From Candidatus Omnitrophota bacterium (GTDB taxonomy: Bacteria; Omnitrophota; Gorgyraeia; Zapsychrales; Zapsychraceae): DNA of 64,000 nucleotides. Positions 1 through 64,000 of this stretch are shown here, piece by piece (the first letter of the stretch is position 1; the number at the start of each line of letters is the position of its first letter). The stretch is from contig JAJDCA010000015.1 of assembly GCA_029261055.1 (NCBI GenBank), positions 19,998 to 83,997 on the forward strand, written 5' to 3'. The position numbers and the translations under genes are program-made. The notes under the pieces are model-generated. The model made no database searches. It saw only the letters and a list, made by a program, of their open reading frames with translations, and was not told the origin of the DNA.

Positions 1-3000
1 CTCTTGAATAGCTTTACTTTGTTTCGTTAATGCAACAATGCGTGATTCCTTATTCTTACCGACAAACTCTACATTCTTTAACTGTTTTTCATATTCTTTA
101 ATTTTCTCTTCTAAAGGCGCTTTCGCTTGAATAATTTGTGACGGAATCGTAGTCTTTACTTCTTTCAACATATTGGCCATATCAGCTAATTTGTTTTTTA
201 ATAAAATACGGTCCTTTTCGCTTTGACTTAATTGTCCTTGAATGGCTTCCCTTTGTTTTGCCAACTCAACAATACGTGATTCTTTCCCCTTAGAGGCAAA
301 CTCTACATTCTTTAATTGTTTTTCATATCCTTTAATTTTCTTTTCTAAAGGCGCTTTCGCTTGGATAATTTGTGACGGCATCGTAGCCTTTACTTCTTTC
401 AATTCATTGGCCGTATCAGCTAACTTGTTTTTTGATAAAATACGATCCTTTTCGCTTTGACTTAATTGTCTTTGAATGGCTTCCCTTTGTTTTGCCAACT
501 CAACAATACGCAGCTCCTTCTTTTGACGAACGGAGGCTTCTTCTCGTAGTTTATTGGAATATTTCCTTATCTTTTCTTCTAAAGGACCTTTAACTGAGGC
601 TAACTGTTGAATTGAAGTTGACTCCGCTTCTTTCAATTTGGCCTCATACATTTTTATCTTCTCTTCCAAAGGCTTCTTACTTTGTATAATTCTTGCTGGA
701 ATGCTCTCTTCCGATTTTTTTAATCTTTTCTTTGTATCCGCAAGCTCCTCCTGCAATAAATTTTTGGCCTTTGTATTTTGTGCAAGCTTTTTACTAATGC
801 CGGAACTTTCTTCTTTTAATCTTTCTAACACTTCTTCTTTGGCATTAATCGAAAGTTTAGATATTTTTAAATCTGTTTCGTATTTTTTAATTTTTTCTTC
901 TAAAGGTTCTTTAGCTTTGGCAATTTGTGATGGAACAGAAGCCATCGTTTTTTTCACTGTATCGGTGGCACTGGCTAACTCTCTTTGTAATGAAGCCCTT
1001 TCTTCTTTTATTTGAGTTAACTGCTTTTGAATAGCTTCACTTTGCTTCCTTAATGCAACAATTCGTGATTCCTTATCCTGACCCACTAACTCCATATTAT
1101 TTACCCGTTTTTCATATCCTTTAATTCTTTCCTCTAAAGGTGATTTAGCTCGAATAATTTGTGATAGAACAGAGGTCTTCAACTCTTTCAAGGTATCGTT
1201 AGTGTCTGCGAGTTTGTTTTCTAAAAAAACACGATCCTTTTTACTTTGATTTAATTGCACTTGAATACTTGAGCTTTGTTCTGCCAATTCAATAATACGC
1301 TGATCTTTCTTTTCACGAACAGATGATTCGTCTTTCAATTTATTGGCATATTCCTTTATCTTTTCTTCTAACGGCATCTTAGCTTCGACCAATTGTTTGG
1401 CTGTAGCGGCCTCCGCCTCTTTTAATTTAGCTTCATAACTTCTTATCTTCTCCTCCAAAGACGCTTTGATTTTCATAATTTTTGTCGGAATACTTGCTTT
1501 TGTTTCTTTCAATGCTTTCTTCGTATCCGACAACTCTTCCTGTAATAAATCCCGTGTCTTTTCATTCTTTGCCATCTGTTTACGAATATCCGAATGCTCG
1601 CCCTTTAACTTTGCCAATTTTTCTTCTTTAGCATTAATTGAAAGCTCAGATATTTTTAAATCTGATTCATATTCTTTAATCTTTTCTTCCAAGGGCTCCT
1701 TGGCTTTGATAATTTGTAACGGAATAGCGGACTTCAGCTCTTTCAAGGTATCGTCAGTGTCTAAGAATTTATTTTCTAAGAAAATACGGTCTTGTTCAAT
1801 TTGTCTTAATTGTTTTTGAATATTTTCATTTTGTTTTGCCAAATCAACAATGCGTCGTTCCTTTTTTTCACGAATGGATGTTTCATCCTTTAATTTATTG
1901 GCATATTCCTTTATCTTTTCTTCTAACGGCATCTTAGCTTCGACTAATTGTTTAACTGTAGCGGCCTCGGCCTCTTTTAATTTAGCTTCATAACTTCTTA
2001 TCTTCTCCTCCAAAGACGCTTTAATTTGCATAATTTTTGTCGGGATACTTGCTTCTGTTTCTTTCAATGCCTTCTTCGTATCCGCCAACTCTTCCTGTAA
2101 TAAATTCCGTGTCTTTTCATTCTTTGCCATCTGTTTACGAATATCCGAATGCTCGCCCTTTAACTTTGCCAGCTTTTCTTCTTTAGCATTAATTGAAAGC
2201 TCAGATATCTTTAAATCTGATTCATATTCTTTAATCTTTTCTTCCAAGGGTTCCTTGGCTTTGGCAATTTGTGACGGAATAGCGGATTTCAGCTCTGTTA
2301 ATACACCGTTTGTATCTACGAATTTGTTTTCTAACAAAATACGGCCTTGTTCAATTTGTCGTAATTGTTTTTGAATATTTTCATTTTGTTTTGCCAAATC
2401 AACAATGCGTCGTTCCTTCCTTTCACGAATGGATGTTTCATCCTTTAATTTATTGGCATATTCTTTTACCTTTGATTCTAAAGACAACTTAACTTCAGCT
2501 AATTGCTTGCGTGCAGATGCTTCCGATTCTTTTAATTTAACCTCGTAAGCGCTTATCTTGCCTTCCAAAGGTTTTTTGTTTTGCATAATCATTGTCGGAA
2601 TACTTTCTTCTGTTTCTTTTAATTTTCTCTTTGTATCCGCCAATTCCTCCTGCAATAATCCCTGTGTCTGTGTATTTTGTGCAAGCTGCTTACGAATACT
2701 TACATTTTCCTCCTTAAACGTTGCCAACCTTTCTTCCTTAACACCACTCGAAAGCTCAGATGCGTTTAAATCTATTTCATATCTTCTAATTTTTTCCTCA
2801 AGAGGTGACTTGGCTTGCGCAATTTGTGATGGAATAGACGTTTTCAATTCTTTCACCATATCATTGGCATCTTCCAATTTATTTTCTAAAAAAATACGGT
2901 CCATTTCACTTTGATTTAGTTTCTTTTCAATGCTCTCGCTTTGTTGCGCCAACTCAACAATACTCTGCTCTTTCTCTTCACGAGAAGACACTTCGGCTTT

Positions 3001-5838
3001 CAATTCGTTCCTTGCATCCGCCAATTCCTCCTGCAACATTTCCTGTGCCTTTGTATTTTTTACAAGCTGTTCACGAACATCTAAATGAGCTTCCTTTAAG
3101 TTTTCTAACTTCTTTTCTTTAACATCAATCGAAAGCTTAGACATTCTTAAATCTGTTTCATACTTTCTAATCTTTTCTTCTAAAGATTCTTTAGCTTGGA
3201 CAATTTGTGATGGAATAGACGTCTTCAATTCTTTCAGCACATTATTCACATCTGCCAGTTTATTTTCTAAAAAAACATGGCCTTTTTCGCTTTCACTTAA
3301 CTGCTTTTGAATACTTTCGTTTTGCTGTGTTAATTCAATAATACGACGCTCTTTCTTTTCACGCGCGGATGCCTCATTCTTTAACTTATTTTCATGTTCT
3401 TTTACCTGGGCCTTTAACGGCTCCTTAGCGTCAGATACCTGCTTGATAGTCCTCGCCTCTGCTTCTTTCAATTTAGCTTCATAAAACCTTGTCTTCTCTT
3501 CCAATTGTTTACGCATTTCTCGATTATCCGCCTTAAATTTAACCAAATTCTCTTCCTTAGCCTTACGTGAAAATTCATTAACCTTTAAATTTGACTCATA
3601 ATCTTCAATTCGTTCTTCCAAAGGTTCTTTGGCCTTGGCAATCTGCACCGGAATAGATAATTTCACTTTTTCCAATATCCCGTTAGAATCAAATAATTTA
3701 TTTTTCAAAATATCATGTTCTTCTTTGACATAACTTAATTCTTTTTGAATTTTTTCATTCTGTGTTGTTAACGTAATAATACGTGACTCTTTATCCCTGT
3801 CGGTAAGCTGGATATTTTTTAGCTTTCTTTCGTATTCTTCAAGCTTTTCTTCTAAAGGCACTTTAACCTGCATAATTTGTGATGGCACAGACACCTTCAT
3901 TTCTTTCAATAAAGTGTCTGTCTCCGCCAACTTATTCTCTAAGGAATTACGGTCCTTTTGGGTTTGAGTTAATTGGCTCTGAATGCTTTCATTTTGTTTT
4001 GTCAGCTCAGAAATACGCTGCTCTTTAGAAGATTTTGTTTCTTTTAATTTAGCGTCGTGTATTTTGACTTGTTTTTCAAGTGTTTCTGCTTTCTCTTTCA
4101 AATCCGCCGCTACTTTTTCGCTTTGCTGAAATTTATTATCAAGATTTTCTTTTTCTTTTGCTAGCTCATCTAATGCTTTTTCTTTTTCTTTAAGTAACGA
4201 CTTAGTCTCACTCAACTTCTTCCCATAAGTTCGAATCTCATCCTCCAATGGTGATTTGGCTTGAGAAACTTCTTTAAGTAATGTTCTTTCCGCTTTTTTC
4301 AATTTCTTTTGTGCCGTCTCCCATTTTTCTTTAAGAGCCATTCTTGCAACATCACTTTCCTGTAATTTCAAATCAATTGTTTCGCTTTTCACCACAAGTT
4401 CTGAAATCTTTTCTTCCTTTGCCTTACGCATCGACTTTTCGAATTTTACCTCTTCTTCAAGAACACTTATCTTTTGCTCTAGCGGAACTCGCATTTCTGT
4501 AAATTGGGCCGACAGGGTGTTCTTCCTATCCATCAATTTTTCTTTCAGGGTTGCCAATTCTTCTTTTAAGATTTTTTGTTGCCGTTCGCTATCAGACAAC
4601 TGCGACAACTGCTTATCCATATTTTCTTTACTTTCACGTAAAACGGTAAGCTCCGACTCTTGCACCTTCACCAACGCTTCAGCCCTCTTCCATTTGTCTT
4701 CAAGAATAATTTTCTTCTGTTTAGCTTCATTTAATTGTTCACGGACGCTATCATTTTCTGTCTTCAACTTTTGACTCTGAATTTCTTTTTGCTGCACAGA
4801 TACCTTTGTTAACTTTAATTTATCTTTAATAACTTTAATTTCTTCTTCCAACGGAACCTTGACTCTGTTGACTTCATCGCGGAATGACGTCTCTGAATCA
4901 TTAAATTTCCCCCTCACATCTGCCAACTGACTTTCCAATAACGCATTTTTCTGTTGAGCCTTTTTTAACGCTTCATCCGTAGTCTGTTTGGCTTTATCAA
5001 AAGATTTAATACTGCCTTCATTCTCTTGAATGTCTTTTTCCGCTGATTCTAATTTCTTTGTTAAAACCCTAATTTTTGTCTCTAAGGGTAACCGCCCCTC
5101 TTTAACTTTTAGACCGACCGACCTTTTTAATTCTTTCAGCTCACTTTCAAGCAGCGCCAATTCATCATTTAGCTTCGTTTTCTTTTTTTGTAAATCGGAA
5201 ATGTCTCGTGTGGAAGATTGTTGTTTTTTTATTAAGGAATCTAATTCATTTTCTTTTTCTTGGATTATTTCTCGAGAATTATCCAAATTCTTTTCTAAAG
5301 CGAATATTTTTGCCTGAAGAGGAAGCTTAGCTTCATTGACCTTTTCAACAATATTTGTTTCGACAAAGTCAATTTTCTGTTCCAACGGAACCTTAACTTC
5401 TAATAATCTCCGCTGAAATTGGAGTTCCTTTTCTTGAAAACTTCCTCTCAATTCTTTTAATTTTTCAGATAACGACACTCTTTCCTGACGGATACCTGTA
5501 AGCTGATCCAACAACGATTTCTTCTGAAGCTCCAAGTTTTCAATGACGGTATCAGACTCAAAAGAACGGCTGTCGATATCAATCATTTTTTTATGCAGGC
5601 TAAGAACTTCTTTTTCAAGAGAATTCCTTGCCGCATCAAGATCAGCAAGTTCTTGTTGTAGCTGACCTTTATCAGCCCGTAAATTCTGGATAACAAGATT
5701 TCTTCTCTCAATTGTTGCTCTCAGAGATTCTTCGGAATCCAAATCTTTTCCCTGAGCAGAAATAATATTTATCGAAGAAATAATAATAAATGTACTAATG
5801 ATGCATCTGTAAATAAGGGGGGATGTATTAATTTTCAT
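1..5838 (-). CDS. Giant secreted coiled-coil repeat protein, N-terminal >1,945 codons. The C-terminus lies beyond the window start. Not in the supplied ORF track because it is truncated by the window edge.
   Basis: An ATG at 5838..5836 (complement) is followed by a signal-peptide-like N-terminus (MKINTSPLIYRCIISTFIIISSINIISAQG). Minus-strand codon boundaries at 150, 1377 and 1932 share the frame of the ATG at 5838 (all are multiples of 3). The translated units are E/K/L/Q-rich with a recurring (M)PLEEKIKEYE motif. The plus-strand ORFs listed in 242..5317 are low-complexity antisense artefacts. Confidence 0.75.
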   Translation of the reverse strand, partial: MKINTSPLIYRCIISTFIIISSINIISAQGKDLDSEESLRATIERRNLVIQNLRADKGQLQQELADLDAARNSLEKEVLSLHKKMIDIDSRSFESDTVIENLELQKKSLLDQLTGIRQERVSLSEKLKELRGSFQEKELQFQRRLLEVKVPLEQKIDFVETNIVEKVNEAKLPLQAKIFALEKNLDNSREIIQEKENELDSLIKKQQSSTRDISDLQKKKTKLNDELALLESELKELKRSVGLKVKEGRLPLETKIRVLTKKLESAEKDIQENEGSIKSFDKAKQTTDEALKKAQQKNALLESQLADVRGKFNDSETSFRDEVNRVKVPLEEEIKVIKDKLKLTKVSVQQKEIQSQKLKTENDSVREQLNEAKQKKIILEDKWKRAEALVKVQESELTVLRESKENMDKQLSQLSDSERQQKILKEELATLKEKLMDRKNTLSAQFTEMRVPLEQKISVLEEEVKFEKSMRKAKEEKISELVVKSETIDLKLQESDVARMALKEKWETAQKKLKKAERTLLKEVSQAKSPLEDEIRTYGKKLSETKSLLKEKEKALDELAKEKENLDNKFQQSEKVAADLKEKAETLEKQVKIHDAKLKETKSSKEQRISELTKQNESIQSQLTQTQKDRNSLENKLAETDTLLKEMKVSVPSQIMQVKVPLEEKLEEYERKLKNIQLTDRDKESRIITLTTQNEKIQKELSYVKEEHDILKNKLFDSNGILEKVKLSIPVQIAKAKEPLEERIEDYESNLKVNEFSRKAKEENLVKFKADNREMRKQLEEKTRFYEAKLKEAEARTIKQVSDAKEPLKAQVKEHENKLKNEASAREKKERRIIELTQQNESIQKQLSESEKGHVFLENKLADVNNVLKELKTSIPSQIVQAKESLEEKIRKYETDLRMSKLSIDVKEKKLENLKEAHLDVREQLVKNTKAQEMLQEELADARNELKAEVSSREEKEQSIVELAQQSESIEKKLNQSEMDRIFLENKLEDANDMVKELKTSIPSQIAQAKSPLEEKIRRYEIDLNASELSSGVKEERLATFKEENVSIRKQLAQNTQTQGLLQEELADTKRKLKETEESIPTMIMQNKKPLEGKISAYEVKLKESEASARKQLAEVKLSLESKVKEYANKLKDETSIRERKERRIVDLAKQNENIQKQLRQIEQGRILLENKFVDTNGVLTELKSAIPSQIAKAKEPLEEKIKEYESDLKISELSINAKEEKLAKLKGEHSDIRKQMAKNEKTRNLLQEELADTKKALKETEASIPTKIMQIKASLEEKIRSYEAKLKEAEAATVKQLVEAKMPLEEKIKEYANKLKDETSIREKKERRIVDLAKQNENIQKQLRQIEQDRIFLENKFLDTDDTLKELKSAIPLQIIKAKEPLEEKIKEYESDLKISELSINAKEEKLAKLKGEHSDIRKQMAKNEKTRDLLQEELSDTKKALKETKASIPTKIMKIKASLEEKIRSYEAKLKEAEAATAKQLVEAKMPLEEKIKEYANKLKDESSVREKKDQRIIELAEQSSSIQVQLNQSKKDRVFLENKLADTNDTLKELKTSVLSQIIRAKSPLEERIKGYEKRVNNMELVGQDKESRIVALRKQSEAIQKQLTQIKEERASLQRELASATDTVKKTMASVPSQIAKAKEPLEEKIKKYETDLKISKLSINAKEEVLERLKEESSGISKKLAQNTKAKNLLQEELADTKKRLKKSEESIPARIIQSKKPLEEKIKMYEAKLKEAESTSIQQLASVKGPLEEKIRKYSNKLREEASVRQKKELRIVELAKQREAIQRQLSQSEKDRILSKNKLADTANELKEVKATMPSQIIQAKAPLEKKIKGYEKQLKNVEFASKGKESRIVELAKQREAIQGQLSQSEKDRILLKNKLADMANMLKEVKTTIPSQIIQAKAPLEEKIKEYEKQLKNVEFVGKNKESRIVALTKQSKAIQE
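1322..2431 (-). repeat. Two near-identical tandem 555-bp (185-codon) coding repeats inside the giant coiled-coil gene. Degenerate copies of the same unit, and of a shorter ~237-bp sub-unit, occur throughout 1..5000.
   Basis: The MPLEEKIKEY codons recur at 1377 and 1932 (555 bp apart) with almost identical flanking sequence. 'ttctaaaggcgctttcgcttg(a/g)ataatttgtgacgg' recurs at 108 and 345. Confidence 0.8.
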
Positions 5839-6652
5839 AGGACCTTTTCTTTCTTTCTAATAATTCGACTATTTTTTTTAATTTAACTTTTAAATGAACA
5901 ATGGTTTTTTGTAATTTCTTAATTTCAACCTGACTTTTATCTTTTTTCTGAACATCCTGCAATTGTTGATTTTCATGTTTCAATAAAGAATTCTGTAATT
6001 CTAATTTTTTAATTTTTTCTTTGGCTAATTTAAAATCAAGGCTTAATTGTTCATGCTCAGCATCTAAAATCTTTTTTTCATTCAAAAGCTCTGCTAAATT
6101 ATTCGTTAGCGTAAGATAATTGCCCGATAGTTTCTGAAATTGATCAAAAGCCTGCTGCCTATTGGCAGATACCACTCCATCCGGCATAGCAGAACCCTCT
6201 TCGGAAATGCTTACGTCAAGAGTAATCCCGGAGTTTTTTTCCGAAACCTCTTGAACAAGACGACTCTTCTCTGCTTTCCTCTCTTCAGAAACTTTTCTTT
6301 TCTTTTCTTCAACCGTAAATATCTTAACCACCTGACTCCCGACTTGCAGATCCTGAAATTCCATGCGCATGGCAAATTTCCCTTTTCTCCTGGAGGGAAT
6401 CAACTTGGATATGGCACTGGACGTCTCTGCCACCTCTAAATGCGTGATAAAATGCCCCTCCTGATAAATTTCGACGATATCGCCTTTCTTAAGATCCATA
6501 CTGCTAAGATCTGTAAAGGCTATCTTGTATTTTTTGTTAACATTGATAATCTCGCCATAAACTTCTTCCTGGGCAAATACATTCCCGCTAAACCCGACAA
6601 AACAACTAAAAACGAATAGTACGACACTCACATATTTTCTTAAATTTTTCAT
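5828..6652 (-). CDS. Secreted protein with an N-terminal signal peptide, a small beta-rich domain and a C-terminal coiled coil. It sits in an operon immediately upstream of the giant coiled-coil gene.
   Basis: 274-aa ORF. The signal peptide is MKNLRKYVSVVLFVFSCFVGFSGNVFAQ. The C-terminal half is K/E/L/Q-rich heptad-like. Its stop overlaps the giant gene start by about 11 nt. Confidence 0.55.
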   Translation of the reverse strand: MKNLRKYVSVVLFVFSCFVGFSGNVFAQEEVYGEIINVNKKYKIAFTDLSSMDLKKGDIVEIYQEGHFITHLEVAETSSAISKLIPSRRKGKFAMRMEFQDLQVGSQVVKIFTVEEKKRKVSEERKAEKSRLVQEVSEKNSGITLDVSISEEGSAMPDGVVSANRQQAFDQFQKLSGNYLTLTNNLAELLNEKKILDAEHEQLSLDFKLAKEKIKKLELQNSLLKHENQQLQDVQKKDKSQVEIKKLQKTIVHLKVKLKKIVELLERKKRSYEN

Positions 6653-7734
6653 ACCGCAAGATCTCCATTATTCCTTGGATCATGATATTTTTCTTTTAAT
6701 TCTTGAATTTGTGAAGAAATTTCCATAAAGGCCTCTAGCAATTTTGAATCAAAATGCGTTCCGCCACCTTTCTGGATTTCTTCTATGGCTTCCTCACTAG
6801 ACCAGGCTTTCTTATAGGGCCGTGCACTCGTTAAGGCGTCAAAGACATCACATAAACCGCATATGCGTCCTACCAAAGGAATGGCTTCACCTTTAAGCCC
6901 CCCTGGATATCCTGTCCCATCCCATTTTTCATGATGTGTTAAAGCAATTTCTTGGGCGATTTTAAGAAATTCAGAATCACTTCCGTCCAACAATTCAGCT
7001 CCGATGGTTGTATGCGTCTTCATGATCTCCCATTCATTCTCCGTAAGTTTTCCCGGCTTTTGAAGAATACTGTCTGGAATTCCTATTTTACCAATATCAT
7101 GAAGAGGACTGGCTGTTAAAATCATTTCACACTCTTGACCGCTTAAGCCTACTTTTTTCGCAAGACATTCTGAATAATGACTCATCCGAATAATATGCAT
7201 TCCTGTTTCAGAATCACGATATTCTACAGCCCGTGCTAAACGCTGAATAACATCCACTTGTGATTCATAAAGTTTTTGTGTACGATCCTTCACTCTTTGT
7301 TCTAAAACCTTATTTTGATCTTGGATTTCATTATGCAGCATCCGAACCTCAATCATATTCTTAATCCGGATAAGAACTTCTACGCGATCGTAAGGTTTGT
7401 TAAGAAAATCTTTTGCCCCGGACTCAAGCGCACGAAACCGAACTTCCTGATTCTGCTCATCCGATATGACAATAATAGGAAGATACGTATCCCCATCAAT
7501 TTCCTTCAACTGCTCCATAATTTGAAAACCATCCAGATGGGGCATTGTCAAATCTAAAATCAACACTTCTGGTCTAATTTCTTGATAAAGCGCTTTAACC
7601 TGGCGAGGATCCGTTGTTAAGGTAATATTTGTAAAGCCATCTTTTTTTAAAATGGCTTCCAATAGACGAATGCTAATATCTTGATCGTCTACAACAAGTA
7701 TTTTGGCTTGTAAAAGTTTATCCCCATTCATCAC
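6649..7734 (-). CDS. Response regulator: CheY-like receiver plus HD-GYP c-di-GMP phosphodiesterase (RpfG-like).
   Basis: N-terminal receiver (ILVVDDQDISIRLLEAIL...LILDLTMPHLDG). C-terminal HD-GYP motifs (HDIGKIGIPDSIL, HHEKWDGTGYPGGLKGEAIP). Confidence 0.85.
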   Translation of the reverse strand: MMNGDKLLQAKILVVDDQDISIRLLEAILKKDGFTNITLTTDPRQVKALYQEIRPEVLILDLTMPHLDGFQIMEQLKEIDGDTYLPIIVISDEQNQEVRFRALESGAKDFLNKPYDRVEVLIRIKNMIEVRMLHNEIQDQNKVLEQRVKDRTQKLYESQVDVIQRLARAVEYRDSETGMHIIRMSHYSECLAKKVGLSGQECEMILTASPLHDIGKIGIPDSILQKPGKLTENEWEIMKTHTTIGAELLDGSDSEFLKIAQEIALTHHEKWDGTGYPGGLKGEAIPLVGRICGLCDVFDALTSARPYKKAWSSEEAIEEIQKGGGTHFDSKLLEAFMEISSQIQELKEKYHDPRNNGDLAV

Positions 7735-8486
7735 TTTAAAGAAAAACCCCTCATTTTTTCAAGAAATGTGTAATCTGTTGAATCACTATGGATAGGCGTT
7801 ACGGTAACATAATTATCGTTGAGATAATACGTGTCACTTTGATCATTCTTCTTTTTTCCAGGTAACTTCCCGGCCATCCAATAATATTCACGCAAATTTG
7901 GATCACGACGTTTACGAAAAGTGCCATGAATCGGCTTCAATCCCTGACGTACCATGCGAATACCTTTAATCTGAGAAGGTTTTACATGAGGCACATTCAC
8001 ATTAAGAAATGTTCCTTTAGGGATGTTTTTGTTACCGAATGACTGAACTAATTTCGCTCCGCATTTAGCGGCATAACTAAAATCTGCATCGCCAAACGTA
8101 TTTAATGATATGGCCAACGCAGGAATCCCAAGCAAAGCTCCTTCACGGGCACCGGCCACTGTTCCTGAATAAAAAACACTGCACCCTTCATTCGGCCCTA
8201 AATTAATCCCAGAAACAACCACATCCGGTTTCTTTTTGAGAAGAACACTGGTCGCAAACTTCACACAATCGGCAGGCGTTCCACTAATACCCGTCCCAAA
8301 AAAACGACCCTTACGCTTAACCCTACTATGCCAAAGCGGATGTGCCAATGTAATCCCATGGCCAACCGAACTCTTCTGCGTATCCGGAGCAACTATTGTA
8401 ATGGAACCTAACTTCTTCAATTCCAAGTACAAAGCATAAATCCCCTCTGCATAAATCCCATCATCATTCGTCAAAAGTATGTGCAT
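7731..8486 (-). CDS. surE: 5'/3'-nucleotidase SurE.
   Basis: The N-terminal MHILLTNDDGIYAEGIYAL motif and the length (251 aa) are typical of SurE. Its stop overlaps the downstream HD-GYP regulator start. Confidence 0.85.
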   Translation of the reverse strand: MHILLTNDDGIYAEGIYALYLELKKLGSITIVAPDTQKSSVGHGITLAHPLWHSRVKRKGRFFGTGISGTPADCVKFATSVLLKKKPDVVVSGINLGPNEGCSVFYSGTVAGAREGALLGIPALAISLNTFGDADFSYAAKCGAKLVQSFGNKNIPKGTFLNVNVPHVKPSQIKGIRMVRQGLKPIHGTFRKRRDPNLREYYWMAGKLPGKKKNDQSDTYYLNDNYVTVTPIHSDSTDYTFLEKMRGFSLK

Positions 8487-8531
8487 AAGGAGATACTATA
8501 TCATAATGTTATTATTGTTTCTAGCGTCTTT

Positions 8532-9374
8532 TTAAGTAGAATGCGCTTTGACTACGGTAGGCTGGGGCCGGCTTTTTTTGAGAAAAAAGACGATGGTGCT
8601 CAAATAAAGAACATAACTCACAACTTCAATCAATGATGGATTGCCGTTGTAGCCGAATAAGGCCTTAAGAAAAGAACCAATGCCTTGCTTTTCATTAAGG
8701 ATATGATTGATGTTCCAAACCGGAGCGTGGATTTCGGGGATGAGGTGAATTTCCTGAAGTTCATGAATACCGTAAGCAAGGAGACCTGCGGCAATTAAAA
8801 GTAAAAAGGCTCCACTGACACGAAAAAGTTTTCTAACAGGAACGCGTTTGCCTCCCATAAAAATAGCCGCTGCAATAAATACGGCCAATGCAAAACCTGC
8901 CAACCCTCCGACTGCGGAGACTGCATTTGAATTTCGTGCGGACATCGCGGTTAAAAATAATACTGTTTCTGCGCCTTCACGAAAAATGGCAAAAAATGGC
9001 AGACTAACAATAGCCATGTATTCGCTGTGGGTGATCGCAACTTCCATTTTAGACTCAATCGTACCCTTAATTTTTTTCGACTGACTATTCATCCAAAAAA
9101 CCATGTAGGTTAAAATACCGCACGCAATAAGCGAAATACCCCCTTCAATTAATTTTTCCGCACCTCCCTTAGCTGATTCTGTCAATGACATCAAACCTAT
9201 CCCAGCCATGATACTCACTCCAATCGCCACAAAAGAACTCACAAACACATGGATAAAATATTTTTTCTGATGCATCCTCGCTAACACTGTCAGAATAATC
9301 CCGATAACTAAACTGGCCTCGAGAGTTTCGCGAAACATAATAATAAATGTGGTAAAAATTGCGCCTGCGTCCAT
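8532..9374 (-). CDS. High-affinity iron permease, FTR1/EfeU family. The start is probably the internal Met (MDAGAIF) at 9374 rather than the track start at 9440.
   Basis: Two REXXE motifs (FRETLEAS, FREGAETVLFL) in a polytopic membrane protein. The 22 upstream codons of the track ORF lie inside an intergenic hairpin-repeat element. Confidence 0.7.
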   Translation of the reverse strand: MDAGAIFTTFIIMFRETLEASLVIGIILTVLARMHQKKYFIHVFVSSFVAIGVSIMAGIGLMSLTESAKGGAEKLIEGGISLIACGILTYMVFWMNSQSKKIKGTIESKMEVAITHSEYMAIVSLPFFAIFREGAETVLFLTAMSARNSNAVSAVGGLAGFALAVFIAAAIFMGGKRVPVRKLFRVSGAFLLLIAAGLLAYGIHELQEIHLIPEIHAPVWNINHILNEKQGIGSFLKALFGYNGNPSLIEVVSYVLYLSTIVFFLKKSRPQPTVVKAHST

Positions 9375-9384
9375 GTATTTTTCT

Positions 9385-9556
9385 CCTTGCTTTTTAAAAG
9401 AAGCAAAGTTGCAAGAAACAAGATGCAAAGAAAAAAGCAAAAATCAAAATCTTTTTTTGTTTCTTTACTTCTTACCTCTTGCCTTTTACTTCTTACTTTT
9501 CTATCTCTTAACTTTTTCTCTGCTTCTCATTTCTTTGCCTCTTACTTCTTTACTCA
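9385..9556. repeat. Purine-arm/pyrimidine-arm imperfect inverted-repeat element (AGAAGTAAGAG / CTCTTACTTCT family), copy 1.
   Basis: A purine-rich arm (aaagaagcaaagttgcaagaaacaagatgcaaagaaaaaagc...) is followed by a ~105-nt almost pure-pyrimidine tract (ctttacttcttacctcttgccttttacttcttac...). It lies between the tonB stop and the FTR1 start. Confidence 0.55.
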
Positions 9557-10143
9557 ACTAATCTAAATTCTACCGGAACGGTAATCTGTGATGAAAATGT
9601 CAAGTCGCCGGATTGCGCCGGTGAAAATTTCCAATTTTGAACCGTGCTTAATGCTGCTTCATCTAAAATTTTGTATCCCGAATTTTTTTCAATTTCAACC
9701 CGTGAAGCCATCCCATCCTTCGTAACAAACACACGTAAAATAACCACCCCTTCCCAACCACGCCGTCGGGCAACCCGCGGATACGCAGGTGCCGGATTAA
9801 TGTAATCTAAAGGTTTTGCCTCCACTTCCGCCCCTTTGGATTCATGACTTTCCACGACAATAGGCTCTACCTCCTCAACAGGCTTTTCTACCTTTTCCTC
9901 TACAGGTGGTTGATAAACTTCCGGTGAAGGTTCTATAGTCTCTTCAATGGCCACTACTTTTTCATATTCAATAACTTCTTCAATTTCCGGAACAGGTGGC
10001 TCTTCAACAAAAACCATCTCTAACGTATTCGGCGCCTGCAAAACAGCCATCTGCGGCGATGTCGGCATAAACTGCCCTGCACCTAAAACAGCTAAGTGTC
10101 CAGACAATGACAAAAATAATATCGGCATAAAAGCATCTTTCAT
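9550..10143 (-). CDS. tonB: Energy transducer TonB.
   Basis: A Pro/Glu-rich spacer (EEPPVPEIEEVIEYEKV...PVEEKVEKPVEE) and a TonB C-terminal domain (YPRVARRRGWEGVVILRVFVTKDGMASRVEIEKNSGYKILDEAALSTVQNWKFSP). Confidence 0.75.
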   Translation of the reverse strand: MKDAFMPILFLSLSGHLAVLGAGQFMPTSPQMAVLQAPNTLEMVFVEEPPVPEIEEVIEYEKVVAIEETIEPSPEVYQPPVEEKVEKPVEEVEPIVVESHESKGAEVEAKPLDYINPAPAYPRVARRRGWEGVVILRVFVTKDGMASRVEIEKNSGYKILDEAALSTVQNWKFSPAQSGDLTFSSQITVPVEFRLVE

Positions 10144-10541
10144 GGCGAATCCCTTTGGTGCACAATATTCACCTGTTGCGCTCCGGCTTGCCGGGCTACA
10201 TCCATCACCTCAACAAAATAATGATACGGCATATTTTGATCGCCACGTACATGAACAGAATTTTTGCCCGACTGCGCAAATTGCTTTTGCAAGTCTGCCT
10301 TCAGTGCTGCCATGGAAGTTTCTGTATCATTTAAAAAAAGGGCACCTTCCTGATCGATACTCACCACAATATGTTCTTGCGGAATATTGTCGTCAGCCAT
10401 CGCCTTGGGTAAATCCAACTTCATGGCTGGATTGGCAAACGTGGAGGTCAACATAAAAAACACCAAGAGCTGAAAAACAACATCAATCAACGGTGCCATA
10501 TCAATACTTAATTTAGGTTTTCGTGTACGTATGAGTTCCAT
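10140..10541 (-). CDS. exbD: Biopolymer transport protein ExbD/TolR.
   Basis: 133 aa with a single N-terminal TM segment (MAPLIDVVFQLLVFFMLTSTF) and an ExbD-type periplasmic domain. Overlaps tonB. Confidence 0.8.
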   Translation of the reverse strand: MELIRTRKPKLSIDMAPLIDVVFQLLVFFMLTSTFANPAMKLDLPKAMADDNIPQEHIVVSIDQEGALFLNDTETSMAALKADLQKQFAQSGKNSVHVRGDQNMPYHYFVEVMDVARQAGAQQVNIVHQRDSP

Positions 10542-10576
10542 ATTAGGCGTTGTCCAAGTTATTTTTGGACAATTTC

Positions 10577-11257
10577 TTATTGTGTTACGTTAATTTTCTC
10601 ATTTTCTGCTTCCGGATTAGCCGCCTTAAAATCATGCGCCGTGGGTTGTCCAAAATATTCATCTAACTCAGAAACAATGCCTTGCATACGTCGGGCAATA
10701 CGATCAGCACGACTTTCAAATCCATGGTAGGCCACCATGCACGGAATGGCTACAATCAAACCAAAAACAGTACTTAATAAAGCTTCCCATATGCCTCCAG
10801 CCAAACTTTGCACCTGCACCTGACCGGCCGATAATTCGATTTGATGAAATGCCATCACCAAACCGGCCACCGTACCCAACAATCCTAATAACGGCGCAAT
10901 ATGTGTAATCGTTGCTAAGCCCCTTAAACGACGCTCAACTTTTTCAATAGCCATAGACCCTTCACGACTCAAAACACTATCCCGAAGTTTGTGACGAAGA
11001 TGCTGCAAATAAATACCGGCAATACGCGCAACCGGATTTCGGAATTTATGACAATACCCTACAGCTTCCTCTTGTTTACCTGAACGCAATAAATTAAACA
11101 GTTTCTGACTGAACCCTGCATAATTAATGTGCAGCCGTGAAAAATAATACAGCCTTTCCATGATGATGGCCGTACCGATAACCGAGCACACAAAGAGCGG
11201 CCAACGTGTCAGTCCCGCCTTAGTAAACAAATCCGATAAATTTTGAAACCAATGCAT
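10577..11257 (-). CDS. exbB: MotA/TolQ/ExbB proton-channel protein.
   Basis: 226 aa with three TM segments, a conserved ExbB C-terminal core (LATITHIAPLLGLLGTVAGLVMAF) and exbBD-tonB gene order. Confidence 0.8.
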   Translation of the reverse strand: MHWFQNLSDLFTKAGLTRWPLFVCSVIGTAIIMERLYYFSRLHINYAGFSQKLFNLLRSGKQEEAVGYCHKFRNPVARIAGIYLQHLRHKLRDSVLSREGSMAIEKVERRLRGLATITHIAPLLGLLGTVAGLVMAFHQIELSAGQVQVQSLAGGIWEALLSTVFGLIVAIPCMVAYHGFESRADRIARRMQGIVSELDEYFGQPTAHDFKAANPEAENEKINVTQ

Positions 11258-11280
11258 TGTAACCCTCCGTTCTTAATGAT

Positions 11281-11416
11281 GCAGAGAAGTAAAGAAACAA
11301 GAAGTAGAGATAAAAACAAAAAATTAAATTCACTCTTCTACTTCTCTACTTCTTACTTCTCTGCATCTCTCCTTCTTATTTCTCTGCTTCTTGCCTCTCT
11401 ATTTCTTACTTCTTAA
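11281..11416. repeat. Purine-arm/pyrimidine-arm inverted-repeat element, copy 2, between the TonB-dependent receptor stop and the exbB start.
   Basis: gcagagaagtaaagaaacaagaagtagagataaaaac, then a loop, then tcttctacttctctacttcttacttctctgcatctctcc.... gcagagaagta (11281-11291) pairs with tacttctctgc (11356-11366). Confidence 0.55.
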
Positions 11417-13671
11417 AACACTACCTCCATCCCAAACGTCGCCGTAAACGGTTTTCCCGGTCGTGGTCCATGAGGATGGCGAGAAACGATGTATTCAAGA
11501 TCTCCCACATTATGAAGATTCGCTAGCACTTTAGCATTTTTAGTTAGATTGTAATGTCCGGACACATCCACAACAAAAAATTCATCTGTCTTGCCGAAAC
11601 GGGCATCCGGCGTGGTGCCGTCGGCTTGTAACTGTGCATCGACATTATTGGCTGTTGTAAATGTTTCAGGAACATAAGACCCATCCACAAAAACGCCCCA
11701 TTTTTCAAATTCTAATCCTGTCCCCACACTAAACTGCACTTCAGGAACATACGGGACTTTATTCCCATCCTTGCCTCCACTAAAAATTGATTCGGCATCT
11801 GTCGAATTCGAATCCCCATCAAGCTCAGCATTCGTGTAGGTTAGCGCTAAATAATAAGGGTTTTTAAACGCTTTTTCATTAGCAATCCCAAAATCATATT
11901 GAGCCTTAAATTCTAGGCCCTGGGAAACCACCTTACCAATATTTTCACTGTCACCGGTTCCACCGCCCCCGATATTATCCTTGACCAAAAGATCATCAAA
12001 GTTAGTATGAAAATACGTCAGTTCTGTACTCAAGGCATCACTCTTCTTCCATCGAAGACCAAGTTCTTTTGTTAAACTTGTTTCCTCATCTAAATCAGAT
12101 TTGGCATTATCTCTCGGCCCTGGAACAGAAAATCCTTGATGCACACCTCCAAAAGCCGATAGCTCATCGGAAAACACATATTGCAAACCTGCGCCCCCAG
12201 CAAAGGCTGTAATGTCCGAACTATCTTGCGCAGTAATAACTCCAGGCGTAACCCCTCCTGTACTGAAATCAACAAATTCGTATTGGACATGCTCATACCG
12301 AAAACCTGGCGTAAATGTCCATGCCCCCCAATCAATATTATCGCGCAGATAACTTGAAATAGAGATAGACTCTTGCCGTCGATTACCGGCTGTACCCGGC
12401 GCACTCGATGAAATCCCCGTGATCACGCCACTCGCATCTTGCGTGTAGGTATCAGTGTTTTGATCCCGTCGGACATAATCTTGATGAAAACCGAGCCCCC
12501 ATTCAATATCATGCGTAAAATCTCCAGTGGTTAAATCAAAGTTTACATTATTAAGAAGACCCCACTGGGCATACTCTCTATTATTATTACGTACATCAAA
12601 CGTGCCCGCGGCTGTACCGCGCATAACATCAAGGGCAGCTCCCCCCGAGGCTAGAACGCTTGAAAGACTACTCCCCGAAACACTTTGCAACTTAGACCAA
12701 TTACGTTGAAACTCATTGTAATAACCAGTCAATGTAACCATGGCATGTTCATTTAATTCTGTACCGTAACGCAAATAACTGCGCGATTGCCGTGTTTGAA
12801 TATTGTCAAAACGTGTAGCCGCATAACGACGATAAGGATTGTCATCAAAGTCAGATTCCGTTAACCCTAAATAGGTTTCATTAGCATCTAAGTCCGTGTA
12901 ACCAAATTTTCCTTCTACCTTCTGATACCGCAAGGTTTCCGGCGAACTTTCCCAGGAAAGCTTTAACATCGGCTCTGATTTAGTAAAACCTGTATCCCCC
13001 CCATCAGTAAAATCGGCCGTAGTATCTATTACCTTAAATCCATCATTTGACCGATAATATTCTTCTAATAAATATCCAATACGTCCAAAACTTGTATCCA
13101 TCGTATCCCCGACATAGGCATGGACCCGACCTTCTTCATTGTCACCATAAAGGCCTTTCAAATAAAATTGTTGTTTTTTGGGAATAGGCGTGGAAAGATA
13201 ATTGACCACCCCACCGGTAGTATGTGGACCATATTTAACCTGGCTGGAACCTTTTAAAACCTCAATCTTATTCATGCGTCCTGCCGTTGGTGAATAATAA
13301 GCCGAAGGTGCAGAATAAGGAGCCGGTGCCGCTGTCACACCATCCTCCATCAAAGTTACCTTTTGGCTACGCCCCACATCCACTCCACGCAAACTGATAT
13401 TAGGAAATAACCCATGACCATCTTCTTCTCTTAAATAGACACCTGGAATTTTTCGCAAAATGCGATTCACATCATCGTAACTATGTTTGCGAATATCTGA
13501 CACACTTACACTGTCACCTGATCCAGGTAACGAGGCTTCGCCTTCTTTAGATCCCAAAACGGTCACAACATTCAAGGCATAATTCTGCCGATCCTCGGCC
13601 TCGGCCATCGTTGCGACCCCCAATAAAATTACGCCTAATCCACAAGCCATTCGTAAATTTTTAAATCTCAT
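11413..13671 (-). CDS. TonB-dependent outer-membrane receptor, probably for a siderophore or metal.
   Basis: 752 aa with an N-terminal signal peptide, a plug region and a beta-barrel with a C-terminal aromatic residue (...GMEVVF). It sits downstream of a Fur-box-like palindrome and upstream of exbB-exbD-tonB. Confidence 0.85.
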   Translation of the reverse strand: MRFKNLRMACGLGVILLGVATMAEAEDRQNYALNVVTVLGSKEGEASLPGSGDSVSVSDIRKHSYDDVNRILRKIPGVYLREEDGHGLFPNISLRGVDVGRSQKVTLMEDGVTAAPAPYSAPSAYYSPTAGRMNKIEVLKGSSQVKYGPHTTGGVVNYLSTPIPKKQQFYLKGLYGDNEEGRVHAYVGDTMDTSFGRIGYLLEEYYRSNDGFKVIDTTADFTDGGDTGFTKSEPMLKLSWESSPETLRYQKVEGKFGYTDLDANETYLGLTESDFDDNPYRRYAATRFDNIQTRQSRSYLRYGTELNEHAMVTLTGYYNEFQRNWSKLQSVSGSSLSSVLASGGAALDVMRGTAAGTFDVRNNNREYAQWGLLNNVNFDLTTGDFTHDIEWGLGFHQDYVRRDQNTDTYTQDASGVITGISSSAPGTAGNRRQESISISSYLRDNIDWGAWTFTPGFRYEHVQYEFVDFSTGGVTPGVITAQDSSDITAFAGGAGLQYVFSDELSAFGGVHQGFSVPGPRDNAKSDLDEETSLTKELGLRWKKSDALSTELTYFHTNFDDLLVKDNIGGGGTGDSENIGKVVSQGLEFKAQYDFGIANEKAFKNPYYLALTYTNAELDGDSNSTDAESIFSGGKDGNKVPYVPEVQFSVGTGLEFEKWGVFVDGSYVPETFTTANNVDAQLQADGTTPDARFGKTDEFFVVDVSGHYNLTKNAKVLANLHNVGDLEYIVSRHPHGPRPGKPFTATFGMEVVF

Positions 13672-13761
13672 TTCTTTCTCCTAAAACTGTTTGATCGATT
13701 ATTTTAATTTAACCTACTAGCCCCTCATAAAACCAATTTTTTATTCTCTCTCCTTTCTAAA

Positions 13762-13923
13762 TTATTGGGCGTTGGATTCTCGATCTCGAGCCTCAGGTGT
13801 TAACTCACATAAAGGGATCACATGAATTCTTTTGCAACGGTGACATTTAAATTCAATCCCCTTAGGCGTCTTTTTTAAAAGAAGTTTTCCACATTCACAA
13901 CGTTCATCTACACATATTTCCAT
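13762..13923 (-). CDS. Small (53 aa) Com-like zinc-ribbon protein. Below the 60-aa cut-off of the ORF track.
   Basis: The translation MEICVDERCECGKLLLKKTPKGIEFKCHRCKRIHVIPLCELTPEARDRESNAQ has CxC...CxxC spacing and KLLxK/IEFKCxRCKR motifs that closely resemble the phage Mu Com zinc-ribbon family. It lies between the Fur-box palindrome and the receptor gene. Confidence 0.45.
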   Translation of the reverse strand: MEICVDERCECGKLLLKKTPKGIEFKCHRCKRIHVIPLCELTPEARDRESNAQ

Positions 13924-13998
13924 GATTAACCTTTTTCCTGAACATGAAATTCATTTTCACAATTGATTTAAAAAATTTTGCCGGATAAGCCGGCTCGT

Positions 13999-14025
13999 TG
14001 AAAATGAAAACCATTTTCATTTTCA
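13999..14025. promoter_or_regulatory. Fur-box-like 27-bp palindrome (TGAAAATGAAAAC-C-ATTTTCATTTTCA) in the promoter region of the Com-like/TonB-dependent receptor operon.
   Basis: A near-perfect 13-1-13 inverted repeat built from GAAAAT hexamers, which are one mismatch from the GATAAT Fur hexamer. A second, smaller ATGAAATTCAT palindrome lies at 13943..13960. fur is the adjacent gene. Confidence 0.5.
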
Positions 14026-14037
14026 TAGCAAAAAAAT

Positions 14038-14463
14038 TTAGTGACACCTCTTACATAAACCAAAAATTTCCAAACGATGTTTTTGCGGTTGAAACGTGTT
14101 TTCTTTGCATAATTTCTGACTCAATCGTTCAATGCTTTTGTCAAACACTTCAAAATGATGTCCACAACTTGTACAAATAAAATGAGAATGATACTCGCGA
14201 CCCACCTTACGTTCAAAACGCTTAACCCCATCATCAAAATCCACCTTCTCGGCAAGCCCGCTGGAGACAATTAACTTCATAGCACGGTAAACCGTGGTGT
14301 AACCAATTTCCGGATATTTACTTTGAACCAAATCACTCAAATCTTGCACACTTAAATGCCTTTTAGCCTTTAAAAAAGCATGTAAAATACGGTCACGTTT
14401 TACGGACCGCTTTAAGCCTTTTTCGGAAACATGATTTTGAAAAAGTGTCATTTCATCTTTCAT
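14038..14463 (-). CDS. fur: Ferric uptake regulator (Fur family).
   Basis: 141 aa with a winged-helix N-terminus and metal-site motifs HHFICTSCGHHFEV and CKRCH. Confidence 0.8.
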   Translation of the reverse strand: MKDEMTLFQNHVSEKGLKRSVKRDRILHAFLKAKRHLSVQDLSDLVQSKYPEIGYTTVYRAMKLIVSSGLAEKVDFDDGVKRFERKVGREYHSHFICTSCGHHFEVFDKSIERLSQKLCKENTFQPQKHRLEIFGLCKRCH

Positions 14464-14520
14464 TAAAATTGAACCTCGCTTCGCTCGTCAATTTTTAGTC
14501 TTCAGTCATCAGTGATTTAT

Positions 14521-14545
14521 TTCAAGAATTAATTTAATTCTTGAA
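14521..14545. promoter_or_regulatory. Perfect 25-bp palindrome (TTCAAGAATTAAT-T-TTAATTCTTGAA) in the divergent fur / cvpA-like intergenic region.
   Basis: Seen directly. The first 12 nt are the reverse complement of the last 12. Confidence 0.3.
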
Positions 14546-14618
14546 CATCTGAATAATTAATGCGATACTACCATTCGTTATTTTTTTTGTCAATAATAAA
14601 TTCAAAATAAGTTTTCCT

Positions 14619-15371
14619 ATGCCTTATTTAAACACAAATACCGATATCATTGTTGCCGTAGCCTTTGGAATTTTCTTTTTATGCGGCTGGATGAAAGGTT
14701 TTTTACGCTCCCTTGCCGGCCCTCTCTCCCTTGTTGTCGGCTCTCTTGCAGGAATAGCCTACTACCGACAAACACAAAATATCGCCTTAGCTCTAACCAT
14801 CTCGACCGTCGGGCCATTCTTTCTGAATTTTGCCCTTTCCTTCTTTTTAAAAACCTGGCGTAAAACAATTAACAAAGATCAAGACCTCTCTCTGATCAGC
14901 CATATCCTGGGAGGATGCTTCACGACACTTTGGAGTGGAACAATATTTATTTTGTTTTTTATTCTTCTCACGCTCATCCCTGGACAACTATCTTGGTTAA
15001 AAAATATTCAAAACGACATCCACAATTCTGCCATCTACAACTTGATCAATACATTGAGTGAAGACCGTTTATCCTCGGCTCATGTAAGTATTGAAAACAT
15101 AACAGAGTTGGCCAAAAATCCGTCAAAATTTGAAGAGTTCGCTGATGCAGAGAAATTTGACGAACTGATGGACAACCCCACTTTTAGTGATCTTTTTTCC
15201 GATGAAGAAACCCTTCAACAAATTGAAAATAAAAATATTTCAGAATTATTAACTAATCCAAAAATGCAAAGCCTCCTCGAGGATAAAAACCTCCTCCAAA
15301 AAATCATGGAATTCCAACAAGATATTATTAAAAAAGGTTTCAAATCTAACCTTCAATCTAACATAGAATAA
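14619..15371 (+). CDS. CvpA-like membrane protein with an acidic C-terminal extension.
   Basis: An N-terminal [37 protein letters not shown] segment resembles CvpA. Four predicted TM segments precede a D/E-rich tail. Confidence 0.4.
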
Positions 15372-15402
15372 ATCTTGCCAAAATGAATATGTTTATGTTA
15401 CC

Positions 15403-17136
15403 ATGTGTCCTCTTATGAAAGCCAAATCGAAAAAAATACTCAACGGTGGTCAAGCGCTTATTCAATGTTTAGAATCTCTAGGCGTTGAATATATTTTCGG
15501 TCTCTCCGGAGGCGCGGCGATCCCTATCTTTGATGCCCTTGTCGGATCAAAAATCAAACTCATTTTAGTTCGCCACGAACAAGGTGCCACGCATATGGCT
15601 GACGGCTATGCCCGTGCCACAGGAAAGCCTGGTGTAGCTTTAGTAACCAGCGGCCCCGGCGCAACCAATACGGTCACCGGCATCATGACGGCCCATATGG
15701 ATTCCGTCCCCATAATTGTTCTAACCGGGCAAACCATTACCAGCATGCTTGGTAAAGATGCCTTTCAAGAAGCCGATATTTTTGGCATAAGCATGCCTGT
15801 GGTCAAACACAGCTATTTAGTCAAAGACTCCAACGCCATTCCTCGTATTACTAGAGAAGCTTTTCATATCGCCAGTACCGGTCGACCTGGACCAGTACTC
15901 ATTGATTTACCAAAAGACATCACGTCCGCACCCTGCACATCATCGCTGAATCCTCCGATGGATATCAAAGGTTACTCTGTGCCTGAAGCGGTTAATAAAA
16001 AAGATATCCGTGAATTTGCCAAGATGTTTAAAGGTTCTAAAAAACCTCTTCTTCTCATTGGACATGGCGCGATTATTTCTAAAGCAAGCAAAGCAGTCCG
16101 CGAACTGGCCCTGAAACTCAATGCCCCGGTTATTAACACCTTATTAGGGAAAGGCGCTTTTCCGGAAACACATCCGTTCTCTTTAGGTATGATCGGGATG
16201 CATGGAACCGCTTATTCCAACAAAGCCCTTATTAATTGTGATTTAATTTGCTCCATCGGCTGCCGTTGGGATGACCGAATTAACGGGAATAATGATGAAT
16301 TTTGCATCGGTGCTAAAAAACTTCATATTGATATCGATCCTGCAGAAATAGGAAAAGTAGTCCAGCCTGACGCAAGCCTCATTGGAGAAGCCAAACAAAT
16401 TGTTGAAGAATTAGTTCGCATGGTTAAACCTTTAGATACAGAAGACTGGCTGAAAGAAATCACTTATTACAAAACCGAATTTCCTCTACACTATGACAAT
16501 ACAAAAGGCCTTACACCACAATTTTTGATTGATGAACTCTACAACATCACCAAAGGTAAAGCGATTGTTTCCACAGACGTTGGCCAACACCAAATGTGGG
16601 CGGCTCAATTTTACAAAACAGACTACCCTGACCAATGGCTTTCCTCTGGCGGTGCAGGAACCATGGGTTTTGGATTTCCGGCAGCTATCGGGGCACAGTT
16701 TGGCAAACCAAAAGATACTGTTGTCGCTATTGTAGGCGATGGTGGTTTTCAAATGACACTCCCGGAACTAGCCACGGCTTTTATCCACAAACTTCCAGTG
16801 AAAGTTTTGATTCTCGACAATAAATATCTTGGTATGGTACGTCAATGGCAGGAACTTTTTTTTGACAATCGTCTTTCCGGTGTAGATTTAGAAGGTAACC
16901 CTGATTTCGTTAAACTGGCAGAAGCCTACGGCATTAAAGGCATCCATATCGATAAAGTAGCCGATGTACGTAAAAAATTGACTGAGGCCATGAAACATAA
17001 AGGGCCTGTGGTTATTCATGCAGAAATTATTAAAGAAGACAATGTTTTCCCTATGGTCCCAGCAGGTAAATCAGCGTATCACATGATTATCGAAGCCCCG
17101 ACAGAAAAACTGGAAAAACCAACAGGAAGCACTTAG
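15403..17136 (+). CDS. ilvB: Acetolactate synthase large subunit (biosynthetic type).
   Basis: 577 aa. TPP-binding motif [20 protein letters not shown] and a FAD-domain GxGxxG motif. Followed by the small subunit gene. Confidence 0.9.
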
Positions 17137-17148
17137 AAATCATAAAAG

Positions 17149-17646
17149 ATGACTAACAAAAACATCCATACAATCAGCCTTCTTGTAGCCAATAAACCCG
17201 GCGTCCTTGTGCGTGTAGCGCTTGTTTTTGCGCGCCGTGGGTTTAACATTGACGCCTTGGTTGTTTCGCCTGCGACTGATCCACGGTACTCCCGCATGAC
17301 CATTACGGCTCAGGGAGATCCAAATACACTGGATCAGATCATCAAACAAGTTTCTAAACTTATTGATGTTTTACATGCCAGCGAACATACCGGAATAAAT
17401 GCTGTGCACAAAGAGCTTACCCTCATCAAAGTTAAAAGCACACCTGTAAGCAAACCTATTCTGTCTAAACTTGCCAAGAAATTTCAAGCCAAAGTGATTG
17501 ATACAGACGAAAAGACTGTCATCATCGAACACACCGGTACCACAGAGCAGATTGATGAAATCGAATCTCTGCTGAAAAAACATACGGTGATTGAAATGGT
17601 CCGTTCTGGTAAGTTGGTAATGGCTAAAGGGCAGGAATCTACTTAA
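17149..17646 (+). CDS. ilvN: Acetolactate synthase small (regulatory) subunit.
   Basis: 165 aa with an N-terminal ACT domain (HTISLLVANKPGVLVRVALVFARRGFNIDALVV). Immediately downstream of ilvB. Confidence 0.85.
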   Translation: MTNKNIHTISLLVANKPGVLVRVALVFARRGFNIDALVVSPATDPRYSRMTITAQGDPNTLDQIIKQVSKLIDVLHASEHTGINAVHKELTLIKVKSTPVSKPILSKLAKKFQAKVIDTDEKTVIIEHTGTTEQIDEIESLLKKHTVIEMVRSGKLVMAKGQEST

Positions 17647-17664
17647 TCTTCAGTAATCAGTAAT

Positions 17665-18072
17665 CTACTTCAAATTACAAGGTAAAATTTTAGGTATTTC
17701 TTTTGGAGGGAGAATTATTTCTGCAATCTCTATGCCCACTTCATTGTGTTCCACAGAAATAATTTGGCAGCGGTCTGAGTCAATACCTTCATCTTCCACA
17801 CCTAAATATTGGGCAATAGCAGCTCTTAAAGCATCCCATTCTAAATAAAGAATAAATTTTGATTCTTCATTATCAATCTTAAGACCCTGACAAATCGTAC
17901 CATACGTTAAATCTAAAATTTCTTCTAAAGATTTTCCGCAGCAATAGGAAGAAAGCCCCGTTTCTCCATTAATTTCTCTTCCACACGTAATCTTGGCATA
18001 TTCAAACGAAACGAATTTCTCATTATGATCTAATTGCATACTAAAACTTGATGAACTATCTTCACACGGCAT
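17665..18072 (-). CDS. Hypothetical Cys-containing protein of 135 aa.
   Basis: ORF only. No recognisable motif. Confidence 0.3.
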   Translation of the reverse strand: MPCEDSSSSFSMQLDHNEKFVSFEYAKITCGREINGETGLSSYCCGKSLEEILDLTYGTICQGLKIDNEESKFILYLEWDALRAAIAQYLGVEDEGIDSDRCQIISVEHNEVGIEIAEIILPPKEIPKILPCNLK

Positions 18073-18089
18073 CGCACAAACTTCTTTCG

Positions 18090-20183
18090 TTAACTTCTTC
18101 CTCTAATCCAAACCACAAGTCCACTTAAAGCGATTAGAATAGGCATGATGCAAAGAAGTATAATTACATTACGCTTCTGCAGACTTGTCAAATCAAGAGG
18201 CTGCACTTCCAACTTCTGACGACCCACAAAAATTTTGTAATCCAATTCCGAAACCCAACTGACAACATTCAACGCCATCTGCGCATTACTGTAATGATTG
18301 ATAAAAACATTCGTCATAAAATCGGCATCGGTAAACACAGCCAGACGTGTATCGCTTGTTTTTTTCTCTAATTCACCCCGCGGTTCCCACATTACAAAGG
18401 CAATCGGCACCGGACCAGCTCTATCTACCCCTTCGTCAAATTTTACCTGAAGCGTTCGATTAGTCTCCCCCCAACTCTGCTCTTTCGAAGCTGTCAAAAC
18501 AATTGGGGCCAATTTAATCGTCTTTCGCCTATTGCCGACAATCGAAATCGAACGTGGACGCACATAAAATGTGTAATCCAAATCACGAACAATAGCCTTA
18601 TGGGACAAATAATTTCGCGTTGCCGGACTCCCCACATCATCACCCGCATGACTCACTAAATCGACAACAATATCATTGGCAATACGAATACCCCATGCAT
18701 TAAGAATATTATTCAAAGAAGGATTTTTATTTTTTTCTTCTTCTGTCAAAAGCTTATCCGCGGTGGTCACAAGTGTATGCTCAACAAGAAATACCGCATC
18801 TCCCCCTTGGTTTAAATATTCATTAATTATCTTTTCTTCTTCTAAGGTGAAATGATTCTGCGCACCAGCTACCATCAACACATCACAATCCTCAGGAATC
18901 TTACCTGTAATCCCCAACATGAGCTTATGCGGAGTCATATTATTAGCCAAAAGTAATTCGGCTAATATGGATAAACCTTTTTCTCCTTCATCGGAAAAAT
19001 TAAATTCCCCATGACCCGTCAGGAAATAAATCTGCTGCGCCTTCTGTGTCACTCTTAAAATAGCATTTGTTAATTCTTCTTCTGAAAGCGGATTTTCTGT
19101 AAAATCGACTTCTTTCTGCTTCCCTCCTGATTGAACAAAAACCTTTTTTTCATTACTACTTATGACTTGCCCAAACTGGGATGCATAGCCTAACTGCACA
19201 AGAGGATCAACAATTTCTGTAACAATCCGACCATTCGAAAATCTTTCATAGGCCTTCAATAAATCCTCAATATATTTTGGCGGCAAACCGACATAAAATG
19301 CTGTTAAACGCACATCCTGTTTCAAAGATTGCGTAACGTCCTTTGTATGTGCATCAAGTGTATGCTGTTTTAATAAGGTAAAATCAATTTTCCGATCATG
19401 CTTATGGACAAAATAATTACCTCCTGCCATCAACAGACATAAAAAAATAAAACCAATTCCTTTAACAATATATTTATGCCGAAACCTATTTTCAATACTT
19501 ATGCAGGCTAAAATAATACAAAATAAAATACCACTCAAATAATAGACCACATCAGAGGTCGCAATAAATCCCACAAAAAAACTTTCCGAATGCGGCATAG
19601 TGCTAACTGCACGAATGACATTTTCCGCAAAACCTTCAAAATATTGAATAAAACTCATGGCAAAATACAACATAAATATCACAGCGTACGAGCTAATAGC
19701 GGCCACAATTTGACTACACGTACACGACGAAATCAAAATACCGATAGCTAAAAACAAACTCCCTTCAAGCCAAATACCTAAATATCCGAAAAATATCGTA
19801 AGCCTATCAGGAGCACCAAAATATTCCACAATGCCATAATAAGGAAAGGTTAAAATAATGATCAGCGTAAAGAAGGCCAAACTTCCTAAATATTTACCCA
19901 TCACAATGGCTGTATTAGACGTAGGACTGGTCATAAGAAACTCAATAGTTCCCGTAGCCCGTTCTTCAGCCAGCACCTTCATCGTCAACAACGGCACCAA
20001 AAAGACAAACATAAATTCCATGACCAAAAAGACATCCCGCAAATTAGCCTCTTGATTTTGATCAATGATCATAAAAAAGAAAATATTGAAAACGGAAGCT
20101 GTGATGATCAGAACAAGGTACGCCATCGGAGATTTGAAATACCCGGCAAGTTCTTTTTTAGCAATGGCAATAATTTTATTCAT
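18090..20183 (-). CDS. ABC-2 type permease fused to a GldG-like periplasmic auxiliary domain.
   Basis: An N-terminal 6-TM ABC-2 permease, a large extracytoplasmic GldG-like region, and a C-terminal TM anchor. Overlaps the upstream ABC ATPase gene by 8 nt. Confidence 0.6.
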   Translation of the reverse strand: MNKIIAIAKKELAGYFKSPMAYLVLIITASVFNIFFFMIIDQNQEANLRDVFLVMEFMFVFLVPLLTMKVLAEERATGTIEFLMTSPTSNTAIVMGKYLGSLAFFTLIIILTFPYYGIVEYFGAPDRLTIFFGYLGIWLEGSLFLAIGILISSCTCSQIVAAISSYAVIFMLYFAMSFIQYFEGFAENVIRAVSTMPHSESFFVGFIATSDVVYYLSGILFCIILACISIENRFRHKYIVKGIGFIFLCLLMAGGNYFVHKHDRKIDFTLLKQHTLDAHTKDVTQSLKQDVRLTAFYVGLPPKYIEDLLKAYERFSNGRIVTEIVDPLVQLGYASQFGQVISSNEKKVFVQSGGKQKEVDFTENPLSEEELTNAILRVTQKAQQIYFLTGHGEFNFSDEGEKGLSILAELLLANNMTPHKLMLGITGKIPEDCDVLMVAGAQNHFTLEEEKIINEYLNQGGDAVFLVEHTLVTTADKLLTEEEKNKNPSLNNILNAWGIRIANDIVVDLVSHAGDDVGSPATRNYLSHKAIVRDLDYTFYVRPRSISIVGNRRKTIKLAPIVLTASKEQSWGETNRTLQVKFDEGVDRAGPVPIAFVMWEPRGELEKKTSDTRLAVFTDADFMTNVFINHYSNAQMALNVVSWVSELDYKIFVGRQKLEVQPLDLTSLQKRNVIILLCIMPILIALSGLVVWIRGRS

Positions 20184-20967
20184 AATTCTCTACCCCATGC
20201 TGCTTCAGAAAAAATTGCTCCAAACTTCCTTCTTCTAAAATATGTGCAAGCGAATCATCAACAATAATTTCGCCGGCTTTAATAATCAAAACCCGGTGCG
20301 CGACCTGTTCAATTTCTGAAAGAATATGGGTACTTAAGATGACGGTTCTTTGGTTTTCAAAATTTTTAATAAGCTTGCGAACTTGAAGCACTTGGATAGG
20401 ATCCAAACCATTGGTGGGTTCATCTAAAATCAATATTTCCGGATCATGTATAATCGCCTGAGCTATTCCAACCCTTTGTTGATACCCTTTTGAAAGCTGC
20501 GCAATGGGTCTCTTTTGCACAGAAAAAAGATCACATTCTTCCAAAACTCTATCGATCTGAACAGTGTGCTGTTTGCGTGGCACATCTTTTAATTCGGCGG
20601 AAAATTTTAAATACTCTTTAACACTTATATTAGAATAGAGCGGTGGTGTTTCTGGCAAATAGCCTATTTTCTTACGTACCAATAAAGAATTATTGGCCAC
20701 ATTTGCCCCCCCAATATGAACCTCCCCGGATGTAGCTAAAAAATACGTGGTTAAAATACGCATCAAGGTTGTTTTACCGGCCCCATTCTGCCCTAAAAAG
20801 CCAACAATCTCCCCTTTTTTAATTTCAAATGAGACGTCATTGAGGGCTTGATATTTCCCAAAATATTTTGATATATTACATGCTTGAATCATGACGACAA
20901 TGATAACGCTTTCTCGAAAATGAGGCAACAGAAAAGATTTTAAGAAAATCTTTTCAAAAATTGGCAA
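20176..20967 (-). CDS. ABC transporter ATP-binding protein (GldA-like). The start is probably at MIQACNISKY near 20892.
   Basis: Walker A (GQNGAGKTT), ABC signature (LSKGYQQRV) and Walker B (ILILDEPTNGLD). Confidence 0.85.
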   Translation of the reverse strand: MPIFEKIFLKSFLLPHFRESVIIVVMIQACNISKYFGKYQALNDVSFEIKKGEIVGFLGQNGAGKTTLMRILTTYFLATSGEVHIGGANVANNSLLVRKKIGYLPETPPLYSNISVKEYLKFSAELKDVPRKQHTVQIDRVLEECDLFSVQKRPIAQLSKGYQQRVGIAQAIIHDPEILILDEPTNGLDPIQVLQVRKLIKNFENQRTVILSTHILSEIEQVAHRVLIIKAGEIIVDDSLAHILEEGSLEQFFLKQHGVENYE

Positions 20968-21145
20968 TTAGACCAAAAATATTTTATACTTGAAATGTAG
21001 AGTTACGCTATATTGAATCTCTACGGAATTTGACAATTTGAGAAAAAGGTAAACTGCTCGTAAGAGTAGGACACAAAACTAGAGGGTCCCAATTGAATCA
21101 ATGGGATAGCCAGTTGCCGCATTAATCGCGTAAAAACTTTGTGAA

Positions 21146-21177
21146 CCTATTCTACGACAGTGGAATAGGTTTTTTTA
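21146..21177 (+). terminator. Intrinsic-terminator-like hairpin with a T-run (cctattc-N10-gaatagg-TTTTTTT) inside the 326-bp leader upstream of the first fibre-like gene.
   Basis: A 7-bp GC-containing stem is followed by 7 T on the plus strand. No plus-strand CDS lies upstream, so this suggests an sRNA or an attenuator. Confidence 0.45.
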
Positions 21178-21293
21178 ATGAGCGCATAAGTTATGGAACA
21201 TGTTTGGTGACATAACTTATTTGCGCGAATTAACCCTGCGAAGCTCAACGCGAAAGCAATTGAGCGAAGCAGGGTAAATACTAGGAGACCAAA

Positions 21294-22859
21294 ATGAAAA
21301 AAATATTTTATTCACTCACATTTATATTAACGCTGTCATTTGCTATAACAGCACAAGCTGAACAGCTTCAGCTTACAACCTACTATCCTGCTCCTTATGG
21401 AGCATACGACAAGCTACTTCTGGTTCCACGCACCCCTTTGAGCGGTAGCTGCCAGACAGGTACGCTTTATATGGAAGACATAGGTAATGGCGATGGAGAA
21501 ATAAGACTTTGTGATAAAGGAATCTGGGCTCCTATTTCAGGCCATTGGAAGCAAGAAAACGATGATATCTTTTTAGTCGATACAGCAACAAACCCTGATT
21601 TATTTGTAGGTATTGGAACCACTAATCCAGGTGCTCGCCTTTCGGTACAAGGCTACGGGAACAGCGCAACAACAGCCAGTCTCAATATGACAAACAGTGA
21701 TGGAAACAGCATACTGTATGCCAGAGATGACAGAAATGTCGGCATTGGAACAACCAACCCTTCAGCGAATTTAGATATTAATAACAATGGCGACCTTACA
21801 GGGGATCCTCTTGGCAGTAATTTATGGTTTCGCCTTTCCGGTGGATCCACCATTGATCACGGACGTATTTGGGCTCAATATTCCAACACTCAAGCTCCTA
21901 TTCTCGTTATGGAAGATGATGACGACCCTTCACGCATTCAATTTCAACAGGTAGGTACAGGCACAGAGTCAACGCCAGAGTTTGTCAGCTGGGTCGGTAT
22001 GGGGAAAAAGAATTCCAGTGACATTGCCCTTATGGGAGGAAAAGTCGGTATCGGTACCACTGACCCTTTAAGTAATCTGCACATCAAAGCGCCTTCGCCA
22101 TCTATAATTTTAGAAAGAGAAGATAATGCCCAAGCAGCTGCTCTAGCATTTTTTCCTAATGGGGCTATTTCCCCTACAAACATGTATTGGGCCATGGGGC
22201 TCAATCTAAATAGTAACCATTTTGTTATCGCTAATGATAGCAACACATCCTTTCCTAACAACATAAGATTTACCATTAAAGATGACGGTAAAGTCGCTAT
22301 GGGAGGAAATCATATTCCCCAAACTGATCTGCATATAAAGGGAAATGGTGTGCTTAGATTAGAAGATACTAGCGTAGCAATAGACTTCATAAATGAGAAT
22401 TCTGGTGACGATAATTTTAGTATTGCTTCTTGGGGCGGAAGTAAAGATATGCTCAGATTTCGATCTAACAAAGATGGAACTTGGGACGATATTGTCCAGT
22501 TTGAAAGTGATGGCGATGTATGGGTCGAAGATGATGTAACGGCCGATGAATACAAAACACATTCTGACGTTCGCCTTAAAAAAAATATCCTACCACTGAC
22601 AGACGCGCTCTCACGTGTGACACAGCTCCGTGGTGTTAACTACCAATGGAGAGATACCGATAAAGATCAAGGAAAAATTCAAATGGGTCTCATCGCTCAG
22701 GAAGTAGAAGAAGTATTTCCTGAAGTCGTTTCAACTGACGAAGACGGATTCAAATCTGTAGCCTATAGTAAACTTGTTGCTGCTTTGATCGAAGCTGTTA
22801 AAGAATTAAAAGCAGAAAATGATGATCTTAAATTGAGGATTGAGAAAATAGAAAAATAA
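21294..22859 (+). CDS. Secreted fibre/adhesin-like protein with IGTTxP-type repeats and a C-terminal S74 intramolecular-chaperone auto-processing domain (phage tail-spike type).
   Basis: Signal peptide MKKIFYSLTFILTLSFAITAQA. Repeated (V/I)GIGTT(N/D)P motifs. The C-terminal ~125 aa (HSDVRLKKNILPL...GLIAQEVEEVFPEVV...LIEAVKELKAENDDLKL) match the conserved core of the peptidase S74 chaperone domain, spanning roughly 22485..22856. Confidence 0.65.
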   Translation: MKKIFYSLTFILTLSFAITAQAEQLQLTTYYPAPYGAYDKLLLVPRTPLSGSCQTGTLYMEDIGNGDGEIRLCDKGIWAPISGHWKQENDDIFLVDTATNPDLFVGIGTTNPGARLSVQGYGNSATTASLNMTNSDGNSILYARDDRNVGIGTTNPSANLDINNNGDLTGDPLGSNLWFRLSGGSTIDHGRIWAQYSNTQAPILVMEDDDDPSRIQFQQVGTGTESTPEFVSWVGMGKKNSSDIALMGGKVGIGTTDPLSNLHIKAPSPSIILEREDNAQAAALAFFPNGAISPTNMYWAMGLNLNSNHFVIANDSNTSFPNNIRFTIKDDGKVAMGGNHIPQTDLHIKGNGVLRLEDTSVAIDFINENSGDDNFSIASWGGSKDMLRFRSNKDGTWDDIVQFESDGDVWVEDDVTADEYKTHSDVRLKKNILPLTDALSRVTQLRGVNYQWRDTDKDQGKIQMGLIAQEVEEVFPEVVSTDEDGFKSVAYSKLVAALIEAVKELKAENDDLKLRIEKIEK

Positions 22860-22886
22860 TAAATACTTTATAATAAAGGATATCTC

Positions 22887-24023
22887 ATGAAAAAAATATG
22901 TTATGTATTTATACTTACCCTGCTAACAGGATTCTCTCAAGCAGCCGTTGCTGAACAGCTTCAACTCACAACGTATTACCCTGCCCCTTATGGAGCCTAC
23001 GACAAACTCATTCTGGTTCCACGTACCCCTTTGAGCGGTAGCTGCCAAACAGGGACACTTTACATGGAAGATGTTGGGAATGGCGATGGGGAAATGCGAC
23101 TCTGTGATAAAGGAATTTGGGCTCCTATGACAGGACAATGGATTCAAAAAAAGGATGATGTCTTTTTAATTGATACCGAAACAAACCCTGATTTATTTGT
23201 AGGTATCGGAACAACTGACCCAAGTGCCCGCCTTTCGGTAGAAGGTTACGGAAATAATGCGACAACAACTAGCCTTAATGTAACAAATGGTGATGGATCA
23301 AGCATACTTTATGCCAGAGATGATGGCAATATTGGTATCGGAACAACATCCCCCGAATCAGCATTACACGTAAAAGGTGGTGGCGATATATACACAGAAG
23401 GATGGAGTTCTGGAATAAATTTCATCAGTAGTCAACCAGCTACTGTCTCTACCTTTGCCATCAAAACTCACGTACCGGATGGAGACCAACTGCGCATCCG
23501 AAGCAATCCAAATAGATTGAACGGGGCATCCTGGCGTGACCTTGTTAGCATTACAGGCAGCGGCAATGTCGGTATCGGAACAACAAACCCTCAGTCATCA
23601 TTACAAATAGGCGGTGGTATCCAGTTTAATGCTAATGCGGATTGGCGGAATGTAGAACCTGATGTCCATTTCGACTCTAGCGCTTCTATTGCTGCCGGTT
23701 ATAGTTTGTATAACATTATCAATGGAAATAACACTGCCCCAAATTCCGTATTTATCATTGGAACAAACAGCCTAACCACGGGCGGGGCTAATTATAGAGA
23801 ACTCATGCGTGTTAAAACAAACGGTAATGTCGGTATCGGAACAAAATATCCGACACAAAAACTACACATCAACAGCGTCATGCGGTTGGAGCCTAGAAAT
23901 AACAAACCTTTTAATTGTAATAAAAATGAAATAGGTTCTATTTACTACAAAAAGAATAAAGAATTGCGTTTATGTACTAGAGACGGTAGCGACTATAAAT
24001 GGAGAAAACTTAAACTTGATTAA
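22887..24023 (+). CDS. Paralogous secreted fibre-like protein. It has the same N-terminal ~150 aa but lacks the S74 domain and has a Cys-motif C-terminal tip.
   Basis: Its N-terminus is about 80% identical to that of the previous gene (AEQLQLTTYYPAPYGAYDKL(L/I)LVPRTPLSGSCQTGTLYMED). The C-terminus, ...NCNKNEIGSIYYKKNKELRLCTRDGSDYKW, repeats the N-terminal C-x-LY-x-RLC-x-G-x-W motif. Confidence 0.55.
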   Translation: MKKICYVFILTLLTGFSQAAVAEQLQLTTYYPAPYGAYDKLILVPRTPLSGSCQTGTLYMEDVGNGDGEMRLCDKGIWAPMTGQWIQKKDDVFLIDTETNPDLFVGIGTTDPSARLSVEGYGNNATTTSLNVTNGDGSSILYARDDGNIGIGTTSPESALHVKGGGDIYTEGWSSGINFISSQPATVSTFAIKTHVPDGDQLRIRSNPNRLNGASWRDLVSITGSGNVGIGTTNPQSSLQIGGGIQFNANADWRNVEPDVHFDSSASIAAGYSLYNIINGNNTAPNSVFIIGTNSLTTGGANYRELMRVKTNGNVGIGTKYPTQKLHINSVMRLEPRNNKPFNCNKNEIGSIYYKKNKELRLCTRDGSDYKWRKLKLD

Positions 24024-24053
24024 GAGTTGTCCAAGTTATTTTTGGACAATCTC

Positions 24054-24470
24054 TTAAATTAACCCGGGGATAAGCCCCTTAATAGCCTTTTTGAGATAAT
24101 CTCTTTCATAAACATCCTGATCAATTACTTTATCATTCCACACCACAATATCTAAATCCATCGTCCGTGGACCATATTTTTTTTCTCCATGCTTTCGCCC
24201 TAATTGTGATTCAATTATTTTGAGGGCGTCATTTAAAGCATCCAATTCAAATTCGGTTTCTAATAAAACAGCACCGTTGAGAAAATCTGGTTGATCTTGA
24301 AAAGGACCTACGGGGTGGGTTTTTATAAAACGGGATTCGGCGAGGACATGAAACTCTTTAGAAAGAATTTCTCTGGCTCTGGGGATATTGCACTCCGGTT
24401 CAATGTTCGAACCAAGGCCAACCACAACTCTATTCACCGCTACTGACCTCCACCGAAACAGAATCAGCAA
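24054..24470 (-). CDS. folK: 2-amino-4-hydroxy-6-hydroxymethyldihydropteridine pyrophosphokinase (HPPK).
   Basis: VVGLGSNIEP and KYGPRTMDLDIVVWND motifs. Confidence 0.8.
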   Translation of the reverse strand: MLILFRWRSVAVNRVVVGLGSNIEPECNIPRAREILSKEFHVLAESRFIKTHPVGPFQDQPDFLNGAVLLETEFELDALNDALKIIESQLGRKHGEKKYGPRTMDLDIVVWNDKVIDQDVYERDYLKKAIKGLIPGLI

Positions 24471-24780
24471 AGCGTAAAGCTTGAGGTTTGTCTACACGAA
24501 CAGTGGCTTGTTTAACAAGAGGGCTTTCCGTTGCAATCTTTAAAATTTGATCCGCCAACTTCTCTAAAAGAAAAAATGCCGAAGCCTCAACTTTTTTAAT
24601 AATCTTTTTTGTAATCGCCTTGTAATCCACCGTATCTTTTATATCATCGCTGGCCGCTGCTTTGGTTGCATCATAATCGATGGTTACATTGATCACCACA
24701 TCTTGCTTGGCATCACGTTCCCAGTCATGAATGCCGATGATCGCACGAAGTTTTAAATTTGTAATACGTATTTTTGCCAT
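24430..24780 (-). CDS. folB: Dihydroneopterin aldolase.
   Basis: 116 aa. MAKIRITNLKLRAIIGIHDWERDAKQDVVINVTIDYD is a typical FolB N-terminus. Confidence 0.8.
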   Translation of the reverse strand: MAKIRITNLKLRAIIGIHDWERDAKQDVVINVTIDYDATKAAASDDIKDTVDYKAITKKIIKKVEASAFFLLEKLADQILKIATESPLVKQATVRVDKPQALRFADSVSVEVSSGE

Positions 24781-25499
24781 TATATTAAATGCTCCCCTCC
24801 ATCAACAAAAATTACTTGTCCCGTCACATAATCATTTTCTAGAAAAAATTGAATCGCCTGCGTAACATGTTTTGTTTGTCCTTTTTTACGCAAAGGAATA
24901 CGTTTAGCTAAACGTTCCAAATAATCATTCTTCTGACCAGACGGCGGTAAAATCAATCCCGGCGCAACAGCATTGACACGAATCTGCGGCGCTAAAGCCA
25001 CGGCGGCCTGTTGTGTCATAGCATGCAAGGCCTTTTTAGATAAAAGATACGTATTGTACTGCGTCTGGTTTTTAGTAATATTCGTATCTAAAATATTAAT
25101 AACCTGTCCCTTTTTGCAGCGATGTACAAATGCGTTTGTTAAAATGCATGGTGCCTTAAAGTTGACAGCAAAATGTTGATCGAGACTCTGCGTCTCGTCG
25201 ACCCTTAAACTAGATTTCTCAAAAATCGAGGCATTGTTAATCAAAACATTTACCCTTTTCATTTTCTTAACAACACTTTCAACAAGCGCCCCTGATTGTT
25301 CTTCTACGGCAAAATCACTTTGAAAAATCTGACAAACCCCGCCTTTATTTTGAATGTATTGCGCTGTTTTTTCAGCCTCTCGTTTGGAGTGATTATACTG
25401 AAGCGCTATGGCGTAGCCGGATGAGGCTAAATCAAGACATATGGCTTTACCTATGCGTTTGGCTCCGCCTGTAACTAAAGCTGTCCCTCTAGAAATCAC
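24780..25499 (-). CDS. Short-chain dehydrogenase/reductase. Context suggests a pteridine reductase of the FolM/PTR1/PruA type.
   Basis: Rossmann fold TGGAKRIGKAI, an SDR catalytic YxxxK, and a position between folE and folB-folK. Confidence 0.55.
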   Translation of the reverse strand: MISRGTALVTGGAKRIGKAICLDLASSGYAIALQYNHSKREAEKTAQYIQNKGGVCQIFQSDFAVEEQSGALVESVVKKMKRVNVLINNASIFEKSSLRVDETQSLDQHFAVNFKAPCILTNAFVHRCKKGQVINILDTNITKNQTQYNTYLLSKKALHAMTQQAAVALAPQIRVNAVAPGLILPPSGQKNDYLERLAKRIPLRKKGQTKHVTQAIQFFLENDYVTGQVIFVDGGEHLI

Positions 25500-25547
25500 G
25501 CCAAAACCTCATATTAGCGGATGGCCCAAAGGGATAATTTTGCGTTC

Positions 25548-26087
25548 TCATCGAATTAAACTCAAAAACTCAGACCGTGTAGAATTTTCTCTGCGGAAGG
25601 CGCCAAGCATGCAGGATGTTTTCATACTAGAATTTTGTTTCTCAACACCGCGCATCATCATGCACAAATGTTTGGCTTCAATAACCACACCTACCCCTTT
25701 GGCTCCAGTCTGCTCCATCAATGTCTCGGCAATTTGTTTGGTGAGATTTTCCTGAACCTGAAGCCGTCGGCCAAAAACATCTACAATGCGTGCTACTTTG
25801 GATAGACCAATAATTTTCCCATTAGGTAAATACCCGACGTGACATTTTCCAAAAAATGGCAACAGATGATGCTCACATAAAGAATACAGTTCTATATCTT
25901 TCACAATAATCAGCTCATCGTTATCGGAATCAAAAATCGCATTATTAACAACCTTTTGTACATCTTCTCTGTATCCATTGGTCAAATATTCAAAGGCCTT
26001 GGCCGCACGCTTTGGTGTATCTTTTAGTCCATCACGGTCCACATCTTCACCGATAGATTGAATAAGATTTTTATAAAATTTTTCCAC
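25548..26087 (-). CDS. folE: GTP cyclohydrolase I.
   Basis: [46 protein letters not shown] is the FolE signature. Confidence 0.9.
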
Positions 26088-27266
26088 TTAGATTGTACCT
26101 TTCTCAAATATTTCTTTCATAGCCTGAGCAACAATAGGATTAAATTGTGTTCCGGATTTATTTTCAATTTCTTCCATAGCAATTTCTTTTTTTAAACCCT
26201 TACGATACGGCCTGTCAGATGTCATGGCATCAAACGTATCCGCCACAGAAATAATCGCGGCTGATATGGGAATACCTGCGCCTTGTAGTGCTTCAGGGTA
26301 ACCGGCTCCATCAAAACTTTCGTGATGATACTTAATACCATCCAAACATTCTTTAGGCAATGAAAGAGGTTTAACAATTTCTACCCCTTTGATCGTGTGT
26401 TGCTTCATAATAATATACTCATCATTGGTGAGTTTACCACGTTTATTTAATATCACCTCGGGAACGCCTATTTTTCCAATATCATGTAAAAGGCCGGCAA
26501 TATATAAATTTTCAAAAAATCCTTTCTCAAACTCAGCAGAACCATTGACGACCATTTGATGCGCAATGTCCACGGCATATTTTGTTACACGCGCGGTATG
26601 CCCATGCGTGTAGGCATCCTTTGCCTCAATGGTTGAACCTAAAACAACAATGGTTTGAATAAAAAGTTCATGATTACGATCCGCCTCTTTTTTTAAACTA
26701 TCAAAAAGCTGGGCATTACGAATGGCCATAGCAGCATCTGACGCCAAAGCACTAAAAAAATCTAATTCATCTTGTTCAAAACTTGTCTCATCAAATTTCT
26801 CGCCTAATAAAAGAACCACCAAAAGATCGCCATGATAATACGCAGGAACACAGGCAACCGAATTAAGCGTTTGCATTTGTTTCTCGACCTTATGCAAAAG
26901 ATCTTTTGTTCCGTTACCATTCTCGATCACACTTTCTTTCCAAATCAAGCGATGGATATCTTGTGAGACAAGGGCACTGCGGTCGAGCGTAAGACATTTA
27001 AATTCTTTTTCTCTGAAAACTTTTATTATGGGACTTTTTTTATCAAAGCGGGTAAAACCAGATGGGATTTTGTGACCTGTTTCTCCTCGAGAAATATCTA
27101 AAAAGTAGGCGTCTTCATTGGGATCAAAAAGAATCATCGCCGCATGCCGAAGCCCCAGCTTACGTACGATCATACGAACAATAAGCTTAATAAGCAGCTT
27201 CGGGTCATGAATCATAATCATGCCTTTGCTGGCAGTCTCAAGCTCTTTCTTATAATCAATCTTCAT
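26088..27266 (-). CDS. GAF-domain sensor fused to an HD-GYP c-di-GMP phosphodiesterase.
   Basis: The N-terminal ~200 aa are GAF-like. The C-terminus carries HDIGKIGVPEVIL and HHESFDGAGYPEAL motifs. The stop abuts the folE start. Confidence 0.8.
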   Translation of the reverse strand: MKIDYKKELETASKGMIMIHDPKLLIKLIVRMIVRKLGLRHAAMILFDPNEDAYFLDISRGETGHKIPSGFTRFDKKSPIIKVFREKEFKCLTLDRSALVSQDIHRLIWKESVIENGNGTKDLLHKVEKQMQTLNSVACVPAYYHGDLLVVLLLGEKFDETSFEQDELDFFSALASDAAMAIRNAQLFDSLKKEADRNHELFIQTIVVLGSTIEAKDAYTHGHTARVTKYAVDIAHQMVVNGSAEFEKGFFENLYIAGLLHDIGKIGVPEVILNKRGKLTNDEYIIMKQHTIKGVEIVKPLSLPKECLDGIKYHHESFDGAGYPEALQGAGIPISAAIISVADTFDAMTSDRPYRKGLKKEIAMEEIENKSGTQFNPIVAQAMKEIFEKGTI

Positions 27267-27269
27267 GCT

Positions 27270-27668
27270 TTATTTAATCTTCAACTCAGCCATCACAATT
27301 TCTTCTAACTCTTCTAAAATTAACGGCTTGTGAACGTATCCTTTAATGCCCCAACTGTTAGCTTCACTCACCACTTCCTCTTCTTCATTACCCGTCACCA
27401 TAATGACGGCCACGTCATTTTTATTTTCTCTGAGCTTTTTCAACACATCAAGCCCTGACATTGTGCCCATGTTAACATCCAAAAGAACCAAATCCGGATT
27501 TTCCTGGTCGATAAGCCTTAAGGCATCCTCCCCATTTCCAGCAGAAAAAACATCAATATCACGTTTACTAAAAAAATTCTTAGCAAATTCACGTGTATCT
27601 ACTTCATCTTCAACAATTAAAAGCTTCGGCATTTTCCCCTCCTTCTTACGCATTTTCTGCACCAACAA
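27270..27668 (-). CDS. Single-domain CheY-like response regulator.
   Basis: LLIVEDEVDTREFAKNFF...LVLLDVNMGTMSGLDVLKKL is a receiver domain. Confidence 0.8.
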   Translation of the reverse strand: MLVQKMRKKEGKMPKLLIVEDEVDTREFAKNFFSKRDIDVFSAGNGEDALRLIDQENPDLVLLDVNMGTMSGLDVLKKLRENKNDVAVIMVTGNEEEEVVSEANSWGIKGYVHKPLILEELEEIVMAELKIK

Positions 27669-27780
27669 AAGGTATTCTACCTCGAGGCCTAAAAATATAC
27701 AACAGTAAGTGCGATTTTCTTTGGAGGAAAAAGTTTAATAGACTTTACTTCGATATAATCGAAGATTTGGAGCTGCTCAC

Positions 27781-28128
27781 TTAAAACTGCATACCCAGCT
27801 TAATACCGGCTTCGGTGGATTCATTTTCAGGTTCAAGGCCGGTAACGACGTATACAGAGGATAAGGCTGTAGAAAGTTCAGAATCGTCAATATGCCAAAA
27901 ACGAATAAAGGCCTCTATTGACCAATTAAACTGATCTCCTAAACGGACGAGCTCAATAGCTCCTCGAGCACCATAACCTTCATTTTGAGTATTCTCAAGA
28001 TCCGGAAATAAACTTGAAGCATCGGAGAGGTGCCTGCTTTTTTTCTTATTCAATTCATTTTGTGAGAAACGGTACGTTTTATTTGTATATCGCTTTTTTC
28101 CTGTGGGTGTATTTATTTTATTGTGCAT
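27781..28128 (-). pseudogene. Probable C-terminal remnant of an outer-membrane beta-barrel protein.
   Basis: It ends ...AGIKLGMQF, a beta-barrel terminal signature with a C-terminal Phe. There is no signal peptide. It is a short ORF at the low-GC edge of the Rhs island. Confidence 0.3.
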
Positions 28129-28244
28129 TGAAAATCATTGGGGTGGCTAACGCGTCTAATTTTTTGATAACTGATATTTTCTCGCATAACTCGGCAGGAT
28201 ACTCTTTTTCTGAGGATGGATTTGTTTTGTCAGTTATTGGGGAT

Positions 28245-28853
28245 TCATGGGTTGGATACACTGTCTGTATTTTTAAAATTAAATTGACTAATATTGACTT
28301 TATTTGATAAGTTTTTATCAATATTCTTTTTTCTTAATTTAATGTTAACCGCAGAGTCTGTTAAATCCTTATAATTCGGATGCTCAGGCCCTTCTAATAG
28401 ATGTTTTCGACTATTATTCTTGTCCTCATCAAAATATCGATTGTTTTTTATTAAAATATCCTCAGTCGAAGTGTTTAGAAGACTGTCATTCAAAGATAAA
28501 CGATTAGGGGTATATATTTTCAACCAACACAAATAAACTATAAGAATCAATATAAGTGGAAAAGCCAAATAATTTCGTCTATATAAAAAAACTGCAATAA
28601 TCAATAACCAAAATCCCATAATAATTGGAATTACAAAAGAAAGTTTGTATTCTATGTCTGCAATCCTTGATATATCATCATTGAAATAACTTTCGCTGAC
28701 TAACTGATTTACATAATTATTTATAATTTTTTCTTTATGAAAAACAATGTATAACCCCTTATACATCATTATCAAAGCCCCACATAAAAAAAGGACGGTT
28801 AAAATGATAAATATTTTTTTTACTTTTAGATTTTTATCTCTTTCAATTATCAT
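28245..28853 (-). CDS. Small very AT-rich membrane protein. Candidate immunity protein for the orphan Rhs C-terminal toxin.
   Basis: 202 aa with 3-4 TM helices. It lies 86 bp downstream of the orphan toxin ORF and is strikingly lower in GC than its neighbours. Confidence 0.4.
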   Translation of the reverse strand: MIIERDKNLKVKKIFIILTVLFLCGALIMMYKGLYIVFHKEKIINNYVNQLVSESYFNDDISRIADIEYKLSFVIPIIMGFWLLIIAVFLYRRNYLAFPLILILIVYLCWLKIYTPNRLSLNDSLLNTSTEDILIKNNRYFDEDKNNSRKHLLEGPEHPNYKDLTDSAVNIKLRKKNIDKNLSNKVNISQFNFKNTDSVSNP

Positions 28854-28939
28854 TGCTTATTCCTTTTTACTTAAACCTTCTTCTGATGTTTAAAACTCCA
28901 AGGCTCAAAAAATCGATGCGATAATTTAATAGCATAACT

Positions 28940-30382
28940 TTATTGACCATAAATATAGTTTGTAGTGTTGGTAATATCCTCAAAAAATCCTAATATATTC
29001 ATCCTATTTACTATTGTAGGATCATGGTGGATAATATTAATTTGTCTATAAGACTTAGGAACTATTACATTTACTGTTAAAACATTTCTATTGACTATTG
29101 AAACATGAGTATCTCCTGGTTCTCCAGTAAGATGATCCATAAAATAAAACTCTCTTGTAAATGTTTCAGTTTTTAAATATGGAACAATTTGTTCTGTCAT
29201 CTCAGGAAATCTAAAATTGATCTGTTCCGCTAATATACCATCAACTTCCTTCCCATTCAATCTCACATAAGCATCAACTTTAGACACAAATTCCTCTGGA
29301 TTATTTGAACTATTTGCAGACTGAAGAATCTCTGTTCTTCCAACTTTGCCTTCTTTAGCAGCTTTAGCAAGACGAGCAGATTCTATTTTGTTTGCAGCTG
29401 CTTGGATCCCTGTTACAGCCAAATACCCTGCCGCTGCAAAAATAGCTCCTTGCCCAGCACCAGCACCAAAACTTCCTCCCGTTAATACAGAACCGACACC
29501 TCCTGCAACAGCCCCACTCGCCGCTGCTCCAATAAATCCTCCAAGTGAGCCTCCGACTAAATCTCCTATACCGGCACCAATACTTGCTGTTAATATGCCT
29601 ATACCTGCAGATTTTGCAAAATCACCCCAACTCCCATCATACAGCATTGTATTGTAAGCCGCGCTAGCTATAGCACCCAAAACCGGATTAATAAACGATA
29701 ATGTAATACCTATAACGACACCTTTGTACTTATCAGGAACAAAAGGTAATAATATTTTACCAGCAATTTTAAAGAGCTTCTTCCAAAACCCAAAACCATC
29801 GGGGTCAATATTATTTACAGGGTTATTTCCTGCGTAGTGATATCTATTGAACGTAATTGAACTAGTAGAATTCTGTACTGTAGGGTCAGCCGTAATAAAT
29901 CTACCAAGAGACGGATCATAATACCTCGCCCCATAGTAATAGAGCCCCGTCTCTTCATCCAATGGTTTGCCGGTGAAATAGTAGTTGGCGACTGACTCAC
30001 ATGAGGGATCGTCAATTGGGCAGTATTTATCTTGTTTTGAATACCCCCCGAATGGCTTGTATTCGTAGACTTCCCTCTTAGCGCCTGTATCATCCGTTAA
30101 GACATTCGTTCCACCGAGGTGGTCGTTGTGATAATAAAGGATCTTATCACCTGACACTGAGGCAATACGTGTACCGCCAAAGAAAATATAATTCGTCGAG
30201 CGACCGTTGGTTTCTTCGTACAAGGAACCGACATAAATTGTTTCAGTAACCGTCGTACTACTGGAACTGGTACTCCCGCTATCAAAGAACATTTTATTAT
30301 GGACCAAATACCCACCCGCGAAATAATTGTGATGTTGGTCGACTTCGATATTATACACACGCACAGCAGGCTGTTGATACAT
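28940..30382 (-). CDS. Orphan Rhs C-terminal cassette: the last ~15 residues of a Hint domain, then the Rhs core end (DPDGF), a glycine-zipper segment and a unique ~130-aa C-terminal toxin tip.
   Basis: AVRVYNIEVDQHHNYFAGGYLVHNK...YYHNDHLGGTNVLTDD...YYGARYYDPSLGRFITADP...NNIDPDGF is homologous to the corresponding segment of the 2,903-aa Rhs protein at about 75% nucleotide identity. The C-terminal 130 aa are unrelated. Confidence 0.75.
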   Translation of the reverse strand: MYQQPAVRVYNIEVDQHHNYFAGGYLVHNKMFFDSGSTSSSSTTVTETIYVGSLYEETNGRSTNYIFFGGTRIASVSGDKILYYHNDHLGGTNVLTDDTGAKREVYEYKPFGGYSKQDKYCPIDDPSCESVANYYFTGKPLDEETGLYYYGARYYDPSLGRFITADPTVQNSTSSITFNRYHYAGNNPVNNIDPDGFGFWKKLFKIAGKILLPFVPDKYKGVVIGITLSFINPVLGAIASAAYNTMLYDGSWGDFAKSAGIGILTASIGAGIGDLVGGSLGGFIGAAASGAVAGGVGSVLTGGSFGAGAGQGAIFAAAGYLAVTGIQAAANKIESARLAKAAKEGKVGRTEILQSANSSNNPEEFVSKVDAYVRLNGKEVDGILAEQINFRFPEMTEQIVPYLKTETFTREFYFMDHLTGEPGDTHVSIVNRNVLTVNVIVPKSYRQINIIHHDPTIVNRMNILGFFEDITNTTNYIYGQ

Positions 30383-30467
30383 CTAAACCTTTACCTTGTT
30401 CAATTTCAACTTCTCGTAATTTAATGATGATTTCTTCCGGCTTGTACCTTTTTCCCATTTTTAACCC
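30383..30467 (-). mobile_element. Remnant of an IS3-family OrfA N-terminus, out of frame and fused to the start of the orphan Rhs cassette.
   Basis: The minus-strand translation MGKRYKPEEIIIKLREVEIEQGKGL resembles an IS3/IS911-type OrfA start. It abuts the exact point where homology to the main Rhs gene begins. Confidence 0.4.
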
Positions 30468-30835
30468 CTTTCTGTTGCCTCATTCTATCACAAAAAGTGG
30501 ATCAACTTCTGGGGGGTGGGTCAGGGCCTCGTTTAGACACGGGACTATCATTAATTATATTTAAAACAATTTTCTTCTGATTCTTAATCAAGAATAATCC
30601 TAATACAAAAAATACTAAAAATAAAAATATATGTTTCATAATTAAACGCGTAACACTTACTTATCATAATATACATTATGATAAGTCAATTCTTTGACAA
30701 CCAATATTATCGTATTTTTAAATTAGTCAGGTGGGAATTCACATTACCAAATTCTCATTATAACGAAAAAAGTGTATCTTAACCTTTTCCAAAATACAGT
30801 CTTAATTCGGTAATGGGACTTTTTTGGGGATAATT

Positions 30836-31336
30836 CTACACACCTTTAATTTGGCTTCCATTACGATCAGAATTAAACGCGTAACATTTAGCAAAAGAAC
30901 GTGTAATTAAAAATAACGAAAAACCAAATATCAGCACTTCAAAATAAGGTATATACTGCATTGATGAAGTATCAATAATATGAACGTTGCTTTCCCTTAG
31001 ATTTGCAGGAATTTCAGGGAGAAGGAAATAATTAATCCAAAAGATAACGACACTCCAAATTGAAAAAATTAACTTCAAAATTAAGGCCCATTTTAGTACA
31101 AGTGAACTCCAGGTTCGGCTAAAGAGCAAACCCATTCCACCAAGAATAAAGAGCATTGGAATTATCGCGGAATAAATAATACTCGCCATTTGAAAATTCC
31201 ATCCATGCAAATTAATAAGACTTTTTAAATTTGAAAAAATAAAAATTAAAGAATGATAATTTTCTTTGAATTGGACAACGCCATAGAGTAACGCTAACAT
31301 GGAAAAAATTTTTATTAATTTTATTTTTTTAACCAT
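30836..31336 (-). CDS. Small multi-TM membrane protein. Candidate immunity protein for the main Rhs C-terminal toxin.
   Basis: 166 aa with 4 TM segments. Its start is 10 bp downstream of the Rhs stop. AT-rich. Confidence 0.45.
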   Translation of the reverse strand: MVKKIKLIKIFSMLALLYGVVQFKENYHSLIFIFSNLKSLINLHGWNFQMASIIYSAIIPMLFILGGMGLLFSRTWSSLVLKWALILKLIFSIWSVVIFWINYFLLPEIPANLRESNVHIIDTSSMQYIPYFEVLIFGFSLFLITRSFAKCYAFNSDRNGSQIKGV

Positions 31337-31345
31337 AAAGACTCC

Positions 31346-34300
31346 TTATCTCTGCAACACACGCCCTCCTAGAAGACGCCCTTCAGTTATCGGAGATGTT
31401 CGCTGTGAAATATTTCCATTTCTAAAATTTGTTTGCTGAATCCATGCTGATCCTACATCTAATTCATTCCATGTCCTAGTAAAACTTTTTGTATTACCAA
31501 AATATGTTTTAAAATGGCCATTTTGTCTATATGTAGTTTCTCTGTGGTATTCTGCACGATATATTCCAGCGCTCAATGATGTTAATCCGGGGGCTTGAAT
31601 TGTCCCAACATTTTTCCAATTTCCGACTTTAACTGTTTGAATGTGAGAATCTCCAACCCAACTGCCGATGACATTATAAAATTTATGTACAATCAATTCA
31701 TATTTTTTATTCAAATACCCTCCAGGATGAAATGAATCATTTGCAACAAATCCTATGGCGGCTGATACACCACCTAATTTTGCTCCGTCTCCAAAATTAC
31801 CTCCGGTTACTGAGGAAAGGCTTCCACCGATAACGGCCCCTACAATCGAACGACGAGCAAAATTTCCTGAAAATTGAGAAAAAGTATCATTAGTCGTTGT
31901 TTGTAGAAATGGTATCCTTTGCCCGGCTAATTGCGCAACCCCTGCACTCACTCCGCCTATTAAGGCGCTTATTCCTGGGTCGCCACCTAAAATTGTTGTA
32001 TTAATCCCTCCTGATATTGCGCCGCCTATCGTATGCGCAGAAATCTGGGCTGAGCCACTTAATCCTAAATCACCTATGCCTCCAAATATCAACCCACTTA
32101 TAGCTCCCGTTAGAAATCCATCTCCTATATCCCCACCTGTTGCCGCAGCTGTGGCGCCTCCAATGAGAGATCCAAAGAATGCACTTTTAAATAAACCCGC
32201 AAAAAAACTAAAGAGTGCAAAGTTTCCACTGGGATCAACCAAATTAATCGGATTATTATGGACGTAAGTATACCTATTAAATGTTTGTGGATTTTCAGGA
32301 TACGGCACAATTGTATCTGACGTTATAAATCTTCCAATAGATGGATCGTAATAGCGGGCTCCGTAGTAATATAACCCTGCTTCATCGTCGAAGGGTTTCC
32401 CGGTAAAATAGTACAACGCTGTTTCCTGATCATTACCATATTTTTCATGTGTGGCAAAACCACCGTATGGTAGGTACTCGATGAGTTCCTTCTTAGTTCC
32501 TGTATCATCTGTGAGAATATTGGTGCCGCCTAAATGGTCGGAGTGGTAGTATAAAACTTTGTTCCAGGAAACAGAGGCAATTCTTGTATCACCAAGAAAG
32601 ATGTATTGGATTGGACGATTATTGGTTTCCTCGTACATCGTTCCGATATAGATGGTTTCGGTCGTTGTGCTTGTGTCATTTGAAGTCATGTTAAAGAATG
32701 ACATTTTGTTGTGGACAAGATACCCACCGGCAAAGTAGTTGTGATGCTGGTCGACTTCGATGTTATATACCCTTACCGCGGATTGTGTGGTAATTTTTTC
32801 GATTTTTTCAATACTCGCATCCGTTAGATCTAGGCTCAGAAGTTTATCTTCAACAGATAGCTTGCCAATTTCACGCCATTCTCCTTGTGAATAGAATTGG
32901 TGATTGTCCGTCACACGTAAAGTATCATTAATGATTAAATATTCATCAGCAAATTCTCCATTAAAGAAATTCGTCACTGTTGATATAACCTTCTCTCCTG
33001 TACGCTCATTAAAACTCATAACAGCATCACCGATTTGTATCTCTTCAATCGATTTTGTACGCCCATCCGCCATCAAAACAGGTGTTCCTGCTAGAAAACA
33101 CGTGTTATTTCCTGATGGTGTTCCATGCCCGACACCATTTTCAAATGTTACTTTCTTCGTACGTCCTCCATCACCATCATATTTATATTGGGCAATAAGC
33201 ACCCCTGCCTTTTTTACTTCTGTCAGAAGGTTTCCAATATCATAGGTATAATTGATACTGACACCATTTTTAATCTTTGCTGTCATATTACCGTTGGCAT
33301 CATAGGTATAGATCTCGGTGGTGGCACCATCCGTCCGCGATGTCACTGCATGCGGGCCAGCACTGTTTTGACCGTAGGTATATGTAAACCCATCTTTCTG
33401 AATAATATTCCCGATGGTATCATAGGAATACGTCTTGGTGCCGTACGCTTCCCCTACGGCTTGCGTCAAACGACTTAAGGCGTCGTATTGGAAATTTTGT
33501 GTGGCCGTATGGATATTATCAACAATAGACCCCACATTACCCACTGCATCATAAGTATATGAAAAATCTTGTAAAACGCTATTATCTGTACTACTTGTTT
33601 TTACTTGTAGTAACCGTAAATTTAATGGATCGTAGGTATTGCTGGTTATGACACCATTGCCATATTCAATTTGTGTGATCTGCCCATTAACATTATATTT
33701 TATATTTCTTACAAATGAAGTTGATGCAATAGTTCCTGCCACTACATCAATATTTACTACAGCCACATTACTATCTAATTTTCCATCGTTTACCTTAAAA
33801 ATAAAATTATCTTTACCAAGATAATCTACATTTGGTGTATACATTAATTCGGGCGCTGTTCCTGATATTTTGCCATTCGTTGGGAATGTTACAATACTAT
33901 ATGTTAATACATCGTTATCTGCATCATTGCCAGTTAATGTAATAGGTAAAGTACCATTCATATTAATGGTTAAACTGCTTTGATCATTAGCGACTGGAGG
34001 CTCATTGGTTTGAGGTGGACTTACTAATTGAATTATGTCAGAAATTTCACTGGAGCTTAGAGCATCATTGTATACACGCACATCGTCAATACTGCCTTTA
34101 AAATAAATTCCATTACGTCTACCATTAAAAATATCTGCTTCTGAACCATCGCCAATATAGCCATACCGAGTTACGCCGTTCCCAAGTTTCACATTAGTGC
34201 TATAAGCATCACTTTGACTGTCTAGTACACCATCAACATAAATCTTTTTATCATTAACTTGACTAGCATCAAACACCCCGCACACATGATGCCATTGGCC

Positions 34301-37300
34301 GTCATCGACTCGGACGGAACTCGCCATATCATGAATCGCACTTCCCTCACCTCGTGTATCCCAAGAGATTTTACCGATATCTTCTGGTGCATTATGAAAG
34401 TTAATCCCCAATGACCAATACTCACTTCGATCATAATCTACTATTGTTTGTCGTGAAGAAGAACTTGTATTGATCCACGCACAGGTTGTTATTTTATTAA
34501 TTTCCCCAGCAACATTGTAACTTAGATTATTTATCGCTACATAATCGTTCGTGCCATCAAAATCTAATCCATTATTAATTTTTCCAGAAACCCAAGCAGC
34601 ATTCGTCATATTAAACAACGTGCCATTATTTCCATTTCCTGTTGCATCATTAGCATTATTCCCACTTGTTTCATCAAAATTCCAATGACCTATGAATGTA
34701 TTAATTGATGTAGTTGTTAATACATCTAATCTGATTTTTACTACATTACTATCTGCCGTGCCATCATTCACCTTAAATGTAAAACTGTCTGCTCCTACAT
34801 AATTCAAATTTGAACTATATATTAAATTTGGAGCTACTCCTGATAAACTTCCATTCGTTGGTTGAGTTATTACAACATACGTTAATGTATCTCCATCTGC
34901 ATCACCACCTGTTAGTGTTATAGCTAAATCTGTGCCTTGATTGGTTGTCAATCCATTCTGACTATTTGCCGTTGGCGCTGTATTATCTGGTGACACTATT
35001 TTAAAGCTCACCGCTGTTTCTGATTTAAAAGAATCGTTAAAAAGTATTCTCACTTCGTAATCCCCGGGAGGTAATCCAGAGTCAAATGCAATTCTCCCAT
35101 TGATAATTCCTGTGGTGCCGGTTTTTGTTCCATCTGTATAATACCATCCCAAGTTACTAGTATTCGCTGATCCAGCAGAAAACAACCCTATCCAGTCACT
35201 TGAATTCGCTAAAGCATTAAAAAAAGTCACTGTGATGGCCTCATTAGGGGCATATGTAGTTTTATTGATAAAAAGTAATGGCGGGTTTGCTCCAACGATA
35301 AAAGATTCTTTTGATTCTACTTCAAAAGAATTATTAGAAAACATTCTTGTCTCATATACACCATCAACGTTTAATCCATTATTAATTTTCGTAGAAACCT
35401 GATCAGTATTCGTCATATTAAACAACGTACCATTATTCCCATTTCCTGTCGTATCGGCAGCATTGTTCCCACTTGTTTCATCGATTTGTCTCTGAGCAAT
35501 GTAATCCTCTATGCTAGAAGGTGGTATGATATTATCACTAGGCCCAAAAGATGGAATATATCCAGGTGCAGCATTGAAAATATTACGATTTACAATGCGA
35601 AGATTATCCATACTCCCATTTAAATTTTCATAACTACCTCCATGAGGCCCTTCCCCAATGTAAAGCCCTCCCATATAATTAAACGTATTTTCAGTCTGCC
35701 GATACCCCGTCTGTTTACCATCTAAATAAAGTCCATATTTATCCCCCACTTTAACTAAAGCTACATGATGCCATTCATTATCAGTAATTTTGCCACCTTG
35801 TACGGAAATAATACGGTTAAAATTTATTTCTGCAGAAAATTCTAATTTATCGCGGTGCCCCAATTGCCATTCATTTGAACTATTAGATTTATGAACCACA
35901 TAATAATTTGGACTTACAAGGTCTCTATGCTTAACCCAGAGGTCAATGGTCCAGTCTTGAATGGGTGATGCAACAATATCCCAGTCAGGACTATCATCAA
36001 TGTGTAGAAAAGTTTTACTATTAAATGAAAGGCTAGTGCCTGAGAATTTTCCATCTGTAAAATCTAATTCTGGATTCTTATGCGGTATTATTGTGTGCCT
36101 CTTAGATGTATCCGTAAGCGCTGCGTCTATATTTTGCCCATCAAAAAGTAAAAGCAATTTTGTTTCTGGAAACAAAGGAACGGGTGGAGGTTGCGGGGTA
36201 GCATTTCTTTGATTCGAAGTTGGACCATCCACTTGCCCATTATATGCGGAAACCACAAAATAATACGTTGTCCCATTATTTACTTCAGCAACAACAAAAT
36301 TCGTTGTATTCCCAACATCGATTATATTTATCTTATTATTCTCAGAAGTTCCGTATTTAATTTTATAGCCTTCTGCATTATTGACACTGGTCCAACCCAA
36401 GCTTATATTTTTATCCCTACCAACAGAAACATTCAATGTTGGTGCATCTAAAACTATTGTGTTTACTTCATTTGAATTTTGACTTTCTGTTTGAATATCA
36501 TACGCTATAACTACAAAATAGTACGTAAGTCCGCCACTTAACCCAGTAACATTAAAGCTATGGACATTACCTACATCAATTATTTTTATATAACTTCCTT
36601 TGGAGGTTCCGTATTTAATTTTATAGCCTTCTGCATTATCGACACTGGTCCAATCTAAGCTAACGCCCTGATTTTCTACAACTACGGTATTCAAAACTGG
36701 AGGATCTATTATAGGTGGTGCTGGTATGATTTGTTGATTAGAAATTTCTACTACCTGTCCCGCAGCATTATATCCATAATACATATTTTTTGTATTTGGA
36801 TACTGTATTTTTACAATCGAATTTAGTGCATCATAATCTCGTTGGACATTATAAGCCTGATTATTAATTTTTTTTATTGATTGAATTTCTCTCCCCAAAG
36901 GATCATATATAAACTGAACATCACCTTTAGTATAATCGGCTTGTGTTAACTTTCCTTTTGAATGAGACACAGATGCATCATCATAGGTATAATTAACATC
37001 CAGATCTCCTCCATCCGTCTTATTTACAAGGCGATTTAAAGCATCGTAGGTAAATGTAATCTTTTGTCCTTTGGCGTCCATTTGTTCAATAAGGTTGCCG
37101 TTAAGATCATACTCGTACGTCCAAATCCCCATGTCTGGATCATCCATTTTTATTTTACGCCCAAGTTTGTCATATGTAATGTTGGTCGTATTACCCTGTT
37201 GATCTTGTGTTTGGATTAAATTACCAGAGATATCATAGGTATACTGTGTGGTCGCATAGAGAGTAAAAGGTTCCATGGGATAAAAATTTGAATCACGCCC

Positions 37301-43683: not shown

Positions 43684-45969
43684 ATGTGGATGAAATGGGT
43701 TCCTTGGCGATTTATTATTCAGAATGCGGCGAGGAAGAATGGGTTTTTGGATCCGGTAGAGGTGTTTACGCGGTTGGAACGGTTTGCGCAGCCGTCGGAG
43801 GTTGCGGCCCCTATTCAATTGCTTCGGTCTGGCGTTGTTTTGCATGCGCGGGGTTTGGTCAATAGTCAGGCGATTCAGCATAATCTGGATTGGGTGTGGC
43901 CGTATTGGGTGGAACGTCAATTTAATCCGGAAGATAGTTCTTTTATTCCACGTGCTTTCTCGATTACGCATATTAATTTAACGCACCGAAATTGGACGGC
44001 CGTGGGTTTGCCGGATTGTGATGAGCTTCCTATTGTAGACCCACGTGGTTTGGTAACACCTTTTTTTGATGGGTGGTCGATTGATTGTTGGATGGTTGAT
44101 GAGGAGCGCAAGTATCTTCTTCCATCGCGCCTTGCTTCTGTGACGCAAAGTATTGATTTTAACAATGAAGTTATTGTGACAACAGATGCGAGGGCAGAAG
44201 GTAAACAGCTCACTTCAAAAGTTTCGGTTATCGGGGATGTGGTGGCGCCGGTTTGTCAAATCCAAATCGAAGGGACGAGTCAATCTAAACGAGGTTGGAT
44301 TGTTGTGGCGCTTAGGCCGTACAATCCTGAAGGGGTGAGTTTTATCCATGACGTCGAATTACTTTCGAATCATCGAGGCTGGAGAGTTAATGATAAACAA
44401 AATGTGAATTTTGATGTTATTCCAGATAAGCATGTTTTTTCTGATTATTTGCAAGGCGACGTGTTTAGTCATCTTTCTGAATCAGATGATCGTACGAAAA
44501 TACGATGTAAGGTGGGGCTAGCTACAGCAGCCGCACAATTTGAACTTTCGCCGAATAAATCCCGCAACATTACGCTCGCCATTCCTTTGAAGGGAAAACA
44601 GAATGTGGCCATCAAACAACAAACTTCCATTGAGAGTTGGGATGCAAGTTTGCAGGATGCCTGCCAGTTAAGTATTCCAGACGACAAAATTAAGTTTCTC
44701 TATGATGTTGCAGTAAGAACACTCGTCTTGCATTCTCCCGATGAAGTTTATCCCGGCCCGTACACGTACAAACGGTTTTGGTTTCGTGATGCGGCGTTCA
44801 TATTACATGCGATGTTGTGCATGGGGCTTAAAGATCGTGTCCGACGTGTGATGGATTTTTTTCCCTCCAAGCAGACGCTCAAAGGATACTTTCTTTCGCA
44901 AGAAGGTGAATGGGATTCTAACGGTGAAGCCTTGTGGATTATGGAAAAGTATTGTCGTATGACGGGTAACCCTCTTCCTGAATTTTGGCACAAGGCGGTT
45001 GATTTGGGTGGACGATGGATTATGCACAAACGATTGAAAGGACATCACAATACGCTTTGTGCAGGATTGTTTCCGCCGGGATTTAGTGCCGAACATTTAG
45101 GACCGAATGATTATTATTATTGGGATGATTTCTGGGGTGTGGCTGGTTTGAAGGCAGCGGGTTATTTAACAGAAACATTAGGTCATAAAAGCCGAGCGCA
45201 ATATTTTTGGGGTGAGGCCAAGCATTTTATGGATGACATTGAACAAAGCTTGTTTAAGGTAGTCGAACGCTTGGAACAATCCATCATACCGGCGTCACCT
45301 TATCGACGTATGGATGCCGGGGCCATTGGTTCAATCGTTGTCGATTATCCGCTTAAGTTGTGGCCAGCAAAGGATGCGCGGCTTACAAACACAATGGATT
45401 TTCTCCTGCAACATTGTTGTGTGAAGGGCGGATTCTTCCAGGACATGACGCATTCGGGGATTAATCCGTATTTGACATTACACATGGCGCAGGTGTTATT
45501 ACGCAGTGGAGACAATCGGTATTTTGATTTGATGCAGACCGTTGCTAAATTGGCATCCTCCACTGGCCAATGGCCCGAGGCGATTCATCCGATTACGTTG
45601 GGTGGATGCATGGGGGATGGGCAGCATGTCTGGGCGGCCGCGGAATGGATATTGATGATACGAAATTGCTTTGTGCGTGAGGAGGAGAATAGATTGATTC
45701 TGGGCTCAGGTGTTCCCAAAGTGTGGATCGGTCCAGGCAAGACAATTTCTTTCGGTCCTGTGCACACTGATTTTGGAACGTTGAATATGACAATTAAAAA
45801 GAGTGACGATGATGTCAATGTATGTTGGGAAGGGGAGTGGTTGAAGGAAGAACCGACAATTGAAGTGGCATTGCCGGGGTTTAGCAAGATCGTTGCGCAA
45901 CCCGGAACAACAAGGCTTGCGGTGAAGAAACAAGAAGCAGAGGTGCAAGAAGTAAGAGACAAGATGTAG
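43684..45969 (+). CDS. Six-hairpin glycosidase, GH15 (glucoamylase/trehalase)-like, with an N-terminal beta-sandwich domain.
   Basis: GPYTYKRFWFRDAAFILHAM resembles the GH15 YxYxWxRDAA motif. GEWDSNGEALW also fits. There is a strong RBS (aaggaggtcactATG). Confidence 0.5.
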   Translation: MWMKWVPWRFIIQNAARKNGFLDPVEVFTRLERFAQPSEVAAPIQLLRSGVVLHARGLVNSQAIQHNLDWVWPYWVERQFNPEDSSFIPRAFSITHINLTHRNWTAVGLPDCDELPIVDPRGLVTPFFDGWSIDCWMVDEERKYLLPSRLASVTQSIDFNNEVIVTTDARAEGKQLTSKVSVIGDVVAPVCQIQIEGTSQSKRGWIVVALRPYNPEGVSFIHDVELLSNHRGWRVNDKQNVNFDVIPDKHVFSDYLQGDVFSHLSESDDRTKIRCKVGLATAAAQFELSPNKSRNITLAIPLKGKQNVAIKQQTSIESWDASLQDACQLSIPDDKIKFLYDVAVRTLVLHSPDEVYPGPYTYKRFWFRDAAFILHAMLCMGLKDRVRRVMDFFPSKQTLKGYFLSQEGEWDSNGEALWIMEKYCRMTGNPLPEFWHKAVDLGGRWIMHKRLKGHHNTLCAGLFPPGFSAEHLGPNDYYYWDDFWGVAGLKAAGYLTETLGHKSRAQYFWGEAKHFMDDIEQSLFKVVERLEQSIIPASPYRRMDAGAIGSIVVDYPLKLWPAKDARLTNTMDFLLQHCCVKGGFFQDMTHSGINPYLTLHMAQVLLRSGDNRYFDLMQTVAKLASSTGQWPEAIHPITLGGCMGDGQHVWAAAEWILMIRNCFVREEENRLILGSGVPKVWIGPGKTISFGPVHTDFGTLNMTIKKSDDDVNVCWEGEWLKEEPTIEVALPGFSKIVAQPGTTRLAVKKQEAEVQEVRDKM

Positions 45970-46166
45970 AGAAGTAAGAGGTAGAGAGGCAAGAAGTAAA
46001 GAGATAAGAAGCAAAGAAGTAAGAGATAGAGGAGCAGAGAAGTAGAGAAGTGAGTAATTAAAAAATATGAATAATTTTCTATTTTGTTTTTTGCATCTTA
46101 CTTCTCTATTTCTCTACATCTTGCTTCTCAACTCTGCCTCTTGTTTCTTACATCTCTACTTCTCTT
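45945..46166. repeat. Purine-arm/pyrimidine-arm inverted-repeat element, copy 3 (~220 bp). It overlaps the last codons of the GH15-like gene.
   Basis: gaagcagaggtgcaagaagtaagagacaagatgtagagaagtaagaggtagagaggcaagaagtaaagagataagaag..., then a loop (aaaaaatatgaataattttctattttg), then ...catcttacttctctatttctctacatcttgcttctcaactctgcctcttgtttcttacatctctacttctctt. Confidence 0.6.
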
Positions 46167-46182
46167 AACAAGGCGGTGAAGA

Positions 46183-49100
46183 ATGAAAATTCTCATGATG
46201 ACCAACACATACACACCCATTGTCGGGGGGGTTGAGGCATCTATTCAGTCTCTGACGAGGCAACTCAAAGAAAAGGGACATGAGGTGGTGATTGTGGCGC
46301 CGTGTTTTGAAGCTATGCCTGAGCAGGAAGAGGGTGTTGTGCGTATTCCTGCGATTCAGAAATTTAATCATACCGATTTTTCGGTGAATTTGCCTATTCC
46401 GGGTTTATTAGAAAAATTGATGTTTGATTTTAAACCGGATATTGTGCATAGCCATCATCCATTTTTGATTGGCGACATGGCATTACGGTTAAGTGGTCAG
46501 TATGGCATACCGCTTATTTTTACGTATCACACGATGTATGAAGAATACATTCATTATCTTCCCTTTCAAAATAATATGATTCGGCGTTTTGTGATTGAAC
46601 TTTCAGCCGGTTATGCCAATCTTGCCGACCAGGTGATTGTTCCTACAAGAAGTGTGAGAGATATTTTGCATGCGCGTGGTGTGGATACGCCGATAGACAT
46701 TATTCCGACGGGGATTGATGTTAAGAAATTTTCTCAAGGGAAAGGTACGGCTATGCGTCAAAGTTTTAACATTCCGCGTGAGGCCTTTGTGATCGGACAT
46801 GTCGGGCGTTTAGCCCCTGAAAAGAATTTGGAATTTCTGGCTCATGCTGTAACAGAATTTTTAAAAGAAGATCAGAATGCTCATTTTTTACTCGTTGGTA
46901 AAGGGCCCTGCGAAAAAGTTGTTCAAGAAATATTTCATGCAAAAGGTATGGATGCGCGGATACATTGTAGCGGCGTTTTAAGGGATGCGGCGTTGGCGAA
47001 TGCGTATCATGTCATGGATATTTTTGCATTTACGTCTCAGACGGAAACACAAGGGCTTGTTTTGGCTGAGGCATTGGCTGCAGGTATTCCGGTTGTGGCG
47101 CTTGATGCCCCGGGTGTGCGGGATATTGTGAAAGATACTATTAATGGACGGATTATTCATGGGCAGGAGCGTGACACATTTGTGTCAACACTCATGGAAT
47201 GCCGGCAAAAATCTTCGACTGATTTTCAGGAAATGAAAAAAAATGCACAAAAAAGTATTCAGCATTTTTCCTGCGAAGAGACGGCACGGAATATTTTTAA
47301 AGTTTATGGCCAGGCAAAATTACAGAAAAAGAAAAGGCGTGAAATAGACAACAGCCTTTGGCAGATGACGATGCAGCGTATTAAGACGGAATGGAGTATG
47401 GTTAAGAATTTAGCTGACGCTTCAGAAGCGGCTTACAGCGAGACGGCGTTTGATATTAAAACGCCACGCCATGCCCCTCAAAATAATTGGATGTTACGAT
47501 TACGACGTTGGCTCAACACACATGAATGGTCGGCTCGGATTTTGAAGCTGTCGCAATCTACGGGGACAGAATCCAAGCCTGGGTTAATTATGATTCAGAT
47601 TGATGGTTTTTCAAAAACACAGTTTGAAAATGCATTAAAAAATAAAGAAATGCCGTTTTGTCAGGGGTTATTACATAAACAGCGATACAAAATTTATCCT
47701 TTTTTTACCGGCATGCCATCGACGACACCTTCTGTTCAAGGAGAGTTGTTTTATGGCGTTAAACAAATTGTGCCGGCGTTTTCGTATTTTGATCAACGTG
47801 CCCAGAAAGTTTTTACAATGTTTGATGGCGATGATGCGACGGAAATTGAACGGCGGCTGAAAGAACGTGGAGGGCCGGGATTACTCGAAGGGGGGAGTTC
47901 GTATTCGAATGTGTATGCCGGAGGCGCCAAAGAAGCACATTTTTGTGCCATATCCTTGGGTTTGGATAAAATTTGGAAGGATGTTAATCCTTTAAGTATC
48001 ATTCTTTTAGCCCTAACACATTTTGTGACACTCATACGTATTATTCTGCTGGTCAGTCTGGAGATGGTATTGGCGACGATGGATTTTATTTTTGGATTGA
48101 TTGACGGGGAAAATTTTCGAAAGGAATTTAAGTTCGTCTCAACGCGGGGGTTGATTTGTATTTTGTTGCGCGAATTGATTACGCTTGGCTCCAAGATTGA
48201 TATTGCGCGGGGTTTGCCTATTATTCATTTAAATTTTTTAGGGTACGATGAGCAGGCTCATCGAAGAGGGCCATCATCTAAGTTTGCCCATTGGGCGTTG
48301 AAAGGGATTGATTTATCCATTGCGGATATTTACAAAAATGCTCTGCAGTCAACGCGTCGGAATTATGATGTTTGGATTTATTCTGATCATGGACAGGAGG
48401 ATACATCTTCGTACATGATTGAGCATGGGATGTACGTATTTGAGGCGATCGAGAAACTTTATCGTCAGATGTACGGAATCTCATCTGAAAAGGGGTCGGT
48501 GCATACCGATTTTAGGGGGCACAACGGCTTAGCCGGGAAGCGCCGTGCTCAAACAACGACTCACGACGTTCGTCTAAACTGCGCGCGGCACTCCCCGGCT
48601 AAGCCGTTTAACGTGCCCCCTAAAATTGGTAGGCACCAAGGAGGATGCTCCAGTTTTCGAGAATGGCAGGAGCCACCGCAGCGGGGAATTCAATTTTCTC
48701 GTGCACGTTATTTAGGGAAGAGGTTTATTCAAAATGTTTTTACGTCGGAAAAAGTATTGGACCATGATGATATTAAAGTGACAGCGATTGGGCCGACCGG
48801 GAATATTTATTTAACCAAGGAATTGAATGAAGATGAAAATTTTTTGTTTGCCCGTAAACTTGTGCGGACATTAAAAATTCCTTTGGTATTTTTAAGGGAA
48901 GGACCTGGGAAAGTGCGCGCATTTAATAAACATGGTGAGTTTATTTTACCGGATCAGGCCAAAGAGGTTTTGGGGGAAGATCATCCTTATTTGAAAGAAG
49001 TCACGCAGGATTTGATTGCGGTGTGTCATCATGCCAGTGCAGGGACTTTTACATTTTCCGGTTGGCGGCCGCATAAAAAACCGGTTAGTTTTCCTATTGA

Positions 49101-50037
49101 AAATGGGGCGCATGCCGGGCCGGGGATTCGGGAGACGAATGCCTTTGCACTTATGCCGTCGGATATTGTGGCATTGCCATCAACGAGGGCGTATCTTCGT
49201 ACCATGGATTTGCGTGAATATGCCTTACAATTTTTGGGGAGGACAGCGCCAGAGAAAATTGATGCAGAAGTTTACATTTCTAAGAAAACAAACACAACTA
49301 AGAAAATACGGATTATGACCTACAATGTGCATAATTGTCAGGGGATGGATGGCAAAACGTCGCCTGAACGTATTGCGCGTGTGATTGCACGGCATGAACC
49401 GGATATTGTGGCTTTGCAAGAGTTGGATGTGAAGCGTCACCGGACAGGAGGTATTGATCAGCCGCATTTGATTGCGAAGCATTTAAAAATGATTTACCAT
49501 TTTCATCCTAATATTTGCATAGAAGAAGGGCTTTATGGCAATGCGATTTTAAGCCGTTATCCCATGAAGTTGATTTATGCTAGCCGTCTGCCCATATTAC
49601 CGGGACGCCCTGATTTAGAATTTCGTGGGGCTATTTGGGCGACTGTTGATGTGGAAGGAACAAGGGTTCAGATTTTTAACACACATTTGGGCCTACGGCC
49701 AAAAGAACAGTTACGACAAGCAGAGGCATTAGTCGGGGAAGATTGGCTGACACACTCAGCTTGTGATGGGCCAGTTATCCTTTGTGGTGATTTTAATGCC
49801 TTGCCTGGATCGTCCGTGGTACGCCGTATTACAGAAACTCTTCGTGATGCGCAGGTTGAACTAGATAATCATCGTCCTCATCCAACCTGGTTTAGCCCTT
49901 ACCCGCTAGGCCGCATCGATCATATCTTTATCAACCCGCAAATAGAAGTTACCCGAGCCCACGTCTCCAAGACCGCATTAGACAAAACCGCCTCCGACCA
50001 TCTGCCCTTGGTGGTGGATGTGATGGTTAAAAATTAA
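46183..50037 (+). CDS. Tri-domain protein: a GT4 glycosyltransferase, an alkaline-phosphatase-superfamily NPP-type phosphodiesterase, and an endonuclease/exonuclease/phosphatase (EEP) domain.
   Basis: GT4 N-terminus (MKILMMTNTYTPIVGGVEA... and the E-x7-E motif QTETQGLVLAEALAAG). A middle NPP-like region (IQIDGFSKTQFENAL...YPFFTGMPSTTPSVQGELFYG...HLNFLGYDEQAHRRGP...YSDHGQ). A C-terminal EEP (IMTYNVHNCQGMDGKTSPERIARVIARHEPDIVALQELD...CGDFNALPGS...DHIF). Confidence 0.7.
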   Translation: MKILMMTNTYTPIVGGVEASIQSLTRQLKEKGHEVVIVAPCFEAMPEQEEGVVRIPAIQKFNHTDFSVNLPIPGLLEKLMFDFKPDIVHSHHPFLIGDMALRLSGQYGIPLIFTYHTMYEEYIHYLPFQNNMIRRFVIELSAGYANLADQVIVPTRSVRDILHARGVDTPIDIIPTGIDVKKFSQGKGTAMRQSFNIPREAFVIGHVGRLAPEKNLEFLAHAVTEFLKEDQNAHFLLVGKGPCEKVVQEIFHAKGMDARIHCSGVLRDAALANAYHVMDIFAFTSQTETQGLVLAEALAAGIPVVALDAPGVRDIVKDTINGRIIHGQERDTFVSTLMECRQKSSTDFQEMKKNAQKSIQHFSCEETARNIFKVYGQAKLQKKKRREIDNSLWQMTMQRIKTEWSMVKNLADASEAAYSETAFDIKTPRHAPQNNWMLRLRRWLNTHEWSARILKLSQSTGTESKPGLIMIQIDGFSKTQFENALKNKEMPFCQGLLHKQRYKIYPFFTGMPSTTPSVQGELFYGVKQIVPAFSYFDQRAQKVFTMFDGDDATEIERRLKERGGPGLLEGGSSYSNVYAGGAKEAHFCAISLGLDKIWKDVNPLSIILLALTHFVTLIRIILLVSLEMVLATMDFIFGLIDGENFRKEFKFVSTRGLICILLRELITLGSKIDIARGLPIIHLNFLGYDEQAHRRGPSSKFAHWALKGIDLSIADIYKNALQSTRRNYDVWIYSDHGQEDTSSYMIEHGMYVFEAIEKLYRQMYGISSEKGSVHTDFRGHNGLAGKRRAQTTTHDVRLNCARHSPAKPFNVPPKIGRHQGGCSSFREWQEPPQRGIQFSRARYLGKRFIQNVFTSEKVLDHDDIKVTAIGPTGNIYLTKELNEDENFLFARKLVRTLKIPLVFLREGPGKVRAFNKHGEFILPDQAKEVLGEDHPYLKEVTQDLIAVCHHASAGTFTFSGWRPHKKPVSFPIENGAHAGPGIRETNAFALMPSDIVALPSTRAYLRTMDLREYALQFLGRTAPEKIDAEVYISKKTNTTKKIRIMTYNVHNCQGMDGKTSPERIARVIARHEPDIVALQELDVKRHRTGGIDQPHLIAKHLKMIYHFHPNICIEEGLYGNAILSRYPMKLIYASRLPILPGRPDLEFRGAIWATVDVEGTRVQIFNTHLGLRPKEQLRQAEALVGEDWLTHSACDGPVILCGDFNALPGSSVVRRITETLRDAQVELDNHRPHPTWFSPYPLGRIDHIFINPQIEVTRAHVSKTALDKTASDHLPLVVDVMVKN

Positions 50038-50085
50038 TTTCTTTTTATTCCTTTTTTTTGATTAACGTTTTACAATAGTGGACAC

Positions 50086-50469
50086 ATGAGCAAAATTAAT
50101 TTTACAGTCGAAGAAAAAGAAAATTTGTACATCTTGCGGATGCGGGGGGATATTACGACGGAGAGTTTGCCTGAATACCGTCAAGTGGTGGATGATTTGA
50201 TGAAGGATTTGGATGTGCAAAATAAAAAAGATCTCAGCTTTATTGTAGATTATGACGGTGTGGGTGAGGTGGATAGTGCGGCTGTGGCAAATATTTTGGA
50301 GCGTTTAACAAACGCGGTCAGGACTGATCACAGGGTTGTGTTTATTAATGTTCCTGAGAAATTTAGTAATTTAGTCGATATTCTTCAAGTCGGTGATTCG
50401 ATAAAGATTTACGATTCGGAGCAACAAGCTATTGAGGAACTAAGGAAGATAGGAGAAGCAGAGAAGTAA
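50086..50469 (+). CDS. STAS-domain anti-sigma-factor antagonist (SpoIIAA-like).
   Basis: 127 aa with a STAS fold pattern (LYILRMRGDITTESLPEYRQVVDD...VVFINVPEKFSNLVDILQVGDSIKIY). Confidence 0.7.
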   Translation: MSKINFTVEEKENLYILRMRGDITTESLPEYRQVVDDLMKDLDVQNKKDLSFIVDYDGVGEVDSAAVANILERLTNAVRTDHRVVFINVPEKFSNLVDILQVGDSIKIYDSEQQAIEELRKIGEAEK

Positions 50470-50665
50470 GAAACAAGAAGTAGAGAAGTAAGATTCAAGA
50501 AGCAGAAAATTAGAGAGGAAAAACACAAGAAGCAAAGCGGAAAGAATCAGAGAATCAGAGAAGTAGAGAATTCAAAAAATTCAATAGCGGATGGCTAAAG
50601 TTTTCCGAATGCATTCTTTTTTGCTTTTTCTCTACATCTTGTTTCTTACATCTATGCTTCTTTTA
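50446..50665. repeat. Purine-arm/pyrimidine-arm inverted-repeat element, copy 4. It overlaps the STAS gene 3' end.
   Basis: aggagaagcagagaagtaagaaacaagaagtagagaagtaagattcaagaagcagaaaattagagagg..., then a loop, then ttttgctttttctctacatcttgtttcttacatctatgcttctttt. Confidence 0.55.
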
Positions 50666-50679
50666 ATAAGGGAGATAAT

Positions 50680-51747
50680 ATGAATACAGAATCAAAAAAA
50701 TTTTTATGCAACCTTTTGGCGCAATGTGGACCTTCGGGATTTGAGGAAACGGCGCAAGCGGTGTGGGTGAAACGAACGAAGCAATTTTCCGACAAGGTGA
50801 CGCGGGATGTGCATGGGAATGCTGTGGGTATTCTTAATCCTAAAGCGCCGTTTAAAGTGATGCTCGCTGGGCATTGTGATGAAATAGGGTTTATTGTATC
50901 ACATATTTCTAATGACGGTTATTTGCATATTATTCCAATCGGTGGCATTGATACCGGTGTTCTTCCTGGGTCACAAGTTAAAGTTCAAACGGAAAAGGGA
51001 TGGATTGATGGCGTAATTGGAAAAAAAGCTATTCATTTGATGGAAGTGGAAGAACGTCGAAAAGTTTTGCCGATGAAGGAATTGTGGGTGGATATCGGAG
51101 CCAAAGACCGGGATGATGCCTTAAAGGTTACCAAGGTGGGTGATCCGATTTCTTACGCGCCGAATTATCTTGAATTACGGAATAATATTTTTTCTTCTAA
51201 GGGCTGTGACAATAAGATGGGGGCCTTTGTCGTCTCTGAAGTGCAGAAGATTTTAAGTCAAAAGAAATCCAAATTAAAGGTTGGGGTGTATTCAGTCTCT
51301 ACTGTGCAAGAAGAAGTAGGTTTGCGTGGGGCAACGACGAGCGCTTTTGGCATTGATCCACAGGCGGCCATTGCGGTGGATGTTGGTTTTTCATCGGACA
51401 CGCCGGGGATTGATAAGCGTCTTGTTGGGGAAGTTTCTTTAGGCAAAGGGCCCATTTTGCATTGTGGTCCGCAAATCAATCGTGTATTGGGTAAATTATT
51501 AGAGACGGTTGCTAAAAAGAAGAAAATTCCTTGCCAAATGTCTTCGCTGGGACGGCCGGGAGGCACAGACACAGCCGCTATTCAGATTACGCGTGCAGGA
51601 GTCGCTACAGCCTTAATTAGTATTCCTAATCGTTACATGCATACAATGGTGGAAACGTGTTCAACGGACGATTTAGTCGCAGCATCGAATCTTATTGCTG
51701 AGACTATTTTAAATATTACCCCAAAAACAGATTTTGTTCCAAAATAA
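50680..51747 (+). CDS. M42-family aminopeptidase (FrvX/glutamyl aminopeptidase-like).
   Basis: HCDEIGF and GCDNKMGAF metal-ligand motifs. 355 aa. Confidence 0.8.
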   Translation: MNTESKKFLCNLLAQCGPSGFEETAQAVWVKRTKQFSDKVTRDVHGNAVGILNPKAPFKVMLAGHCDEIGFIVSHISNDGYLHIIPIGGIDTGVLPGSQVKVQTEKGWIDGVIGKKAIHLMEVEERRKVLPMKELWVDIGAKDRDDALKVTKVGDPISYAPNYLELRNNIFSSKGCDNKMGAFVVSEVQKILSQKKSKLKVGVYSVSTVQEEVGLRGATTSAFGIDPQAAIAVDVGFSSDTPGIDKRLVGEVSLGKGPILHCGPQINRVLGKLLETVAKKKKIPCQMSSLGRPGGTDTAAIQITRAGVATALISIPNRYMHTMVETCSTDDLVAASNLIAETILNITPKTDFVPK

Positions 51748-52019
51748 TGAAACAAGAAGAAATTAGCTGGGACAGTTCAGCAGAAGAAAATTTTAAACAA
51801 TTGATTGCCAAAATGCCGGTGTTTGTACGCGGCATGGCCGAGAAGGCCGTCGCTAAAAAGGCAGAAGATATCACTCTACAAGATAACCGTTCGGTTGTGG
51901 GAGAAAAAGATTTTATTGACGCTCTTTTTTCGGAAACACCTTTTGGTTTTCACGGCCTCATGAAAAGCGACCTAAACGAACTCGGCATTAATTACACCCA
52001 ATACGGTCATCCGGAGTAA
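51747..52019 (+). CDS. Small PCP_red-domain-like protein.
   Basis: SWDSSAEENFKQLIAKMPVFVRGMAEKAVAKKA resembles the W..EAE..L..IPFFVR pattern of the protochlorophyllide-reductase C-terminal domain family. Confidence 0.4.
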   Translation: MKQEEISWDSSAEENFKQLIAKMPVFVRGMAEKAVAKKAEDITLQDNRSVVGEKDFIDALFSETPFGFHGLMKSDLNELGINYTQYGHPE

Positions 52020-52021
52020 AT

Positions 52022-52417
52022 ATGAAAATAAAAATATTAATTATTTGTTTATTAGCAGCGGGGGCCGGTTGTGCGTCTTCGTTAACGAAAGAAATTGAAT
52101 CTGTTTCGGCGCAGTACGCAACGATTGCTTTTGAGGATGGCATTGGTTTGAAAGAGGCTAAGCTTATTGCGCAGCAAGAATTGATCAAACAAAAATTAGT
52201 AGACATTTACGATCTTTCCTTGCCGCAGATAGCTAGGAATGTTTCAACCTTGCCAAACTATCATAATTATTGGTTTATTTCTTTTAAGGAAAGAAAGCCG
52301 GATAGTATTGAGTTCATATTTATGTGTATTATCGACAAGAAAAATGGCCGTGTAAAATTTTCCAATGACTATCCTCCGAGTAAACAGTGGATTTTGGAAG
52401 CTGCTTTGCTTGGTTAG
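52022..52417 (+). CDS. Lipoprotein of unknown function.
   Basis: The signal peptide has a lipobox (LLAAGAGC-A). Confidence 0.5.
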   Translation: MKIKILIICLLAAGAGCASSLTKEIESVSAQYATIAFEDGIGLKEAKLIAQQELIKQKLVDIYDLSLPQIARNVSTLPNYHNYWFISFKERKPDSIEFIFMCIIDKKNGRVKFSNDYPPSKQWILEAALLG

Positions 52418-52446
52418 AAATCGTGTTTATTTCTCTGTTATTTTAG

Positions 52447-52474
52447 TTGACGAAATCGAAAAAATAGTTAATAC
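52447..52474 (+). promoter_or_regulatory. Sigma70-like promoter candidate for cspA (TTGACG, 16 nt, TAATAC), giving a ~120-nt leader.
   Basis: Seen in sequence. Long 5' leaders are typical of cspA genes. Confidence 0.35.
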
Positions 52475-52600
52475 TTACTAACGAGTAAATGAGGAGAAGA
52501 GATCTTAGGCCGTAAAGTAAAAGTTTTTATTTTGCGTTGTTTTAGTATTTTCTGTCTGTCATTATTTACTCAAGCTCATGTTGAAAGGAGGTAGTAAATA

Positions 52601-52801
52601 ATGGCAAAAGGAACAGTAAAGTGGTTTAGCAACCAAAAAGGTTATGGTTTCATCACTCCAGAAGACGGTAAAGATGTATTTGTGCATCACAGCGAAATTC
52701 AGGGTGAAGGTTACAAAACTTTAGAAGAGGGCCAGGCAGTAGAGTTTGAAATTACTGATGGACCTAAAGGTGAACAAGCTAAAAATGTTGTTAAAGCCTA
52801 A
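52601..52801 (+). CDS. cspA: Cold-shock protein, CspA family.
   Basis: [33 protein letters not shown] contains the RNP1 and RNP2 motifs. Strong RBS (aaggaggtagtaaataATG). Confidence 0.9.
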
Positions 52802-52856
52802 TGCGCGTAAAGGTAGATATTTGACTCTATCCTAAAACAACACATAACACATCTAA

Positions 52857-52891
52857 AAGAGGTAATGGTGTAAATCATTACCTCTTTTTTT
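52857..52891 (+). terminator. Rho-independent terminator of cspA.
   Basis: An 11-bp perfect stem (aagaggtaatg / cattacctctt), an 8-nt loop, then TTTTTTT. Confidence 0.8.
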
Positions 52892-52904
52892 ACCGAAAGA
52901 ATTC

Positions 52905-53732
52905 ATGTTTGAACATATTGTGTTAGGTATTATTCAAGGTATTGTAGAATGGCTTCCGATAAGTTCGGAAGGCATGATTGTTTTGGTGAAAACAAATTTT
53001 TTTCCTAGTGAAGACAATTTTGCCACGATCATTCATCAAGCGTTATTTCTCCACCTTGGAACATTTTTTGCCGCTTTAGTTTATTTTAATAAAGACGTAG
53101 CCATTCTTATCAAGGCATTATTTCAGTTTAAATCCCAATCCAAAGACACACAGAATCTTTTAATTTTTTTACTTTGGAGTACGATCATAAGTGGTTTGTT
53201 GGGAATTGTTTTATTGAAAATATTTAGTCATTTCTTTGAGCAGTTTAGTTCAGCAGGCAAAGGTATTACGGCTTTGGTAGGATGTCTTCTCTTTATTACG
53301 GCCTATTTAGAAATTAAGGCTTTGGGGAAAAATAAAGTGATTAAGGCCAGCGCCGGTACAAGTTCGTATCGCAATATGAGTGATTTAAAGATCATAGATG
53401 GTATTATTTTGGGTATTGTTCAAGGATGTGCCGCATTACCCGGCCTTTCCAGATCAGGACTGACGGTTTCAGCCCTTTTATTAAGGAAGTTTGACAAAGC
53501 TTACGCGCTTAAACTCAGCTTTTTGATGAGTTTACCGATTGTTTTGGCTGGAAATATTATCCTCAACTTCAATAACCTTCAATGGTCCTTAAATGCATTT
53601 GTGGGACTATTTTTTGCTTTTGCATTTGGTTTGGCCACCATCCACTTACTTCTTAGACTCGCCCAGAAAATTAATTTCGGTTATTTTTTAATTTTCTTAG
53701 GTGCCCTCACAATAATTTCGGTTTTTATTTAA
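52905..53732 (+). CDS. uppP: Undecaprenyl-diphosphate phosphatase.
   Basis: The VEWLPISSEGM and SRSGLTVSALLL motifs are characteristic of UppP/BacA. 8 TM segments. Confidence 0.85.
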   Translation: MFEHIVLGIIQGIVEWLPISSEGMIVLVKTNFFPSEDNFATIIHQALFLHLGTFFAALVYFNKDVAILIKALFQFKSQSKDTQNLLIFLLWSTIISGLLGIVLLKIFSHFFEQFSSAGKGITALVGCLLFITAYLEIKALGKNKVIKASAGTSSYRNMSDLKIIDGIILGIVQGCAALPGLSRSGLTVSALLLRKFDKAYALKLSFLMSLPIVLAGNIILNFNNLQWSLNAFVGLFFAFAFGLATIHLLLRLAQKINFGYFLIFLGALTIISVFI

Positions 53733-53858
53733 AAATTTAATTCTTTTTGATCCATAGCGGCGGATTAAATATCTTGATAAATTTTTTATGCTATGATAGT
53801 TTGTATTTTAAGGGTGTTAGAATTCGTAATTTAAAATATTTAACAAGGAGGTAAGTTT

Positions 53859-54716
53859 ATGGAGACAACAGAGATACAAGAAACCATTAATAAGTTGATT
53901 GATGTTGGCGTGCCGTTTTTATTAAACCTTGTTGCTGCTATTGTTATCTACGTTGTTGGTAAGTGGGTGGCGGGAATACTTTCTAATGCCATAGCCAAAT
54001 TTATGAAAAAGGGGAAGGTGGATGACGCTTTAACGGGGTTTACAAAGAATATTGTTTATGCCATTATTTTGATTTTTACGGTTATTGCGGCCATTGGGAA
54101 AATAGGGGTTCAAACCACATCTTTTATTGCCCTTTTAGGTGCGGCTGGTTTGGCTGTGGGTATGGCGTTGCAGGGAACATTGTCTAATTTTGCAGCCGGC
54201 GTTATGTTAATTTTATTTAAGCCTTTTAAAGTCGGTGATTTTATTGAAGGCGGCGGATCAATGGGGACTGTTAAAGAAATTCAGATATTCAATACGATCC
54301 TTGCTTCACCGGATAACAGGAAAATTATTCTTCCTAATTCAAAAGTATCCGGGGATACGATTACAAATTTTTCAGCTATTGGTGAGAGAAGAATTGATTT
54401 AGTTTTTGGTGTTTCATACAGTGATGATTTAAAACAGGCAAAATCTATTCTTCAAAAACTTGTGGATTCCGATAGCCGCATACTGAAAGATCCGGAACCG
54501 GTGATCGCGGTTTCAGAATTGGGTGATAGCTGTGTGAGTATCGTTTGTCGGCCGTGGGTTAAGCCTGCAGATTATTGGGGTGTGTATTTTGACCTTACAG
54601 AAAAAGGGAAGCTTGCTTTAGAAGAAGGCGGATGCTCAATTCCTTTTCCTCAAAGAGATATTCATGTTTTTCAGGAAGCAGGACAATCTCAAGAAGCGGT
54701 AGCAGGAACTGTTTAA
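53859..54716 (+). CDS. mscS: Small-conductance mechanosensitive channel (MscS family).
   Basis: Three TM segments, then PFKVGDFIEGGGSMGTVKEIQIFNTILASPDNRKIILPNSKV, the MscS beta-domain signature. Confidence 0.8.
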   Translation: METTEIQETINKLIDVGVPFLLNLVAAIVIYVVGKWVAGILSNAIAKFMKKGKVDDALTGFTKNIVYAIILIFTVIAAIGKIGVQTTSFIALLGAAGLAVGMALQGTLSNFAAGVMLILFKPFKVGDFIEGGGSMGTVKEIQIFNTILASPDNRKIILPNSKVSGDTITNFSAIGERRIDLVFGVSYSDDLKQAKSILQKLVDSDSRILKDPEPVIAVSELGDSCVSIVCRPWVKPADYWGVYFDLTEKGKLALEEGGCSIPFPQRDIHVFQEAGQSQEAVAGTV

Positions 54717-54722
54717 ACAGCT

Positions 54723-54785
54723 CTCAGTCGTCAGATGCCAGGTTTCAGTGAAAATAAAACACTGATGACTGACAGTTGACGACTG
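54723..54785 (+). terminator. Long nested hairpin downstream of mscS (cagtcgtca ... tgacgactg, with an inner tcagtg/cactga pair). It has no U-run, so it is a possible terminator or RNA-stability element.
   Basis: Inverted repeats seen directly. Confidence 0.3.
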
Positions 54786-54816
54786 CTGGCTAACATTGAA
54801 ATTTTGATACAATGTT

Positions 54817-56190
54817 ATGCGAAAAATTAATTCTTTATCTTCCTCCCCGACATCTGCGAATCTGTTTGAAGGAACTGTATGTGCACAACTTTTTAAGGAG
54901 TCTCCTTTAAGTCATCGCATGCGGCCGCAGACGCTGGATGAATATGTCGGGCAGCGCCATGTTTTAGGTGAAGATAAATTGTTAACCCGCGCAATTCAAG
55001 CAGATCGCATTACGTCTTTAATTATTTATGGCCCTCCCGGCGTTGGTAAAACAACCCTCGCTCAGTGCATCAGTGCAAAAACGCAAGCCGCGTTTGAATG
55101 CATTAACGCGGTTTCTTCCAATGTAGAAGAGATGCGTAAAATTCTTGCGGCTGCAGCTAATCGTCGATTAACATGTCAGAAAAAAACGATCCTTTTTATT
55201 GACGAAATTCATCGTTTTAATAAGGCACAGCAAGATATTTTGATGCCGGATTTAGAAGAAGGAAACATTATTCTTGTCGGCGCCACGGTATTTAATCCAT
55301 TTTTTTCTTTGATTGGACCATTATTATCCCGATCATTGGTGTTTGAATTGAATCCTCTCACGCAGGAAGATATTTTAAAAATTTTAAATAATGCCTTGGA
55401 GGATCAAGAAAAGGGGTTAGGGGCGTTCTCGATACAAGCGGATGAGGGGGCCTTAAATTTTATTGCGGATGTTTGTGATGGTGATGCGCGTAAAGCCTTG
55501 AATGCTTTGGAAGTCGGGTGCTTAACAACGCCAAAAGATAAGCAAGGGAAGGTTGTTTTTAATTTAGATGTCGCGCAAGAATCCATCCAAAAGAAACAAG
55601 TGAATTATGATAAAAAAGGGGATGCGCATTATGATACAGCCTCGGCCTTTATCAAATCGATGCGTGGTTCTGATCCTGATGCGGCGCTGTATTGGATGGC
55701 TAAAATGATTTATGCGGGAGAAGATCCTCGGTTTATTGCACGACGCATTTGTATCTGTGCAGCAGAAGACGTGGGTAATGCCGATCCACAAGCCCTTGTA
55801 CTGGCGAATTCTGCGTTTCAAGTTTCCGAGTTTATTGGGATGCCTGAGGCACGCATTCCTTTGGCGCAGGCCGCTATTTATGTGGCGTGTGCACCCAAGT
55901 CGAATGCCTCGTATTTAGGGATTGACAAAGCCATTGATGCCGTGAAGAATAAGCGCGTCCAGGAAGTACCCGTGTATCTTAAAGATTCTTCTTATCGCGG
56001 AGCCAAGAAAATGGGCCACGGTCAAGGCTACAAATATGCGCATAATTATCAAGGGCATTATGTTGATCAAGAATACATCTCTGTGAAAGAAACTTTTTAT
56101 GAACCGACAGATATGGGTTATGAACAGAAAATAAAAGCAAGACTTGGTCAAAAGAAGCAAGAGGTAAAGAGGCAAGAAACAGAGAAGTAA
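54817..56190 (+). CDS. rarA: Replication-associated recombination protein A (AAA+ ATPase).
   Basis: Walker A GPPGVGKTTLA, Walker B ILFIDEIHRFN, and a MgsA C-terminal domain. Confidence 0.85.
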   Translation: MRKINSLSSSPTSANLFEGTVCAQLFKESPLSHRMRPQTLDEYVGQRHVLGEDKLLTRAIQADRITSLIIYGPPGVGKTTLAQCISAKTQAAFECINAVSSNVEEMRKILAAAANRRLTCQKKTILFIDEIHRFNKAQQDILMPDLEEGNIILVGATVFNPFFSLIGPLLSRSLVFELNPLTQEDILKILNNALEDQEKGLGAFSIQADEGALNFIADVCDGDARKALNALEVGCLTTPKDKQGKVVFNLDVAQESIQKKQVNYDKKGDAHYDTASAFIKSMRGSDPDAALYWMAKMIYAGEDPRFIARRICICAAEDVGNADPQALVLANSAFQVSEFIGMPEARIPLAQAAIYVACAPKSNASYLGIDKAIDAVKNKRVQEVPVYLKDSSYRGAKKMGHGQGYKYAHNYQGHYVDQEYISVKETFYEPTDMGYEQKIKARLGQKKQEVKRQETEK

Positions 56191-56240
56191 AGATTTGTTT
56201 TATTTCTGCCTCTTGTTTCTGTGTTTCTGTGCTTCTTTAA
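56141..56240. repeat. Purine-arm/pyrimidine-arm inverted-repeat element, copy 5. Compact at ~100 bp. It supplies the last ~15 codons of rarA.
   Basis: aagaagcaagaggtaaagaggcaagaaacagagaagtaaag, then a loop (atttgttttatt), then tctgcctcttgtttctgtgtttctgtgcttcttt. Confidence 0.55.
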
Positions 56241-56252
56241 AAAAGGAATATC

Positions 56253-56717
56253 ATGAAACTCAATGAAGAAATCATTACATTTCTTAAAAGTAAAGATGTT
56301 GTTCTTGTCTCAACCTTAGATGAAAAAGGGCGTATCCATTGCGCGGTGAAAGGCATTGTGGAGGTATTGAAGTCTGGTAAAATTTTTATTATTGATCTTT
56401 TTTCCGGACAGACATTAAAAAATATACGAAAGAATCCAAATGTAAGTATTGCCGCCACAGATGAAGTTCGGTTTAAAGGCTATACGTTGCAGGGGAAAGC
56501 TATCATTGTGCCTAAGTGGCAAATTCATCAGGACTTTATTAATAAGTGGGAAACGCATGTGATCCAAAAAGTTTCCGACCGCATTTCTAGAAGCGTGCAT
56601 TCAGGAAAAAAAGGAATGCAGCACTACGAACTCAGTCTTCCCGACAATCCCAAACATATCATTGATATTCAAGTTGAGAACATCATCGACCTTTCTCCAA
56701 GAGTAAAGAAAAAATAG
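56253..56717 (+). CDS. Pyridoxamine 5'-phosphate oxidase-like FMN-binding split-barrel protein.
   Basis: 154 aa. The N-terminus, IITFLKSKDVVLVSTLDEKGRIHCAVKGIVEV, matches the PNPOx-like family pattern. Confidence 0.5.
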   Translation: MKLNEEIITFLKSKDVVLVSTLDEKGRIHCAVKGIVEVLKSGKIFIIDLFSGQTLKNIRKNPNVSIAATDEVRFKGYTLQGKAIIVPKWQIHQDFINKWETHVIQKVSDRISRSVHSGKKGMQHYELSLPDNPKHIIDIQVENIIDLSPRVKKK

Positions 56718-56774
56718 TAAAAAATAGTGACAGACACCTTTTTTAAAAAGATCATCAAAAAAAGGTGTCTGTCA

Positions 56775-58814
56775 CTATTTTTTTTGCCTTGGAAATTTAA
56801 AGCAGGGAAGAAGCGTAGAGTAACTATCGGTCCATGGTCTAAATTTTACAATATCTTTTTCAGAAATTGTCTGCCATTTTCCTTCTGTAAGTAATTTTAC
56901 AAATTGATTTTTATCCCACGTAATAGCGATCCAATCGGAACGAAAAATACCGCTAATGTAGTCGATATCTTTTTTGTAGGCGACAAAGGCGCCGGATTCC
57001 ATGGCTGTTTTAAGGAGAGGGTAGCGTAAATCAAGGTAACGATTGGTAACATGAAATACAATAATACCATCAGGTAGAATTTGTTGTCGATAAGTTGATA
57101 GGGCTTCTGTCGTTAATAAATGGACAGGAACAGAATCGCCACTAAAGGCATCCACTACGAGGAGATTGTAATTTTGTTTGTCCATTTTTTCTAAAGAGAG
57201 CCGAGCATCACCGTAGAAGTGTTTGACGGATGCTCTGGATTTATTTAAAAATGTAAAATATTTTTTTGTGATAGCGTGTACATCCGGGTCAAGTTCAAAG
57301 AAGTCCATATGTTGATCTTTTTCCGGGTAGACCGCTAAGGCACCTGTGCCTAATCCAATGATCCCTATTTTTTTTAGACTTTTGTCTCTGATGAGAATTT
57401 CTGCCGTCGGGGACTTGGGGTTGTAATAAACAAGAGGGATAAAACTTCTTTGTTCTTCCAAAAATTGCCCGCCGTGAATCGTTGAACCGTGTAATAAAAA
57501 TCTGACTTTGGGTTGTTCAATAACTTTTGTAATGCCGTAATAATTTCGATGGCTGAATATGTATTTTTCTTTAGAAAATGTAGATTCTAGAATAGGTAGA
57601 AGAAGAATAATCATCAGTATGCTGGCCGTGACGGCGCCGCGTATTTTCCATTTTTTCATGTCTTCAATTTGCCAGGCTAGGCTGATGAGAAAAAATCCAA
57701 GAAAATATTCCAGATAGGAAGAAGAAATAAGCGGTACAAGCCATGTAGCCGTGATGCCGCCTACAAAACTTCCCAGGGAGCTGATGAAATAAAAAAATGT
57801 TAGTTTTTGATGATCAACCGGTCGCGTTGTGTGAAGACGGTTTTGACAAAACATACATAACATAAAGGTTAATAAGAGAAGGATGCAAGCTGAGATGGGC
57901 ACCGGAATAATTCTTTGAAGCATGACGAAATAAAAGACAATACCGAGGGTCATAATCACAGGGATTTGGTTCACGATCCAACGTGGACACCAGGGGTTTT
58001 TTTTGAAGTTTAAGACAAATGTAAGGAGATAAATCGCTAAGGGTAGCATCCAAAATAATGGCATGGGAGCGATTTCTGATGTGATCACATTGGTTACCGA
58101 TAAGAATATAAAAACGCCGGCGGCACTGTAGAGGAGCCATTGCCAAAGGATCGTTTTATTAATCGTTGTATTAAGATTGTGTGATGATGTTTCTTTTGGT
58201 TGGACACGAATCCATTTAAAAGCGGCAAAGTGAAGCGCAATGAAAATAAGGTAACTGATGCGCCAGATTTTTTGCTGGATATGCAAGTCCCAAACCATTT
58301 CAAAAACAAAAGGATATGTGAGTAGTGCCGCGAAAGATCCCAAATTTGAGACAGCAAACAAGGTGTAGGGGTTTTTTCGTTCTGGTAAGTGAGACTCGGC
58401 TAACCACGCTTGCCAGATGATGCTAATCGTAGAGAGTACAAAAAACGCCGGCCCAATCGTTAGCAATAATTTCCAGAAAACTTCAATGACCATGGGTAAA
58501 TTTGATGAAGGGTAACGTAAAGCTAAAGAGTGGCCTGGAAAAAAAAGAAGAGGGAGAAGAATAAAGCCAAGATGAAACTTTCGATACCGTTCTATTCCGA
58601 GCCATTGCACAACACAATGCGCATACAAATACCCTAACAGCAGGGCTGCCTGAAAAAATACAATACACGCCCCCCAAACAAGATAACTCCCACCAAAGTT
58701 AGGAAGAAAAATTTTTCCAATGATCAGTTCAATTTGAAATAAGAGAAAGGCCGATAAGAACGTAATAAATCGAATAAGCCAAATGGGATTCATCATTGAT
58801 AATATTAGGGGCAT
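56775..58814 (-). CDS. Polytopic membrane protein fused to a C-terminal spermidine-synthase-like (aminopropyltransferase/methyltransferase-fold) domain.
   Basis: About 12 N-terminal TM segments. The C-terminus carries IGIIGLGTGALAV...LLVVDAFSGDSVPVHLLTTEA. Confidence 0.55.
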   Translation of the reverse strand: MPLILSMMNPIWLIRFITFLSAFLLFQIELIIGKIFLPNFGGSYLVWGACIVFFQAALLLGYLYAHCVVQWLGIERYRKFHLGFILLPLLFFPGHSLALRYPSSNLPMVIEVFWKLLLTIGPAFFVLSTISIIWQAWLAESHLPERKNPYTLFAVSNLGSFAALLTYPFVFEMVWDLHIQQKIWRISYLIFIALHFAAFKWIRVQPKETSSHNLNTTINKTILWQWLLYSAAGVFIFLSVTNVITSEIAPMPLFWMLPLAIYLLTFVLNFKKNPWCPRWIVNQIPVIMTLGIVFYFVMLQRIIPVPISACILLLLTFMLCMFCQNRLHTTRPVDHQKLTFFYFISSLGSFVGGITATWLVPLISSSYLEYFLGFFLISLAWQIEDMKKWKIRGAVTASILMIILLLPILESTFSKEKYIFSHRNYYGITKVIEQPKVRFLLHGSTIHGGQFLEEQRSFIPLVYYNPKSPTAEILIRDKSLKKIGIIGLGTGALAVYPEKDQHMDFFELDPDVHAITKKYFTFLNKSRASVKHFYGDARLSLEKMDKQNYNLLVVDAFSGDSVPVHLLTTEALSTYRQQILPDGIIVFHVTNRYLDLRYPLLKTAMESGAFVAYKKDIDYISGIFRSDWIAITWDKNQFVKLLTEGKWQTISEKDIVKFRPWTDSYSTLLPCFKFPRQKK

Positions 58815-58866
58815 GATAAATCATGCCCGTACGGGGGTGATTGTAGGGGCATGATTTATCATGCCC
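58809..58866. promoter_or_regulatory. Two copies of a 20-bp self-complementary site (GGGCATGAT-AA-ATCATGCCC) 37 bp apart. The first overlaps the start codon of the spermidine-synthase-like gene.
   Basis: ggggcatgataaatcatgccc at 58808..58828 and ggggcatgatttatcatgccc at 58846..58866. Each is a palindrome. Confidence 0.4.
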
Positions 58867-59198
58867 TTTAAATTATTAAAATACCATAATATCGCAAAAA
58901 AATATGGATGTCACCCATTTTTTCAACCATTTTAAATTAATTCTATCATTATGCAACGCATATAGTTACAATTATTTCAGGATTTTTCTTGTTTTTAAAG
59001 AATTGTAATTGTTTGGCCTCTATGAACTTATGATTTTTTCGATAAATTTGTTTTTTCTTGATAAATATGTTATTTTTTGATTAGGTGCAAAAGAAAGCGG
59101 TTTTTTGCATTGAAAATCTTTAAAACCACGCCAATAATCCCGCCTACCAGCAGGCAGGCACGCCACGGATTGGTGAAATTTCATAAAGTTAAGTGTAG

Positions 59199-59246
59199 AG
59201 ACGTAGCATTGCTACGTCTAATTAAAGACGTAGAATCGCTACGTCT
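59199..59246. promoter_or_regulatory. Twin 21-bp palindromic operator-like sites (AGACGTAGC-N3-GCTACGTCT) 27 bp apart, 20-70 bp upstream of the giant gene start.
   Basis: agacgtagcattgctacgtct at 59199..59219 (perfect 9-3-9). agacgtagaatcgctacgtct at 59226..59246 (8/9). The RBS ggaga lies 7 nt before the ATG at 59267. Confidence 0.45.
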
Positions 59247-59266
59247 CTATAAATTGGAGAAAAAAA

Positions 59267-62200
59267 TGAATATTTTCATCAAAAAACAACGTTTTTGTTT
59301 GGTTTACAGGGTTTTATCCGCATTTATTGCCGTGGCCTTCTTAACTACCACCATTGTTCCGGCTGGATACGCGCAAATGGTGACCATGTCGGCGCCATCC
59401 ATCTTGAATTTACCGACACCCGGCACCATGGTGACCATGAGCGAGGGCTTTCATCCTCCATTGATTCGGGGTTTGAGGATCGACCCGGAGAATCCGCTTA
59501 AATTTAACTTTATTGTAGAAACCGGCGATACCCCTTTGCAAGGTACAGCTTTGCAGCAGGAAGGCGAGAAGCTGATTAAATATTTTCTCGCTGCGCTAAC
59601 GGTACCGGAAGAAGATATGTGGGTCAACTTGAGTCCGTATGAAGCTGACCGTATCATCCCCGAAGGTTTGGGCGATACGGAAATGGGTCGGGATTTGTTG
59701 GCTCAGGATTATATTTTGAAGCAGTTAAGCGCCTCGATGATGTATCCGGAAGATGAATTGGGAGAAGAGTTTTGGGAACGTGTGTATACACGCGCTCAGG
59801 AAGAGTTCGGCACCACGGATTTGCCGATGAATACCTTTAACAAGATCTGGATTGTGCCGTCTAAAGCTGAAGTTTATGAGCACGAAGAATCTGCCAGCGC
59901 GTATGTGGTGGGGAATCATCTGAAAGTCATGCTGGAAGAAGATTATGTGGCATTGCAGGAAAATGCAGGTGTAGAGCATTACGGCTTAGATTCTTTGGGC
60001 GATAATGCCGAACAAGTCGTCAGCGGCGTATCATCAGCCGTTATCCGTGAAGTATTGATCCCTGAAATAGAAAAAGAAGTCAATACAGGCGAACATTTTG
60101 CTAATTTGCGTCAAATATTTCATTCCATGATTCTAGCCGAGTGGTACAAACAAAACCTCCGTCAAAGTCTTTTAGGGCAAGTCTACGTCGATCAAAACAA
60201 AACCAAAGGCGTAGACACGACAGACAAACACGTAAATCAGAAAATCTACGAACAGTACATCGAATCCTTCAAAAAAGGCGTGTACGACTACATTAGAGAA
60301 GACTACGACCCTACCACCCAACAAATCATCCCGCGTAAATATTTCTCGGGTGGGTTTGTAATGAAAGCCATGCTGGCTGAAGTAGCTGAGATAAGCGCGG
60401 AAAATTTAGACGATAGCCAATTGTCTATTCTGGGAGCTAATGAGTTTAAGCGTTACGATTTTGCCGCTATGGTGGAAGAGGCAACAGGGCCTGTTATCGA
60501 TGCGGCCCGGTTGGCAACTCCGATTCAAGCCCAGAACCTGGACAAAGCGCAAAAAGCAGGGGCGTCAGTGGCTAATTTTCTTAGGGAGATTAAGGATGAT
60601 CAAGAGATGTGGACACTTTATGCCAAGCCGGAATTTCTGAAGGACATGAATGAGGTGTTTGTGTTATTGTCTGAGGGGGGCCAAGAAAAGGTAGCTGTGA
60701 ATGCGGCTATTGCGCAGACATTACGGTATATTAAACGTTTAATGGATTCATCGAGCAGAATAAACGAATTTTTGGCGCCCAATGTTATTGTGCCGATTAT
60801 TAAGGCTGTGGCCGAAAAGACCAATCTTAGCGGGGAGAAAATCAATCTGGAAACATATTCCTTAGTCATCAATAATGCATTAGATCAATTTAACCGGATT
60901 CTATTCAAGGATTTTGAAGAAGAGGCTGCTTTGGAATTAGTGAAAAATACGTCCAAAATAAGCAAAGGTGTTGTTACCGCAATTAAAAAAAATTTGACGC
61001 GGGATGAAATTTTTGAGGGAGTTAATTTAGTTTTGAAGCAGCATATTTTTAATGTCACCCAGGGAAAAGAATTTAAAGCAACGACATTATTTGCCGATTT
61101 AAAATTAGCCGGTATGACAGAAGAGGAAATTCTGGAAAATTACAGGTTTATTAAGGATGCTGTTCCACTTCAGTCGCAGGAGGAGGTTTACGCAATAACG
61201 ATGGAGTTTATTGAAAAATTTTTAAATGAAACATTTCCTTCCGGCAATGAGGCCCTGGGTAGTGTAGAGCAGAATCGGAGTAGTAGAAAAGACACATTTT
61301 TATTGATTGTCAAACTTGTGGAAAATGAAGTGTTAGTGGCAACGGATAGTCCGGGATGGGAGATTTTAAGCAAGACCCCTTTAGGGATAACATCGGTGAA
61401 CGGATTGATCAATACATTTTTGAACAGACTCGACCTAACCAAGGATGTCAACAAGAAACAGTATGTAACGACAGATTTTATTAAAGATATACATGCGGTG
61501 ATAAGTGAATCGTCAACCGTCGGCCACGTTATGGCCCCTGCGGACCGTAATTTATTGATTCAAGTGTTTATTCCAACAGTGCTGACGCATCTGGCGGAAT
61601 TTCTCAATAAATCCGACATTCCGGAAAAGTTTTTAACCCGGGAGTTTACGATACCTGTTATCAAGGCGATCGCCCAAAAGAAAGATTCTCAGAACAAGAG
61701 TCTTTTACTCAACACTGAGTCGCCGTTATTGAAGTCTGTATTAGACGAACTGGGGCGGGGAGTCAAAGATTTTAAGTCGGAGGGTGATGTGTCAGCTTTG
61801 AATAATGAAATGGCAGCTATTCACAATATGATTATTTCTGAAATTGAAAATCATGTGCCGTCAAACACGTATTCTTTTGATATTCTCAAAAATTTTCAAG
61901 TAGAAATAGGCCAGATGATCAACTTTAAAACAACAGCTGTGTGGAGGCAAATACAGGCTGGAATGAGCGAAACTGACATTAGTGAGCATTATTGGAACAT
62001 AGTAAAGGTCCTTAGAACATTACCTACCCCGAAAGAGGGAGAAAAAACAACCTTCCCGTTTATTTTAAATTTCCTTGACAAAAGAATAGGACAGGTTGAA
62101 TCACTGGCGAATCCTGATACACAGAAAAAAGTTGCCTTTGAGTTTATTGACTCATTTTTGCAAAATAACGGGCTGCGCACGCAGGATGATTCTGCTGGAT

Positions 62201-64000
62201 GGACAACAATAGAAGACTCTGCTCAGTTAGCCAGTATGAGTATCAGCGACATAGATCAAGCAGAGTTGGTTGAGACGGCTAAGAAGATGAAGCGGAATGG
62301 TGGCGATGCTTATGAGATGGCGAAGTTAGATTTGGCAGAGCTGGTGGGGACGATAGTTTATAATTTTATAGAAAGTATCAAGAATGATAAGTTGATGTTT
62401 TTGGTTTATGGTAATGGAACACTGAGGAAGGGAATGAATGAAGTGGCTAAGGTATTGTCAGACGGAGGAATGGAAAAGGATGAGGTTGGTAAAGTTATTA
62501 CAACGGCATTAATGGATCTTGAAACATTGTTGGAATCTAAGAACAGGATATATGAATTGGCAATGCCTGATTTTATTTTGCCGATTATTAAGGCTGTTGT
62601 TAATAAGAAAAAAGCGAATGGAAATCTATTTGATTTTAATGCTTATCAAGGTGCCGTGGAAGATATATTTGATGATTTGAAGGGTTCTTTGTTTATTTCT
62701 TTGAAAAGGGATATTGTTCAGGAAATCGGGAAAAAATCACTAATAATTCGGGATGATATTATTGAGAAAATTAATGAAAGTGAGTCGATAAAGGGCATTA
62801 CCGATGAGGGTGTTTTTGATTTTGATCGGTATTTATTTGAAGTGACTGAAGGAGAAAAGCTTAAAAAAGATGCAATGTTTGGAGACTTGGTAGAAGCCGG
62901 TATGGTAGAAGAGGAAATTATGGATGGGTTCAGACGTATTTTTGGTGTTTCTTCAAAAAATGTGAATAAGCTTTCATCAGTCCAGAGGGAAATAACAACG
63001 ATTTGGTCTGTTATAGAGTTTATGAAGAAAGTATTTGAGGGTCCTGAAACACGAAATGGATTTGATAGCAATTCTATGTATAAAAAAAATACATTCTCCT
63101 TGATTGTCGAGCTTATCGAAAAAGGCCATCTGGATTATACTAATAGTAAAGGATGGAATATCTTGGAAAATAGTATTAAGGATTTGCCATCAGTGACAAG
63201 TTTGATTAGTGATTTTCTAAAGAAAATTGACAGAAATAATGCGTCTATTGAGGATGAGTATGTAACATCAGATTTTATTTTTAAAATACATCAAGTGATT
63301 CAGAAAATGCAGATTGAGACGCGTGAGGTTGAAAGTAGATTTGTTGTAAACGTTATTCGTGGAGAAAAGCATTCTGCTATTGAGAAAACCTTGAATCAGG
63401 TAGCCGAATTCTTGAATACCCCAGGAATTCCGGGGAATTTTCTGAAAAGGGATTTTATTATGCCTATTGTCAATGCCATCGCCAGTAAAGTAGGTGAAGA
63501 TGGAGATAGCCTGTTAAATAACGAATCTCCGAATGAGATATTGCCAAAAGTGTTTGAGAGCCTCTTGGATCAATTTGGAAAACTAAAAAATGAGGATAAG
63601 GTAAACGTATTAAATGCGAACGTGAAATTTATTCGTAGTGATATTTTGAAAGACATTGATAACCTTACTTTAGGGAATTTAGAAGAAAGTTTTTCTTGGA
63701 TAGCATTGAATACTCTTAAAGCAGAGATTAATGCTTTGGTGACATTTGAAAAGAGCCTGTTATGGGATCTATTAAAAGATAATATGAAAGAAAATGAAAT
63801 TAGGGAAACTTCTTGGGAGATACTAAGAACTCTTAGAACATTACCTGGAAAGAGAAATAAAACAACGTTCCAATCTATTTCAGAATTTCTTTGGGATGAG
63901 ATTGGAGCTGCCGAGGGTTTTGGCGGACAAGCCGTAAAGACAGCCTTTTTAAGTATTAAACAAGAGCTGGAAGCCGGAGGTCTGAGTACGACGAAGACGG
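59267..64000 (+). CDS. Giant repeat-containing protein, N-terminal >1,570 codons. It continues beyond the window end.
   Basis: ATG at 59267 with an RBS. The N-terminus (MNIFIKKQRFCLVYRVLSAFIAVAFLTTTIVPAGYAQ) is signal-peptide/TM-like. Internal divergent repeats include NVIVPIIKAVAEK / DFILPIIKAVVNKKKA / DFIMPIVNAIASKVGED / FTIPVIKAIAQKKDS, DLKLAGMTEEEILENYRFI / DLVEAGMVEEEIMDGFRRI, and LRTLPTPKEGEKTTFPFILNFLDKRIGQ / LRTLPGKRNKTTFQSISEFLWDEIG. The frame is open to position 64000. Confidence 0.7.

Follow-up and report, generated by a model that had tools for sequence, protein, structure and literature searches.

A giant exported coiled-coil protein of Omnitrophota with a double-proline repeat and a conserved partner, a candidate envelope fibre module

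Genes at the locus

The DNA analysed here (the window) is a 64,000-nucleotide stretch of an Omnitrophota contig that carries near its start, on the minus strand, a row of four overlapping genes. The row begins with surE (7731..8486; Pfam SurE 7.3e-59), encoding a member of the 5'/3'-nucleotidase family, and continues with a gene for an RpfG-type response regulator composed of REC and HD-GYP domains (6649..7734; Pfam Response_reg 3.4e-24, HD_5 1.9e-36), a gene for a 274-residue protein that we call the partner (5828..6652), and the 5' part of a giant coiled-coil gene (1..5838). The surE stop and the GTG start of the regulator have 7731..7734 in common, the regulator stop and the partner start share ATGA at 6649..6652, and the partner stop and the giant start share 11 nt (ATGAAAATTAA, 5828..5838). 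A preliminary description of this DNA had given the same overlaps (4, 4 and ca. 11 nt). An alternative ATG for the regulator lies one codon downstream, and with this start the overlap with surE would fall to 1 nt.

The regulator sequence contains the motifs DD, LILD, HDIGK and HHEKWDGTGYP as well as the acidic residues of the REC domain, and the product is predicted to be an RpfG-type HD-GYP response regulator with enzymatic activity. Its identity to the regulators that occupy the same position in contexts L001 and L103 was 61% and 67%, respectively. In six of the nine contexts compared (the window, L100, L101, L104, L103 and L001) surE lies just upstream of the module, whereas an orthologous HD-GYP regulator is present in three of the nine. 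The gene arrangement is better supported than the preliminary description could know because it recurs in other Omnitrophota genomes. Its suggestion that the giant protein is under c-di-GMP phosphodiesterase control found no support in that form: the regulator is a predicted enzyme and not a transcription factor, three genomes carry surE, partner and giant without it, and it also adjoins surE in Omnitrophota in which the giant gene is missing (L002, L008, L036). Co-expression of the regulator and the giant module in the window genome is likely. The module, placed behind surE, would here be co-transcribed with an HD-GYP phosphodiesterase that is activated by phosphorylation, and fibre production and c-di-GMP breakdown would then be switched on together.

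The partner had been described as a secreted coiled-coil protein. It does possess a signal peptide (residues 1-27) and a coiled coil, but it is also a conserved companion of the giant protein with a novel beta domain. Alignment with three homologues (A5) delimited a beta-rich N-domain (residues ~28-113; GEIINVNxKYKIAFTDLSS...GDIVEI...AISKLI), followed by a variable linker and a C-terminal helix of ~110 residues. In the AF2 model helix 161-273 had a pLDDT >90 and the N-domain was of low confidence. Comparison of the partner with Pfam and PDB gave no match. A profile search located it directly upstream of the giant gene in six genomes (the window, L097, L099, L100, L101, L104), two of which had been left out of profile building; the window protein scored 153 bits against the N-domain profile. 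A partner gene was absent beside the giant gene in the most diverged members (L001, L102, L103). The partner gene often overlaps the start of the giant gene, and the two are predicted to be translationally coupled.

The giant gene and its repeat amplification

Translation of the minus strand from 5838 to 1 gave 1,946 codons with zero stops in a sequence of 35% GC. The preliminary picture of a giant protein with a signal peptide and more than 1,900 residues of heptad-like sequence was borne out, in a single open frame whose product is predicted to be all-helical and heptad-based and carries a periodic motif. The C-terminus lies beyond the window edge; the window holds the N-terminal 1,946 residues, and C-terminal domain content was read from complete homologues, so that the window giant itself could bear an additional domain. 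Exact matching of the window proteins recovered no further copy of the contig. The composition was K 16.0%, E 14.7%, L 11.6%, S 7.7%, I 7.0%, A 6.9% and Q 6.8%. The signal peptide (residues 1-28, 5755..5838; MKINTSPLIYRCIISTFIIISSINIISA preceding QG), which like the others was assigned by eye, is devoid of a lipobox. It is followed by a conserved head (residues 29-150, 5389..5754) that precedes the first PLE motif. The N-terminal 400 residues aligned with those of the homologue P0009 collinearly from the signal peptide onward (E=6e-37), and conservation in the head was strongest in LEKEVLSLHKKMIDIDS...LQKKSLLDQLTGIRQE.

The protein contains 25 PLEEKI-type motifs, (P/S)L(E)xK(I), and 10 full double-proline motifs. 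Fifteen of the 24 intervals between the PLEEKI-type motifs are exactly 78 residues and four are 29 residues, in agreement with the spacing of roughly 80 residues noted earlier, and a super-unit of 185 residues is composed of 78+29+78. The gene falls into two parts. In the older part (residues 151-1011, 2806..5388) the units have diverged, with motif spacings of 22, 78, 78, 123, 78, 131, 78, 68, 78 and 127 residues and an identity at lag 555 of 20-40%, which equals background. The recently amplified block (residues 1012-1946, 1..2805) consists of four 185-residue super-units and additional 78-residue units, and DNA identity among its super-units, aligned in motif register, is 71-88%. The two most similar copies occupy 1322..2431. 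Comparison of 1322-1876 with 1877-2431 gave 92.97% identity, with 39 mismatches in 555 nt and a longest exact run of 65 nt; in 111-nt windows between 1333 and 1887 the identity ranged from 86 to 97%. The two units had been called almost identical, which applies to patches of the sequence and overstates the overall value of 93%. Over the entire giant gene the best self-match was at lag 555 and the second at lag 234. TRF detected a tandem array of 234-nt (78-codon) units at 3..510 (2.2 copies, 89% matches) and a 381-nt array at 2631..3363 (76%).

When repeat units were compared, 14 of 15 found their best match within the same protein (mean identity 64%, vs 33% to other proteins), in keeping with the recent repeat expansion that had been proposed. 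The rod would have gained its length through repeat gain, very recently in this lineage. Several observations would also fit a mis-assembly as the origin of the long frame or of the closely similar units: the window edge falls within the repeat block, the majority of homologues in databases are incomplete and stop at contig ends, and two relatives on long-read contigs contain frameshifts. Against such an artefact, or a non-coding repeat, stand the stop-free frame at this GC content, a family with the same periodicity conserved across independent assemblies, and the 39 differences that leave no exact run above 65 nt. Differences about every 14 nt between the 555-nt copies make collapse or duplication during assembly unlikely, and we consider an artefactual origin very improbable. 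The repeat copy number is that of the assembly, and genes of this family frequently break assemblies.

Coiled-coil design and protein family

The hydrophobic periodicity of the giant protein showed a peak at 3.54 residues. Judged from its residue pattern, the repeat is predicted to be a heptad coiled coil in which each unit carries a 22-residue double-proline motif of two hendecads, with the signature L-K-x-L-K-x-S-I-P-x-K-I-x-x-A-K-x-P-L-E-E-K-I. A 78-column alignment of the family displayed a regular a/d pattern with two 4-4 steps at the prolines. Across the family, 100 of the 120 motif intervals that did not exceed 140 residues were 1 mod 7, the typical unit lengths being 78, 29, 71 and 127 residues, and the 78- and 29-residue intervals of the window giant follow this rule. 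Unit length stays 1 mod 7 although the sequence drifts to ~25% identity. In the core, the a positions are rich in I, V and L, with conserved K/R/N at two of them, and the d positions are L-rich, a pattern that by Harbury rules is characteristic of parallel dimers; the giant is probably two-stranded. The AF2 model was all-helical with a mean pLDDT of 84 and helices that continue through the proline motifs. It is a monomer model with one fold-back and carries no oligomer information.

The giant is predicted to be an uninterrupted alpha-helical coiled-coil rod in which every unit combines n heptads with the 22-residue double hendecad. With a rise of 0.1485 nm per residue, the part visible in the window would measure at least ~285 nm, the commonest unit of 78 residues would correspond to ~11.6 nm, and the rods of relatives would reach ~610 nm. 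Such a rod would represent a coiled-coil design of a new type and a natural example of a length-modular rod.

We defined the family by repeat-profile copies with the motif P-x2-[ILVM]-x3-[KRQ]-x-P-L, which the window giant carries along with the N-terminal signal peptide and conserved head typical of members. It scored 894 bits against the family profile A2, with 30 repeat domains, and a profile built from the window units alone recovered P0001-P0004 with E=9e-92 to 2e-66. The family is rare: a profile search of 1.84 billion representative proteins returned 49 matches, the top ones with 18-38 repeats, and the weak tail, in which the motif is missing, probably represents generic coiled coil. 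All named members come from Omnitrophota MAGs. They are 0.8-4.1 kaa long, have signal peptides and share a C-terminal motif, L..VK.EL..AMELIK; complete homologues that begin with a signal peptide are P0050, P0002, P0004, P0009, P0010 and P0047. Neither the giant nor the partner could be assigned to a known family in Pfam, NCBIfam, PHROG or PDB beyond generic coiled coil, as had been anticipated for the giant. There was no PHROG match that would point to a phage tape measure or fibre protein, and the double-motif DNA pattern had no match in IMG/VR. The two genes appear to constitute an uncharacterised module so far observed in the uncultured phylum Omnitrophota only.

Some members are labelled in their source databases as exonuclease SbcC (P0009) or chromosome segregation ATPase (P0010, P0025). 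NCBIfam SMC and Rad50 models match homologues with E-values down to 5e-59, and the best Foldseek matches are the arms of Rad50, MukB and Smc. The resemblance to SMC, Rad50, SbcC and MukB lies in very long alpha-helical arms; the ATPase heads, hinge, zinc hook and cytoplasmic location of those proteins are all absent from the exported giant. Scores remained far below the cut-off of 567 bits (53 bits for the window giant, 200 bits for P0009), matches were confined to the arms, Foldseek TM-scores were at most 0.39, Pfam found no domain in complete members, and all complete N-termini begin with a signal peptide. For practical purposes this refutes a cytoplasmic chromosome protein of the SMC/Rad50/SbcC kind, to which we attach a negligible probability, and the database labels are artefacts.

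Crescentin and other intermediate-filament-like proteins are likewise long heptad rods with stutters, but they are cytoplasmic and have neither a signal peptide nor a conserved 78-residue unit. An identity of this type was rejected, given the signal peptide, a Rod_CreS score of 17.7 bits (vs 100) and a Filament match below cut-off in a homologue. The myosin rod and tropomyosin resemble the predicted giant rod in that an unbroken two-stranded coiled coil changes its register by one residue at a regular spacing. They differ in being eukaryotic and cytoplasmic and in using single skip residues, whereas the giant has two adjacent stutters with prolines 9 residues apart. Pfam Tropomyosin and Myosin_tail were sub-threshold on the giant family, and Tropomyosin (PF00261) was dismissed at 22.9 bits against a gathering score of 38.6. 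That unit length is kept so strictly points to a staggered packing of rods or to binding sites at periodic positions.

Exported stalks that mix heptads with hendecads are found at the envelope or surface of cells, in trimeric autotransporters, Staphylothermus tetrabrachion and Thermotoga Omp-alpha. Like the giant they are fibrous, bear signal peptides and have non-heptad periodicities inserted at intervals; the giant family differs by the absence of an anchor domain, a dimer-type rather than trimer- or tetramer-type core, and a separate partner. A trimeric autotransporter adhesin was excluded on complete members, which have no YadA-like beta-barrel and end in helical, polar C-termini without a terminal aromatic residue. 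The Pfam searches of P0009 and P0003 were empty, and the matches in P0050 were coiled-coil models below threshold.

Location and role of the putative fibre

Omnitrophota occur widely but have hardly been cultured, and many of them are ultra-small and depend on hosts; to our knowledge the construction of their envelope is almost unstudied. We propose, with a probability of roughly one in two, that the giant and its partner, both Sec-exported, are a module specific to Omnitrophota and together make up an envelope fibre with a probably two-stranded rod, most likely in the periplasm. The periplasm, where the fibre could run along the wall as a structural element, is the default compartment in a diderm because complete members lack features for outer-membrane translocation or anchoring: no beta-barrel, T9SS, PEP-CTERM, LPXTG or RTX element was recognised in them. 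The partner would join the rod via its ~100-residue coiled coil, and its beta domain may link or nucleate rods. A rod of 285-610 nm far exceeds the width of the periplasm, which counts against this location, and we know of no single periplasmic protein rod of such length.

The preliminary description had favoured an extracellular fibre, spinae or an S-layer-like component, a reading disfavoured by the absence of these export features. A less likely but serious alternative is a rod that passes to the cell surface, perhaps by way of a system resembling type II secretion, and there acts as an adhesin or tether towards host or prey cells, or as a fibril associated with a capsule or S-layer; the partner would then be its anchor or usher. 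The Sec signal peptide is compatible with this, and a rod of hundreds of nm fits outside the cell more easily than within the periplasm. Genes for T2SS pseudopilins G/J/K and PilMN lie upstream of P0001 (the pseudopilin genes at 4-9 kb), a T2SSE ATPase gene is near P0010, and polysaccharide export and assembly genes adjoin three members (Wza, Wzc, Wzy_C and a WecA-like GT4 in the neighbourhoods of L101, L097 and L102). Such cell-surface polysaccharide genes also speak for an envelope fibre in general. Omnitrophota are ultra-small with host-dependent traits (PMC10066038), and their giant proteins, some near T2SS-like loci, have generally been interpreted as effectors or adhesins that are secreted (bioRxiv 10.1101/2023.11.21.568195); both points would suit a surface fibre. 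However, the T2SS association occurs in only one or two of the nine contexts, and surE, which is a housekeeping gene, is the neighbour that recurs most consistently.

It is improbable that the rod is a tether or spacer within the periplasm, comparable to Lpp or Omp-alpha, that would connect the outer membrane with either peptidoglycan or the inner membrane and would set envelope geometry. In Braun lipoprotein the C-terminal Lys is cross-linked to peptidoglycan, and attachment could similarly occur through the conserved extreme C-terminus of this exported coiled coil, which ends in Lys in P0003, P0005, P0009 and P0012. That makes four of eight complete homologues; P0001, P0014, P0021 and P0041 end in another residue. 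Furthermore the giant has no lipobox, two of four partner homologues contain no Cys, and the rod exceeds any periplasmic width 10-30 times. The Braun-type combination of a lipobox Cys with a C-terminal Lys was not found in the giant family.

For a periplasmic fibre made of an exported coiled-coil protein and a partner beside a c-di-GMP enzyme, the best functional analogue would be the CrvAB periskeletal filament. CrvA and CrvB of Vibrio cholerae are encoded by two adjacent genes, and both products are periplasmic and co-assemble into a filament without nucleotide energy (bioRxiv 10.1101/2020.02.20.954503; PMC7695739); c-di-GMP is reported to regulate V. cholerae cell shape (bioRxiv 10.1101/2020.04.15.043257). 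The likeness, a two-gene module of exported proteins, concerns architecture and published descriptions and not sequence. The Vibrio proteins are of ordinary size and paralogous to each other; the present two are architecturally unrelated and one of them reaches 0.8-4.1 kaa. The 78-residue double-proline periodicity and the partner beta domain have no counterpart in the CrvAB descriptions, and the CrvAB filament is periplasmic, a location that we only infer for the Omnitrophota rod.

A more speculative idea, which we regard as doubtful, is that the giant acts as a single-molecule periplasmic hoop or ruler, coupled to the c-di-GMP phosphodiesterase and surE, in which repeat gain and loss tunes cell size or shape. 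The rods of the family would span ~120-610 nm as straight coiled coils, and the longer ones could match the cell girth because most Omnitrophota are ultra-small (PMC10066038). The 11.6-nm repeat would provide periodic docking sites for the partner beta domain or the wall. If true, bacteria would have a new kind of determinant of cell size or shape, based on a coiled-coil design that had not been described before. Whatever its role, the two-protein fibre module is a candidate to look for in cryo-tomograms and metaproteomes of Omnitrophota, e.g. by an 11.6-nm axial repeat.

Other giant proteins of the phylum also have very long genes, frequent signal peptides and repeats, and the published catalogues list multi-enzyme, beta-helix, dockerin, lectin, NHL, TSP3, WD and HEAT classes (bioRxiv 10.1101/2023.11.21.568195; bioRxiv 10.64898/2026.06.07.730766). 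The word 'coiled' is absent from both catalogues, and the present family differs from the listed classes in having no Pfam domain. The window giant also differs by its recent nucleotide-level amplification, which is reported as uncommon in Omnitrophota giants (bioRxiv 10.64898/2026.06.07.730766).

The giant gene and its junctions

The minus-strand gene at 5838..1 starts with an ATG at 5838 and its translation runs for 1,946 codons without a stop before exiting at the window's left edge. The C-terminus of the encoded giant protein is absent as the frame is cut off there. The overlapping junctions of this gene with its upstream neighbors had been pointed out in the preliminary description, and all three were found in the ORF coordinates as described. 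The stop codon of surE (7731..8486, minus strand) falls within the GTG start of the gene for a REC and HD-GYP response regulator (6649..7734, minus strand); if an alternative ATG one codon downstream is used the overlap becomes 1 nt. The regulator stop and the ATG of a gene for a 274-aa protein, here called the partner (5828..6652, minus strand), overlap as ATGA at 6649..6652, and the end of the partner gene and the start of the giant gene have 11 nt in common (ATGAAAATTAA at 5828..5838). A scan of 5600-14200 for promoters and terminators gave the same counts as shuffled sequence.

Signal peptides of the giant protein and its relatives were judged by eye. The N-terminus, which reads MKINTSPLIYRCIISTFIIISSINIISA up to the cleavage site and continues with QG, has a basic n-region, a hydrophobic core and an I-S-A cleavage site, and inspection of this leader revealed no lipobox. 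The protein is rich in Lys (16%), Glu (15%), Leu (12%) and Gln (7%), its single Cys lies within the signal peptide, and its hydrophobic residues show a 3.54-residue periodicity. The visible part contains 25 (P/S)LExKI motifs, with 15 of the 24 intervals exactly 78 aa and four of 29 aa, and these combine to a super-unit of 185 aa (78+29+78). The two 555-nt units at 1322..2431, earlier called almost identical, are near-identical in patches but only 93% identical overall, with 39 mismatches and a longest exact shared run of 65 nt. The copies differ too often to be the product expected of mis-assembly, and we give an assembly artefact little weight. A 234-nt tandem array (89%, TRF) occupies 3..510.

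Repeat design and the protein family

The consensus of 89 motif instances, L-K-x-L-K-x-S-I-P-x-K-I-x-x-A-K-x-P-L-E-E-K-I-x-x-L-E, includes two invariant prolines nine residues apart. In a family-wide alignment of 59 repeat units (A2) most of the unit has hydrophobic columns in the regular 3-4 spacing of heptads, interrupted at the prolines by two 4-4 steps, so that the motif corresponds to two consecutive hendecads, or two stutters. The unit lengths fit this arithmetic: 78 is 8 heptads + 22, 29 is 1 heptad + 22, 71 is 7 heptads + 22 and 127 is 15 heptads + 22. Of the motif intervals up to 140 aa in the family, 100 of 120 are 1 mod 7, a count in which the intervals are not independent as the repeats share ancestry. 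The core has I/V/L-rich a positions, two of them with conserved K/R/N, and d positions that are mainly Leu. Core residues are linked to the oligomeric state of coiled coils by the established rules of Harbury and Woolfson, and by these rules the a/d residues would favor a parallel dimer. At 0.1485 nm per residue the calculated rod length is about 285 nm for the visible part and about 610 nm for the relative P0009. A single-sequence AlphaFold2 model of residues 1181-1580 was entirely helical (mean pLDDT 84); its helices continue across the proline motifs, and it folds back once near the middle. Proline-punctuated amphipathic repeats of the apolipoprotein type were rejected in view of the 3.54 period and the clean a/d pattern; lipid-binding helices of that type have an 11/3 pattern.

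To find relatives, a profile (A1) made from 14 of the window protein's 78-aa units was scored against 1.84 billion representative proteins, which gave 49 matches at E ≤ 1e-3, of which 16 reached E ≤ 1e-10 and 5 E ≤ 1e-30; these counts, as estimates of family size, depend on a single profile search among coiled-coil sequences, and the weak tail of the 49, in which the motif is absent, is probably generic coiled coil. The top matches, giant proteins in their own right, were P0001 (1,738 aa, 24 matched stretches), P0002 (1,323 aa), P0003 (2,823 aa), P0004 (1,870 aa) and P0009 (4,143 aa, 38 matched stretches). No match at E ≤ 1e-3 came from word-indexed protein searches with the whole giant protein, A1 or the broad profile A2. 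Since the exhaustive HMM search did find the family, the index and not a lack of relatives explains these empty results. A double-motif DNA pattern gave 15 loci in a metagenome scan, none matching the family profile at E ≤ 1e-3, and no match in a viral scan. The only locus with multiple hits (L082, 2737..5621, four pattern matches) encodes a low-complexity F/P/S-rich repeat unrelated to the family.

The first 400 residues of the window protein are collinear with P0009 from the signal peptide on (E = 6e-37). Signal peptides, again judged by eye, occur at all complete N-termini (P0050, P0002, P0004, P0009, P0010 and P0047), and those family members whose C-terminus is complete end in a common peptide, L..VK.EL..AMELI(K), and lack a globular domain there. 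Within P0009, P0003 and P0004 the units are only 21-29% identical to each other. The retention of unit length and motif while the sequence drifts indicates that the architecture is old. Of 15 units in the window protein, 14 are closest to another unit of that protein (mean 64% vs 33% to other proteins), which marks block 1..2805 as a recent lineage-specific amplification and supports the repeat expansion proposed earlier.

The earlier statement that nothing in the sequence assigns the giant protein to a known family was borne out across Pfam, NCBIfam, PHROGs, PDB and Foldseek. Pfam gave only sub-threshold matches to Tropomyosin and Crescentin-rod, PHROGs gave none, and PDB sequence searches with the protein and the repeat profile returned generic coiled coils only. 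The matches that could suggest an SMC-like protein were confined to arms: NCBIfam hits to SMC and Rad50 were limited to these regions and far under the cut-offs, and Foldseek with the rod model found only the arms of Rad50, MukB and Smc/SMC with TM-scores of at most 0.39. Family members with a named source are all annotated as hypothetical proteins of Candidatus Omnitrophota or Omnitrophica MAGs, with three exceptions. The labels SbcC and chromosome segregation ATPase (P0009, P0010, P0025) were dismissed as artefacts as they match coiled-coil arms only and the proteins have signal peptides; we accordingly assign the SMC-like reading a small weight. The locus-tag series HQL17 and HQL19 might, we presume, point to magnetotactic Omnitrophota; this link was dropped, as magnetosome genes were not seen in the window.

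The partner protein and gene neighborhood

A protein of 246-292 aa is encoded directly upstream of the giant gene, often overlapping its start, in the loci of P0009 (L100), P0001/P0050 (L097, L098, L096), P0002 (L099), P0003 (L101) and P0004 (L104, frameshift-split). The three most diverged giants (L001, L102, L103) have no adjacent partner gene. An alignment of four full partner sequences (A5) showed a signal peptide in all four, a strongly conserved N-domain (GEIINVNxKYKIAFTDLSS..GDIVEI..LEVSExSxAISKLI..GK..F..VG..VVKI), a variable linker and, at the C-terminus, some 100 aa of coiled coil that end in KAYE. The N-domain profile recovered the L101 and L104 copies, both outside the set used to build it. 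In two of these four sequences the leader contains no Cys, which means that the partner is not a lipoprotein as a rule. The N-domain had no match in Pfam or PDB, and PDB searches with it and with the partner profile found generic coiled coil only, such as BST2/tetherin for the helix. Modeled by AlphaFold2 without an alignment, the N-domain had a pLDDT below 50 and helix 161-273 a pLDDT above 90. Exact-sequence look-ups of the window's partner, regulator (both possible starts) and ExbD retrieved no record.

The most constant neighbor of the giants is surE, present in six of nine contexts. The order surE, HD-GYP regulator, partner, giant occurs in the window; surE, regulator, giant in L103 and L001, with regulators 67% and 61% identical to that of the window; and surE, partner, giant in L100, L101 and L104. 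In L097, L099 and L102 surE is not nearby. The L001 giant, predicted to be secreted, has 813 aa and shares the motifs; its matches to A2 cover 8-14 domains at about 1e-8 to 1e-9. The surE-regulator pair also occurs without a giant, next to citrate synthase in L002 and next to a hybrid histidine kinase in L008 and L036. It appears that surE-(regulator)-...-citrate synthase-PepA is a housekeeping row in which the module fills a variable slot.

With its acidic REC pocket and the motifs HDIGK and HHEKWDGTGYP, the window regulator is predicted to be a competent RpfG-type enzyme. Its best relatives are from Omnitrophota MAGs (61% and 57% identity), and this, together with the surE linkage given next, makes a member of Omnitrophota the most likely source of the window. 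Among its best 80 loci surE lies directly upstream in four, only from Omnitrophota (L001, L002, L008, L036); the pair is conserved in Omnitrophota, L103 included, and absent from the other 76, from other phyla. The pairing of surE with the regulator may plausibly have a metabolic basis: c-di-GMP would be broken down to GMP, and a nucleotidase would then remove the phosphate. The window has a second HD-GYP protein gene (GAF + HD_5; 26088..27266, minus strand). HD-GYP genes are thus frequent in the genome, which weakens arguments from adjacency. A second HD_5 protein is also encoded downstream in L097 and L101.

Directly upstream of surE and on the same strand lies an iron-uptake row (8532..13671) of TonB-dependent receptor, ExbB, ExbD, TonB and FTR1 permease; in L100 Fur-ExbB-ExbD is likewise upstream of surE. 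A small RiPP-like set with a transglutaminase-like core3 protein, PqqD and a radical SAM/SPASM enzyme is located directly downstream of the P0001/P0050 giant (L097 15239..18037 and L096 5516..5938).

A candidate envelope fiber module

The giant and its partner most likely form a Sec-exported fibrous module. The giant would be a long coiled-coil rod, probably two-stranded, with a strict modular period. Translational coupling would cause the partner to be made in step with it, and the partner probably binds the rod via its own coiled coil while its putative beta domain may anchor, cap or nucleate the rod. We found no outer-membrane translocation or anchoring element in complete family members, so that in a diderm the periplasm would be the default compartment, and a rod this long would have to lie along the wall there. 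We put the probability of an envelope fiber module, periplasmic by default, at about one half. As a working analogue, the CrvAB periskeletal filament of Vibrio comes closest: it is a module of two proteins and polymerizes in the periplasm (bioRxiv 10.1101/2020.02.20.954503). Cell shape in V. cholerae is reported to be regulated by c-di-GMP (bioRxiv 10.1101/2020.04.15.043257).

The main rival, a surface or secreted fiber such as an adhesin or tether, would suit a rod this long and a phylum for which a host-dependent lifestyle has been proposed (PMC10066038). The neighbors of some giants also fit: surface-polysaccharide genes occur in L101 (WecA-like GT4, Wza, Wzc, Wzy_C), L097 (ABC-2 and GT4) and L102 (Wzy_C, epimerase, UDP-glucose dehydrogenase), and type II secretion pseudopilin genes lie 4-9 kb upstream in L097 only. 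We consider such a surface fiber less likely than the envelope fiber module with a periplasmic default, and a periplasmic tether carries only a small weight.

An exported bacterial coiled-coil fiber with a partner is an already known kind of system; new are the giant family, its proline-flanked hendecad design, the domain of the partner and the linkage to surE. No curated family covers the giant or the partner, and the word 'coiled' is absent from two surveys of Omnitrophota giant proteins (bioRxiv 10.1101/2023.11.21.568195; bioRxiv 10.64898/2026.06.07.730766).

Several other genes of the window were recorded. A 521-aa protein (21294..22859, plus strand) ends in Peptidase_S74, an endosialidase-type intramolecular chaperone typical of phage tail fibers and some surface fibers; the next ORF (22887..24023) had no Pfam match. 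The cumulative GC skew has its minimum at about 38000..42000, where a predominance of minus-strand genes gives way to one of plus-strand genes; the pattern could reflect a replication origin or simple strand bias, and no dnaA was seen. A second giant ORF of 2,903 aa (31346..40057, recorded together with 40337..41617, both minus strand) encodes an RHS/TcdB-like polymorphic toxin with FG-GAP, RHS repeat, LamG, Big_9 and pretoxin-HINT domains, and is adjoined by an rve-type integrase gene. The gene at 46183..50037 (plus strand) encodes a 1,284-aa fusion of a GT4 glycosyltransferase, a type I phosphodiesterase-like segment and a C-terminal endonuclease/exonuclease/phosphatase domain, which is an unusual combination.

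What the first reader, a model, noticed from the sequence alone, without database searches (positions are those of the whole stretch)
13762..14030. A Fur-box-like 27-bp palindrome and a Mu Com-like zinc-ribbon mini-gene at the head of the TonB-dependent receptor-exbBD-tonB operon
Between fur and the receptor gene lies a near-perfect palindrome, TGAAAATGAAAAC-C-ATTTTCATTTTCA, made of GAAAAT hexamers; the Fur consensus is GATAAT repeats. A second, smaller palindrome lies at 13943..13960. Downstream is an unannotated 53-codon ORF (13762..13923) whose product, MEICVDERCECGKLLLKKTPKGIEFKCHRCKRIHVIPL…, closely matches the zinc-ribbon pattern of phage Mu Com, a translational activator. A Com-like RNA-binding zinc ribbon as the first gene of an iron-regulated receptor/TonB operon is unusual. 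It could be a post-transcriptional regulator of the downstream transport genes.
Basis: partly seen in the sequence, partly recalled or inferred. Interest (0 to 1): 0.55.

Follow-up and report, generated by a model that had tools for sequence, protein, structure and literature searches.

The report
Iron-operon Com-like gene and RNA leader
In front of an iron-import operon of an uncultivated Omnitrophota bacterium sit an iron-repressor (Fur) binding site of a known type, a tiny conserved zinc-finger gene distantly related to the phage Mu translation activator Com, and a previously undescribed conserved folded RNA segment; together they look like a two-layer switch, acting on transcription and translation, for iron uptake.

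Summary
The 27-bp palindrome (13999-14025) and the second box (13939-13959) are the only close matches in 64 kb to TGAAAATNATTTTCA. That is the Fur box predicted for delta-proteobacteria (WTGAAAATNATTTTCAW, PMC545781). In relatives the box occurs only where a fur gene is adjacent, always just upstream of the small gene or of a second fur.

The 53-codon ORF is a real gene. It is conserved in Candidatus Omnitrophota and belongs to a family of about 1450 cluster representatives. It is a remote Com relative: hhalign probability 95%, and its only PHROG hits are the two Com families. It fails Pfam PF10122 and has a CxC first knuckle.

New here is a 28-nt element, GAGGCUCGNGAUCNNGAAUCCNNNGCCC (13767-13794, minus strand). 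It overlaps the ORF's 3' end, follows a gene of this family in all 18 distinct loci that carry it, and precedes iron-uptake genes. It is constrained at the nucleotide level, is untranslated in 6 of the 18, and pairs with covariation to sequences next to the cargo's ribosome-binding site.

The arrangement mirrors Mu com-mom. The most likely reading is Fur-repressed transcription plus Com-like translational control, but that mechanism is inferred, not shown.

The parts
14038..14463 (-). fur (141 aa, Fur-family repressor)
   Evidence: PF01475 at 101 bits. The best NCBIfam models are Fur (95 bits), ahead of PerR (66) and Zur (45). It is 62-70% identical to the Fur1 next to the small gene in L095, L097 and L059.
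13999..14025 (.). Fur-box cluster 1: 27-bp palindrome; the central 15-mer TGAAAAC-C-ATTTTCA (14005-14019) is flanked by extra half-sites at 6-bp shifts
   Evidence: Perfect 12+12 arms. One mismatch to TGAAAATNATTTTCA. The consensus is WTGAAAATNATTTTCAW, from PMC545781.
13970..13994 (-). Terminator-like hairpin GCCGGCUUAUCCGGC followed by AAAAUUUUUU, lying between the two box clusters
   Evidence: The only terminator-like site in 13400-14800. It is probably the fur terminator. Function is inferred.
13939..13959 (.). Fur-box cluster 2: two overlapping boxes shifted by 6 bp (13939-13953 with 3 mismatches, 13945-13959 with 1 mismatch); it ends 15 nt upstream of the small gene's ATG
   Evidence: The identical 15-mer TGAAAATGAATTTCA sits 12 nt upstream of the homologous small gene in L059.
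13762..13923 (-). Small gene ZR: 53-aa Com-like zinc ribbon, MEICVDERCECGKLLLKKTPKGIEFKCHRCKRIHVIPLCELTPEARDRESNAQ
   Evidence: - Conserved family.
- Remote homology to Mu Com.
- AlphaFold2 model with three beta-strands, pLDDT 74.
- Third codon positions of invariant residues are only 0.46 identical, meaning selection acts on the protein.
13767..13794 (-). Conserved leader RNA element GAGGCUCGAGAUCGAGAAUCCAACGCCC; it overlaps the last 10 codons of ZR (EARDRESNAQ)
   Evidence: - Unique in the window.
- Present in 18 distinct loci, always after a ZR-family gene.
- After the stop codon or out of frame in L001 and L005, and 80-130 nt past the ORF in L016, L059, L061 and L078.
- Nucleotide-level constraint.
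13683..13698 (-). 3' strand of the long-range leader helix (UCGAUC...AGUUUU), at -12 to -27 from the receptor's start codon and abutting its AGGAG ribosome-binding site
   Evidence: RNAfold and duplex predictions. In the window alone the helix is weak: z = -0.59, many G-U pairs. The support is comparative.
11413..13671 (-). TonB-dependent receptor (752 aa)
   Evidence: Plug and beta-barrel domains. 64-67% identical to the receptors in L001 and L005.
8532..11257 (-). exbB (10577-11257), exbD (10140-10541), tonB (9550-10143) and FTR1 iron permease (8532-9440)
   Evidence: Pfam hits. The same gene order is found in L095.

Best explanation
The region is the control head of an iron-uptake operon in an Omnitrophota genome, and it has two layers.

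**Layer 1, transcription (well supported).** Iron-loaded Fur from the adjacent gene binds two clusters of delta-type Fur boxes (13999-14025 and 13939-13959). The proximal cluster lies 15 nt upstream of the small gene, where the weak promoter must be. Binding represses transcription of ZR, the receptor, exbB, exbD, tonB and FTR1.

**Layer 2, translation (inferred).** The first gene, ZR, encodes a basic Com-like zinc-ribbon mini-protein.
- Its 3' end overlaps a 28-nt RNA element.
- In the mRNA the element is the 5' strand of a long-range helix. The partner strand abuts the receptor's ribosome-binding site.
- The element's 3' end (GCCC) forms a second hairpin.
- By analogy with Mu Com and mom, ZR binds the element, keeps the leader open, and so promotes translation of the downstream uptake genes.
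- In the window, ribosomes translating ZR also run through the whole element. This should add cis translational coupling.

**What is shown and what is inferred.**
- Shown: the sequence features, their conservation and linkage, and the covariation of the pairings.
- Inferred: Fur binding, co-transcription, ZR-RNA binding, and the sign of the effect.
For: **Fur layer**
- Only two sites with <=1 mismatch occur in 64 kb, and both are here.
- The consensus equals the published delta-proteobacterial FUR box. That paper also describes tandem boxes shifted by 6 bp, Fur-box-preceded PF07396-like porins, and a truncated FUR2.
- In 204 kb of related loci, boxes with <=1 mismatch occur only 4 times. All are directly upstream of ZR or fur2, and only in loci with an adjacent fur (L059, L095 twice, L097).
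- The downstream genes are iron-specific: FTR1 in the window; FeoAB, Cupredoxin plus FTR1, and Porin_O_P plus FMN_bind in relatives; a periplasmic binding protein plus permease in L101 (iron specificity inferred).

**ZR**
- 287 relatives by word-indexed search and 1450 cluster representatives.
- Purifying selection on the protein.
- Com homology. 19 of 61 relatives give weak PF10122 hits.
- An independent subfamily heads a tonB, Plug, receptor and PepSY cluster.

**Element**
- Every true hit of a DNA-only metagenome scan has a ZR-family ORF just upstream, including cysteine-less homologues (hhalign 96.7%).
- Among loci found through the protein, the element is present in 9 of 10 with cargo and 0 of 6 without.
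- Third-position identity is about 0.94 in the element, against 0.46 in the ZR core.
- Long-range helix: cognate -14.6 vs non-cognate -11.8 kcal/mol (4 of 20000 permutations reach the observed value); shuffled partners -8.5 +/- 0.8. Position 14 pairs as G-C, A-U or U-A, and a 1-nt insertion in L001 is matched on the other strand.
- Second hairpin: cognate -9.6 vs -7.8 kcal/mol (6 of 20000). In the compact leader of L005 it brackets the cargo's ribosome-binding site and AUG (L005 row; by eye the same holds for L078), like the Mu translation-inhibition hairpin (PMC6483171).
Against: - There are no experimental data of any kind.
- ZR fails the Pfam Com threshold and differs in the first knuckle.
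- ZR also occurs without the element or any cargo in 6 loci, and L006 has cargo but no element.
- The window's own leader is not more stable than shuffled sequence (z = -0.59) and its helix is rich in G-U pairs.
- The helix does not cover the ribosome-binding site itself in the window.
- L097 lacks the long-range helix.
- No sigma-70-like promoter passes the scan in the fur-ZR spacer. The promoter is therefore unidentified, and read-through from fur cannot be excluded.
- The covariation tests rest on only 9 to 12 related sequences.
- The same box core serves Zur in actinobacteria.
Confidence: 0.45

Rival explanations
1. Independent cis-RNA. The element and its helices form a ligand-sensing, sRNA-targeted or RNase-targeted leader for iron-uptake genes (a riboswitch or processing site) that works without ZR. 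ZR is then a small metal-binding or accessory protein that simply sits in the same locus.
For: - Conserved nucleotides plus two covarying helices.
- ZR exists without the element in 6 loci, and one cargo locus lacks the element.
- Cysteine-less ZR variants keep other Cys clusters.
Against: - No Rfam family matches, even at E<=10.
- The element was never found away from a ZR-family gene, even in a scan that ignored proteins.
- The conserved core is a single 28-nt strand rather than a multi-helix junction.
- ZR's homology points to an RNA-binding translational activator.
Confidence: 0.2
2. Pure translational coupling. Ribosomes translating the small ORF through the element melt the leader helix and so license translation of the cargo. 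The peptide itself has no regulatory role.
For: In 12 of 18 loci, including the window, the ORF reads through the element in frame and stops at or after it. The Mu com ORF likewise runs through its own target and the mom start.
Against: - In L001 and L005 the ORF stops 8-10 nt before the element, in another frame. In L016, L059, L061 and L078 it stops 80-130 nt before.
- The protein core is strongly conserved while synonymous sites are saturated. The protein therefore matters.
Confidence: 0.15
3. The palindromes are not Fur operators for the operon. They bind another Fur-family paralogue (Zur-like), or act only as RNA hairpins in the fur 3' UTR.
For: - The same core, TGAAAATNATTTTCA, is the Zur box of mycobacteria.
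- Box 1 lies between the fur stop codon and a terminator-like hairpin, and would itself form a 12-bp RNA hairpin.
- Relatives carry a second, truncated Fur paralogue.
Against: - The cargo genes are iron-specific (FTR1, FeoAB, Cupredoxin plus FTR1).
- The adjacent regulator scores best as Fur.
- Boxes sit directly upstream of start codons in four loci.
- The delta-proteobacterial Fur box is identical.
Confidence: 0.1
4. The 28-nt element acts as DNA: an operator, an alternative-sigma promoter, or a cassette junction for the variable iron-uptake cargo.
For: Very high primary-sequence conservation at the boundary between a constant gene and variable cargo.
Against: - The partners covary with the element and are strand-specific, at variable distance.
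- No second copy lies at the distal cargo boundary in the window.
- The two promoter-like hexamer pairs overlapping it score 9 of 12. The scan's total count equals chance, 4 found against 4.1 expected, and by eye their -10 hexamers are not conserved in relatives.
Confidence: 0.07

Closest known systems
Phage Mu Com-mom translational activation module
   Same: - A small protein with a basic zinc-ribbon core and a variable tail, detectably homologous.
- Its gene lies directly upstream of the regulated gene.
- A conserved RNA site sits at the 3' end of the activator's own ORF. It is followed by a hairpin that, in compact leaders, encloses the next gene's ribosome-binding site and start codon.
   Different: - The first knuckle is CxC, not CxxC, and the protein scores below the Pfam PF10122 threshold.
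- It is chromosomal, in Omnitrophota, and absent with its element from viral contigs.
- The cargo is iron uptake, not DNA modification.
- The RNA element has a different sequence and, in long leaders, also forms a roughly 100-nt long-range helix.
- It sits under Fur rather than under Mu's late transcriptional control (own knowledge).
- RNA binding has not been tested.
Chromosomal com-like genes (PF10122) preceding llpA bacteriocin, tailocin-cargo and levansucrase genes in Pseudomonas (PMC6240691)
   Same: A roughly 60-aa Com homologue, often unannotated, sits immediately upstream of a non-phage cargo gene. Its regulatory role is presumed but unexplored.
   Different: Those are bona fide PF10122 members in gamma-proteobacteria. 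The review text read here describes no conserved cognate RNA element and no link to iron or Fur.
Delta-proteobacterial FUR box, WTGAAAATNATTTTCAW (Rodionov et al. 2004, PMC545781)
   Same: - Identical consensus.
- Tandem or overlapping boxes shifted by 6 bp.
- Located upstream of fur and iron-uptake genes, including PF07396-like porins.
- Truncated FUR2 paralogues.
   Different: It is found here in Candidatus Omnitrophota. One box cluster lies between the fur stop codon and a terminator-like hairpin. The published motif is itself a computational prediction.
HemP/HmuP small proteins at the head of TonB-dependent haem-uptake operons (own knowledge, not checked in papers here)
   Same: A small protein gene is the first gene of a Fur/Irr-controlled TonB-dependent receptor operon and acts as a positive regulator of the receptor.
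   Different: There is no sequence relation: no Pfam hit of any kind for ZR at E<=1. HemP is not a Cys4 zinc ribbon.

Membership tests
Pfam PF10122 Zn_ribbon_Com (Mu Com family) | Scores at or above the family's gathering threshold (22.9 bits) | tested here: not met
   The window ORF gets no Pfam hit at E<=1. 19 of 61 relatives hit PF10122 only weakly, best E 0.0012. Mu Com itself scores 36.8 bits.
Pfam PF10122 Zn_ribbon_Com (Mu Com family) | Four zinc-binding cysteines arranged CxxC...CxxC | tested here: not met
   The family has CxC (C9, C11) and then CxxC (C27, C30), invariant across 61 sequences. hhalign needs a 1-residue gap in the first knuckle. A subfamily has lost three of the four cysteines.
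Pfam PF10122 Zn_ribbon_Com (Mu Com family) | Detectable homology to Mu Com | tested here: met
   - BLASTP: 15/30 identities, E 4e-5.
- The Com sequence used is 100% identical to AF083977.1.
- hhalign: 95.4% probability, E 1.8e-8.
- The only PHROG hits are phrog_13819 (gpCom) and phrog_6417 (translational regulator).
Pfam PF10122 Zn_ribbon_Com (Mu Com family) | Binds a specific hairpin in its cognate mRNA and activates translation | not testable with these tools
   Only the architecture is comparable: the element at the ORF's 3' end plus a hairpin around the ribosome-binding site and AUG.
Fur box, delta-proteobacterial type | 17-bp palindrome WTGAAAATNATTTTCAW | tested here: met
   14004-14020 reads ATGAAAACCATTTTCAT and 13944-13960 reads ATGAAATTCATTTTCAC. 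Each has 1 core mismatch.
Fur box, delta-proteobacterial type | Lies upstream of iron-uptake or fur genes and recurs there in related genomes | tested here: met
   Boxes lie upstream of ZR and its iron cargo in the window, L059, L095 and L097, and upstream of fur2 in L095. None occur in loci without fur.
Fur box, delta-proteobacterial type | Occurs upstream of other iron genes elsewhere in the same genome | tested here: inconclusive
   No other site with <=1 mismatch exists in the 64-kb window. The one 2-mismatch site (4127) lies inside a coding region. The rest of the genome is not available.
Fur box, delta-proteobacterial type | Bound by Fur in a metal-dependent way | not testable with these tools
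   No binding data exist.
Fur family regulator (PF01475) | HMM match above threshold over the full length | tested here: met
   101.3 bits against a cut-off of 23.1, covering residues 14-133. It is below every NCBIfam equivalog cut-off, so Fur versus paralogue is decided from context.
Any described RNA family (Rfam 15) | Covariance-model match in the leader | tested here: not met
   No gathering-level hit in the window, L001 or L002 apart from an unrelated c-di-GMP-I riboswitch. At E<=10, 13600-14100 gives only implausible eukaryotic, plastid or sRNA noise.
HemP/HmuP (hemin uptake protein) | Pfam hemP domain | tested here: not met
   ZR gets no Pfam family at E<=1.

The most novel reading that the evidence does not exclude
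ZR and its 28-nt element form a dedicated protein-RNA operator system for iron uptake, and the metal state of ZR's Cys4 site (Fe versus Zn or apo) tunes RNA binding. Omnitrophota would then have a bacterial counterpart of the IRP/IRE logic: an iron-sensing mini-protein that controls translation of uptake genes on top of Fur. The module would have been recruited from a phage-type Com activator.
Probability: 0.1. Interest if true: 0.85.

Novelty: new variant of a known kind. Interest (0 to 1): 0.6.

Why it matters
- Com-type activators are known from phage Mu. They occur as unexplained com-like genes next to bacteriocin and other cargo genes in Pseudomonas.
- Here a divergent branch of that family is a fixed part of the iron-uptake locus of a whole uncultivated phylum. 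It comes with an identifiable candidate RNA target whose pairings covary.
- That yields a concrete, testable case of a small protein adding post-transcriptional control to a Fur regulon. It also yields a new conserved leader RNA that is absent from Rfam.
- It extends the GAAAAT-type Fur box beyond delta-proteobacteria.
- It shows that sub-60-codon genes, often left unannotated, can be the most conserved element of a locus.

Tried and rejected
- **Family libraries.** Pfam and NCBIfam searches with ZR found nothing.
- **Solved structures.** A PDB sequence search with the family profile gave only chance-level hits, E>0.2.
- **Fold search.** The AlphaFold2 model searched with Foldseek against PDB gave nothing below E 1, only generic zinc-knuckle fragments.
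- **Rfam.** No match for the leader.
- **RNAalifold on a MAFFT alignment.** This failed because the 3' strands lie at variable distances and were misaligned. It returned only invariant local pairs with zero covariation. I replaced it with per-sequence folds and cognate versus non-cognate duplex permutation tests.
- **First DNA pattern.** It carried one base too many, taken from L001, and missed the window; it was corrected.
- **Metagenome scan hits.** Most of the 85 hits are chance matches in GC-rich coding DNA, plus the antisense strand of what looks like a tRNA gene, and were discarded.
- **Element as a conserved peptide tail (EARDxESNAQ).** Rejected. It is out of frame or untranslated in 6 of 18 loci, and its third positions are about 0.94 identical against 0.46 in the ZR core.
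- **Element as a cassette or recombination junction.** There is no second copy at the distal boundary.
- **Other readings of the element.** Sigma-54, ECF-promoter and tRNA-like readings were considered by eye and dropped for lack of fit.
- **Local hexaloop hairpin within the element (U6-A17, C7-G16).** It has no covariation, and L095's A7 breaks it while keeping the long-range pair.
- **Literature searches.** Searches for Omnitrophota with iron and TonB, and for Omnitrophica with zinc ribbon, found nothing.
- **Distant subfamilies.** L104 and L106 show no iron link.

Full report
**Observation**

- fur (14463..14038) is followed by a 27-bp palindrome, TGAAAATGAAAACCATTTTCATTTTCA (13999-14025), with perfect 12-nt arms.
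- Next comes a GC hairpin with a T-run (13994..13970), the only terminator-like site in the region.
- A second, 86%-similar box lies at 13939-13959.
- 15 nt further on is a 53-codon ATG ORF (13923..13762).
- Downstream are a TonB-dependent receptor, exbB, exbD and tonB, then an FTR1 iron permease, surE and a response-regulator/HD protein.
- A scan for TGAAAATNATTTTCA gives only two sites with <=1 mismatch in 64 kb, both here. At 3 mismatches the count equals chance.

**The palindromes are Fur boxes of a known type**

The motif equals the FUR box predicted for delta-proteobacteria, WTGAAAATNATTTTCAW.
- It was found upstream of feoAB, fur genes and a PF07396-like porin.
- That study also reports tandem boxes shifted by 6 bp and a truncated FUR2 (Rodionov et al. 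2004, PMC545781).
- The window shows the same overlapped structure at 6-bp shifts.

The comparative evidence is strong.
- In 204 kb of related loci, boxes with <=1 mismatch occur only four times.
- All four lie directly upstream of the small gene (L059, L095, L097) or of a second fur (L095).
- They occur only in loci that carry an adjacent fur whose product is 62-70% identical to the window's Fur.
- About twenty loci without fur have none.

Caveats:
- The same core is the Zur box in mycobacteria.
- The published motif is itself computational.
- No sigma-70-like promoter passes the scan in the fur-ZR spacer, so the promoter is unidentified.
- Box cluster 1 lies between the fur stop codon and the hairpin. 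It may be what remains of the fur2 promoter region seen in L095 (inference).

**The small ORF is a real, conserved gene and a remote Com relative**

Evidence that the gene is real:
- A single-sequence search found only three proteins.
- A genome scan found seven Candidatus Omnitrophota genomes assembled from metagenomes.
- A profile search found 287 proteins.
- An exhaustive profile search found 1450 cluster representatives at E<=1e-3.
- At 13 invariant residues of the core, third codon positions are only 0.46 identical between loci. Selection therefore acts on the protein.

Evidence on the relation to Com:
- The Mu Com sequence I recalled is 100% identical to AF083977.1.
- BLASTP gives 15/30 identities, E 4e-5.
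- The family profile against Com gives 95.4% probability, E 1.8e-8.
- Among 38,880 PHROG families, the only hits for the window peptide are the two Com families; three other family members have the same two top hits.
- JGI names about a dozen relatives 'phage FluMu protein Com'.
- The proposed PF10122 test fails. The window peptide gets no hit, and 19 of 61 relatives hit only weakly, while Mu Com scores 36.8 bits.
- The first knuckle is CxC, not CxxC.
- The AlphaFold2 model is a three-stranded ribbon at pLDDT 74. Fold search is uninformative.
- The window copy lacks the family's C-terminal EFxN(L/I)CPVI motif.

**Context**

- The small gene's constant neighbours in Omnitrophota are cysNC upstream and surE downstream.
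- Between it and surE different genomes carry nothing (L003, L004, L007, L008, L009, L099) or one of several uptake gene sets. Most of these are demonstrably for iron.
  - Receptor, exbBD, tonB, with or without FTR1 (window, L001, L005, L095).
  - exbBD-tonB alone (L006) and exbB-exbD (L102, where the contig ends).
  - Porin_O_P plus FMN_bind (L097, L016, L061).
  - Cupredoxin_1 plus FTR1 (L047, L062, L066, L103).
  - An outer-membrane protein plus FeoAB (L078).
  - A periplasmic binding protein plus an ABC-type permease (L101); iron specificity is inferred.
  - Sources.
- fur, often with a truncated fur2, is inserted upstream in the window, L059, L095 and L097.
- A distinct subfamily heads a tonB, Plug, receptor and PepSY cluster (L105).
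- Two other subfamilies show no iron link.

**A new conserved RNA element**

The last ten codons of the window ORF (EARDRESNAQ) coincide with a 28-nt sequence, GAGGCUCGNGAUCNNGAAUCCNNNGCCC (13767-13794).
- It recurs in relatives regardless of reading frame.
  - It lies after the stop codon and in another frame in L001 and L005.
  - It lies 80-130 nt beyond the ORF in L016, L059, L061 and L078.
  - It is in frame in twelve other loci.
- A metagenome scan with the DNA pattern alone returned about ten true copies among chance hits. Every one has a ZR-family ORF just upstream. Four of these are cysteine-less homologues (hhalign 96.7%, E 3e-10).
- Among loci found through the protein, which are unbiased for the element, it is present in 9 of 10 with cargo and 0 of 6 without. 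Fisher p is about 1e-3 by my arithmetic; two of the six are near-identical.
- In those unbiased loci, third-position identity of the element's 'codons' is about 0.94, against 0.46 in the ZR core.
- It is unique in the window, absent from viral contigs, and matches no Rfam family.

**RNA structure**

- In 8 of 9 long leaders the minimum-energy fold uses the element as the 5' strand of a long-range helix.
  - Positions 2-7 pair at -3 to -17 from the cargo's start codon, so they abut or overlap its ribosome-binding site.
  - Positions 10-17 (GAUCNN) pair with NNGAUC at -18 to -27.
  - Sources.
- The variable positions covary.
  - Position 14 pairs as G-C, A-U or U-A.
  - Positions 7 and 9 pair as C-G or A-U.
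  - L001's extra base is matched on the other strand.
- Long-range helix statistics: cognate 5'/3' pairs are more stable than non-cognate ones, -14.6 vs -11.8 kcal/mol. Only 4 of 20000 permutations reach the observed value. Shuffled partners give -8.5 +/- 0.8.
- The element's 3' end (GCCCAA) forms a second hairpin with a downstream UUGGGC. Its statistics are -9.6 vs -7.8 kcal/mol, 6 of 20000 permutations, shuffled -6.25 +/- 0.56.
- In the compact leader of L005 this hairpin encloses the cargo's ribosome-binding site and AUG; by eye the same holds for L078. In long leaders it encloses a relic AGAAAGGAGG.
- In the window alone the structure is weak: z = -0.59, with many G-U pairs. L097 lacks the long helix.
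- MAFFT plus RNAalifold could not recover the helix because of misalignment.

**Comparison with Mu**

- In Mu the com ORF runs through the Com target hairpin. It also runs through the adjacent translation-inhibition hairpin, CCCAC-GGAGAAACAUU-GUGGG, which holds mom's ribosome-binding site and GUG start.
- Com binds a loop motif next to that hairpin and opens it (PMC6483171).
- The Omnitrophota arrangement is the same in outline: Com-like gene, conserved site at its 3' end, then a hairpin around the next gene's start signals. The sequences differ.
- Chromosomal com-like genes in front of cargo genes are also known in Pseudomonas, where their role is unexplored (PMC6240691).

**Mechanism proposed**

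- Fur with iron bound represses transcription at the two box clusters.
- On derepression, ZR is made and binds the element. Ribosomes translating ZR in the window also pass through the element. Both would keep the leader open and promote translation of the receptor and the genes after it.
- Shown: the sequence features, their linkage, and the covariation.
- Inferred: Fur binding, co-transcription, ZR-RNA binding, and the direction of the effect.
- Rivals are an independent cis-RNA with an unrelated ZR, pure translational coupling, a non-Fur reading of the boxes, and a DNA-level role for the element. They are weighed in their own section.

**Verdict**

- The Fur box is a new member of a known operator type.
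- The Com-like gene with its cognate leader RNA, at the head of Fur-controlled iron-uptake loci across a candidate phylum, appears undescribed. I rate it a new variant of a known kind.
- Interest is moderate to high because it is directly testable. All mechanistic steps beyond the sequence evidence remain inference.

Noticed in passing
window 21038-21121 (+): A c-di-GMP-I riboswitch (RF01051, 66.5 bits, E 1e-10) lies about 170 nt upstream of ORF 21294-22859. That ORF encodes a 521-aa protein with a signal-peptide-like N-terminus and a TTYYPAPYGAY motif.
   Followed up: no
window 14521-14545: A perfect 12-1-12 palindrome, TTCAAGAATTAA-T-TTAATTCTTGAA, sits in the fur 5' leader. It lies just downstream of the best promoter-like site, TTGACA-17-TAGTAT at 14593..14565. 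Its sequence differs from the Fur boxes, so it may be a leader hairpin or another operator.
   Followed up: partly
L001 ~7880-7960, L002 ~615-715, L003/L004 ~5940-5990, L005, L007-L009, L095 ~5060-5160, L097 ~5120-5200, L101, L102: Relatives share a strong promoter, TTGACA-17-TAnnAT, with an inverted repeat AATAAGT-N9-ACTTATT just downstream and often a second AAATAAGT copy upstream of the -35. In loci without fur it drives the small gene directly. In L095 and L097 it drives fur1. It is absent from the window. The regulator is unknown.
   Followed up: partly
L095 5660-5950, L097 5638-5970, L059 258-593 (minus-strand orientation): A truncated second Fur paralogue (96-111 aa, matching only the C-terminal half of Fur) lies between fur and the small gene, with its own Fur box in L095. 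It resembles the FUR2 lacking a DNA-binding domain noted in Desulfovibrio. It is missing in the window.
   Followed up: partly
L103 ~75-125: A second, element-like copy, GCGAGATCTCGAATCCCAAGCCCAT, lies upstream of the small gene. Its GCCCAT...ATGGGC hairpin is followed by a T-run and looks like an intrinsic terminator.
   Followed up: no
window ~9445-9550 (minus strand, between tonB and FTR1): A purine-rich stretch of imperfect AAGAAGTAAGAGG-like repeats fills the roughly 110-nt tonB-FTR1 spacer.
   Followed up: no
window 1-5838 (minus strand): A very long ORF runs off the window start. It has repetitive, coiled-coil-like composition and a signal-peptide-like N-terminus. The ORF tool does not list it because it is cut by the window edge.
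   Followed up: no
L016, L059, L061, L078 (small ORFs of 76-89 aa upstream of the element): A subfamily of the small protein has lost three of the four zinc-binding cysteines (VRSDGGKLLF...KCPRTKKI) but gained a C-terminal Cys cluster (C-x10-C-x2-C-x8-C). It still precedes the same RNA element.
   Followed up: partly
L105 5001-5830: In an unrelated lineage (GCA_964635345.1) a member of another subfamily overlaps the start of tonB by 4 nt (ATGA). It is followed by Plug, a TonB-dependent receptor, PepSY_TM and PepSY. This is a second, independent link between this protein family and TonB-dependent uptake.
   Followed up: partly

Follow-up and report, generated by a model that had tools for sequence, protein, structure and literature searches.

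Two adjacent genes in the genome of a Candidatus Omnitrophota bacterium encode secreted, fibre-like proteins, one of which ends in an S74-type domain as found in phage fibres and tailspikes, raising the question of what these fibres do and how their production is controlled. We analysed 64,000 nucleotides around the genes (64 kb, referred to as the window; all coordinates are window positions). Our main reading, to which we assign a probability of about 0.7, is that the genes, ORF A and ORF B, form a two-gene cell-surface fibre operon under a c-di-GMP-I riboswitch and encode MAT-like fibres, the MAT architecture being defined by S74 and non-S74 tips on a common N-terminal domain that follows a signal peptide (PMC10769870).

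ORFs A and B encode paralogous fibre proteins with different ends

21294..22859, plus strand: ORF A, S74-type MAT-like fibre protein, 521 aa (ORF scan, Pfam, BLASTP)
21360..21593, plus strand: N-terminal module of A (aa 23-100), formed by the peptide TTYYPAPYGAY and, after it, a two-cysteine beta module (alignments)
22563..22856, plus strand: Peptidase_S74 intramolecular chaperone/autoprotease domain and C-terminal coiled-coil of A (Pfam PF13884)
22887..24023, plus strand: ORF B, non-S74 MAT-like fibre paralogue, 378 aa (ORF scan, BLASTP)
23874..24008, plus strand: second copy of the Cys module at the C-terminus of B, aa ~330-374, MRLEPRNNKPFNCNKNEIGSIYYKKNKELRLCTRDGSDYKW (hhalign against the N-module profile)
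24017..24060, no strand assigned: inverted repeat spanning the B stop codon, between the convergent B and folK genes (19-bp arm hairpin in the sequence)

The ORF check recovered the two tandem paralogous genes of the initial annotation at the same positions, both on the plus strand. BLASTP aligned their products with 47% identity over 372 aa (E 2e-94); the identity rises to 78% over mature residues 23-165 and is 41% between the signal peptides, and tblastn detected no A/B copies beyond these two within the window. Both proteins begin with MKK, followed by some 15 hydrophobic residues and then AQA-E or AVA-E, a pattern that by inspection points to a Sec-type signal peptide on either one, as had been proposed; the AF2 monomer model of full-length B has a helix at aa 2-18. 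In A the signal peptide (aa 1-22) is followed by the N-terminal module (aa 23 to ~100), a shaft with three repeats and the S74 region, which extends to the C-terminus. B shares signal peptide, N-module and proximal shaft with A and continues with four repeats and a C-terminal Cys module. The repeats, noticed earlier as VGIGTTxP runs, follow the pattern V/IGIGTTxPxxxL and are located at aa 105, 149 and 251 of A and at aa 105, 149, 228 and 315 of B, the B shaft being predicted with low confidence in the AF2 monomer (pLDDT 37-66). Only 27 nt, including an AAGGA ribosome-binding site ahead of B, separate the two genes, so that A and B are probably co-transcribed, and the inverted repeat at the end of B is likely the operon-end terminator. 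An alignment of mir-219 to this inverted repeat was rejected as a chance match, the underlying feature being the 19-bp arm hairpin.

Residues 424-479 of A matched PF13884 with 68.8 bits (cutoff 22; E 5.1e-19) over profile positions 1-57 of 58, and the HMM search that had been suggested thus bore out the assignment of an S74 domain to the C-terminus of A. The catalytic Ser-Lys dyad motif SDxxxK, as defined for S74 in PMC10769870, is found at the start of the domain as SDVRLK (aa 424-429; S424/K429), and A is predicted to cleave itself directly before S424. PDB relatives of this end are 6F45, 8JOV and MyRF (7DC3). B yielded no Pfam match at E ≤ 1 and hence no Peptidase_S74 profile match, in keeping with the earlier statement that it lacks the domain, and domain searches returned no catalytic domain match for A or B.

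The N-terminal module of A is marked by C53, C73, W78 and W85, and the peptide TTYYPAPYGxY is invariant in its relatives. AF2 modelling of the isolated module, carried out on the fragment of paralogue B (first row of the alignment; 78% identical to A over aa 23-165) and not on that of A, gave five beta-strands with a pLDDT of 81, and the same region had pLDDT values of 92-95 in the full-length B model. Using a profile of the module built from 33 sequences, hhalign matched aa ~330-374 of B with a probability of 96.9% (E 1.7e-10), confirming that B ends in a repeat of its own N-terminal Cys motif; the match takes in the preceding 'RLxPR' element, and second copies also occur in the relatives P0127, P0137 and P0176. 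The idea that the Cys module is a lectin-like tip is unsupported, as no PDB fold match was found for the N-terminal module.

Distribution of the N-terminal module

A word-index search with the N-module gave 748 matches, every named one being Candidatus Omnitrophota, and GTDB reference genomes contained 226 relatives, mostly from Omnitrophota. By sequence, the N-terminal module (signal peptide, TTYYPAPYGxY and Cys module) is thus almost confined to Omnitrophota. We counted 100 N-module ORFs across 78 related loci, 16 of which (17 with the window) contain tandem fibre-gene arrays with varied tips, and an H-type lectin and other tips were found on N-module relatives. The ABC exporter and folate genes next to A and B, brought up in the initial annotation as functional context, are not conserved beside homologues of A/B and are therefore uninformative on fibre function. 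Elsewhere in the window, a SurE protein shares 58% identity with a protein of an Omnitrophota MAG (L011) and the folE product 48% with one in L079, similarities that, like the distribution of the fibre family, point indirectly to Omnitrophota as the source of the window. Two HD-GYP proteins, candidate c-di-GMP phosphodiesterases, are also encoded in it.

A c-di-GMP-I aptamer and an intrinsic terminator precede ORF A

20961..20990, plus strand: sigma-70-like promoter candidate, TTGGCA-18 nt-TATACT, ~48 nt 5' of the aptamer (consensus scan, 10/12 matches)
21038..21122, plus strand: c-di-GMP-I (GEMM-I) riboswitch aptamer (Rfam RF01051)
21143..21176, plus strand: intrinsic terminator (expression platform), 13-bp hairpin followed by T7 (terminator scan)
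21177..21275, plus strand: two very stable, window-specific hairpins between terminator and ribosome-binding site (folding)
21283..21287, plus strand: ribosome-binding site AGGAG of ORF A, 6 nt 5' of the ATG (read from the sequence)

The aptamer, encoded on the strand of A and ending 172 nt upstream of the A start codon, matched RF01051 over the full length of the model (positions 1-87) with 66.5 bits (gathering cutoff 35), corresponding to E-values of 8e-11 for the whole window and 4.4e-13 for a local scan. The alignment features comprise AAAGGUAAAC, a GUAA tetraloop on P1b, GGACACAAAAC and GAUAGCC-AGUUGCCG, with a weak P1 stem of about 3 of 4 pairs. Alignment to the consensus identified the contact nucleotides as the G before GUAAAC, the A in CAC-A-AAAC and the C in UAGCC, which we take to be G20, A47 and C92 in Vc2 numbering, the c-di-GMP pattern, and from these canonical contacts we infer that the ligand is c-di-GMP. 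Folding gave -17.5 kcal/mol (z -6.3) for the terminator and -45 kcal/mol (z -7.85) for the pair of hairpins downstream of it, no counterpart of which was seen on inspection of two other leaders, the short ones of L009 and L033; the ribosome-binding site of A is unpaired in the folded leader. The promoter candidate is a pattern match only, the regional count of such sites not exceeding the shuffle expectation. Riboswitch and terminator (21038-21176) are absent from the initial annotation; the riboswitch is the most informative feature of the locus.

The leader recurs in related loci

Six of 78 related loci, with the window as a seventh, have the order aptamer, terminator, fibre gene, and the riboswitch is thus an option within the fibre family and not a defining trait. 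In 866 kb there were seven credible aptamer matches, all located directly 5' of a fibre gene and on the same strand. The aptamer of L009 scored 46.3 bits, above the cutoff; others precede fibre genes in L033 (E 1e-6), L039 (E 3e-5), L022 (E 0.01) and L002 (E 0.07), and that of L034 was detected only by a custom model built in this analysis. The L002 and L034 aptamers are weak and have unusual insertions, and in several members of the aptamer family large insertions interrupt P2 or the stretch from P1b to the junction. All six other loci have a CCTATTC...GAATAGG hairpin with a T-run 3' of the aptamer, the arm sequence being kept between loci with no more than 30-49% protein identity. When the seven leaders were aligned, 98.5% of the cells were paired, as compared to 24-55% in slid control alignments, the leader alignment itself having been fitted to the model. 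Compensatory changes were present in 6 of 12 pairs and none of 500 shuffles reached the observed score, covariation that supports the aptamer helices.

Direction of the switch

The leader is somewhat more likely than not to act as an OFF switch, in which c-di-GMP would lock the aptamer, allowing the terminator to form, so that fibres would be made only when c-di-GMP is low. This direction is favoured because the only conserved element with which the terminator 5' arm could pair instead belongs to an aptamer helix. Aptamer and terminator share no nucleotides in any of the seven leaders, the hairpin being located 20-40 nt beyond the aptamer. In six of them the terminator 5' arm finds its best partner within the aptamer in the P1b 3' strand, with which it would form 8-9 bp (-7.4 to -10.7 kcal/mol), and in the remaining one in a P2 strand. 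In minimum-free-energy folds aptamer and terminator form together, the alternative pairing being 5-12 kcal/mol worse, and the arm duplexes taken singly are only marginally better than shuffles (fractions 0.03-0.47). The OFF direction therefore hinges on kinetic competition and on the arms being conserved for reasons other than shared ancestry.

The same parts might instead constitute an ON switch, with high c-di-GMP causing read-through and fibres belonging to a sessile or attached programme, by analogy to adhesins and pili under other c-di-GMP riboswitches. It is known that c-di-GMP commonly induces adhesins, which argues for this direction, and that class I c-di-GMP riboswitches of both polarities exist; moreover, a terminator that forms by default, as in the minimum-free-energy folds, is what an ON switch should show at rest. 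However, a terminator 20-40 nt past the aptamer and sharing no nucleotides with it is not evidently blockable by the bound aptamer, and the one competing pairing that recurs would take the aptamer apart, resulting in OFF logic. We regard the ON direction as possible and the less likely of the two.

Proposed role of the fibre operon

The functional steps proposed for the operon rest on homology, from which we infer trimerisation, surface display, self-cleavage and a role as adhesin or in target recognition. Transcription would start 5' of 21038, possibly at 20961-20990, and produce the aptamer first and then the terminator, the c-di-GMP level setting the share of transcripts that read through into A and B. 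Both proteins would be exported through Sec, and the common N-terminal module and proximal shaft would presumably dock the trimer on the surface of the producer, A and B differing at the distal, target-facing end. A would fold with the help of its own S74 chaperone, which would be cut off before S424, exposing a beta-helical tip. B would need no such chaperone and would end in its second two-cysteine beta module. The initial annotation had likened the two proteins to chromosomal receptor-binding or adhesin fibres of the type used by predatory or epibiotic bacteria. Chromosomal location, predicted Sec export and kinship to Bdellovibrio MAT fibres, the closest characterised relatives, agree with this, and the binding role is one that we propose by homology.

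The fibres could also serve another purpose on the surface, as matrix or biofilm fibrils, in cell-cell cohesion or as tailspike-like glycan depolymerases. A and B have no known binding partner, enzymatic spikes such as endosialidase also reach their mature form through S74 domains, B has a Cys module at both ends, which would suit the bridging of like surfaces, and control by c-di-GMP is typical of biofilm functions. We nevertheless consider such a role unlikely, as neither protein matches a catalytic domain, A and B have their nearest characterised relatives among prey-binding fibres, the family displays tip swapping and tandem arrays as diversifying recognition would, and a largely predatory or parasitic lifestyle is predicted for Omnitrophota (PMC10066038).

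Omnitrophota are abundant, tiny and uncultured, and a predatory or parasitic lifestyle has been proposed for them from gene inventories alone. The layout would connect second-messenger signalling to host attachment in this phylum, and a riboswitch ahead of fibre genes makes a prediction testable in vitro, namely that the c-di-GMP level sets fibre expression. It would also extend the Bdellovibrio MAT concept to short, tandemly diversified fibres of another phylum, and the compact N-terminal module might serve to detect such fibres and perhaps to re-target them. More speculatively, and with low confidence, a subset of the host- or prey-recognition fibres of Omnitrophota might be gated directly by c-di-GMP through a riboswitch, which would be the first cis-regulatory handle on attachment in these bacteria. 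The N-terminal unit, a TTYYPAPYGxY peptide and a two-cysteine beta module without known fold relative, would then be a new device for surface docking, and its reuse as distal tip would render B double-ended, so that it could bind on other cells the element by which it is anchored on its own.

Less probable readings of the aptamer and of the genes

The aptamer might sense another ligand, such as 3'3'-cGAMP or another dinucleotide, or be a decaying relic without regulatory role. The clan model listed best in the local E-value scans is the c-di-GMP-I-GGC variant (58 bits, cutoff 59), P1 is weak in the window, and L034 apparently lacks one G at the ligand-discriminating position. The canonical RF01051, however, scores higher than the variant, the G, A and C contacts of the window presumably conform to the c-di-GMP pattern, and the compensatory changes in the seven leaders argue for selection on the fold, making these readings improbable.

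It is very improbable that A and B encode the tail fibres of a prophage, tailocin or extracellular contractile injection system, or come from the remains of such an element: the S74 end of A matches 46 PHROG tail-fibre families, cyanophage and pelagiphage fibres align at 26-31% identity and one IS-type transposase lies 16 kb away, but the predicted cleavable Sec signal peptides of A and B are at odds with the cytoplasmic assembly of phage and tailocin fibres, housekeeping genes flank the pair, and no tRNA gene is present in the window. None of 40 ORFs scanned with Pfam across the 64 kb proved to be a phage structural gene, and genes for capsid, portal, terminase, tail tube, sheath, baseplate, lysis or integrase were likewise absent, which upholds the earlier claim that phage structural genes do not flank the pair. 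The N-module has no relative among the 2.9 million viral contigs of IMG/VR and was not found in viral structure models, and deposited phage genomes match the shaft of A/B only.

Comparison with known systems

The closest known system is that of the MAT fibres of Bdellovibrio bacteriovorus (Caulton et al. 2024, PMC10769870; PDB 8OND, 8OJN, 8OML, 8ON4), which this bacterium uses to recognise prey (PMC10769870). In phmmer searches the B shaft matched 8OND (Bd2133) with an E-value of 6e-7 and 8OJN with 5e-3, the alignments falling on the G-N-V-G-I-G-T-T-x-P-x-x-x-L-H-V repeats. By architecture and shaft sequence A and B are thus new members of the MAT-type family, of which one Omnitrophica member is already listed in Suppl. 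Table S3 of PMC10769870. Like A and B, MAT proteins have a signal peptide and a conserved N-terminal module common to paralogues, a shaft of G-N-V-G-I-G-T-T-x-P-x-x-x-L repeats, in which the capping-loop pattern V-G-x-x-x-x-P-x-x-x-L is found here too, and swappable S74 or non-S74 tips, here S74 in A and the Cys module in B; they are chromosomally encoded with several paralogues per genome. They differ in length, comprising ~1,000 aa as compared to 378-521 aa for A/B, and unlike in Bdellovibrio MAT the tip of B repeats its own N-terminal module. Both the N-module of A/B (TTYYPAPYGxY and Cys module) and the Bdellovibrio N-domain are without PDB homologue, which is only weakly consistent with homology. 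The A/B operon is preceded by a riboswitch, whereas the words 'riboswitch' and 'c-di-GMP' do not occur in the MAT paper (PMC10769870).

A resembles phage S74 fibres and tailspikes (K1F endosialidase, T5 L-shaped fibre, S16 long tail fibre 6F45) in its repeat shaft and in its Peptidase_S74 domain, which carries the SDxxxK motif and sits at the C-terminal end ahead of a coiled-coil. Unlike these, A and B have a Sec signal peptide and no domain for attachment to a virion or baseplate, and phage genes are absent from their vicinity.

Examples of c-di-GMP-I riboswitches that control adhesion or motility genes by way of terminator platforms are V. cholerae Vc1/gbpA, C. difficile Cd1/flagella and B. 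thuringiensis Bc2/cap. Like these, the riboswitch of the window, which has a canonical core, is located in the 5' leader of surface-structure genes and is followed by an intrinsic terminator; one with S74/MAT-type fibre targets, or one in Omnitrophota, was not found in the literature searched.

Finally, the ICA domain of MyRF (PDB 7DC3) is a homologous S74-type self-cleaving trimerisation domain, the only part that this eukaryotic membrane-bound transcription factor has in common with A. S74 domains, MAT-type shafts and c-di-GMP-I riboswitches are all known components, and, with no new principle involved, the advance lies in their combination and in the regulatory link between them.

Tandem fibre proteins with a reused N-terminal module

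The two fibre genes, ORF A and ORF B, and the most conserved peptide of their products map as follows.

Fibre genes and conserved peptide
21294-22859, + strand: ORF A, 521 aa
22887-24023, + strand: ORF B, 378 aa
21366-21407 (A) and 22959-23000 (B), aa 25-38: peptide (I/L)T(I/L)TTYYP(A/S)P(Y/F)GxY, immediately C-terminal to the signal peptide

BLASTP aligned A and B with 47% identity over 372 aa (E 2e-94), confirming both ORFs of the initial annotation as tandem paralogues, and no third copy is present in the 64-kb window. By inspection both proteins carry a Sec-type signal peptide (MKK, a hydrophobic stretch, then AQA or AVA with cleavage before E), and their identity reaches 78% across mature residues 23-165 and is lower distally, so that the proposed common signal peptide and strongly conserved N-terminal region hold. 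The same is true for the repeat runs, V/IGIGTTxPxxxL being present in three copies in A and in four in B. The predicted Peptidase_S74 (S74) end of A, an intramolecular chaperone and autoprotease domain, was recovered by Pfam profile search at aa 424-479 (68.8 bits, cutoff 22), with S424-K429 as the SDxxxK dyad motif. The C-terminus of A also matches 46 PHROG tail-fibre families and the S74 domains in PDB entries 6F45, 8JOV and 7DC3 (MyRF).

B gave no Pfam match. Its residues ~330-374 align with a 33-sequence profile of the N-terminal module (N-module; the TTYYPAPYGxY peptide plus a two-cysteine module) with an hhalign probability of 96.9% and E 1.7e-10, and the match takes in the RLxPR element ahead of the cysteine motif. 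The second cysteine motif reported for the C-terminus of B is thus real, and the tip of B is the N-module used again, a distinctive trait. As the AF2 monomer model of full-length B (mean pLDDT 59.8) was uninformative for the shaft, it was left out of the fold search.

The N-module is compact and phylum-restricted

Full-length searches returned ~2,400 S74-containing proteins, many of them named 'tail fiber domain-containing protein', from metagenome-assembled genomes (MAGs) of Omnitrophota, Desulfobacterales and Elusimicrobia. About 18 of the best 120 have in common an N-terminus that consists of a signal peptide and the near-invariant TTYYP peptide, and one subclass adds the two-cysteine module RLxP...C..G..YY......C...W. 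The peptide is conserved in >90% of the 129 family members in alignment A6; it is the most conserved part of the family, yet unstructured in AF2 models, and may serve for docking or sorting.

A word-index search with the N-module profile found 748 proteins, many of them short and some with an H-type lectin tip; the named ones all belong to Candidatus Omnitrophota. Searching the GTDB reference genomes with a 4-sequence alignment yielded 226 relatives, of which 78 related loci with 100 N-module ORFs were fetched. The relatives are mostly labelled Omnitrophota or 'uncultured Planctomycetales/Planctomycetia' (TPA assemblies), besides a few Elusimicrobia/Elusimicrobiota, one Lysobacterales, one Deltaproteobacteria and three labelled only 'bacterium'; the best match in these genomes is 49% identical. 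Of the 78 related loci, 16 (17/79 sources with the window) have tandem same-strand arrays of 2-4 genes, with varying tips.

An exhaustive profile search gave a count of 24,321, which is not usable as family size because a shaft repeat of giant proteins dominates the search and inflates the number; even so, in ~60 of its top 150 clusters the entire N-module profile is matched by the cluster's own N-terminus. The repeat, a ~55-aa unit W..G.W.....IY....T..NVGIGTTxP, is found in 20-55 copies in metagenome giant proteins of 1,400-7,700 aa (protein clusters P0241-P0380). The building block of the short fibres A and B is therefore also that of proteins which rank among the longest predicted in bacteria.

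The N-module is a compact, phylum-restricted and distinctive element without known fold relative, and the idea of a lectin-like tip formed by the cysteine module finds no support.

A non-phage genomic setting

Pfam scans covered 40 ORFs across the 64 kb and were complemented by a tRNA and an Rfam scan. The principal neighbours and large ORFs are listed below.

Other features of the window
1-5856, - strand: long ORF running off the window start, at least 1,952 aa; signal-peptide-like start, then K/E/L-rich coiled-coil repeats
6649-7734, - strand: REC-HD-GYP protein (domain matches)
18090-20967, - strand, divergent to A: ABC system, permease fused to GldG-like ABC_transp_aux plus DUF7088
26088-27266, - strand: GAF-HD-GYP protein, motif HHESFDGAGYP (domain matches)
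30836-31336, - strand: small ORF directly downstream of the RHS toxin, 166 aa, no Pfam match
31346-40057, - strand: RHS/YD-repeat polymorphic toxin, 2,903 aa (domain matches)
40337-41617, - strand: IS-type transposase (rve_3 integrase core and HTH domains), the sole mobile-element gene seen in the window
58.9-64 kb, + strand: long ORF running off the window end, at least 1,645 aa

No phage structural genes were detected among the 40 ORFs and no tRNA genes in the window. A prophage context is rejected, the scans having returned only housekeeping genes, the RHS toxin and one transposase; as claimed in the initial annotation, no phage structural genes flank A and B. N-module relatives were also absent from 2.9 million viral contigs, and in 50,697 phage genomes a tblastn search with B matched the shaft only (aa ~105-335, 26-31% identity). 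The main initial reading, non-phage adhesin-type fibres of the kind found in predatory bacteria, is supported.

The remaining genes include those for iron uptake and regulation (FTR1 iron permease, TonB receptor, TonB/ExbBD, Fur), ilvBN, a GldF/G-like ABC transporter, folK, folB, SDR and folE. Tblastn of 22 window proteins against the 78 related loci revealed no conserved synteny, and a functional partnership of the fibres with the adjacent ABC exporter and folate genes is rejected; the ABC system, which resembles the gliding-associated GldA/F/G transporter, is not conserved beside fibre genes in these loci. Individual matches were a SurE protein with 58% identity to its counterpart in an Omnitrophota MAG (L011) and a folE protein with 48% identity to that of locus L079. 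Like the distribution of the N-module family, these matches suggest, short of proof, that the window belongs to Omnitrophota.

In the RHS toxin, FG-GAP, TcdB_toxin_midN, RHS repeats, Laminin_G_3 and Big_9 were recognised besides a PT-HINT pretoxin domain at aa 2328-2446; the C-terminal tip of ~450 aa behind this domain is unannotated, and the adjacent 166-aa ORF is a candidate immunity gene. The K/E/L-rich repeats of the ORF at the window start account for the AT skew, -0.3, of the first 6 kb. For Omnitrophota, very long proteins have been reported as a trait.

A and B are separated by 27 nt with an AAGGA ribosome-binding site, and the stop codon of B is overlapped by an inverted repeat facing the convergent folK; from this arrangement A and B look like one operon.

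A c-di-GMP-I riboswitch precedes the probable fibre operon

The leader of A contains a riboswitch and a terminator that had been missed in the initial annotation.

Leader of A
20961-20990: promoter-like TTGGCA-18-TATACT (pattern match only)
21038-21122, + strand: c-di-GMP-I riboswitch (Rfam, 66.5 bits, gathering cutoff 35)
21143-21172, after the aptamer: intrinsic terminator, 13-bp hairpin with a T7 run to 21176 (-17.5 kcal/mol, z -6.3)
21177-21275, + strand: two very stable hairpins between terminator and ribosome-binding site (-45 kcal/mol, z -7.85)

The riboswitch lies 172 nt upstream of the A start codon. Aligned to the family consensus the aptamer has a canonical core with G, A and C at the discriminating positions, which in Vc2 numbering we assign to the c-di-GMP type rather than to the cGAMP type with A20 or to the GGC variant. 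The hairpins at 21177-21275 might stabilise the transcript, mark a processing site or act as second control element; inspection of the short leaders of loci L009 and L033 revealed no counterpart.

The riboswitch-fibre link recurs in related loci

Among the first 12 loci scanned, Rfam gave a second above-threshold aptamer in L009 (5776-5906, 46.3 bits), where aptamer and terminator are followed by an S74 fibre gene with the same N-module. A covariance model built from four aptamers and run on both strands of the 79 sources (866 kb) gave seven credible matches, in the window, L009, L022, L033, L002, L034 and L039. All seven are located directly 5' of an N-module fibre gene on the same strand, for which a rough estimate gives ~1e-7 by chance (random gene, ~10 per locus), the leaders not being independent. 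Rfam independently supports L033 (E 1e-6), L039 (E 3e-5), L022 (E 0.01) and L002 (E 0.07), and L034 was found by the four-aptamer model alone. Pairing in the modelled helices amounts to 98.5% over the seven leaders, compensatory changes affect 6 of 12 pairs, and none of 500 shuffles reached the observed score (slid controls, 24-55% paired), in an alignment that was fitted to the model. Six of the 78 related loci have this layout (7/79 sources with the window); the riboswitch-fibre link is thus recurrent yet optional.

Three aptamers are divergent variants below the Rfam threshold.

Divergent aptamers
L034, 5766-5908
L002, 2298-2438
L022, 8530-8702

Those of L002 and L034 have two extra hairpins between helix P1b and the ACAAAG junction. 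The L022 aptamer, located between the non-S74 and the S74 fibre gene of a tandem array, carries a ~90-nt insertion in helix P2. L034 reads AAAAAGUAAAC, one G less than the window, and possibly has an A at the ligand-discriminating G20 position.

Direction of the switch

The seven leaders follow one order of aptamer, 20-40 nt linker, terminator hairpin and T-run. The terminator arms are kept in sequence (CCTATTC...GAATAGG) though the proteins are only 30-49% identical, a conservation that shared ancestry could explain. When the terminator 3' arm was withheld in folding, the 5' arm paired with the 3' strand of P1b. This strand is the best aptamer partner of the 5' arm in six of the seven leaders (8-9 bp, -7.4 to -10.7 kcal/mol), and in the seventh a P2 strand takes its place. 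The alternative fold falls short by 5-12 kcal/mol and each duplex beats shuffles only marginally; thermodynamic folding alone does not decide between the directions.

The recurrent pairing has the form expected for an OFF switch, in which c-di-GMP would lower read-through into A and B. Without ligand the transcribed aptamer strand would capture the terminator 5' arm, allowing read-through, whereas bound c-di-GMP would lock the aptamer and let the terminator form. We give this reading, which has modest support, a probability of about 0.6. An ON switch, with c-di-GMP raising read-through and the fibres belonging to an attached programme, appears less likely: aptamer and terminator have no nucleotides in common and are both present in the minimum-free-energy fold, leaving the bound aptamer no obvious means to block the terminator. 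With the OFF switch, low c-di-GMP, perhaps the condition of free cells in search, would permit fibre production, and a rise in c-di-GMP would turn it off. By their domains both HD-GYP proteins of the window are candidate c-di-GMP phosphodiesterases; the gene at 26088-27266 is 2 kb away from the fibre operon with its riboswitch. We infer trimerisation and surface display of A and B and self-cleavage of A, as well as ligand, switch polarity and target.

Comparison with the Bdellovibrio MAT fibres

The B shaft matches solved mosaic adhesive trimer (MAT) fibres of Bdellovibrio, 8OND/Bd2133 with E 6e-7 and 8OJN with E 5e-3, both on the repeat G-N-V-G-I-G-T-T-x-P-x-x-x-L-H-V. A protein search with a Bd2133 fragment that was reconstructed from a PDB alignment gave no matches. 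The MAT family comprises 13 S74 and 8 non-S74 fibres, all with a ~130-aa beta-rich domain behind the signal peptide; they are surface-located, trimeric and involved in prey handling, their tips are swappable, and Supplementary Table S3 already contains an Omnitrophica S74-like member (Caulton et al. 2024, PMC10769870). The shaft matches, the MAT definition and this entry together indicate that A and B are new members of a known family, by a comparison that concerns the shaft. As an S74/non-S74 pair they are a textbook case, but they are unusually short for MAT fibres. A link to Bdellovibrio merRNA was rejected, as this c-di-GMP riboswitch RNA has no downstream ORF (PMC3627812). In the literature searched, including Omnitrophota genomics, no paper joins c-di-GMP riboswitches with S74/tail-fibre genes or with Omnitrophota. 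Probable riboswitch control of MAT-type fibres, repeated in Omnitrophota, is a further distinctive point of this system.

Follow-up and report, generated by a model that had tools for sequence, protein, structure and literature searches.

Pterin biosynthesis genes adjoining a receiver and GAF-HD-GYP gene pair in an Omnitrophota genome: two separately conserved gene sets likely joined in one lineage

In the window, that is, the whole 64-kb stretch of Omnitrophota DNA analysed here, a four-gene pterin cassette directly follows the genes for a receiver and a GAF-HD-GYP phosphodiesterase. We consider it likely that these are two independent gene sets, each conserved separately in the Omnitrophota, that were joined in this one lineage. 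Since the two sets occur together only in this genome among the loci compared, their linkage is best understood as a local rearrangement and not as a pterin-sensing system.

Organization of the gene cluster

Six open reading frames, all on the minus strand, occupy positions 24054-27668, as given in the initial annotation. They and the non-coding features at either end are:

27633..27780, minus strand: non-coding stretch upstream of REC, 148 nt (sequence)
27270..27632, minus strand: CheY-like receiver (REC), single-domain, 120 aa (Pfam Response_reg, 101.8 bits)
26088..27266, minus strand: predicted soluble GAF-HD-GYP phosphodiesterase, 392 aa (Pfam, motifs, AlphaFold/Foldseek)
25548..26087, minus strand: GTP cyclohydrolase I (FolE), 179 aa (TIGR00063; GTG start right after the HD-GYP stop)
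24780..25499, minus strand: predicted SDR-family pteridine reductase, PruA/FolM-like, 239 aa (motifs, identity, tree, NCBIfam)
24430..24780, minus strand: FolB-fold protein nearest FolX, 116 aa (NCBIfam, PDB, identity)
24054..24437, minus strand: short HPPK (FolK-like), 127 aa (Pfam HPPK, TIGR01498)
24020..24057, no strand assigned: hairpin where the HPPK gene and the gene at 22887-24023 converge (RNA fold)

In gene order from REC to HPPK, the gaps read from the sequence are 3 nt (REC/HD-GYP), 0 nt (HD-GYP/folE), 48 nt (folE/SDR), -1 nt (SDR/FolX-like) and -8 nt (FolX-like/HPPK), the last two being overlaps. The stop codon of the HD-GYP gene abuts the start codon of folE (TAA/GTG), and the ends of both genes are intact at this junction. 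A consensus terminator scan found no minus-strand terminator inside the cluster. The hairpin after the HPPK gene has a folding energy of -16.8 kcal/mol (z = -4.2), which none of 200 shuffles equalled; it is absent from the list of the consensus scan because it lacks a U-tract, and it probably represents the end of the transcription unit. The 148-nt stretch upstream of REC is the only intergenic space 5' of the six genes that is able to hold a promoter, and the promoter presumably lies there. No site in this stretch passed the criteria of the promoter scan, the overall counts of which were not above those in shuffled sequences.

The initial annotation had described six contiguous or overlapping minus-strand genes, with the HD-GYP stop abutting folE and with neither folP nor folC present. 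The reading frames and spacing agree with this description, and no folP, folC or folA gene was found within the 64-kb window. The single operon that it proposed is probably one transcription unit, as suggested by the close packing of the genes, the lack of an internal terminator in the scan and the hairpin after the HPPK gene. Its gene names stand for the receiver, GAF-HD-GYP, folE and the SDR, whereas “folB” is FolX-like and “folK” encodes a short HPPK.

The receiver and the GAF-HD-GYP protein

The mechanical ORF of the receiver reaches a TTG at 27668, but the start codon is probably the ATG at 27632, which has a putative ribosome-binding site, AAGGAGG, 5 nt upstream. The homologs are 119-121 aa long, and their genes are always located directly upstream of the HD-GYP gene. 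The residues read from the sequence include the acid pocket (EDE), the Asp in LLDVNM, the Thr in MVTG and the Lys in HKP.

The GAF-HD-GYP protein scores 112.5 bits against HD_5, 72.1 bits against HD and 26.5 bits against GAF (cut-off 22.4) in Pfam. It has the H...HD...H...HH...D metal ligands and the GYP motif of the family, and residues E214, H223, H261-D262, H290, H314-H315, D343 and G322-Y323-P324 are invariant in 18 homologs. The AlphaFold model (pLDDT 82.6) contains no membrane helix and suggests a soluble protein with two domains, similar to PmGH. Its fold matches are 4mcw, 9rbz and 4r8z, and the N-terminal 190 residues contain a GAF fold, with Foldseek matches to 3oov, 3k2n, 3eea and 5w10. 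The protein is predicted to be an active phosphodiesterase of the trinuclear-metal type, and its candidate substrate is a cyclic dinucleotide, probably c-di-GMP.

The best full-length fold match is PmGH from Persephonella marina (4mcw). The two proteins share the two-domain architecture of a GAF-like and an HD-GYP domain as well as all metal ligands, among them the additional Glu that is found in trinuclear sites. In Leptospira, LIC_11189 is a REC-GAF-HD-GYP response regulator (PMC12943098), and the same three domains appear to form one signalling unit here, with REC encoded by a separate gene. The best PDB sequence match of the GAF-HD-GYP protein is, however, the 3'3'-cGAMP-specific HD-GYP protein V-cGAP3 (5z7c, 115.4 bits, as compared to 111.4 bits for PmGH 4mcw), and the neighborhood in this genome lacks the cognate kinase.

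The pterin cassette

FolE is identified by family models (GTP_cyclohydroI 256 bits; TIGR00063 255.9 bits, cut-off 181.6), and its length and N-terminus are the same as in FolE from the related loci L094 and L098.

The SDR protein (Pfam adh_short_C2, 128.7 bits) contains TGGAKRIG (TGX3RXG) at residue 10 and YLLSK (YX3K) at residue 151. Both motifs are present in all eight Omnitrophota homologs, while the FabG controls have TGX3GXG. The identity is 39% to the Brucella PruA-type enzyme 5tgd and 25% to each of FolM and FabG from E. coli, and in a neighbor-joining tree the protein groups with the Brucella enzyme and E. coli FolM, apart from FabG. Its best NCBIfam family is NF006597 (248 bits, cut-off 281), against which 5tgd itself scores 427 bits, followed by the pteridine reductase family NF006598 (198 bits, cut-off 288), FolM NF005066 (134.5 bits, cut-off 249) and Leishmania PTR1 TIGR02685 (119 bits, cut-off 321.7). 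All four pteridine reductase models are thus below their cut-offs, with the top two 60-110 bits above the generic SDR models. The motifs, the match to NF006597 and the placement in the tree support the original assignment to the FolM/PruA type, and we regard the protein, on sequence grounds, as a predicted pteridine reductase of this kind.

FolX is a dihydroneopterin triphosphate 2'-epimerase. The product of the gene originally named “folB” scores 114 bits against the FolB-fold Pfam family, 149.5 bits against FolX (NF008418, cut-off 152) and 86.8 bits against FolB (TIGR00525, cut-off 72.15). In the PDB, it matches FolX (1b9l) with 102.6 bits and FolB (2o90) with 55.5 bits, and it is 52.7% identical to E. 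coli FolX and 30.5% identical to E. coli FolB. By these comparisons, FolX is its nearer relative, and the protein is a candidate epimerase or aldolase.

For the HPPK, the mechanical ORF reaches a TTG at 24470; all homologs are 127 aa long, and the start is probably the GTG at 24437. The protein scores 81.9 bits against Pfam HPPK and 80.7 bits against TIGR01498 (cut-off 54.1), and it is 39.6% identical to E. coli FolK. The segment GR..GPRTMDLDI aligns with GR..GPRTLDLDI in E. coli HPPK, for which we take the functional residues to be the Mg-binding DxD and the loop-3 arginines. The window protein and all four Omnitrophota homologs share a deletion of eight residues (E. coli TERLTVPH) and lack the C-terminal tail. 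The ATP-binding segment of the protein is incomplete, as the deletion covers approximately residues 108-115 in E. coli (including R110, T112 and H115).

Clusters of folM-like genes with folate genes of the pterin branch (folE, folB/folX, folK) have already been described, in a paper that also lists species in which FolM is accompanied by two FolK entries (Xylella, Shewanella; de Crecy-Lagard et al. 2007, PMC1971073). As in those clusters, FolE, a TGX3RXG reductase, a FolB/FolX-fold enzyme and an HPPK are encoded together here. However, the reductase is nearer to the alphaproteobacterial PruA group than to E. coli FolM, the HPPK is short with an 8-residue deletion, and the phylum is Omnitrophota. 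The candidate end product is a folate precursor or tetrahydromonapterin, the latter being the product of the FolX/FolM pathway in E. coli and Pseudomonas (Pribat et al. 2010, as cited in PMC13259868).

A second comparison concerns the Chlamydiae. As in Chlamydia CT614, the FolX-like gene in the window is located directly upstream of the HPPK gene, but there is no folP fusion and there are no folA or folC neighbors. The window also encodes a pteridine reductase, which is missing in Chlamydia trachomatis. Both phyla, Omnitrophota and Chlamydiae, are members of the PVC group. CT614 is annotated as FolX, acts as FolB and adjoins folKP (PMC4161248).

Gene neighborhoods in related genomes

About 22 Omnitrophota-type GAF-HD-GYP loci were compared, ten of which (L082-L091) encode seven proteins with 65-74% identity to the HD-GYP protein of the window. 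In these ten, the gene order is a 7TM/GAF histidine kinase, REC and GAF-HD-GYP, followed by variable, unrelated genes. The REC-HD-GYP pair is kept without fol genes in the more distant loci L002-L013, and fol genes were found near HD-GYP in none of the 22 related loci.

The cassette was compared across seven SDR-carrying loci (L092-L096, L098 and L099). A divergent PHP gene precedes folE, the SDR, the FolB-fold and the HPPK (127 aa) genes in L092-L096 and L098, while L099 begins at the SDR gene, with the upstream side out of view. Downstream of the cassette are fabG-acpP-fabF in L092-L096, with leuB-asd further away in L092, L093, L095 and L096, and genes for FxsA and DPBB proteins in L098 and L099. 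An HD-GYP gene is located near the fol cassette in none of the seven loci (0/7).

Among the loci compared, the two units are adjacent only in the window and in the duplicate contig L001. Just upstream of REC lie a giant RHS gene that encodes a PT-HINT domain and an orphan RHS C-terminal cassette, and a transposase gene is also present in the flanks. No histidine kinase, PHP, fabG or fabF gene was found in the window. The nearest relatives in this small sample of neighborhoods are 74% (HD-GYP) and 63% (SDR) identical, and sister genomes with the same arrangement could exist. The adjacency of HD-GYP and folE is not above chance expectation: of about 40 genes in the window, two encode HD-GYP proteins, and the pairing is absent from every related locus examined.

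Origin of the arrangement and alternative explanations

The first of the two sets would form the output side of a two-component module and would resemble the known REC-GAF-HD-GYP response regulators divided over separate proteins. A kinase would phosphorylate REC, and REC together with whatever the GAF domain binds would control how a cyclic dinucleotide, probably c-di-GMP, is hydrolysed. The second would be the pterin cassette, whose four enzymes (FolE, the PruA/FolM-type reductase, the FolX-like protein and the short HPPK) may convert GTP into dihydroneopterin or dihydromonapterin derivatives, a tetrahydropterin and/or hydroxymethyldihydropterin diphosphate for folate. In the relatives, the cassette appears to be a housekeeping operon that is located beside fatty-acid synthesis genes and has a promoter region to itself, a context that points toward an ordinary folate or pterin pathway. 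In the window, it would have lost its upstream region and landed exactly after the HD-GYP stop codon, and its transcription would therefore most probably depend on read-through from the REC/HD-GYP unit. The RHS toxin array seems to have taken the place of the kinase side, and RHS-rich rearrangement is the most likely cause of the placement.

The TAA/GTG junction and the lost promoter region, which tie the cassette to the signalling operon, argue against a pure accident, and selection could have favored the arrangement. In one alternative reading, the cassette would have been captured into the REC/HD-GYP operon because joint expression of GTP-consuming pterin or folate synthesis and cyclic-dinucleotide turnover is useful, for example in a growth or lifestyle switch, with a link that is transcriptional only. 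This adaptive co-regulation without sensing would fit the absence of promoter space before folE, the translationally coupled spacing through the six genes and the scan's lack of internal terminators, and both pathways use the guanine nucleotide pool, according to the established biochemistry of FolE and diguanylate cyclases. It is nevertheless rather unlikely, given that the arrangement is seen in one genome only among the loci compared and that flanks rearranged by an RHS array and a transposase gene fit a neutral accident.

The initial annotation had suggested a pterin-responsive c-di-GMP module with the GAF domain as a possible sensor, by analogy to Agrobacterium tumefaciens, where c-di-GMP is under pterin-dependent control of PruA and PruR-DcpA (PMC4488946, PMC11194511, PMC13259868). 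The cassette would then make a reduced pterin, such as tetrahydromonapterin, that is sensed by GAF or REC and tunes c-di-GMP hydrolysis. The PruA-type SDR and the FolX-like enzyme make a monapterin branch plausible, the HD-GYP/folE coupling is at zero nucleotides, the ligand of the GAF domain is unassigned by Pfam or fold matches, and Proteobacteria have c-di-GMP enzymes that are controlled by pterins (same references). PruA is an SDR with TGX3RXG and YX3K motifs, and PruR is a secreted, periplasmic SUOX-like pterin binder of about 170 aa, the gene of which is located directly upstream of that of the c-di-GMP enzyme (PMC13259868). The window resembles this system in its PruA-type SDR, with both motifs, and in that the same genome encodes a c-di-GMP-type phosphodiesterase.

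The similarity does not extend to the sensor. No molybdopterin-oxidoreductase-type Pfam match, as would be expected for PruR, was obtained in the 41 window ORFs scanned, and the gene in the expected place of pruR, upstream of HD-GYP, is REC. Instead of a DcpA-type regulator, with a periplasmic WX7E domain, a membrane segment and GGDEF-EAL or sensor-kinase output, there is a soluble protein with only GAF and HD-GYP domains, and the window was found to encode neither a GGDEF-EAL protein nor a periplasmic or transmembrane sensor. Moreover, in Agrobacterium, pruR and dcpA form a linked two-gene operon, and pruA is not described within it (PMC13259868). A linkage between reductase and phosphodiesterase, which is what the window has and which is not conserved, is therefore not a signature of the Agrobacterium pathway. 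The GAF region is nearly invariant in relatives that lack a fol neighborhood, which gives no reason to think that it reads pterins; no pterin-binding GAF domain was found among the Foldseek matches or in the literature consulted. With the linkage found at none of the related loci of either set, a pterin-responsive module is very improbable, and we infer that any pterin-to-HD-GYP sensing is absent. Marginally less probable still is that the cytoplasmic GAF domain directly senses a pterin or another GTP-derived metabolite, with the cassette captured in the REC/HD-GYP operon so that the synthesis of reduced pterins or folate precursors comes under joint control with the hydrolysis of cyclic dinucleotides.

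Finally, a chimeric contig could have been suspected, as the window comes from a metagenome-assembled genome and the arrangement is unique among the loci compared, but an assembly artefact at the HD-GYP/folE junction was rejected as extremely unlikely, since the separately assembled Logan contig L001 (run SRR15505515) crosses the junction with 100% identity along 10,722 nt (window 25656-36377), both junction genes are intact and the base composition is uniform across it.

Implications

If true, pterin sensing would extend pterin-to-c-di-GMP signalling beyond the Proteobacteria, in a PruR-independent form with a new type of cytoplasmic sensor, but the comparative evidence does not support this reading. 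Adjacency in one genome, in RHS-rich rearranged regions, is no ground for inferring functional coupling. For the Omnitrophota, the comparison reveals a very highly conserved kinase-REC-GAF-HD-GYP module and a conserved four-gene pterin cassette with a putative PruA-like reductase, a FolX-like enzyme and an unusually short HPPK, which aids the annotation of genomes in this uncultured phylum.

Organization of the gene cluster

Six minus-strand open reading frames are present at 24054-27668, as in the initial annotation: a receiver gene (REC), a GAF-HD-GYP gene, and a cassette consisting of folE, an SDR gene, a gene for a FolB-fold protein and an HPPK gene. From the names that its homologs carry, the window is assigned to Candidatus Omnitrophota (Omnitrophica). 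The most likely start codon of the REC gene is the ATG at 27632, which is preceded by an AAGGAGG site and gives a predicted protein of 120 amino acids, matching its homologs. For the HPPK gene, the most likely start codon is the GTG at 24437, which gives a predicted protein of 127 amino acids, the length of every homolog.

Table. Spacing between neighboring genes in the cluster, from the sequence with corrected starts.
REC / HD-GYP: 3 nt
HD-GYP / folE: 0 nt (TAA then GTG)
folE / SDR: 48 nt
SDR / FolB-fold: 1-nt overlap
FolB-fold / HPPK: 8-nt overlap

Judging from this spacing, transcripts of the REC/HD-GYP unit very probably extend into the cassette, since non-coding space is absent upstream of folE. 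A consensus scan identified no minus-strand terminator within the cluster, and a hairpin (-16.8 kcal/mol, z = -4.2) separates the HPPK gene from the convergent downstream gene. The promoter scan yielded site counts no higher than those in shuffles, and no promoter is claimed; two matches in the 3' end of the HD-GYP gene were discounted as too near the folE start to be credible. The HD-GYP/folE junction is real, because a separately assembled Logan contig (L001, run SRR15505515) is 100% identical to the window across it over 10,722 nt, which rules out an assembly chimera.

The REC and GAF-HD-GYP proteins

The REC protein matches the Pfam domain Response_reg (101.8 bits), and the GAF-HD-GYP protein matches HD_5 (112.5 bits), HD (72.1 bits) and GAF (26.5 bits against a cut-off of 22.4). 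The latter contains a complete set of HD-GYP metal ligands and the GYP motif, every one of which is invariant in an alignment of 18 sequences. Its AlphaFold model (pLDDT 82.6) matches PmGH (4mcw), a GAF-like and HD-GYP enzyme, over the full length, and the N-terminal domain of the model matches GAF folds. The top PDB match in sequence is the cGAMP-specific HD-GYP protein 5z7c (115.4 bits), with PmGH close behind (111.4 bits), and the sequence does not decide between candidate substrates. Assignment to the NosR-family response-regulator phosphodiesterases (NF053512) was rejected, because the family cut-off of 400 bits lies above the scores obtained (115.7 and 54.2).

Hundreds of homologs share 65-74% identity with the GAF-HD-GYP protein, which is unusually conserved across Omnitrophota, residues 1 to approximately 36 being almost invariant. 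Together, the two proteins probably act like a split REC-GAF-HD-GYP response regulator. In Leptospira, REC-GAF-HD-GYP is known as one protein (PMC12943098), whereas the REC domain is encoded by a separate gene in the window. A second, REC-fused HD-GYP gene (6649-7734, minus strand; Response_reg 85.6 bits, HD_5 125.8 bits) is located directly upstream of surE, so that there are two HD-GYP genes within 64 kb.

The predicted enzymes of the pterin cassette

FolE is recognized by TIGR00063 (255.9 bits, cut-off 181.6). The SDR contains the motifs TGX3RXG (TGGAKRIG) and YX3K (YLLSK), which constitute the pteridine-reductase signature. Its identity to 5tgd, the PruA-type enzyme of Brucella, is 39%, compared with 25% for both FolM and FabG of E. 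coli. On a neighbor-joining tree, it joins 5tgd and then FolM, apart from FabG. Its top NCBIfam family is NF006597 (248 bits, below the cut-off of 281), of which 5tgd is a clear member (427 bits), and the Brucella enzyme belongs to the PruA group (PMC13259868). The motifs, the identity to 5tgd, the tree and the family match thus bear out the early guess that the SDR is a FolM/PruA-type pteridine reductase.

The gene first called folB does encode a protein with the FolB fold, which on sequence is better described as FolX-like, being 52.7% identical to FolX of E. coli versus 30.5% to FolB. Its score is below the cut-off of the FolX model (149.5 versus 152 bits) and above that of the FolB model (86.8 versus 72.15 bits). 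FolX and FolB share their chemistry. Moreover, a Chlamydia protein annotated as FolX functions as FolB (PMC4161248). For these two reasons, the activity of the FolX-like protein is not fixed by its sequence.

The product of the gene named folK belongs to the HPPK family (TIGR01498, 80.7 bits, cut-off 54.1) and retains the DxD motif and the loop-3 arginines. It lacks the eight residues equivalent to TERLTVPH in E. coli FolK, a segment of the ATP site, as well as a C-terminal stretch of approximately 22 residues. The deletion and the missing tail are common to all Omnitrophota homologs aligned, and the protein would be better named short HPPK.

Genes for the short HPPK (127 amino acids, predicted).
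Window: 24054-24437, minus strand
L092: 7085-7468
L093: 7170-7553
L095: 7186-7569
L098: 2669-3052

The cassette would produce the pterin precursor of folate, a tetrahydropterin (tetrahydromonapterin, for example), or both of these. [quoted passage not shown]

Conservation of the two gene neighborhoods

For seven GAF-HD-GYP homologs in the 65-74% identity range, ten loci (L082-L091) were inspected. The order histidine kinase (mostly 7TM and GAF), REC, GAF-HD-GYP was found in all nine loci with an informative upstream side; in L087, the contig end truncates the first gene, which has no Pfam match, and in L089 the REC gene lacked a gene call and was recovered by tblastn. The gene 3' of HD-GYP varies (an opposite-strand kinase, REC and cupin-HTH genes, a toxin-antitoxin pair, leuB fragments), and folE, the SDR, the FolB-fold gene and HPPK are absent from all ten loci. 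Among the matches listed in a scan of the genome collection with the HD-GYP alignment, identity was at most 48%; nearer homologs are not among them, and they represent a distant sample only. In 12 more distant Omnitrophota-type loci (L002-L013), the fol genes are consistently absent and a clear REC gene is located just upstream of HD-GYP in seven.

The SDR has many homologs at 52-63% identity, and the neighborhoods of four of them were inspected in seven loci (L092-L096, L098, L099). The order folE, SDR, FolB-fold, 127-aa HPPK is constant across all seven, with L099 beginning only with the SDR. Upstream of the cassette, wherever that side is visible (6/6 loci), there is a PHP-domain gene in divergent orientation. 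The cassette is followed by fabG-acpP-fabF in L092-L096, with leuB-asd further on in L092, L093, L095 and L096, and by FxsA and DPBB genes in L098 and L099. No HD-GYP gene was found near the cassette in the seven loci. When metagenome contigs were scanned with the SDR protein alone, the peptide patterns were too specific and gave one distant match (L097, 30% identity).

Among 99 loci, the two modules are adjacent only in the window and its duplicate L001, while folE is located 5.4 kb from an unrelated HD-GYP gene in one actinobacterial locus. The adjacency is thus a single-genome arrangement among these loci, in which the nearest HD-GYP relatives are 74% identical. Searches of the window for a histidine kinase, PHP, FxsA, fabG and fabF were all negative. 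The kinase has been lost from the REC/HD-GYP neighborhood in this genome.

Flanking regions

Directly upstream of REC there are two small ORFs, then an orphan RHS C-terminal cassette and the gene for an RHS protein of 2,903 aa, after which comes a transposase gene. The orphan cassette, which comes after the RHS protein with small ORFs alongside, repeats the HINT-end peptide YNIEVDQHHNYFAGGYLVHNKM.

Features in the regions flanking the cluster.
1-5856, minus strand: giant open frame past the window end, at least 1,952 aa
8532-14463: iron-uptake cluster (FTR1 permease, TonB, ExbD, ExbB, TonB-dependent receptor, Fur-family regulator)
21294-22859, plus strand: secreted protein ending in Peptidase_S74 (endosialidase chaperone), a domain characteristic of phage tail fibers
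22887-24023, plus strand: secreted protein, tandem paralog of the preceding
28940-40057, minus strand: RHS region; 2,903-aa protein with TcdB_toxin_midN, RHS repeats, Laminin_G_3 and PT-HINT
28940-30382: orphan RHS C-terminal cassette
40337-41617, minus strand: gene with an integrase core domain (rve_3), adjoining the RHS protein
59065-63999, plus strand: giant open frame past the window end, at least 1,645 aa

The rve_3 gene beside the RHS protein fits a rearranged region rich in mobile elements. In two related genomes, too, RHS-type genes occur no more than a few kb from the REC/HD-GYP module (L086, 11087-15194; L091, 9011-12157). The paralogous genes at 21294-24023, whose products have their first ~130 residues in common, are convergent with the HPPK gene. 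Neither giant frame at the window ends has a Pfam match. Over the first 6 kb of the window, the G+C content is low (0.35) and the AT skew is strong (-0.3).

Pterin signaling or juxtaposition of two units

The initial annotation had suggested that the cluster is a pterin-responsive c-di-GMP module comparable to the Agrobacterium pathway, with GAF as a possible sensor. That pathway consists of PruA, the periplasmic SUOX-like binder PruR, and DcpA with a periplasmic WX7E domain, the last two being encoded in a conserved operon of two genes (PMC13259868). The PruA-type reductase is the sole defining part found in the window, whereas PruR, a periplasmic or membrane part, GGDEF-EAL and conserved linkage are all lacking. 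Nor does the window contain folA, an aromatic amino acid hydroxylase or a SUOX/PruR-like protein, and folP and folC are absent from it, as had been stated. Furthermore, the sequence of the GAF domain hardly varies among relatives without the fol neighborhood; there is accordingly no indication that the domain senses pterins, and the proposed sensor role is not supported. With the linkage not conserved and the PruR and DcpA-type parts missing, we consider a pterin-responsive signaling module very improbable.

Most likely, two separately conserved units have been juxtaposed in one lineage. The juxtaposition would probably have occurred during rearrangements that also introduced the RHS array and eliminated the kinase gene. 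Both modules, taken singly, are of already known kinds.

Follow-up and report, generated by a model that had tools for sequence, protein, structure and literature searches.

An orphan Rhs cassette in the window, as we call the whole 64,000-nt stretch of DNA analysed here, is joined at its 5' end to a remnant of an IS3-family insertion sequence (IS). With a probability of roughly 0.7, we consider this joint to be a scar left when the DNA of a decaying Rhs toxin locus broke and was rejoined without homology, in the simplest case by a deletion. The joint was placed by codon-by-codon comparison with the main Rhs gene of the locus and with other copies of the IS. Eight nucleotides (CAGCCTGC, 30366..30373, minus strand) fit both partners, reading as Ala-Cys of the IS orfA and as Gln-Pro-Ala in the Rhs frame, so the joint is located only to within these 8 nt. 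Between 30373 and 30360, sliding identity to the main gene climbed from background to 65–90%.

A preliminary description of this DNA had held that the orphan is homologous to the main gene only from Q-x-AVRVYNIEVDQHHNYFAGGYLVHNK onward (main residue 2425/2427), and this was borne out. Relaxed tblastn of main-gene residues 2250–2460 against 30300..30900 found no Rhs homology upstream of 30382 in any frame; the single upstream extension that it returned contains a stop codon and was rejected as spurious. Everything upstream of the joint is IS sequence, and the start of homology is therefore a mere truncation point, which carries no independent evidence of a recombination site. The same description had set the breakpoint exactly at the end of the HINT domain and at an IS scar. 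The joint does lie in the conserved C-terminal HINT block and abuts an IS, but the cassette starts inside the HINT domain rather than at its end.

The NCBI contig and a Logan contig, two assemblies probably built from the same reads (SRR15505515), have this joint in common. When related genomes were searched for the same tip or breakpoint, only this genome and its Logan twin were found; the best non-self match had 50% identity over 48% of the query.

The IS3-family remnant

The IS part of the fusion is a left end of 158 bp (30366..30523, minus strand) that contains the terminal inverted repeat (TGACCCACCCCCC...), a 5' leader with a ribosome-binding site, and orfA codons 1–31. The frame opened by the ATG at 30458 translates as MGKRYKPEEIIIKLREVEIEQGKGLDVSTACCACV* and stops at 30351. 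It forms a truncated orfA' of 35 codons plus stop (30351..30458, minus strand), in which codons 32–35 (CACV) and the stop come from Rhs-derived DNA. This frame (MGKRYKPEEIIIKLREVEIEQGKGL) and that of the cassette ATG at 30382 are offset by one base.

The 31–35-aa stub peptide itself is too short to have given a match in Pfam or NCBIfam. By tblastn against plasmids it matched 165 records, and every annotated feature under a match was an IS3-family transposase (best matches ~62% identical over 29–31 residues). Padded with X, as the query is so short, the peptide gave a single match among 5.8 billion proteins, P0121 (84% identity over 31 aa, E = 6e-9), which carries PF01527. For HTH_Tnp_1, only orfA codons 1–31 are present in the stub, and its closest relatives match PF01527 (P0121; the orfA of copy L009, E = 4.5e-17). 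The minus-strand peptide is thus the start of an IS3 OrfA out of frame with the cassette, as the preliminary description had proposed. The IS piece that it had noted upstream of 30382 is real but longer than was thought, extending over orfA codons 1–31 down to 30366 and taking in the cassette ATG.

A 22-nt leader motif common to the window and the contig of P0121 led to nine further copies of the IS in genome and metagenome collections. All ten copies start with TG[AG]CC, and since the nine others begin there, the left end of the window copy is at 30523. Over its 158 bp the stub was 80–82% identical to full copies. Those copies (L008, L009, L011 and L016) continue with ...ACRQVG(I/V)... into an orfA of 91 aa that matches PF01527, after which come an orfB carrying rve and rve_3 and, at ~1236–1275 bp, a right repeat that matches the left one, for a length of ~1.24 kb. 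The window copy stops matching after GCC TGC (orfA codon 31, 30366), and P0121, L008 and L009 diverge from it right there.

Compared with IS3-family elements (orfA with HTH_Tnp_1, frameshifted orfB with an rve DDE domain, TG...CA ends), the stub is alike in its TGACC terminal start, and its leader and first 31 orfA codons match relatives that have a PF01527 orfA and an rve/rve_3 orfB. Unlike complete elements, it holds only 13% of the sequence, without orfB, right end or target duplication; it is a remnant, not an IS, and cannot move. Its terminal repeats recall the IS407 group, which may be its subgroup. The stub was also considered as a mobile miniature element and rejected as such: the DNA on its two sides does not form continuous Rhs sequence, and the other copies are mostly complete or cut off by the end of a contig (L012–L015 all end inside this IS).

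No second copy of this IS was found within the window. An intact IS near 41.6 kb had been suggested as the counterpart of the stub, which did not hold. What lies at 40337..41745 (minus strand), ~280 bp upstream of where the main Rhs gene starts, is another IS3-like element, distinct from the stub, and neither blastn nor tblastn found similarity between the two (best 26% over 27 aa, E = 23). Its orfA and orfB overlap, with an A-run (AAAAAAAAAG) near 41375 at the expected frameshift site, and its GC content of 45–48% is above that of its surroundings; against NF033516 it scored 107 bits, below the cut-off.

Two other remnants of the stub's IS family were seen. The one in a Planctomycetales genome (L010:4957-5125) is truncated after orfA codon 32, 3–4 nt from the window break at codon 31, and is likewise fused to the 3' part of an unrelated ORF, which had no Pfam or PDB match. 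A third remnant (L004) breaks ~60 nt further on. By a rough estimate from two cases only, the chance of two random breaks falling as close together as those of L010 and the window in a 1.24-kb element is ~1%. The pair may mark a breakage hot spot in this IS family or may be a coincidence.

The orphan cassette and the main Rhs gene

Gene calls and the ORF list gave the minus-strand order main Rhs gene, 154–166-aa ORF, IS3 stub, cassette, 202-aa ORF. The main gene (31346..40057, minus strand) encodes 2903 aa with FG-GAP, TcdB_toxin_midN, RHS repeats, fn3, LamG, Ig-like, a HINT insertion, the Rhs core and a tip, as assigned with Pfam and NCBIfam. The 154–166-aa ORF immediately 3' of it (30836..31336, minus strand) is its presumed immunity gene; it matched no family in Pfam or NCBIfam. 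The cassette ORF (28940..30382, minus strand) lies downstream of the main gene in the same orientation, has its own small ORF 3', and is open for 480 codons without interruption. Its 480-aa product is without the N-terminal delivery and shell region of the 2903-aa main protein, to which it is homologous from residue 2425. Because the IS-derived stretch reaches 30366, the cassette ATG at 30382 sits in IS DNA and is a start by accident, taken from sequence that the IS reads in another frame, which makes the ORF as annotated chimeric. The significance of the feature is mainly one of annotation, in that a 480-aa "gene" is a chimera that takes its start codon from a dead IS.

The Rhs-derived part begins with the C-terminal 24 codons of a HINT (intein-like) domain (AVRVYNIEVDQHHNYFAGGYLVHN, 30296..30367, minus strand), which matched the intein C-terminal region model TIGR01443 at cassette residues 9–29 with scores above the model cut-off. 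Of the ~131 HINT residues (Cys2320..Asn2450 in the main protein), the cassette keeps the last 24–26. The catalytic N-terminal part, with Cys1 and the block A/B residues, is missing, as the cassette starts 107 residues past the position of Cys1, and the C-terminal His-Asn is kept (LVHN in both the orphan and the main gene). The next in-frame Met of the cassette, Met31 (30292), stands two residues past the HINT His-Asn (HN-K-M).

A linker and the Rhs repeat-associated core follow (29795..30295, minus strand; TIGR03696, E = 6.9e-24, residues 108–196), ending in ...NNIDPDG(F) with the DPxG motif. The variable C-terminal tip (28940..29794, minus strand) consists of a Gly-rich membrane-like stretch and then ~160 aa, the presumed toxin; Pfam and PDB searches with the tip gave no match, and its GC content is low (26–30%). 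From its position and orientation 86 nt 3' of the cassette, the 202-aa ORF (28245..28853, minus strand) is presumed to be the cognate immunity gene. No family or structure match was obtained for it, and Pfam returned weak membrane-protein matches only. Both toxin tips and their downstream ORFs have GC contents of 26–33% (28400–29400 and 30800–31800) against a window average of 39%, which is typical of exchanged toxin-immunity cassettes.

In blastn, 30358..29891 of the orphan aligned to 32770..32321 of the main gene with 67% identity, lower than the ~75% first put forward. Protein-guided alignment resolved this into segments. The 24 residues of the HINT tail are identical to main residues 2427–2450 (24/24) at 79% nucleotide identity. 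The linker and core are 61% identical in protein and 62% in DNA, the Gly-rich start of the tip 38% and 48%, and the last ~160 residues of the tip are unrelated at both levels. Across the 29 codons from Q3 to M31 of the orphan, 14 differences were synonymous and 2 non-synonymous. Both of the latter precede AVRVY, and inside the HINT tail all differing codons are synonymous. This preponderance of synonymous differences indicates that the copies diverged anciently while the motif was under purifying selection, in agreement with the earlier view that the orphan is not a recent duplicate. Orphan and main gene share no exact run longer than 14 nt. For exchange by RecA to be efficient, ~20–30 nt or more are required, and we judge 14 nt too short for efficient homologous exchange.

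The complete HINT domain of the main gene (Cys2320..Asn2450, then Lys; 32708..33100, minus strand) matched PF07591 (PT-HINT, E = 2.8e-15) and has the motifs CFLAGTPV... and TDNH. It may resemble the "A-type bacterial intein-like" domains of Amitai, Dassa and Pietrokovski. It forms a ~130-residue insertion in the Rhs shell, with YDGDGGRTKK before it and TxYVGSLYEE after it, and lies ~160 residues ahead of the DPxG cleavage motif; homologues that lack HINT run through the insertion site without a break. In each of the six HINT-bearing sequences that were examined, Lys and no Cys, Ser or Thr followed the terminal His-Asn, which indicates that this is not a canonical splicing intein.

RHS together with HINT has been listed for toxins with a TcdB/TcaC-type N-terminus, and HINT has been reported absent from type VI-delivered toxins (PMC3482391). 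The main gene is like the PT-HINT polymorphic toxins (PF07591; Zhang et al. 2012, PMC3482391) in combining RHS, HINT and a TcdB/TcaC-type N-terminal region, and in the presence of Cys1 and the terminal His-Asn. It is unlike them in that its HINT lies in the shell, upstream of the Rhs core and not directly before the toxin, and in the Lys after His-Asn. Rhs proteins with HINT inside the shell gain in this locus an example from a little-studied lineage: to judge by the names of the best homologues, the host is probably an Omnitrophota metagenome-assembled genome.

Breakpoints in related orphans and decay at the locus

It is established that orphan Rhs and CdiA cassettes occur with immunity genes of their own and that 3' cassettes are replaced on a constant gene body (PMC3150448, PMC3482391). 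The window cassette is like the orphan rhs-CT/rhsI modules of Enterobacteria (Poole et al. 2011, PMC3150448) and Salmonella (PMC7043789) in being 5'-truncated and in the same orientation as the full-length gene. It is like them also in carrying the core part up to DPxG, then a different tip and a small ORF, and in having a tip and immunity region with a GC content below that of the remainder. It is unlike them in retaining the HINT-domain tail. Orphan/main exchange in Salmonella relies on hundreds of bp of exact homology (PMC7043789), in contrast to the 67% nucleotide identity and the short exact runs in the window. Taken on its features, the cassette is an ordinary orphan Rhs cassette with an IS scar.

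The preliminary description had further proposed that alternative tips are captured at this exact position by an IS-mediated or homology-mediated process. Related orphans were cut at varied places, and capture at an exact position is thus not supported; the shortness of the exact matches and the position of the joint inside the IS also speak against it. At the other Rhs locus of the same genome, orphan P0003 starts at main-equivalent residue 2187 and has a complete HINT. P0014 starts in mid-HINT, at ~2342–2356. P0044, from another metagenome (L017:130-330), keeps the YDGDDGRVKK flank joined in frame to the last ~58 HINT residues, an in-frame internal deletion having taken out the catalytic N-terminal part. 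At a locus syntenic with that of the window, P0019 and P0035 begin at 2258/2270, without any HINT. Among 120 homologues, the position at which alignment began ranged from ~2100 to ~2550.

At the second Rhs locus of the same genome (L005:1-12850; GCA_029261065.1, contig JAJDCB010000002.1), a 2990-aa gene with HINT is accompanied by an immunity-like ORF, a Y1 transposase gene of IS200 type, several small ORFs, a barrel gene that is intact and a 735-aa orphan, whose first 21 residues are signal-peptide-like and not Rhs-derived.

The far side of the cassette-immunity pair is also damaged. A 115-aa ORF (27781..28128, minus strand) is a truncated outer-membrane beta-barrel gene that encodes the last 91 residues of a 277–317-aa protein, as established by blastp and by tblastn against L005 and L018. 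The gene is intact beside the Rhs orphans of L005, L007 and L018, and in the window it has lost ~190–225 N-terminal codons right after the immunity ORF of the cassette. This truncation is a second scar flanking the pair. In addition, several genes that separate the barrel gene from a response regulator/HD pair at the syntenic locus L018 are absent from the window. The locus is a typical polymorphic-toxin graveyard.

History of the joint and alternative explanations

We propose that the joint would have arisen in three steps. First, a small gene on the downstream side of the main Rhs-immunity pair would have received an IS3-family element of ~1.24 kb, whose left repeat at 30523 is intact to this day. 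Later, illegitimate recombination would have joined the interior of the IS (after orfA codon 31, 30366) to a second, long-diverged Rhs gene at a point 24–26 codons before its HINT end. This would have cost the IS ~87% of its length and the second Rhs gene all of its delivery and shell part, and would have left over the orphan module of HINT tail, Rhs core, different tip and probable immunity gene. Both this order of events and a deletion, in preference to an insertion of foreign DNA, appear to us the most plausible course. The present role of what remains would go no further than that of an immunity gene, a silent store of toxin or a toxin-antitoxin-like pair with weak expression.

The old divergence of the two copies, the scattered breakpoints of related orphans, the barrel truncation and the second IS3-like element beside the main gene all support a scar of breakage and rejoining. 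Several observations count against it. The ancestral arrangement was not recovered, and no other genome with the cassette tip was found, so deletion and replacement by incoming DNA are indistinguishable. An ORF open over 480 codons and a HINT tail without amino acid change fit recent truncation or continued selection better than long neglect. The L010 break, so near to that of the window, hints at a non-random breakage site, which a model of random deletion does not predict.

Among the other explanations, the one we regard as possible, though doubtful, is that the stub is functional, with the orfA promoter and leader expressing the cassette from ATG 30382 or from Met31, so that the orphan would be an internally expressed toxin-immunity (toxin-antitoxin-like) pair. 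The IS leader and its ribosome-binding site are intact, AAAGG lies 5 nt upstream of ATG 30382, and a promoter-like match (TCAACA-16-TATAAT, 10/12) spans the joint at 30350–30377 (minus strand). The long open frame is also in favour, and Salmonella orphans are expressed internally as toxin-antitoxin-like modules (PMC7043789). Against this, promoter-like sites are not enriched (21 compared with 16.3 ± 4.7 in shuffles), and a scan for promoters and terminators near the joint gave nothing above shuffled expectation. Such expression is in any case compatible with a scar of breakage and is no true alternative to it. We consider it unlikely that the C-terminal HINT block and the core act as a homology anchor by which stored cassettes replace the tip of a HINT-bearing Rhs gene through homologous recombination. 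The HINT tail is the best-conserved orphan/main stretch in DNA and is 83–86% identical to two HINT-bearing genes at the other Rhs locus of the genome. For polymorphic toxins, the accepted model is that cassettes are replaced at a conserved 5' body (PMC3482391), and three independent orphans (window, P0014 and P0044) keep the C-terminal HINT strands without the N-terminal part. Yet any orphan truncated upstream of the core would keep the HINT block by adjacency alone, the orphans of the syntenic locus lack HINT, breakpoints are scattered, and the longest exact match is far from the hundreds of bp of the Salmonella case (PMC7043789). Should tips prove to be exchanged preferentially at the HINT tail as anchor, an autoprocessing domain would be linked to the shuffling of cassettes; a fixed breakpoint is contradicted by the present data. 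We give a slighter chance still to the more specific idea that the repeated retention of these strands reflects a re-attachment handle for stored tips, acting as a DNA-level anchor among HINT-bearing Rhs alleles or, more speculatively, as a protein-level split-HINT C-fragment, and that, separately, the stub's IS family has a breakage hot spot at orfA codons 31–32 in two phyla.

Two further explanations fare worse. A transposase could have captured the cassette, the IS3 element having brought or rearranged it by one-ended transposition, adjacent deletion or as part of a composite transposon. An IS fragment does abut the cassette, another IS3-like element lies upstream of the main gene, the other Rhs locus has its Y1 transposase gene, and two remnants of the same IS family end 3–4 nt apart. 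The joint, though, is 158 bp inside the IS and not at its terminal repeat, which means that a transposase acting at the IS end did not make it. With a right end, a second copy and a target duplication all missing, and the upstream IS unrelated to the stub, we think this course very improbable. Of even lower probability, in our estimate, is a chimera made by the metagenome assembler at a repeated IS. The genome is metagenome-assembled and IS copies are often found at metagenome contig ends, as in L012–L015. The identical joint in two assemblies speaks against an artefact, as does the 150-kb contig, whose far side is collinear with a related genome. Moreover, the joint is not at a sequence common to two repeats, and a graph assembler would have had no reason to make it.

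Breakage and rejoining thus remains our preferred origin, and the DNA just upstream of the stub bears on its first step. The 5' part of a small ORF (MKHIFLFLVFFVLGLFLIKNQKK..., 30524..30639, minus strand) reads straight into the IS terminal repeat, as seen in the ORF list and the sequence, and is likely the insertion target of the IS. The ORF is unrelated to Rhs and had no homologue in L005, L007 or L018. A 24-nt direct repeat (30636–30659 and 30867–30890, 22/24 identical, core GTTACGCGTTTAAT) has one copy inside the 3' end of the main immunity ORF and the other just upstream of the interrupted small ORF, and it may mark an older cassette boundary. Next to it, in the intergenic DNA upstream of the small ORF, is a 28-nt near-perfect palindrome (30659–30686, 26/28; CTTATCATAAT...ATTATGATAAG).
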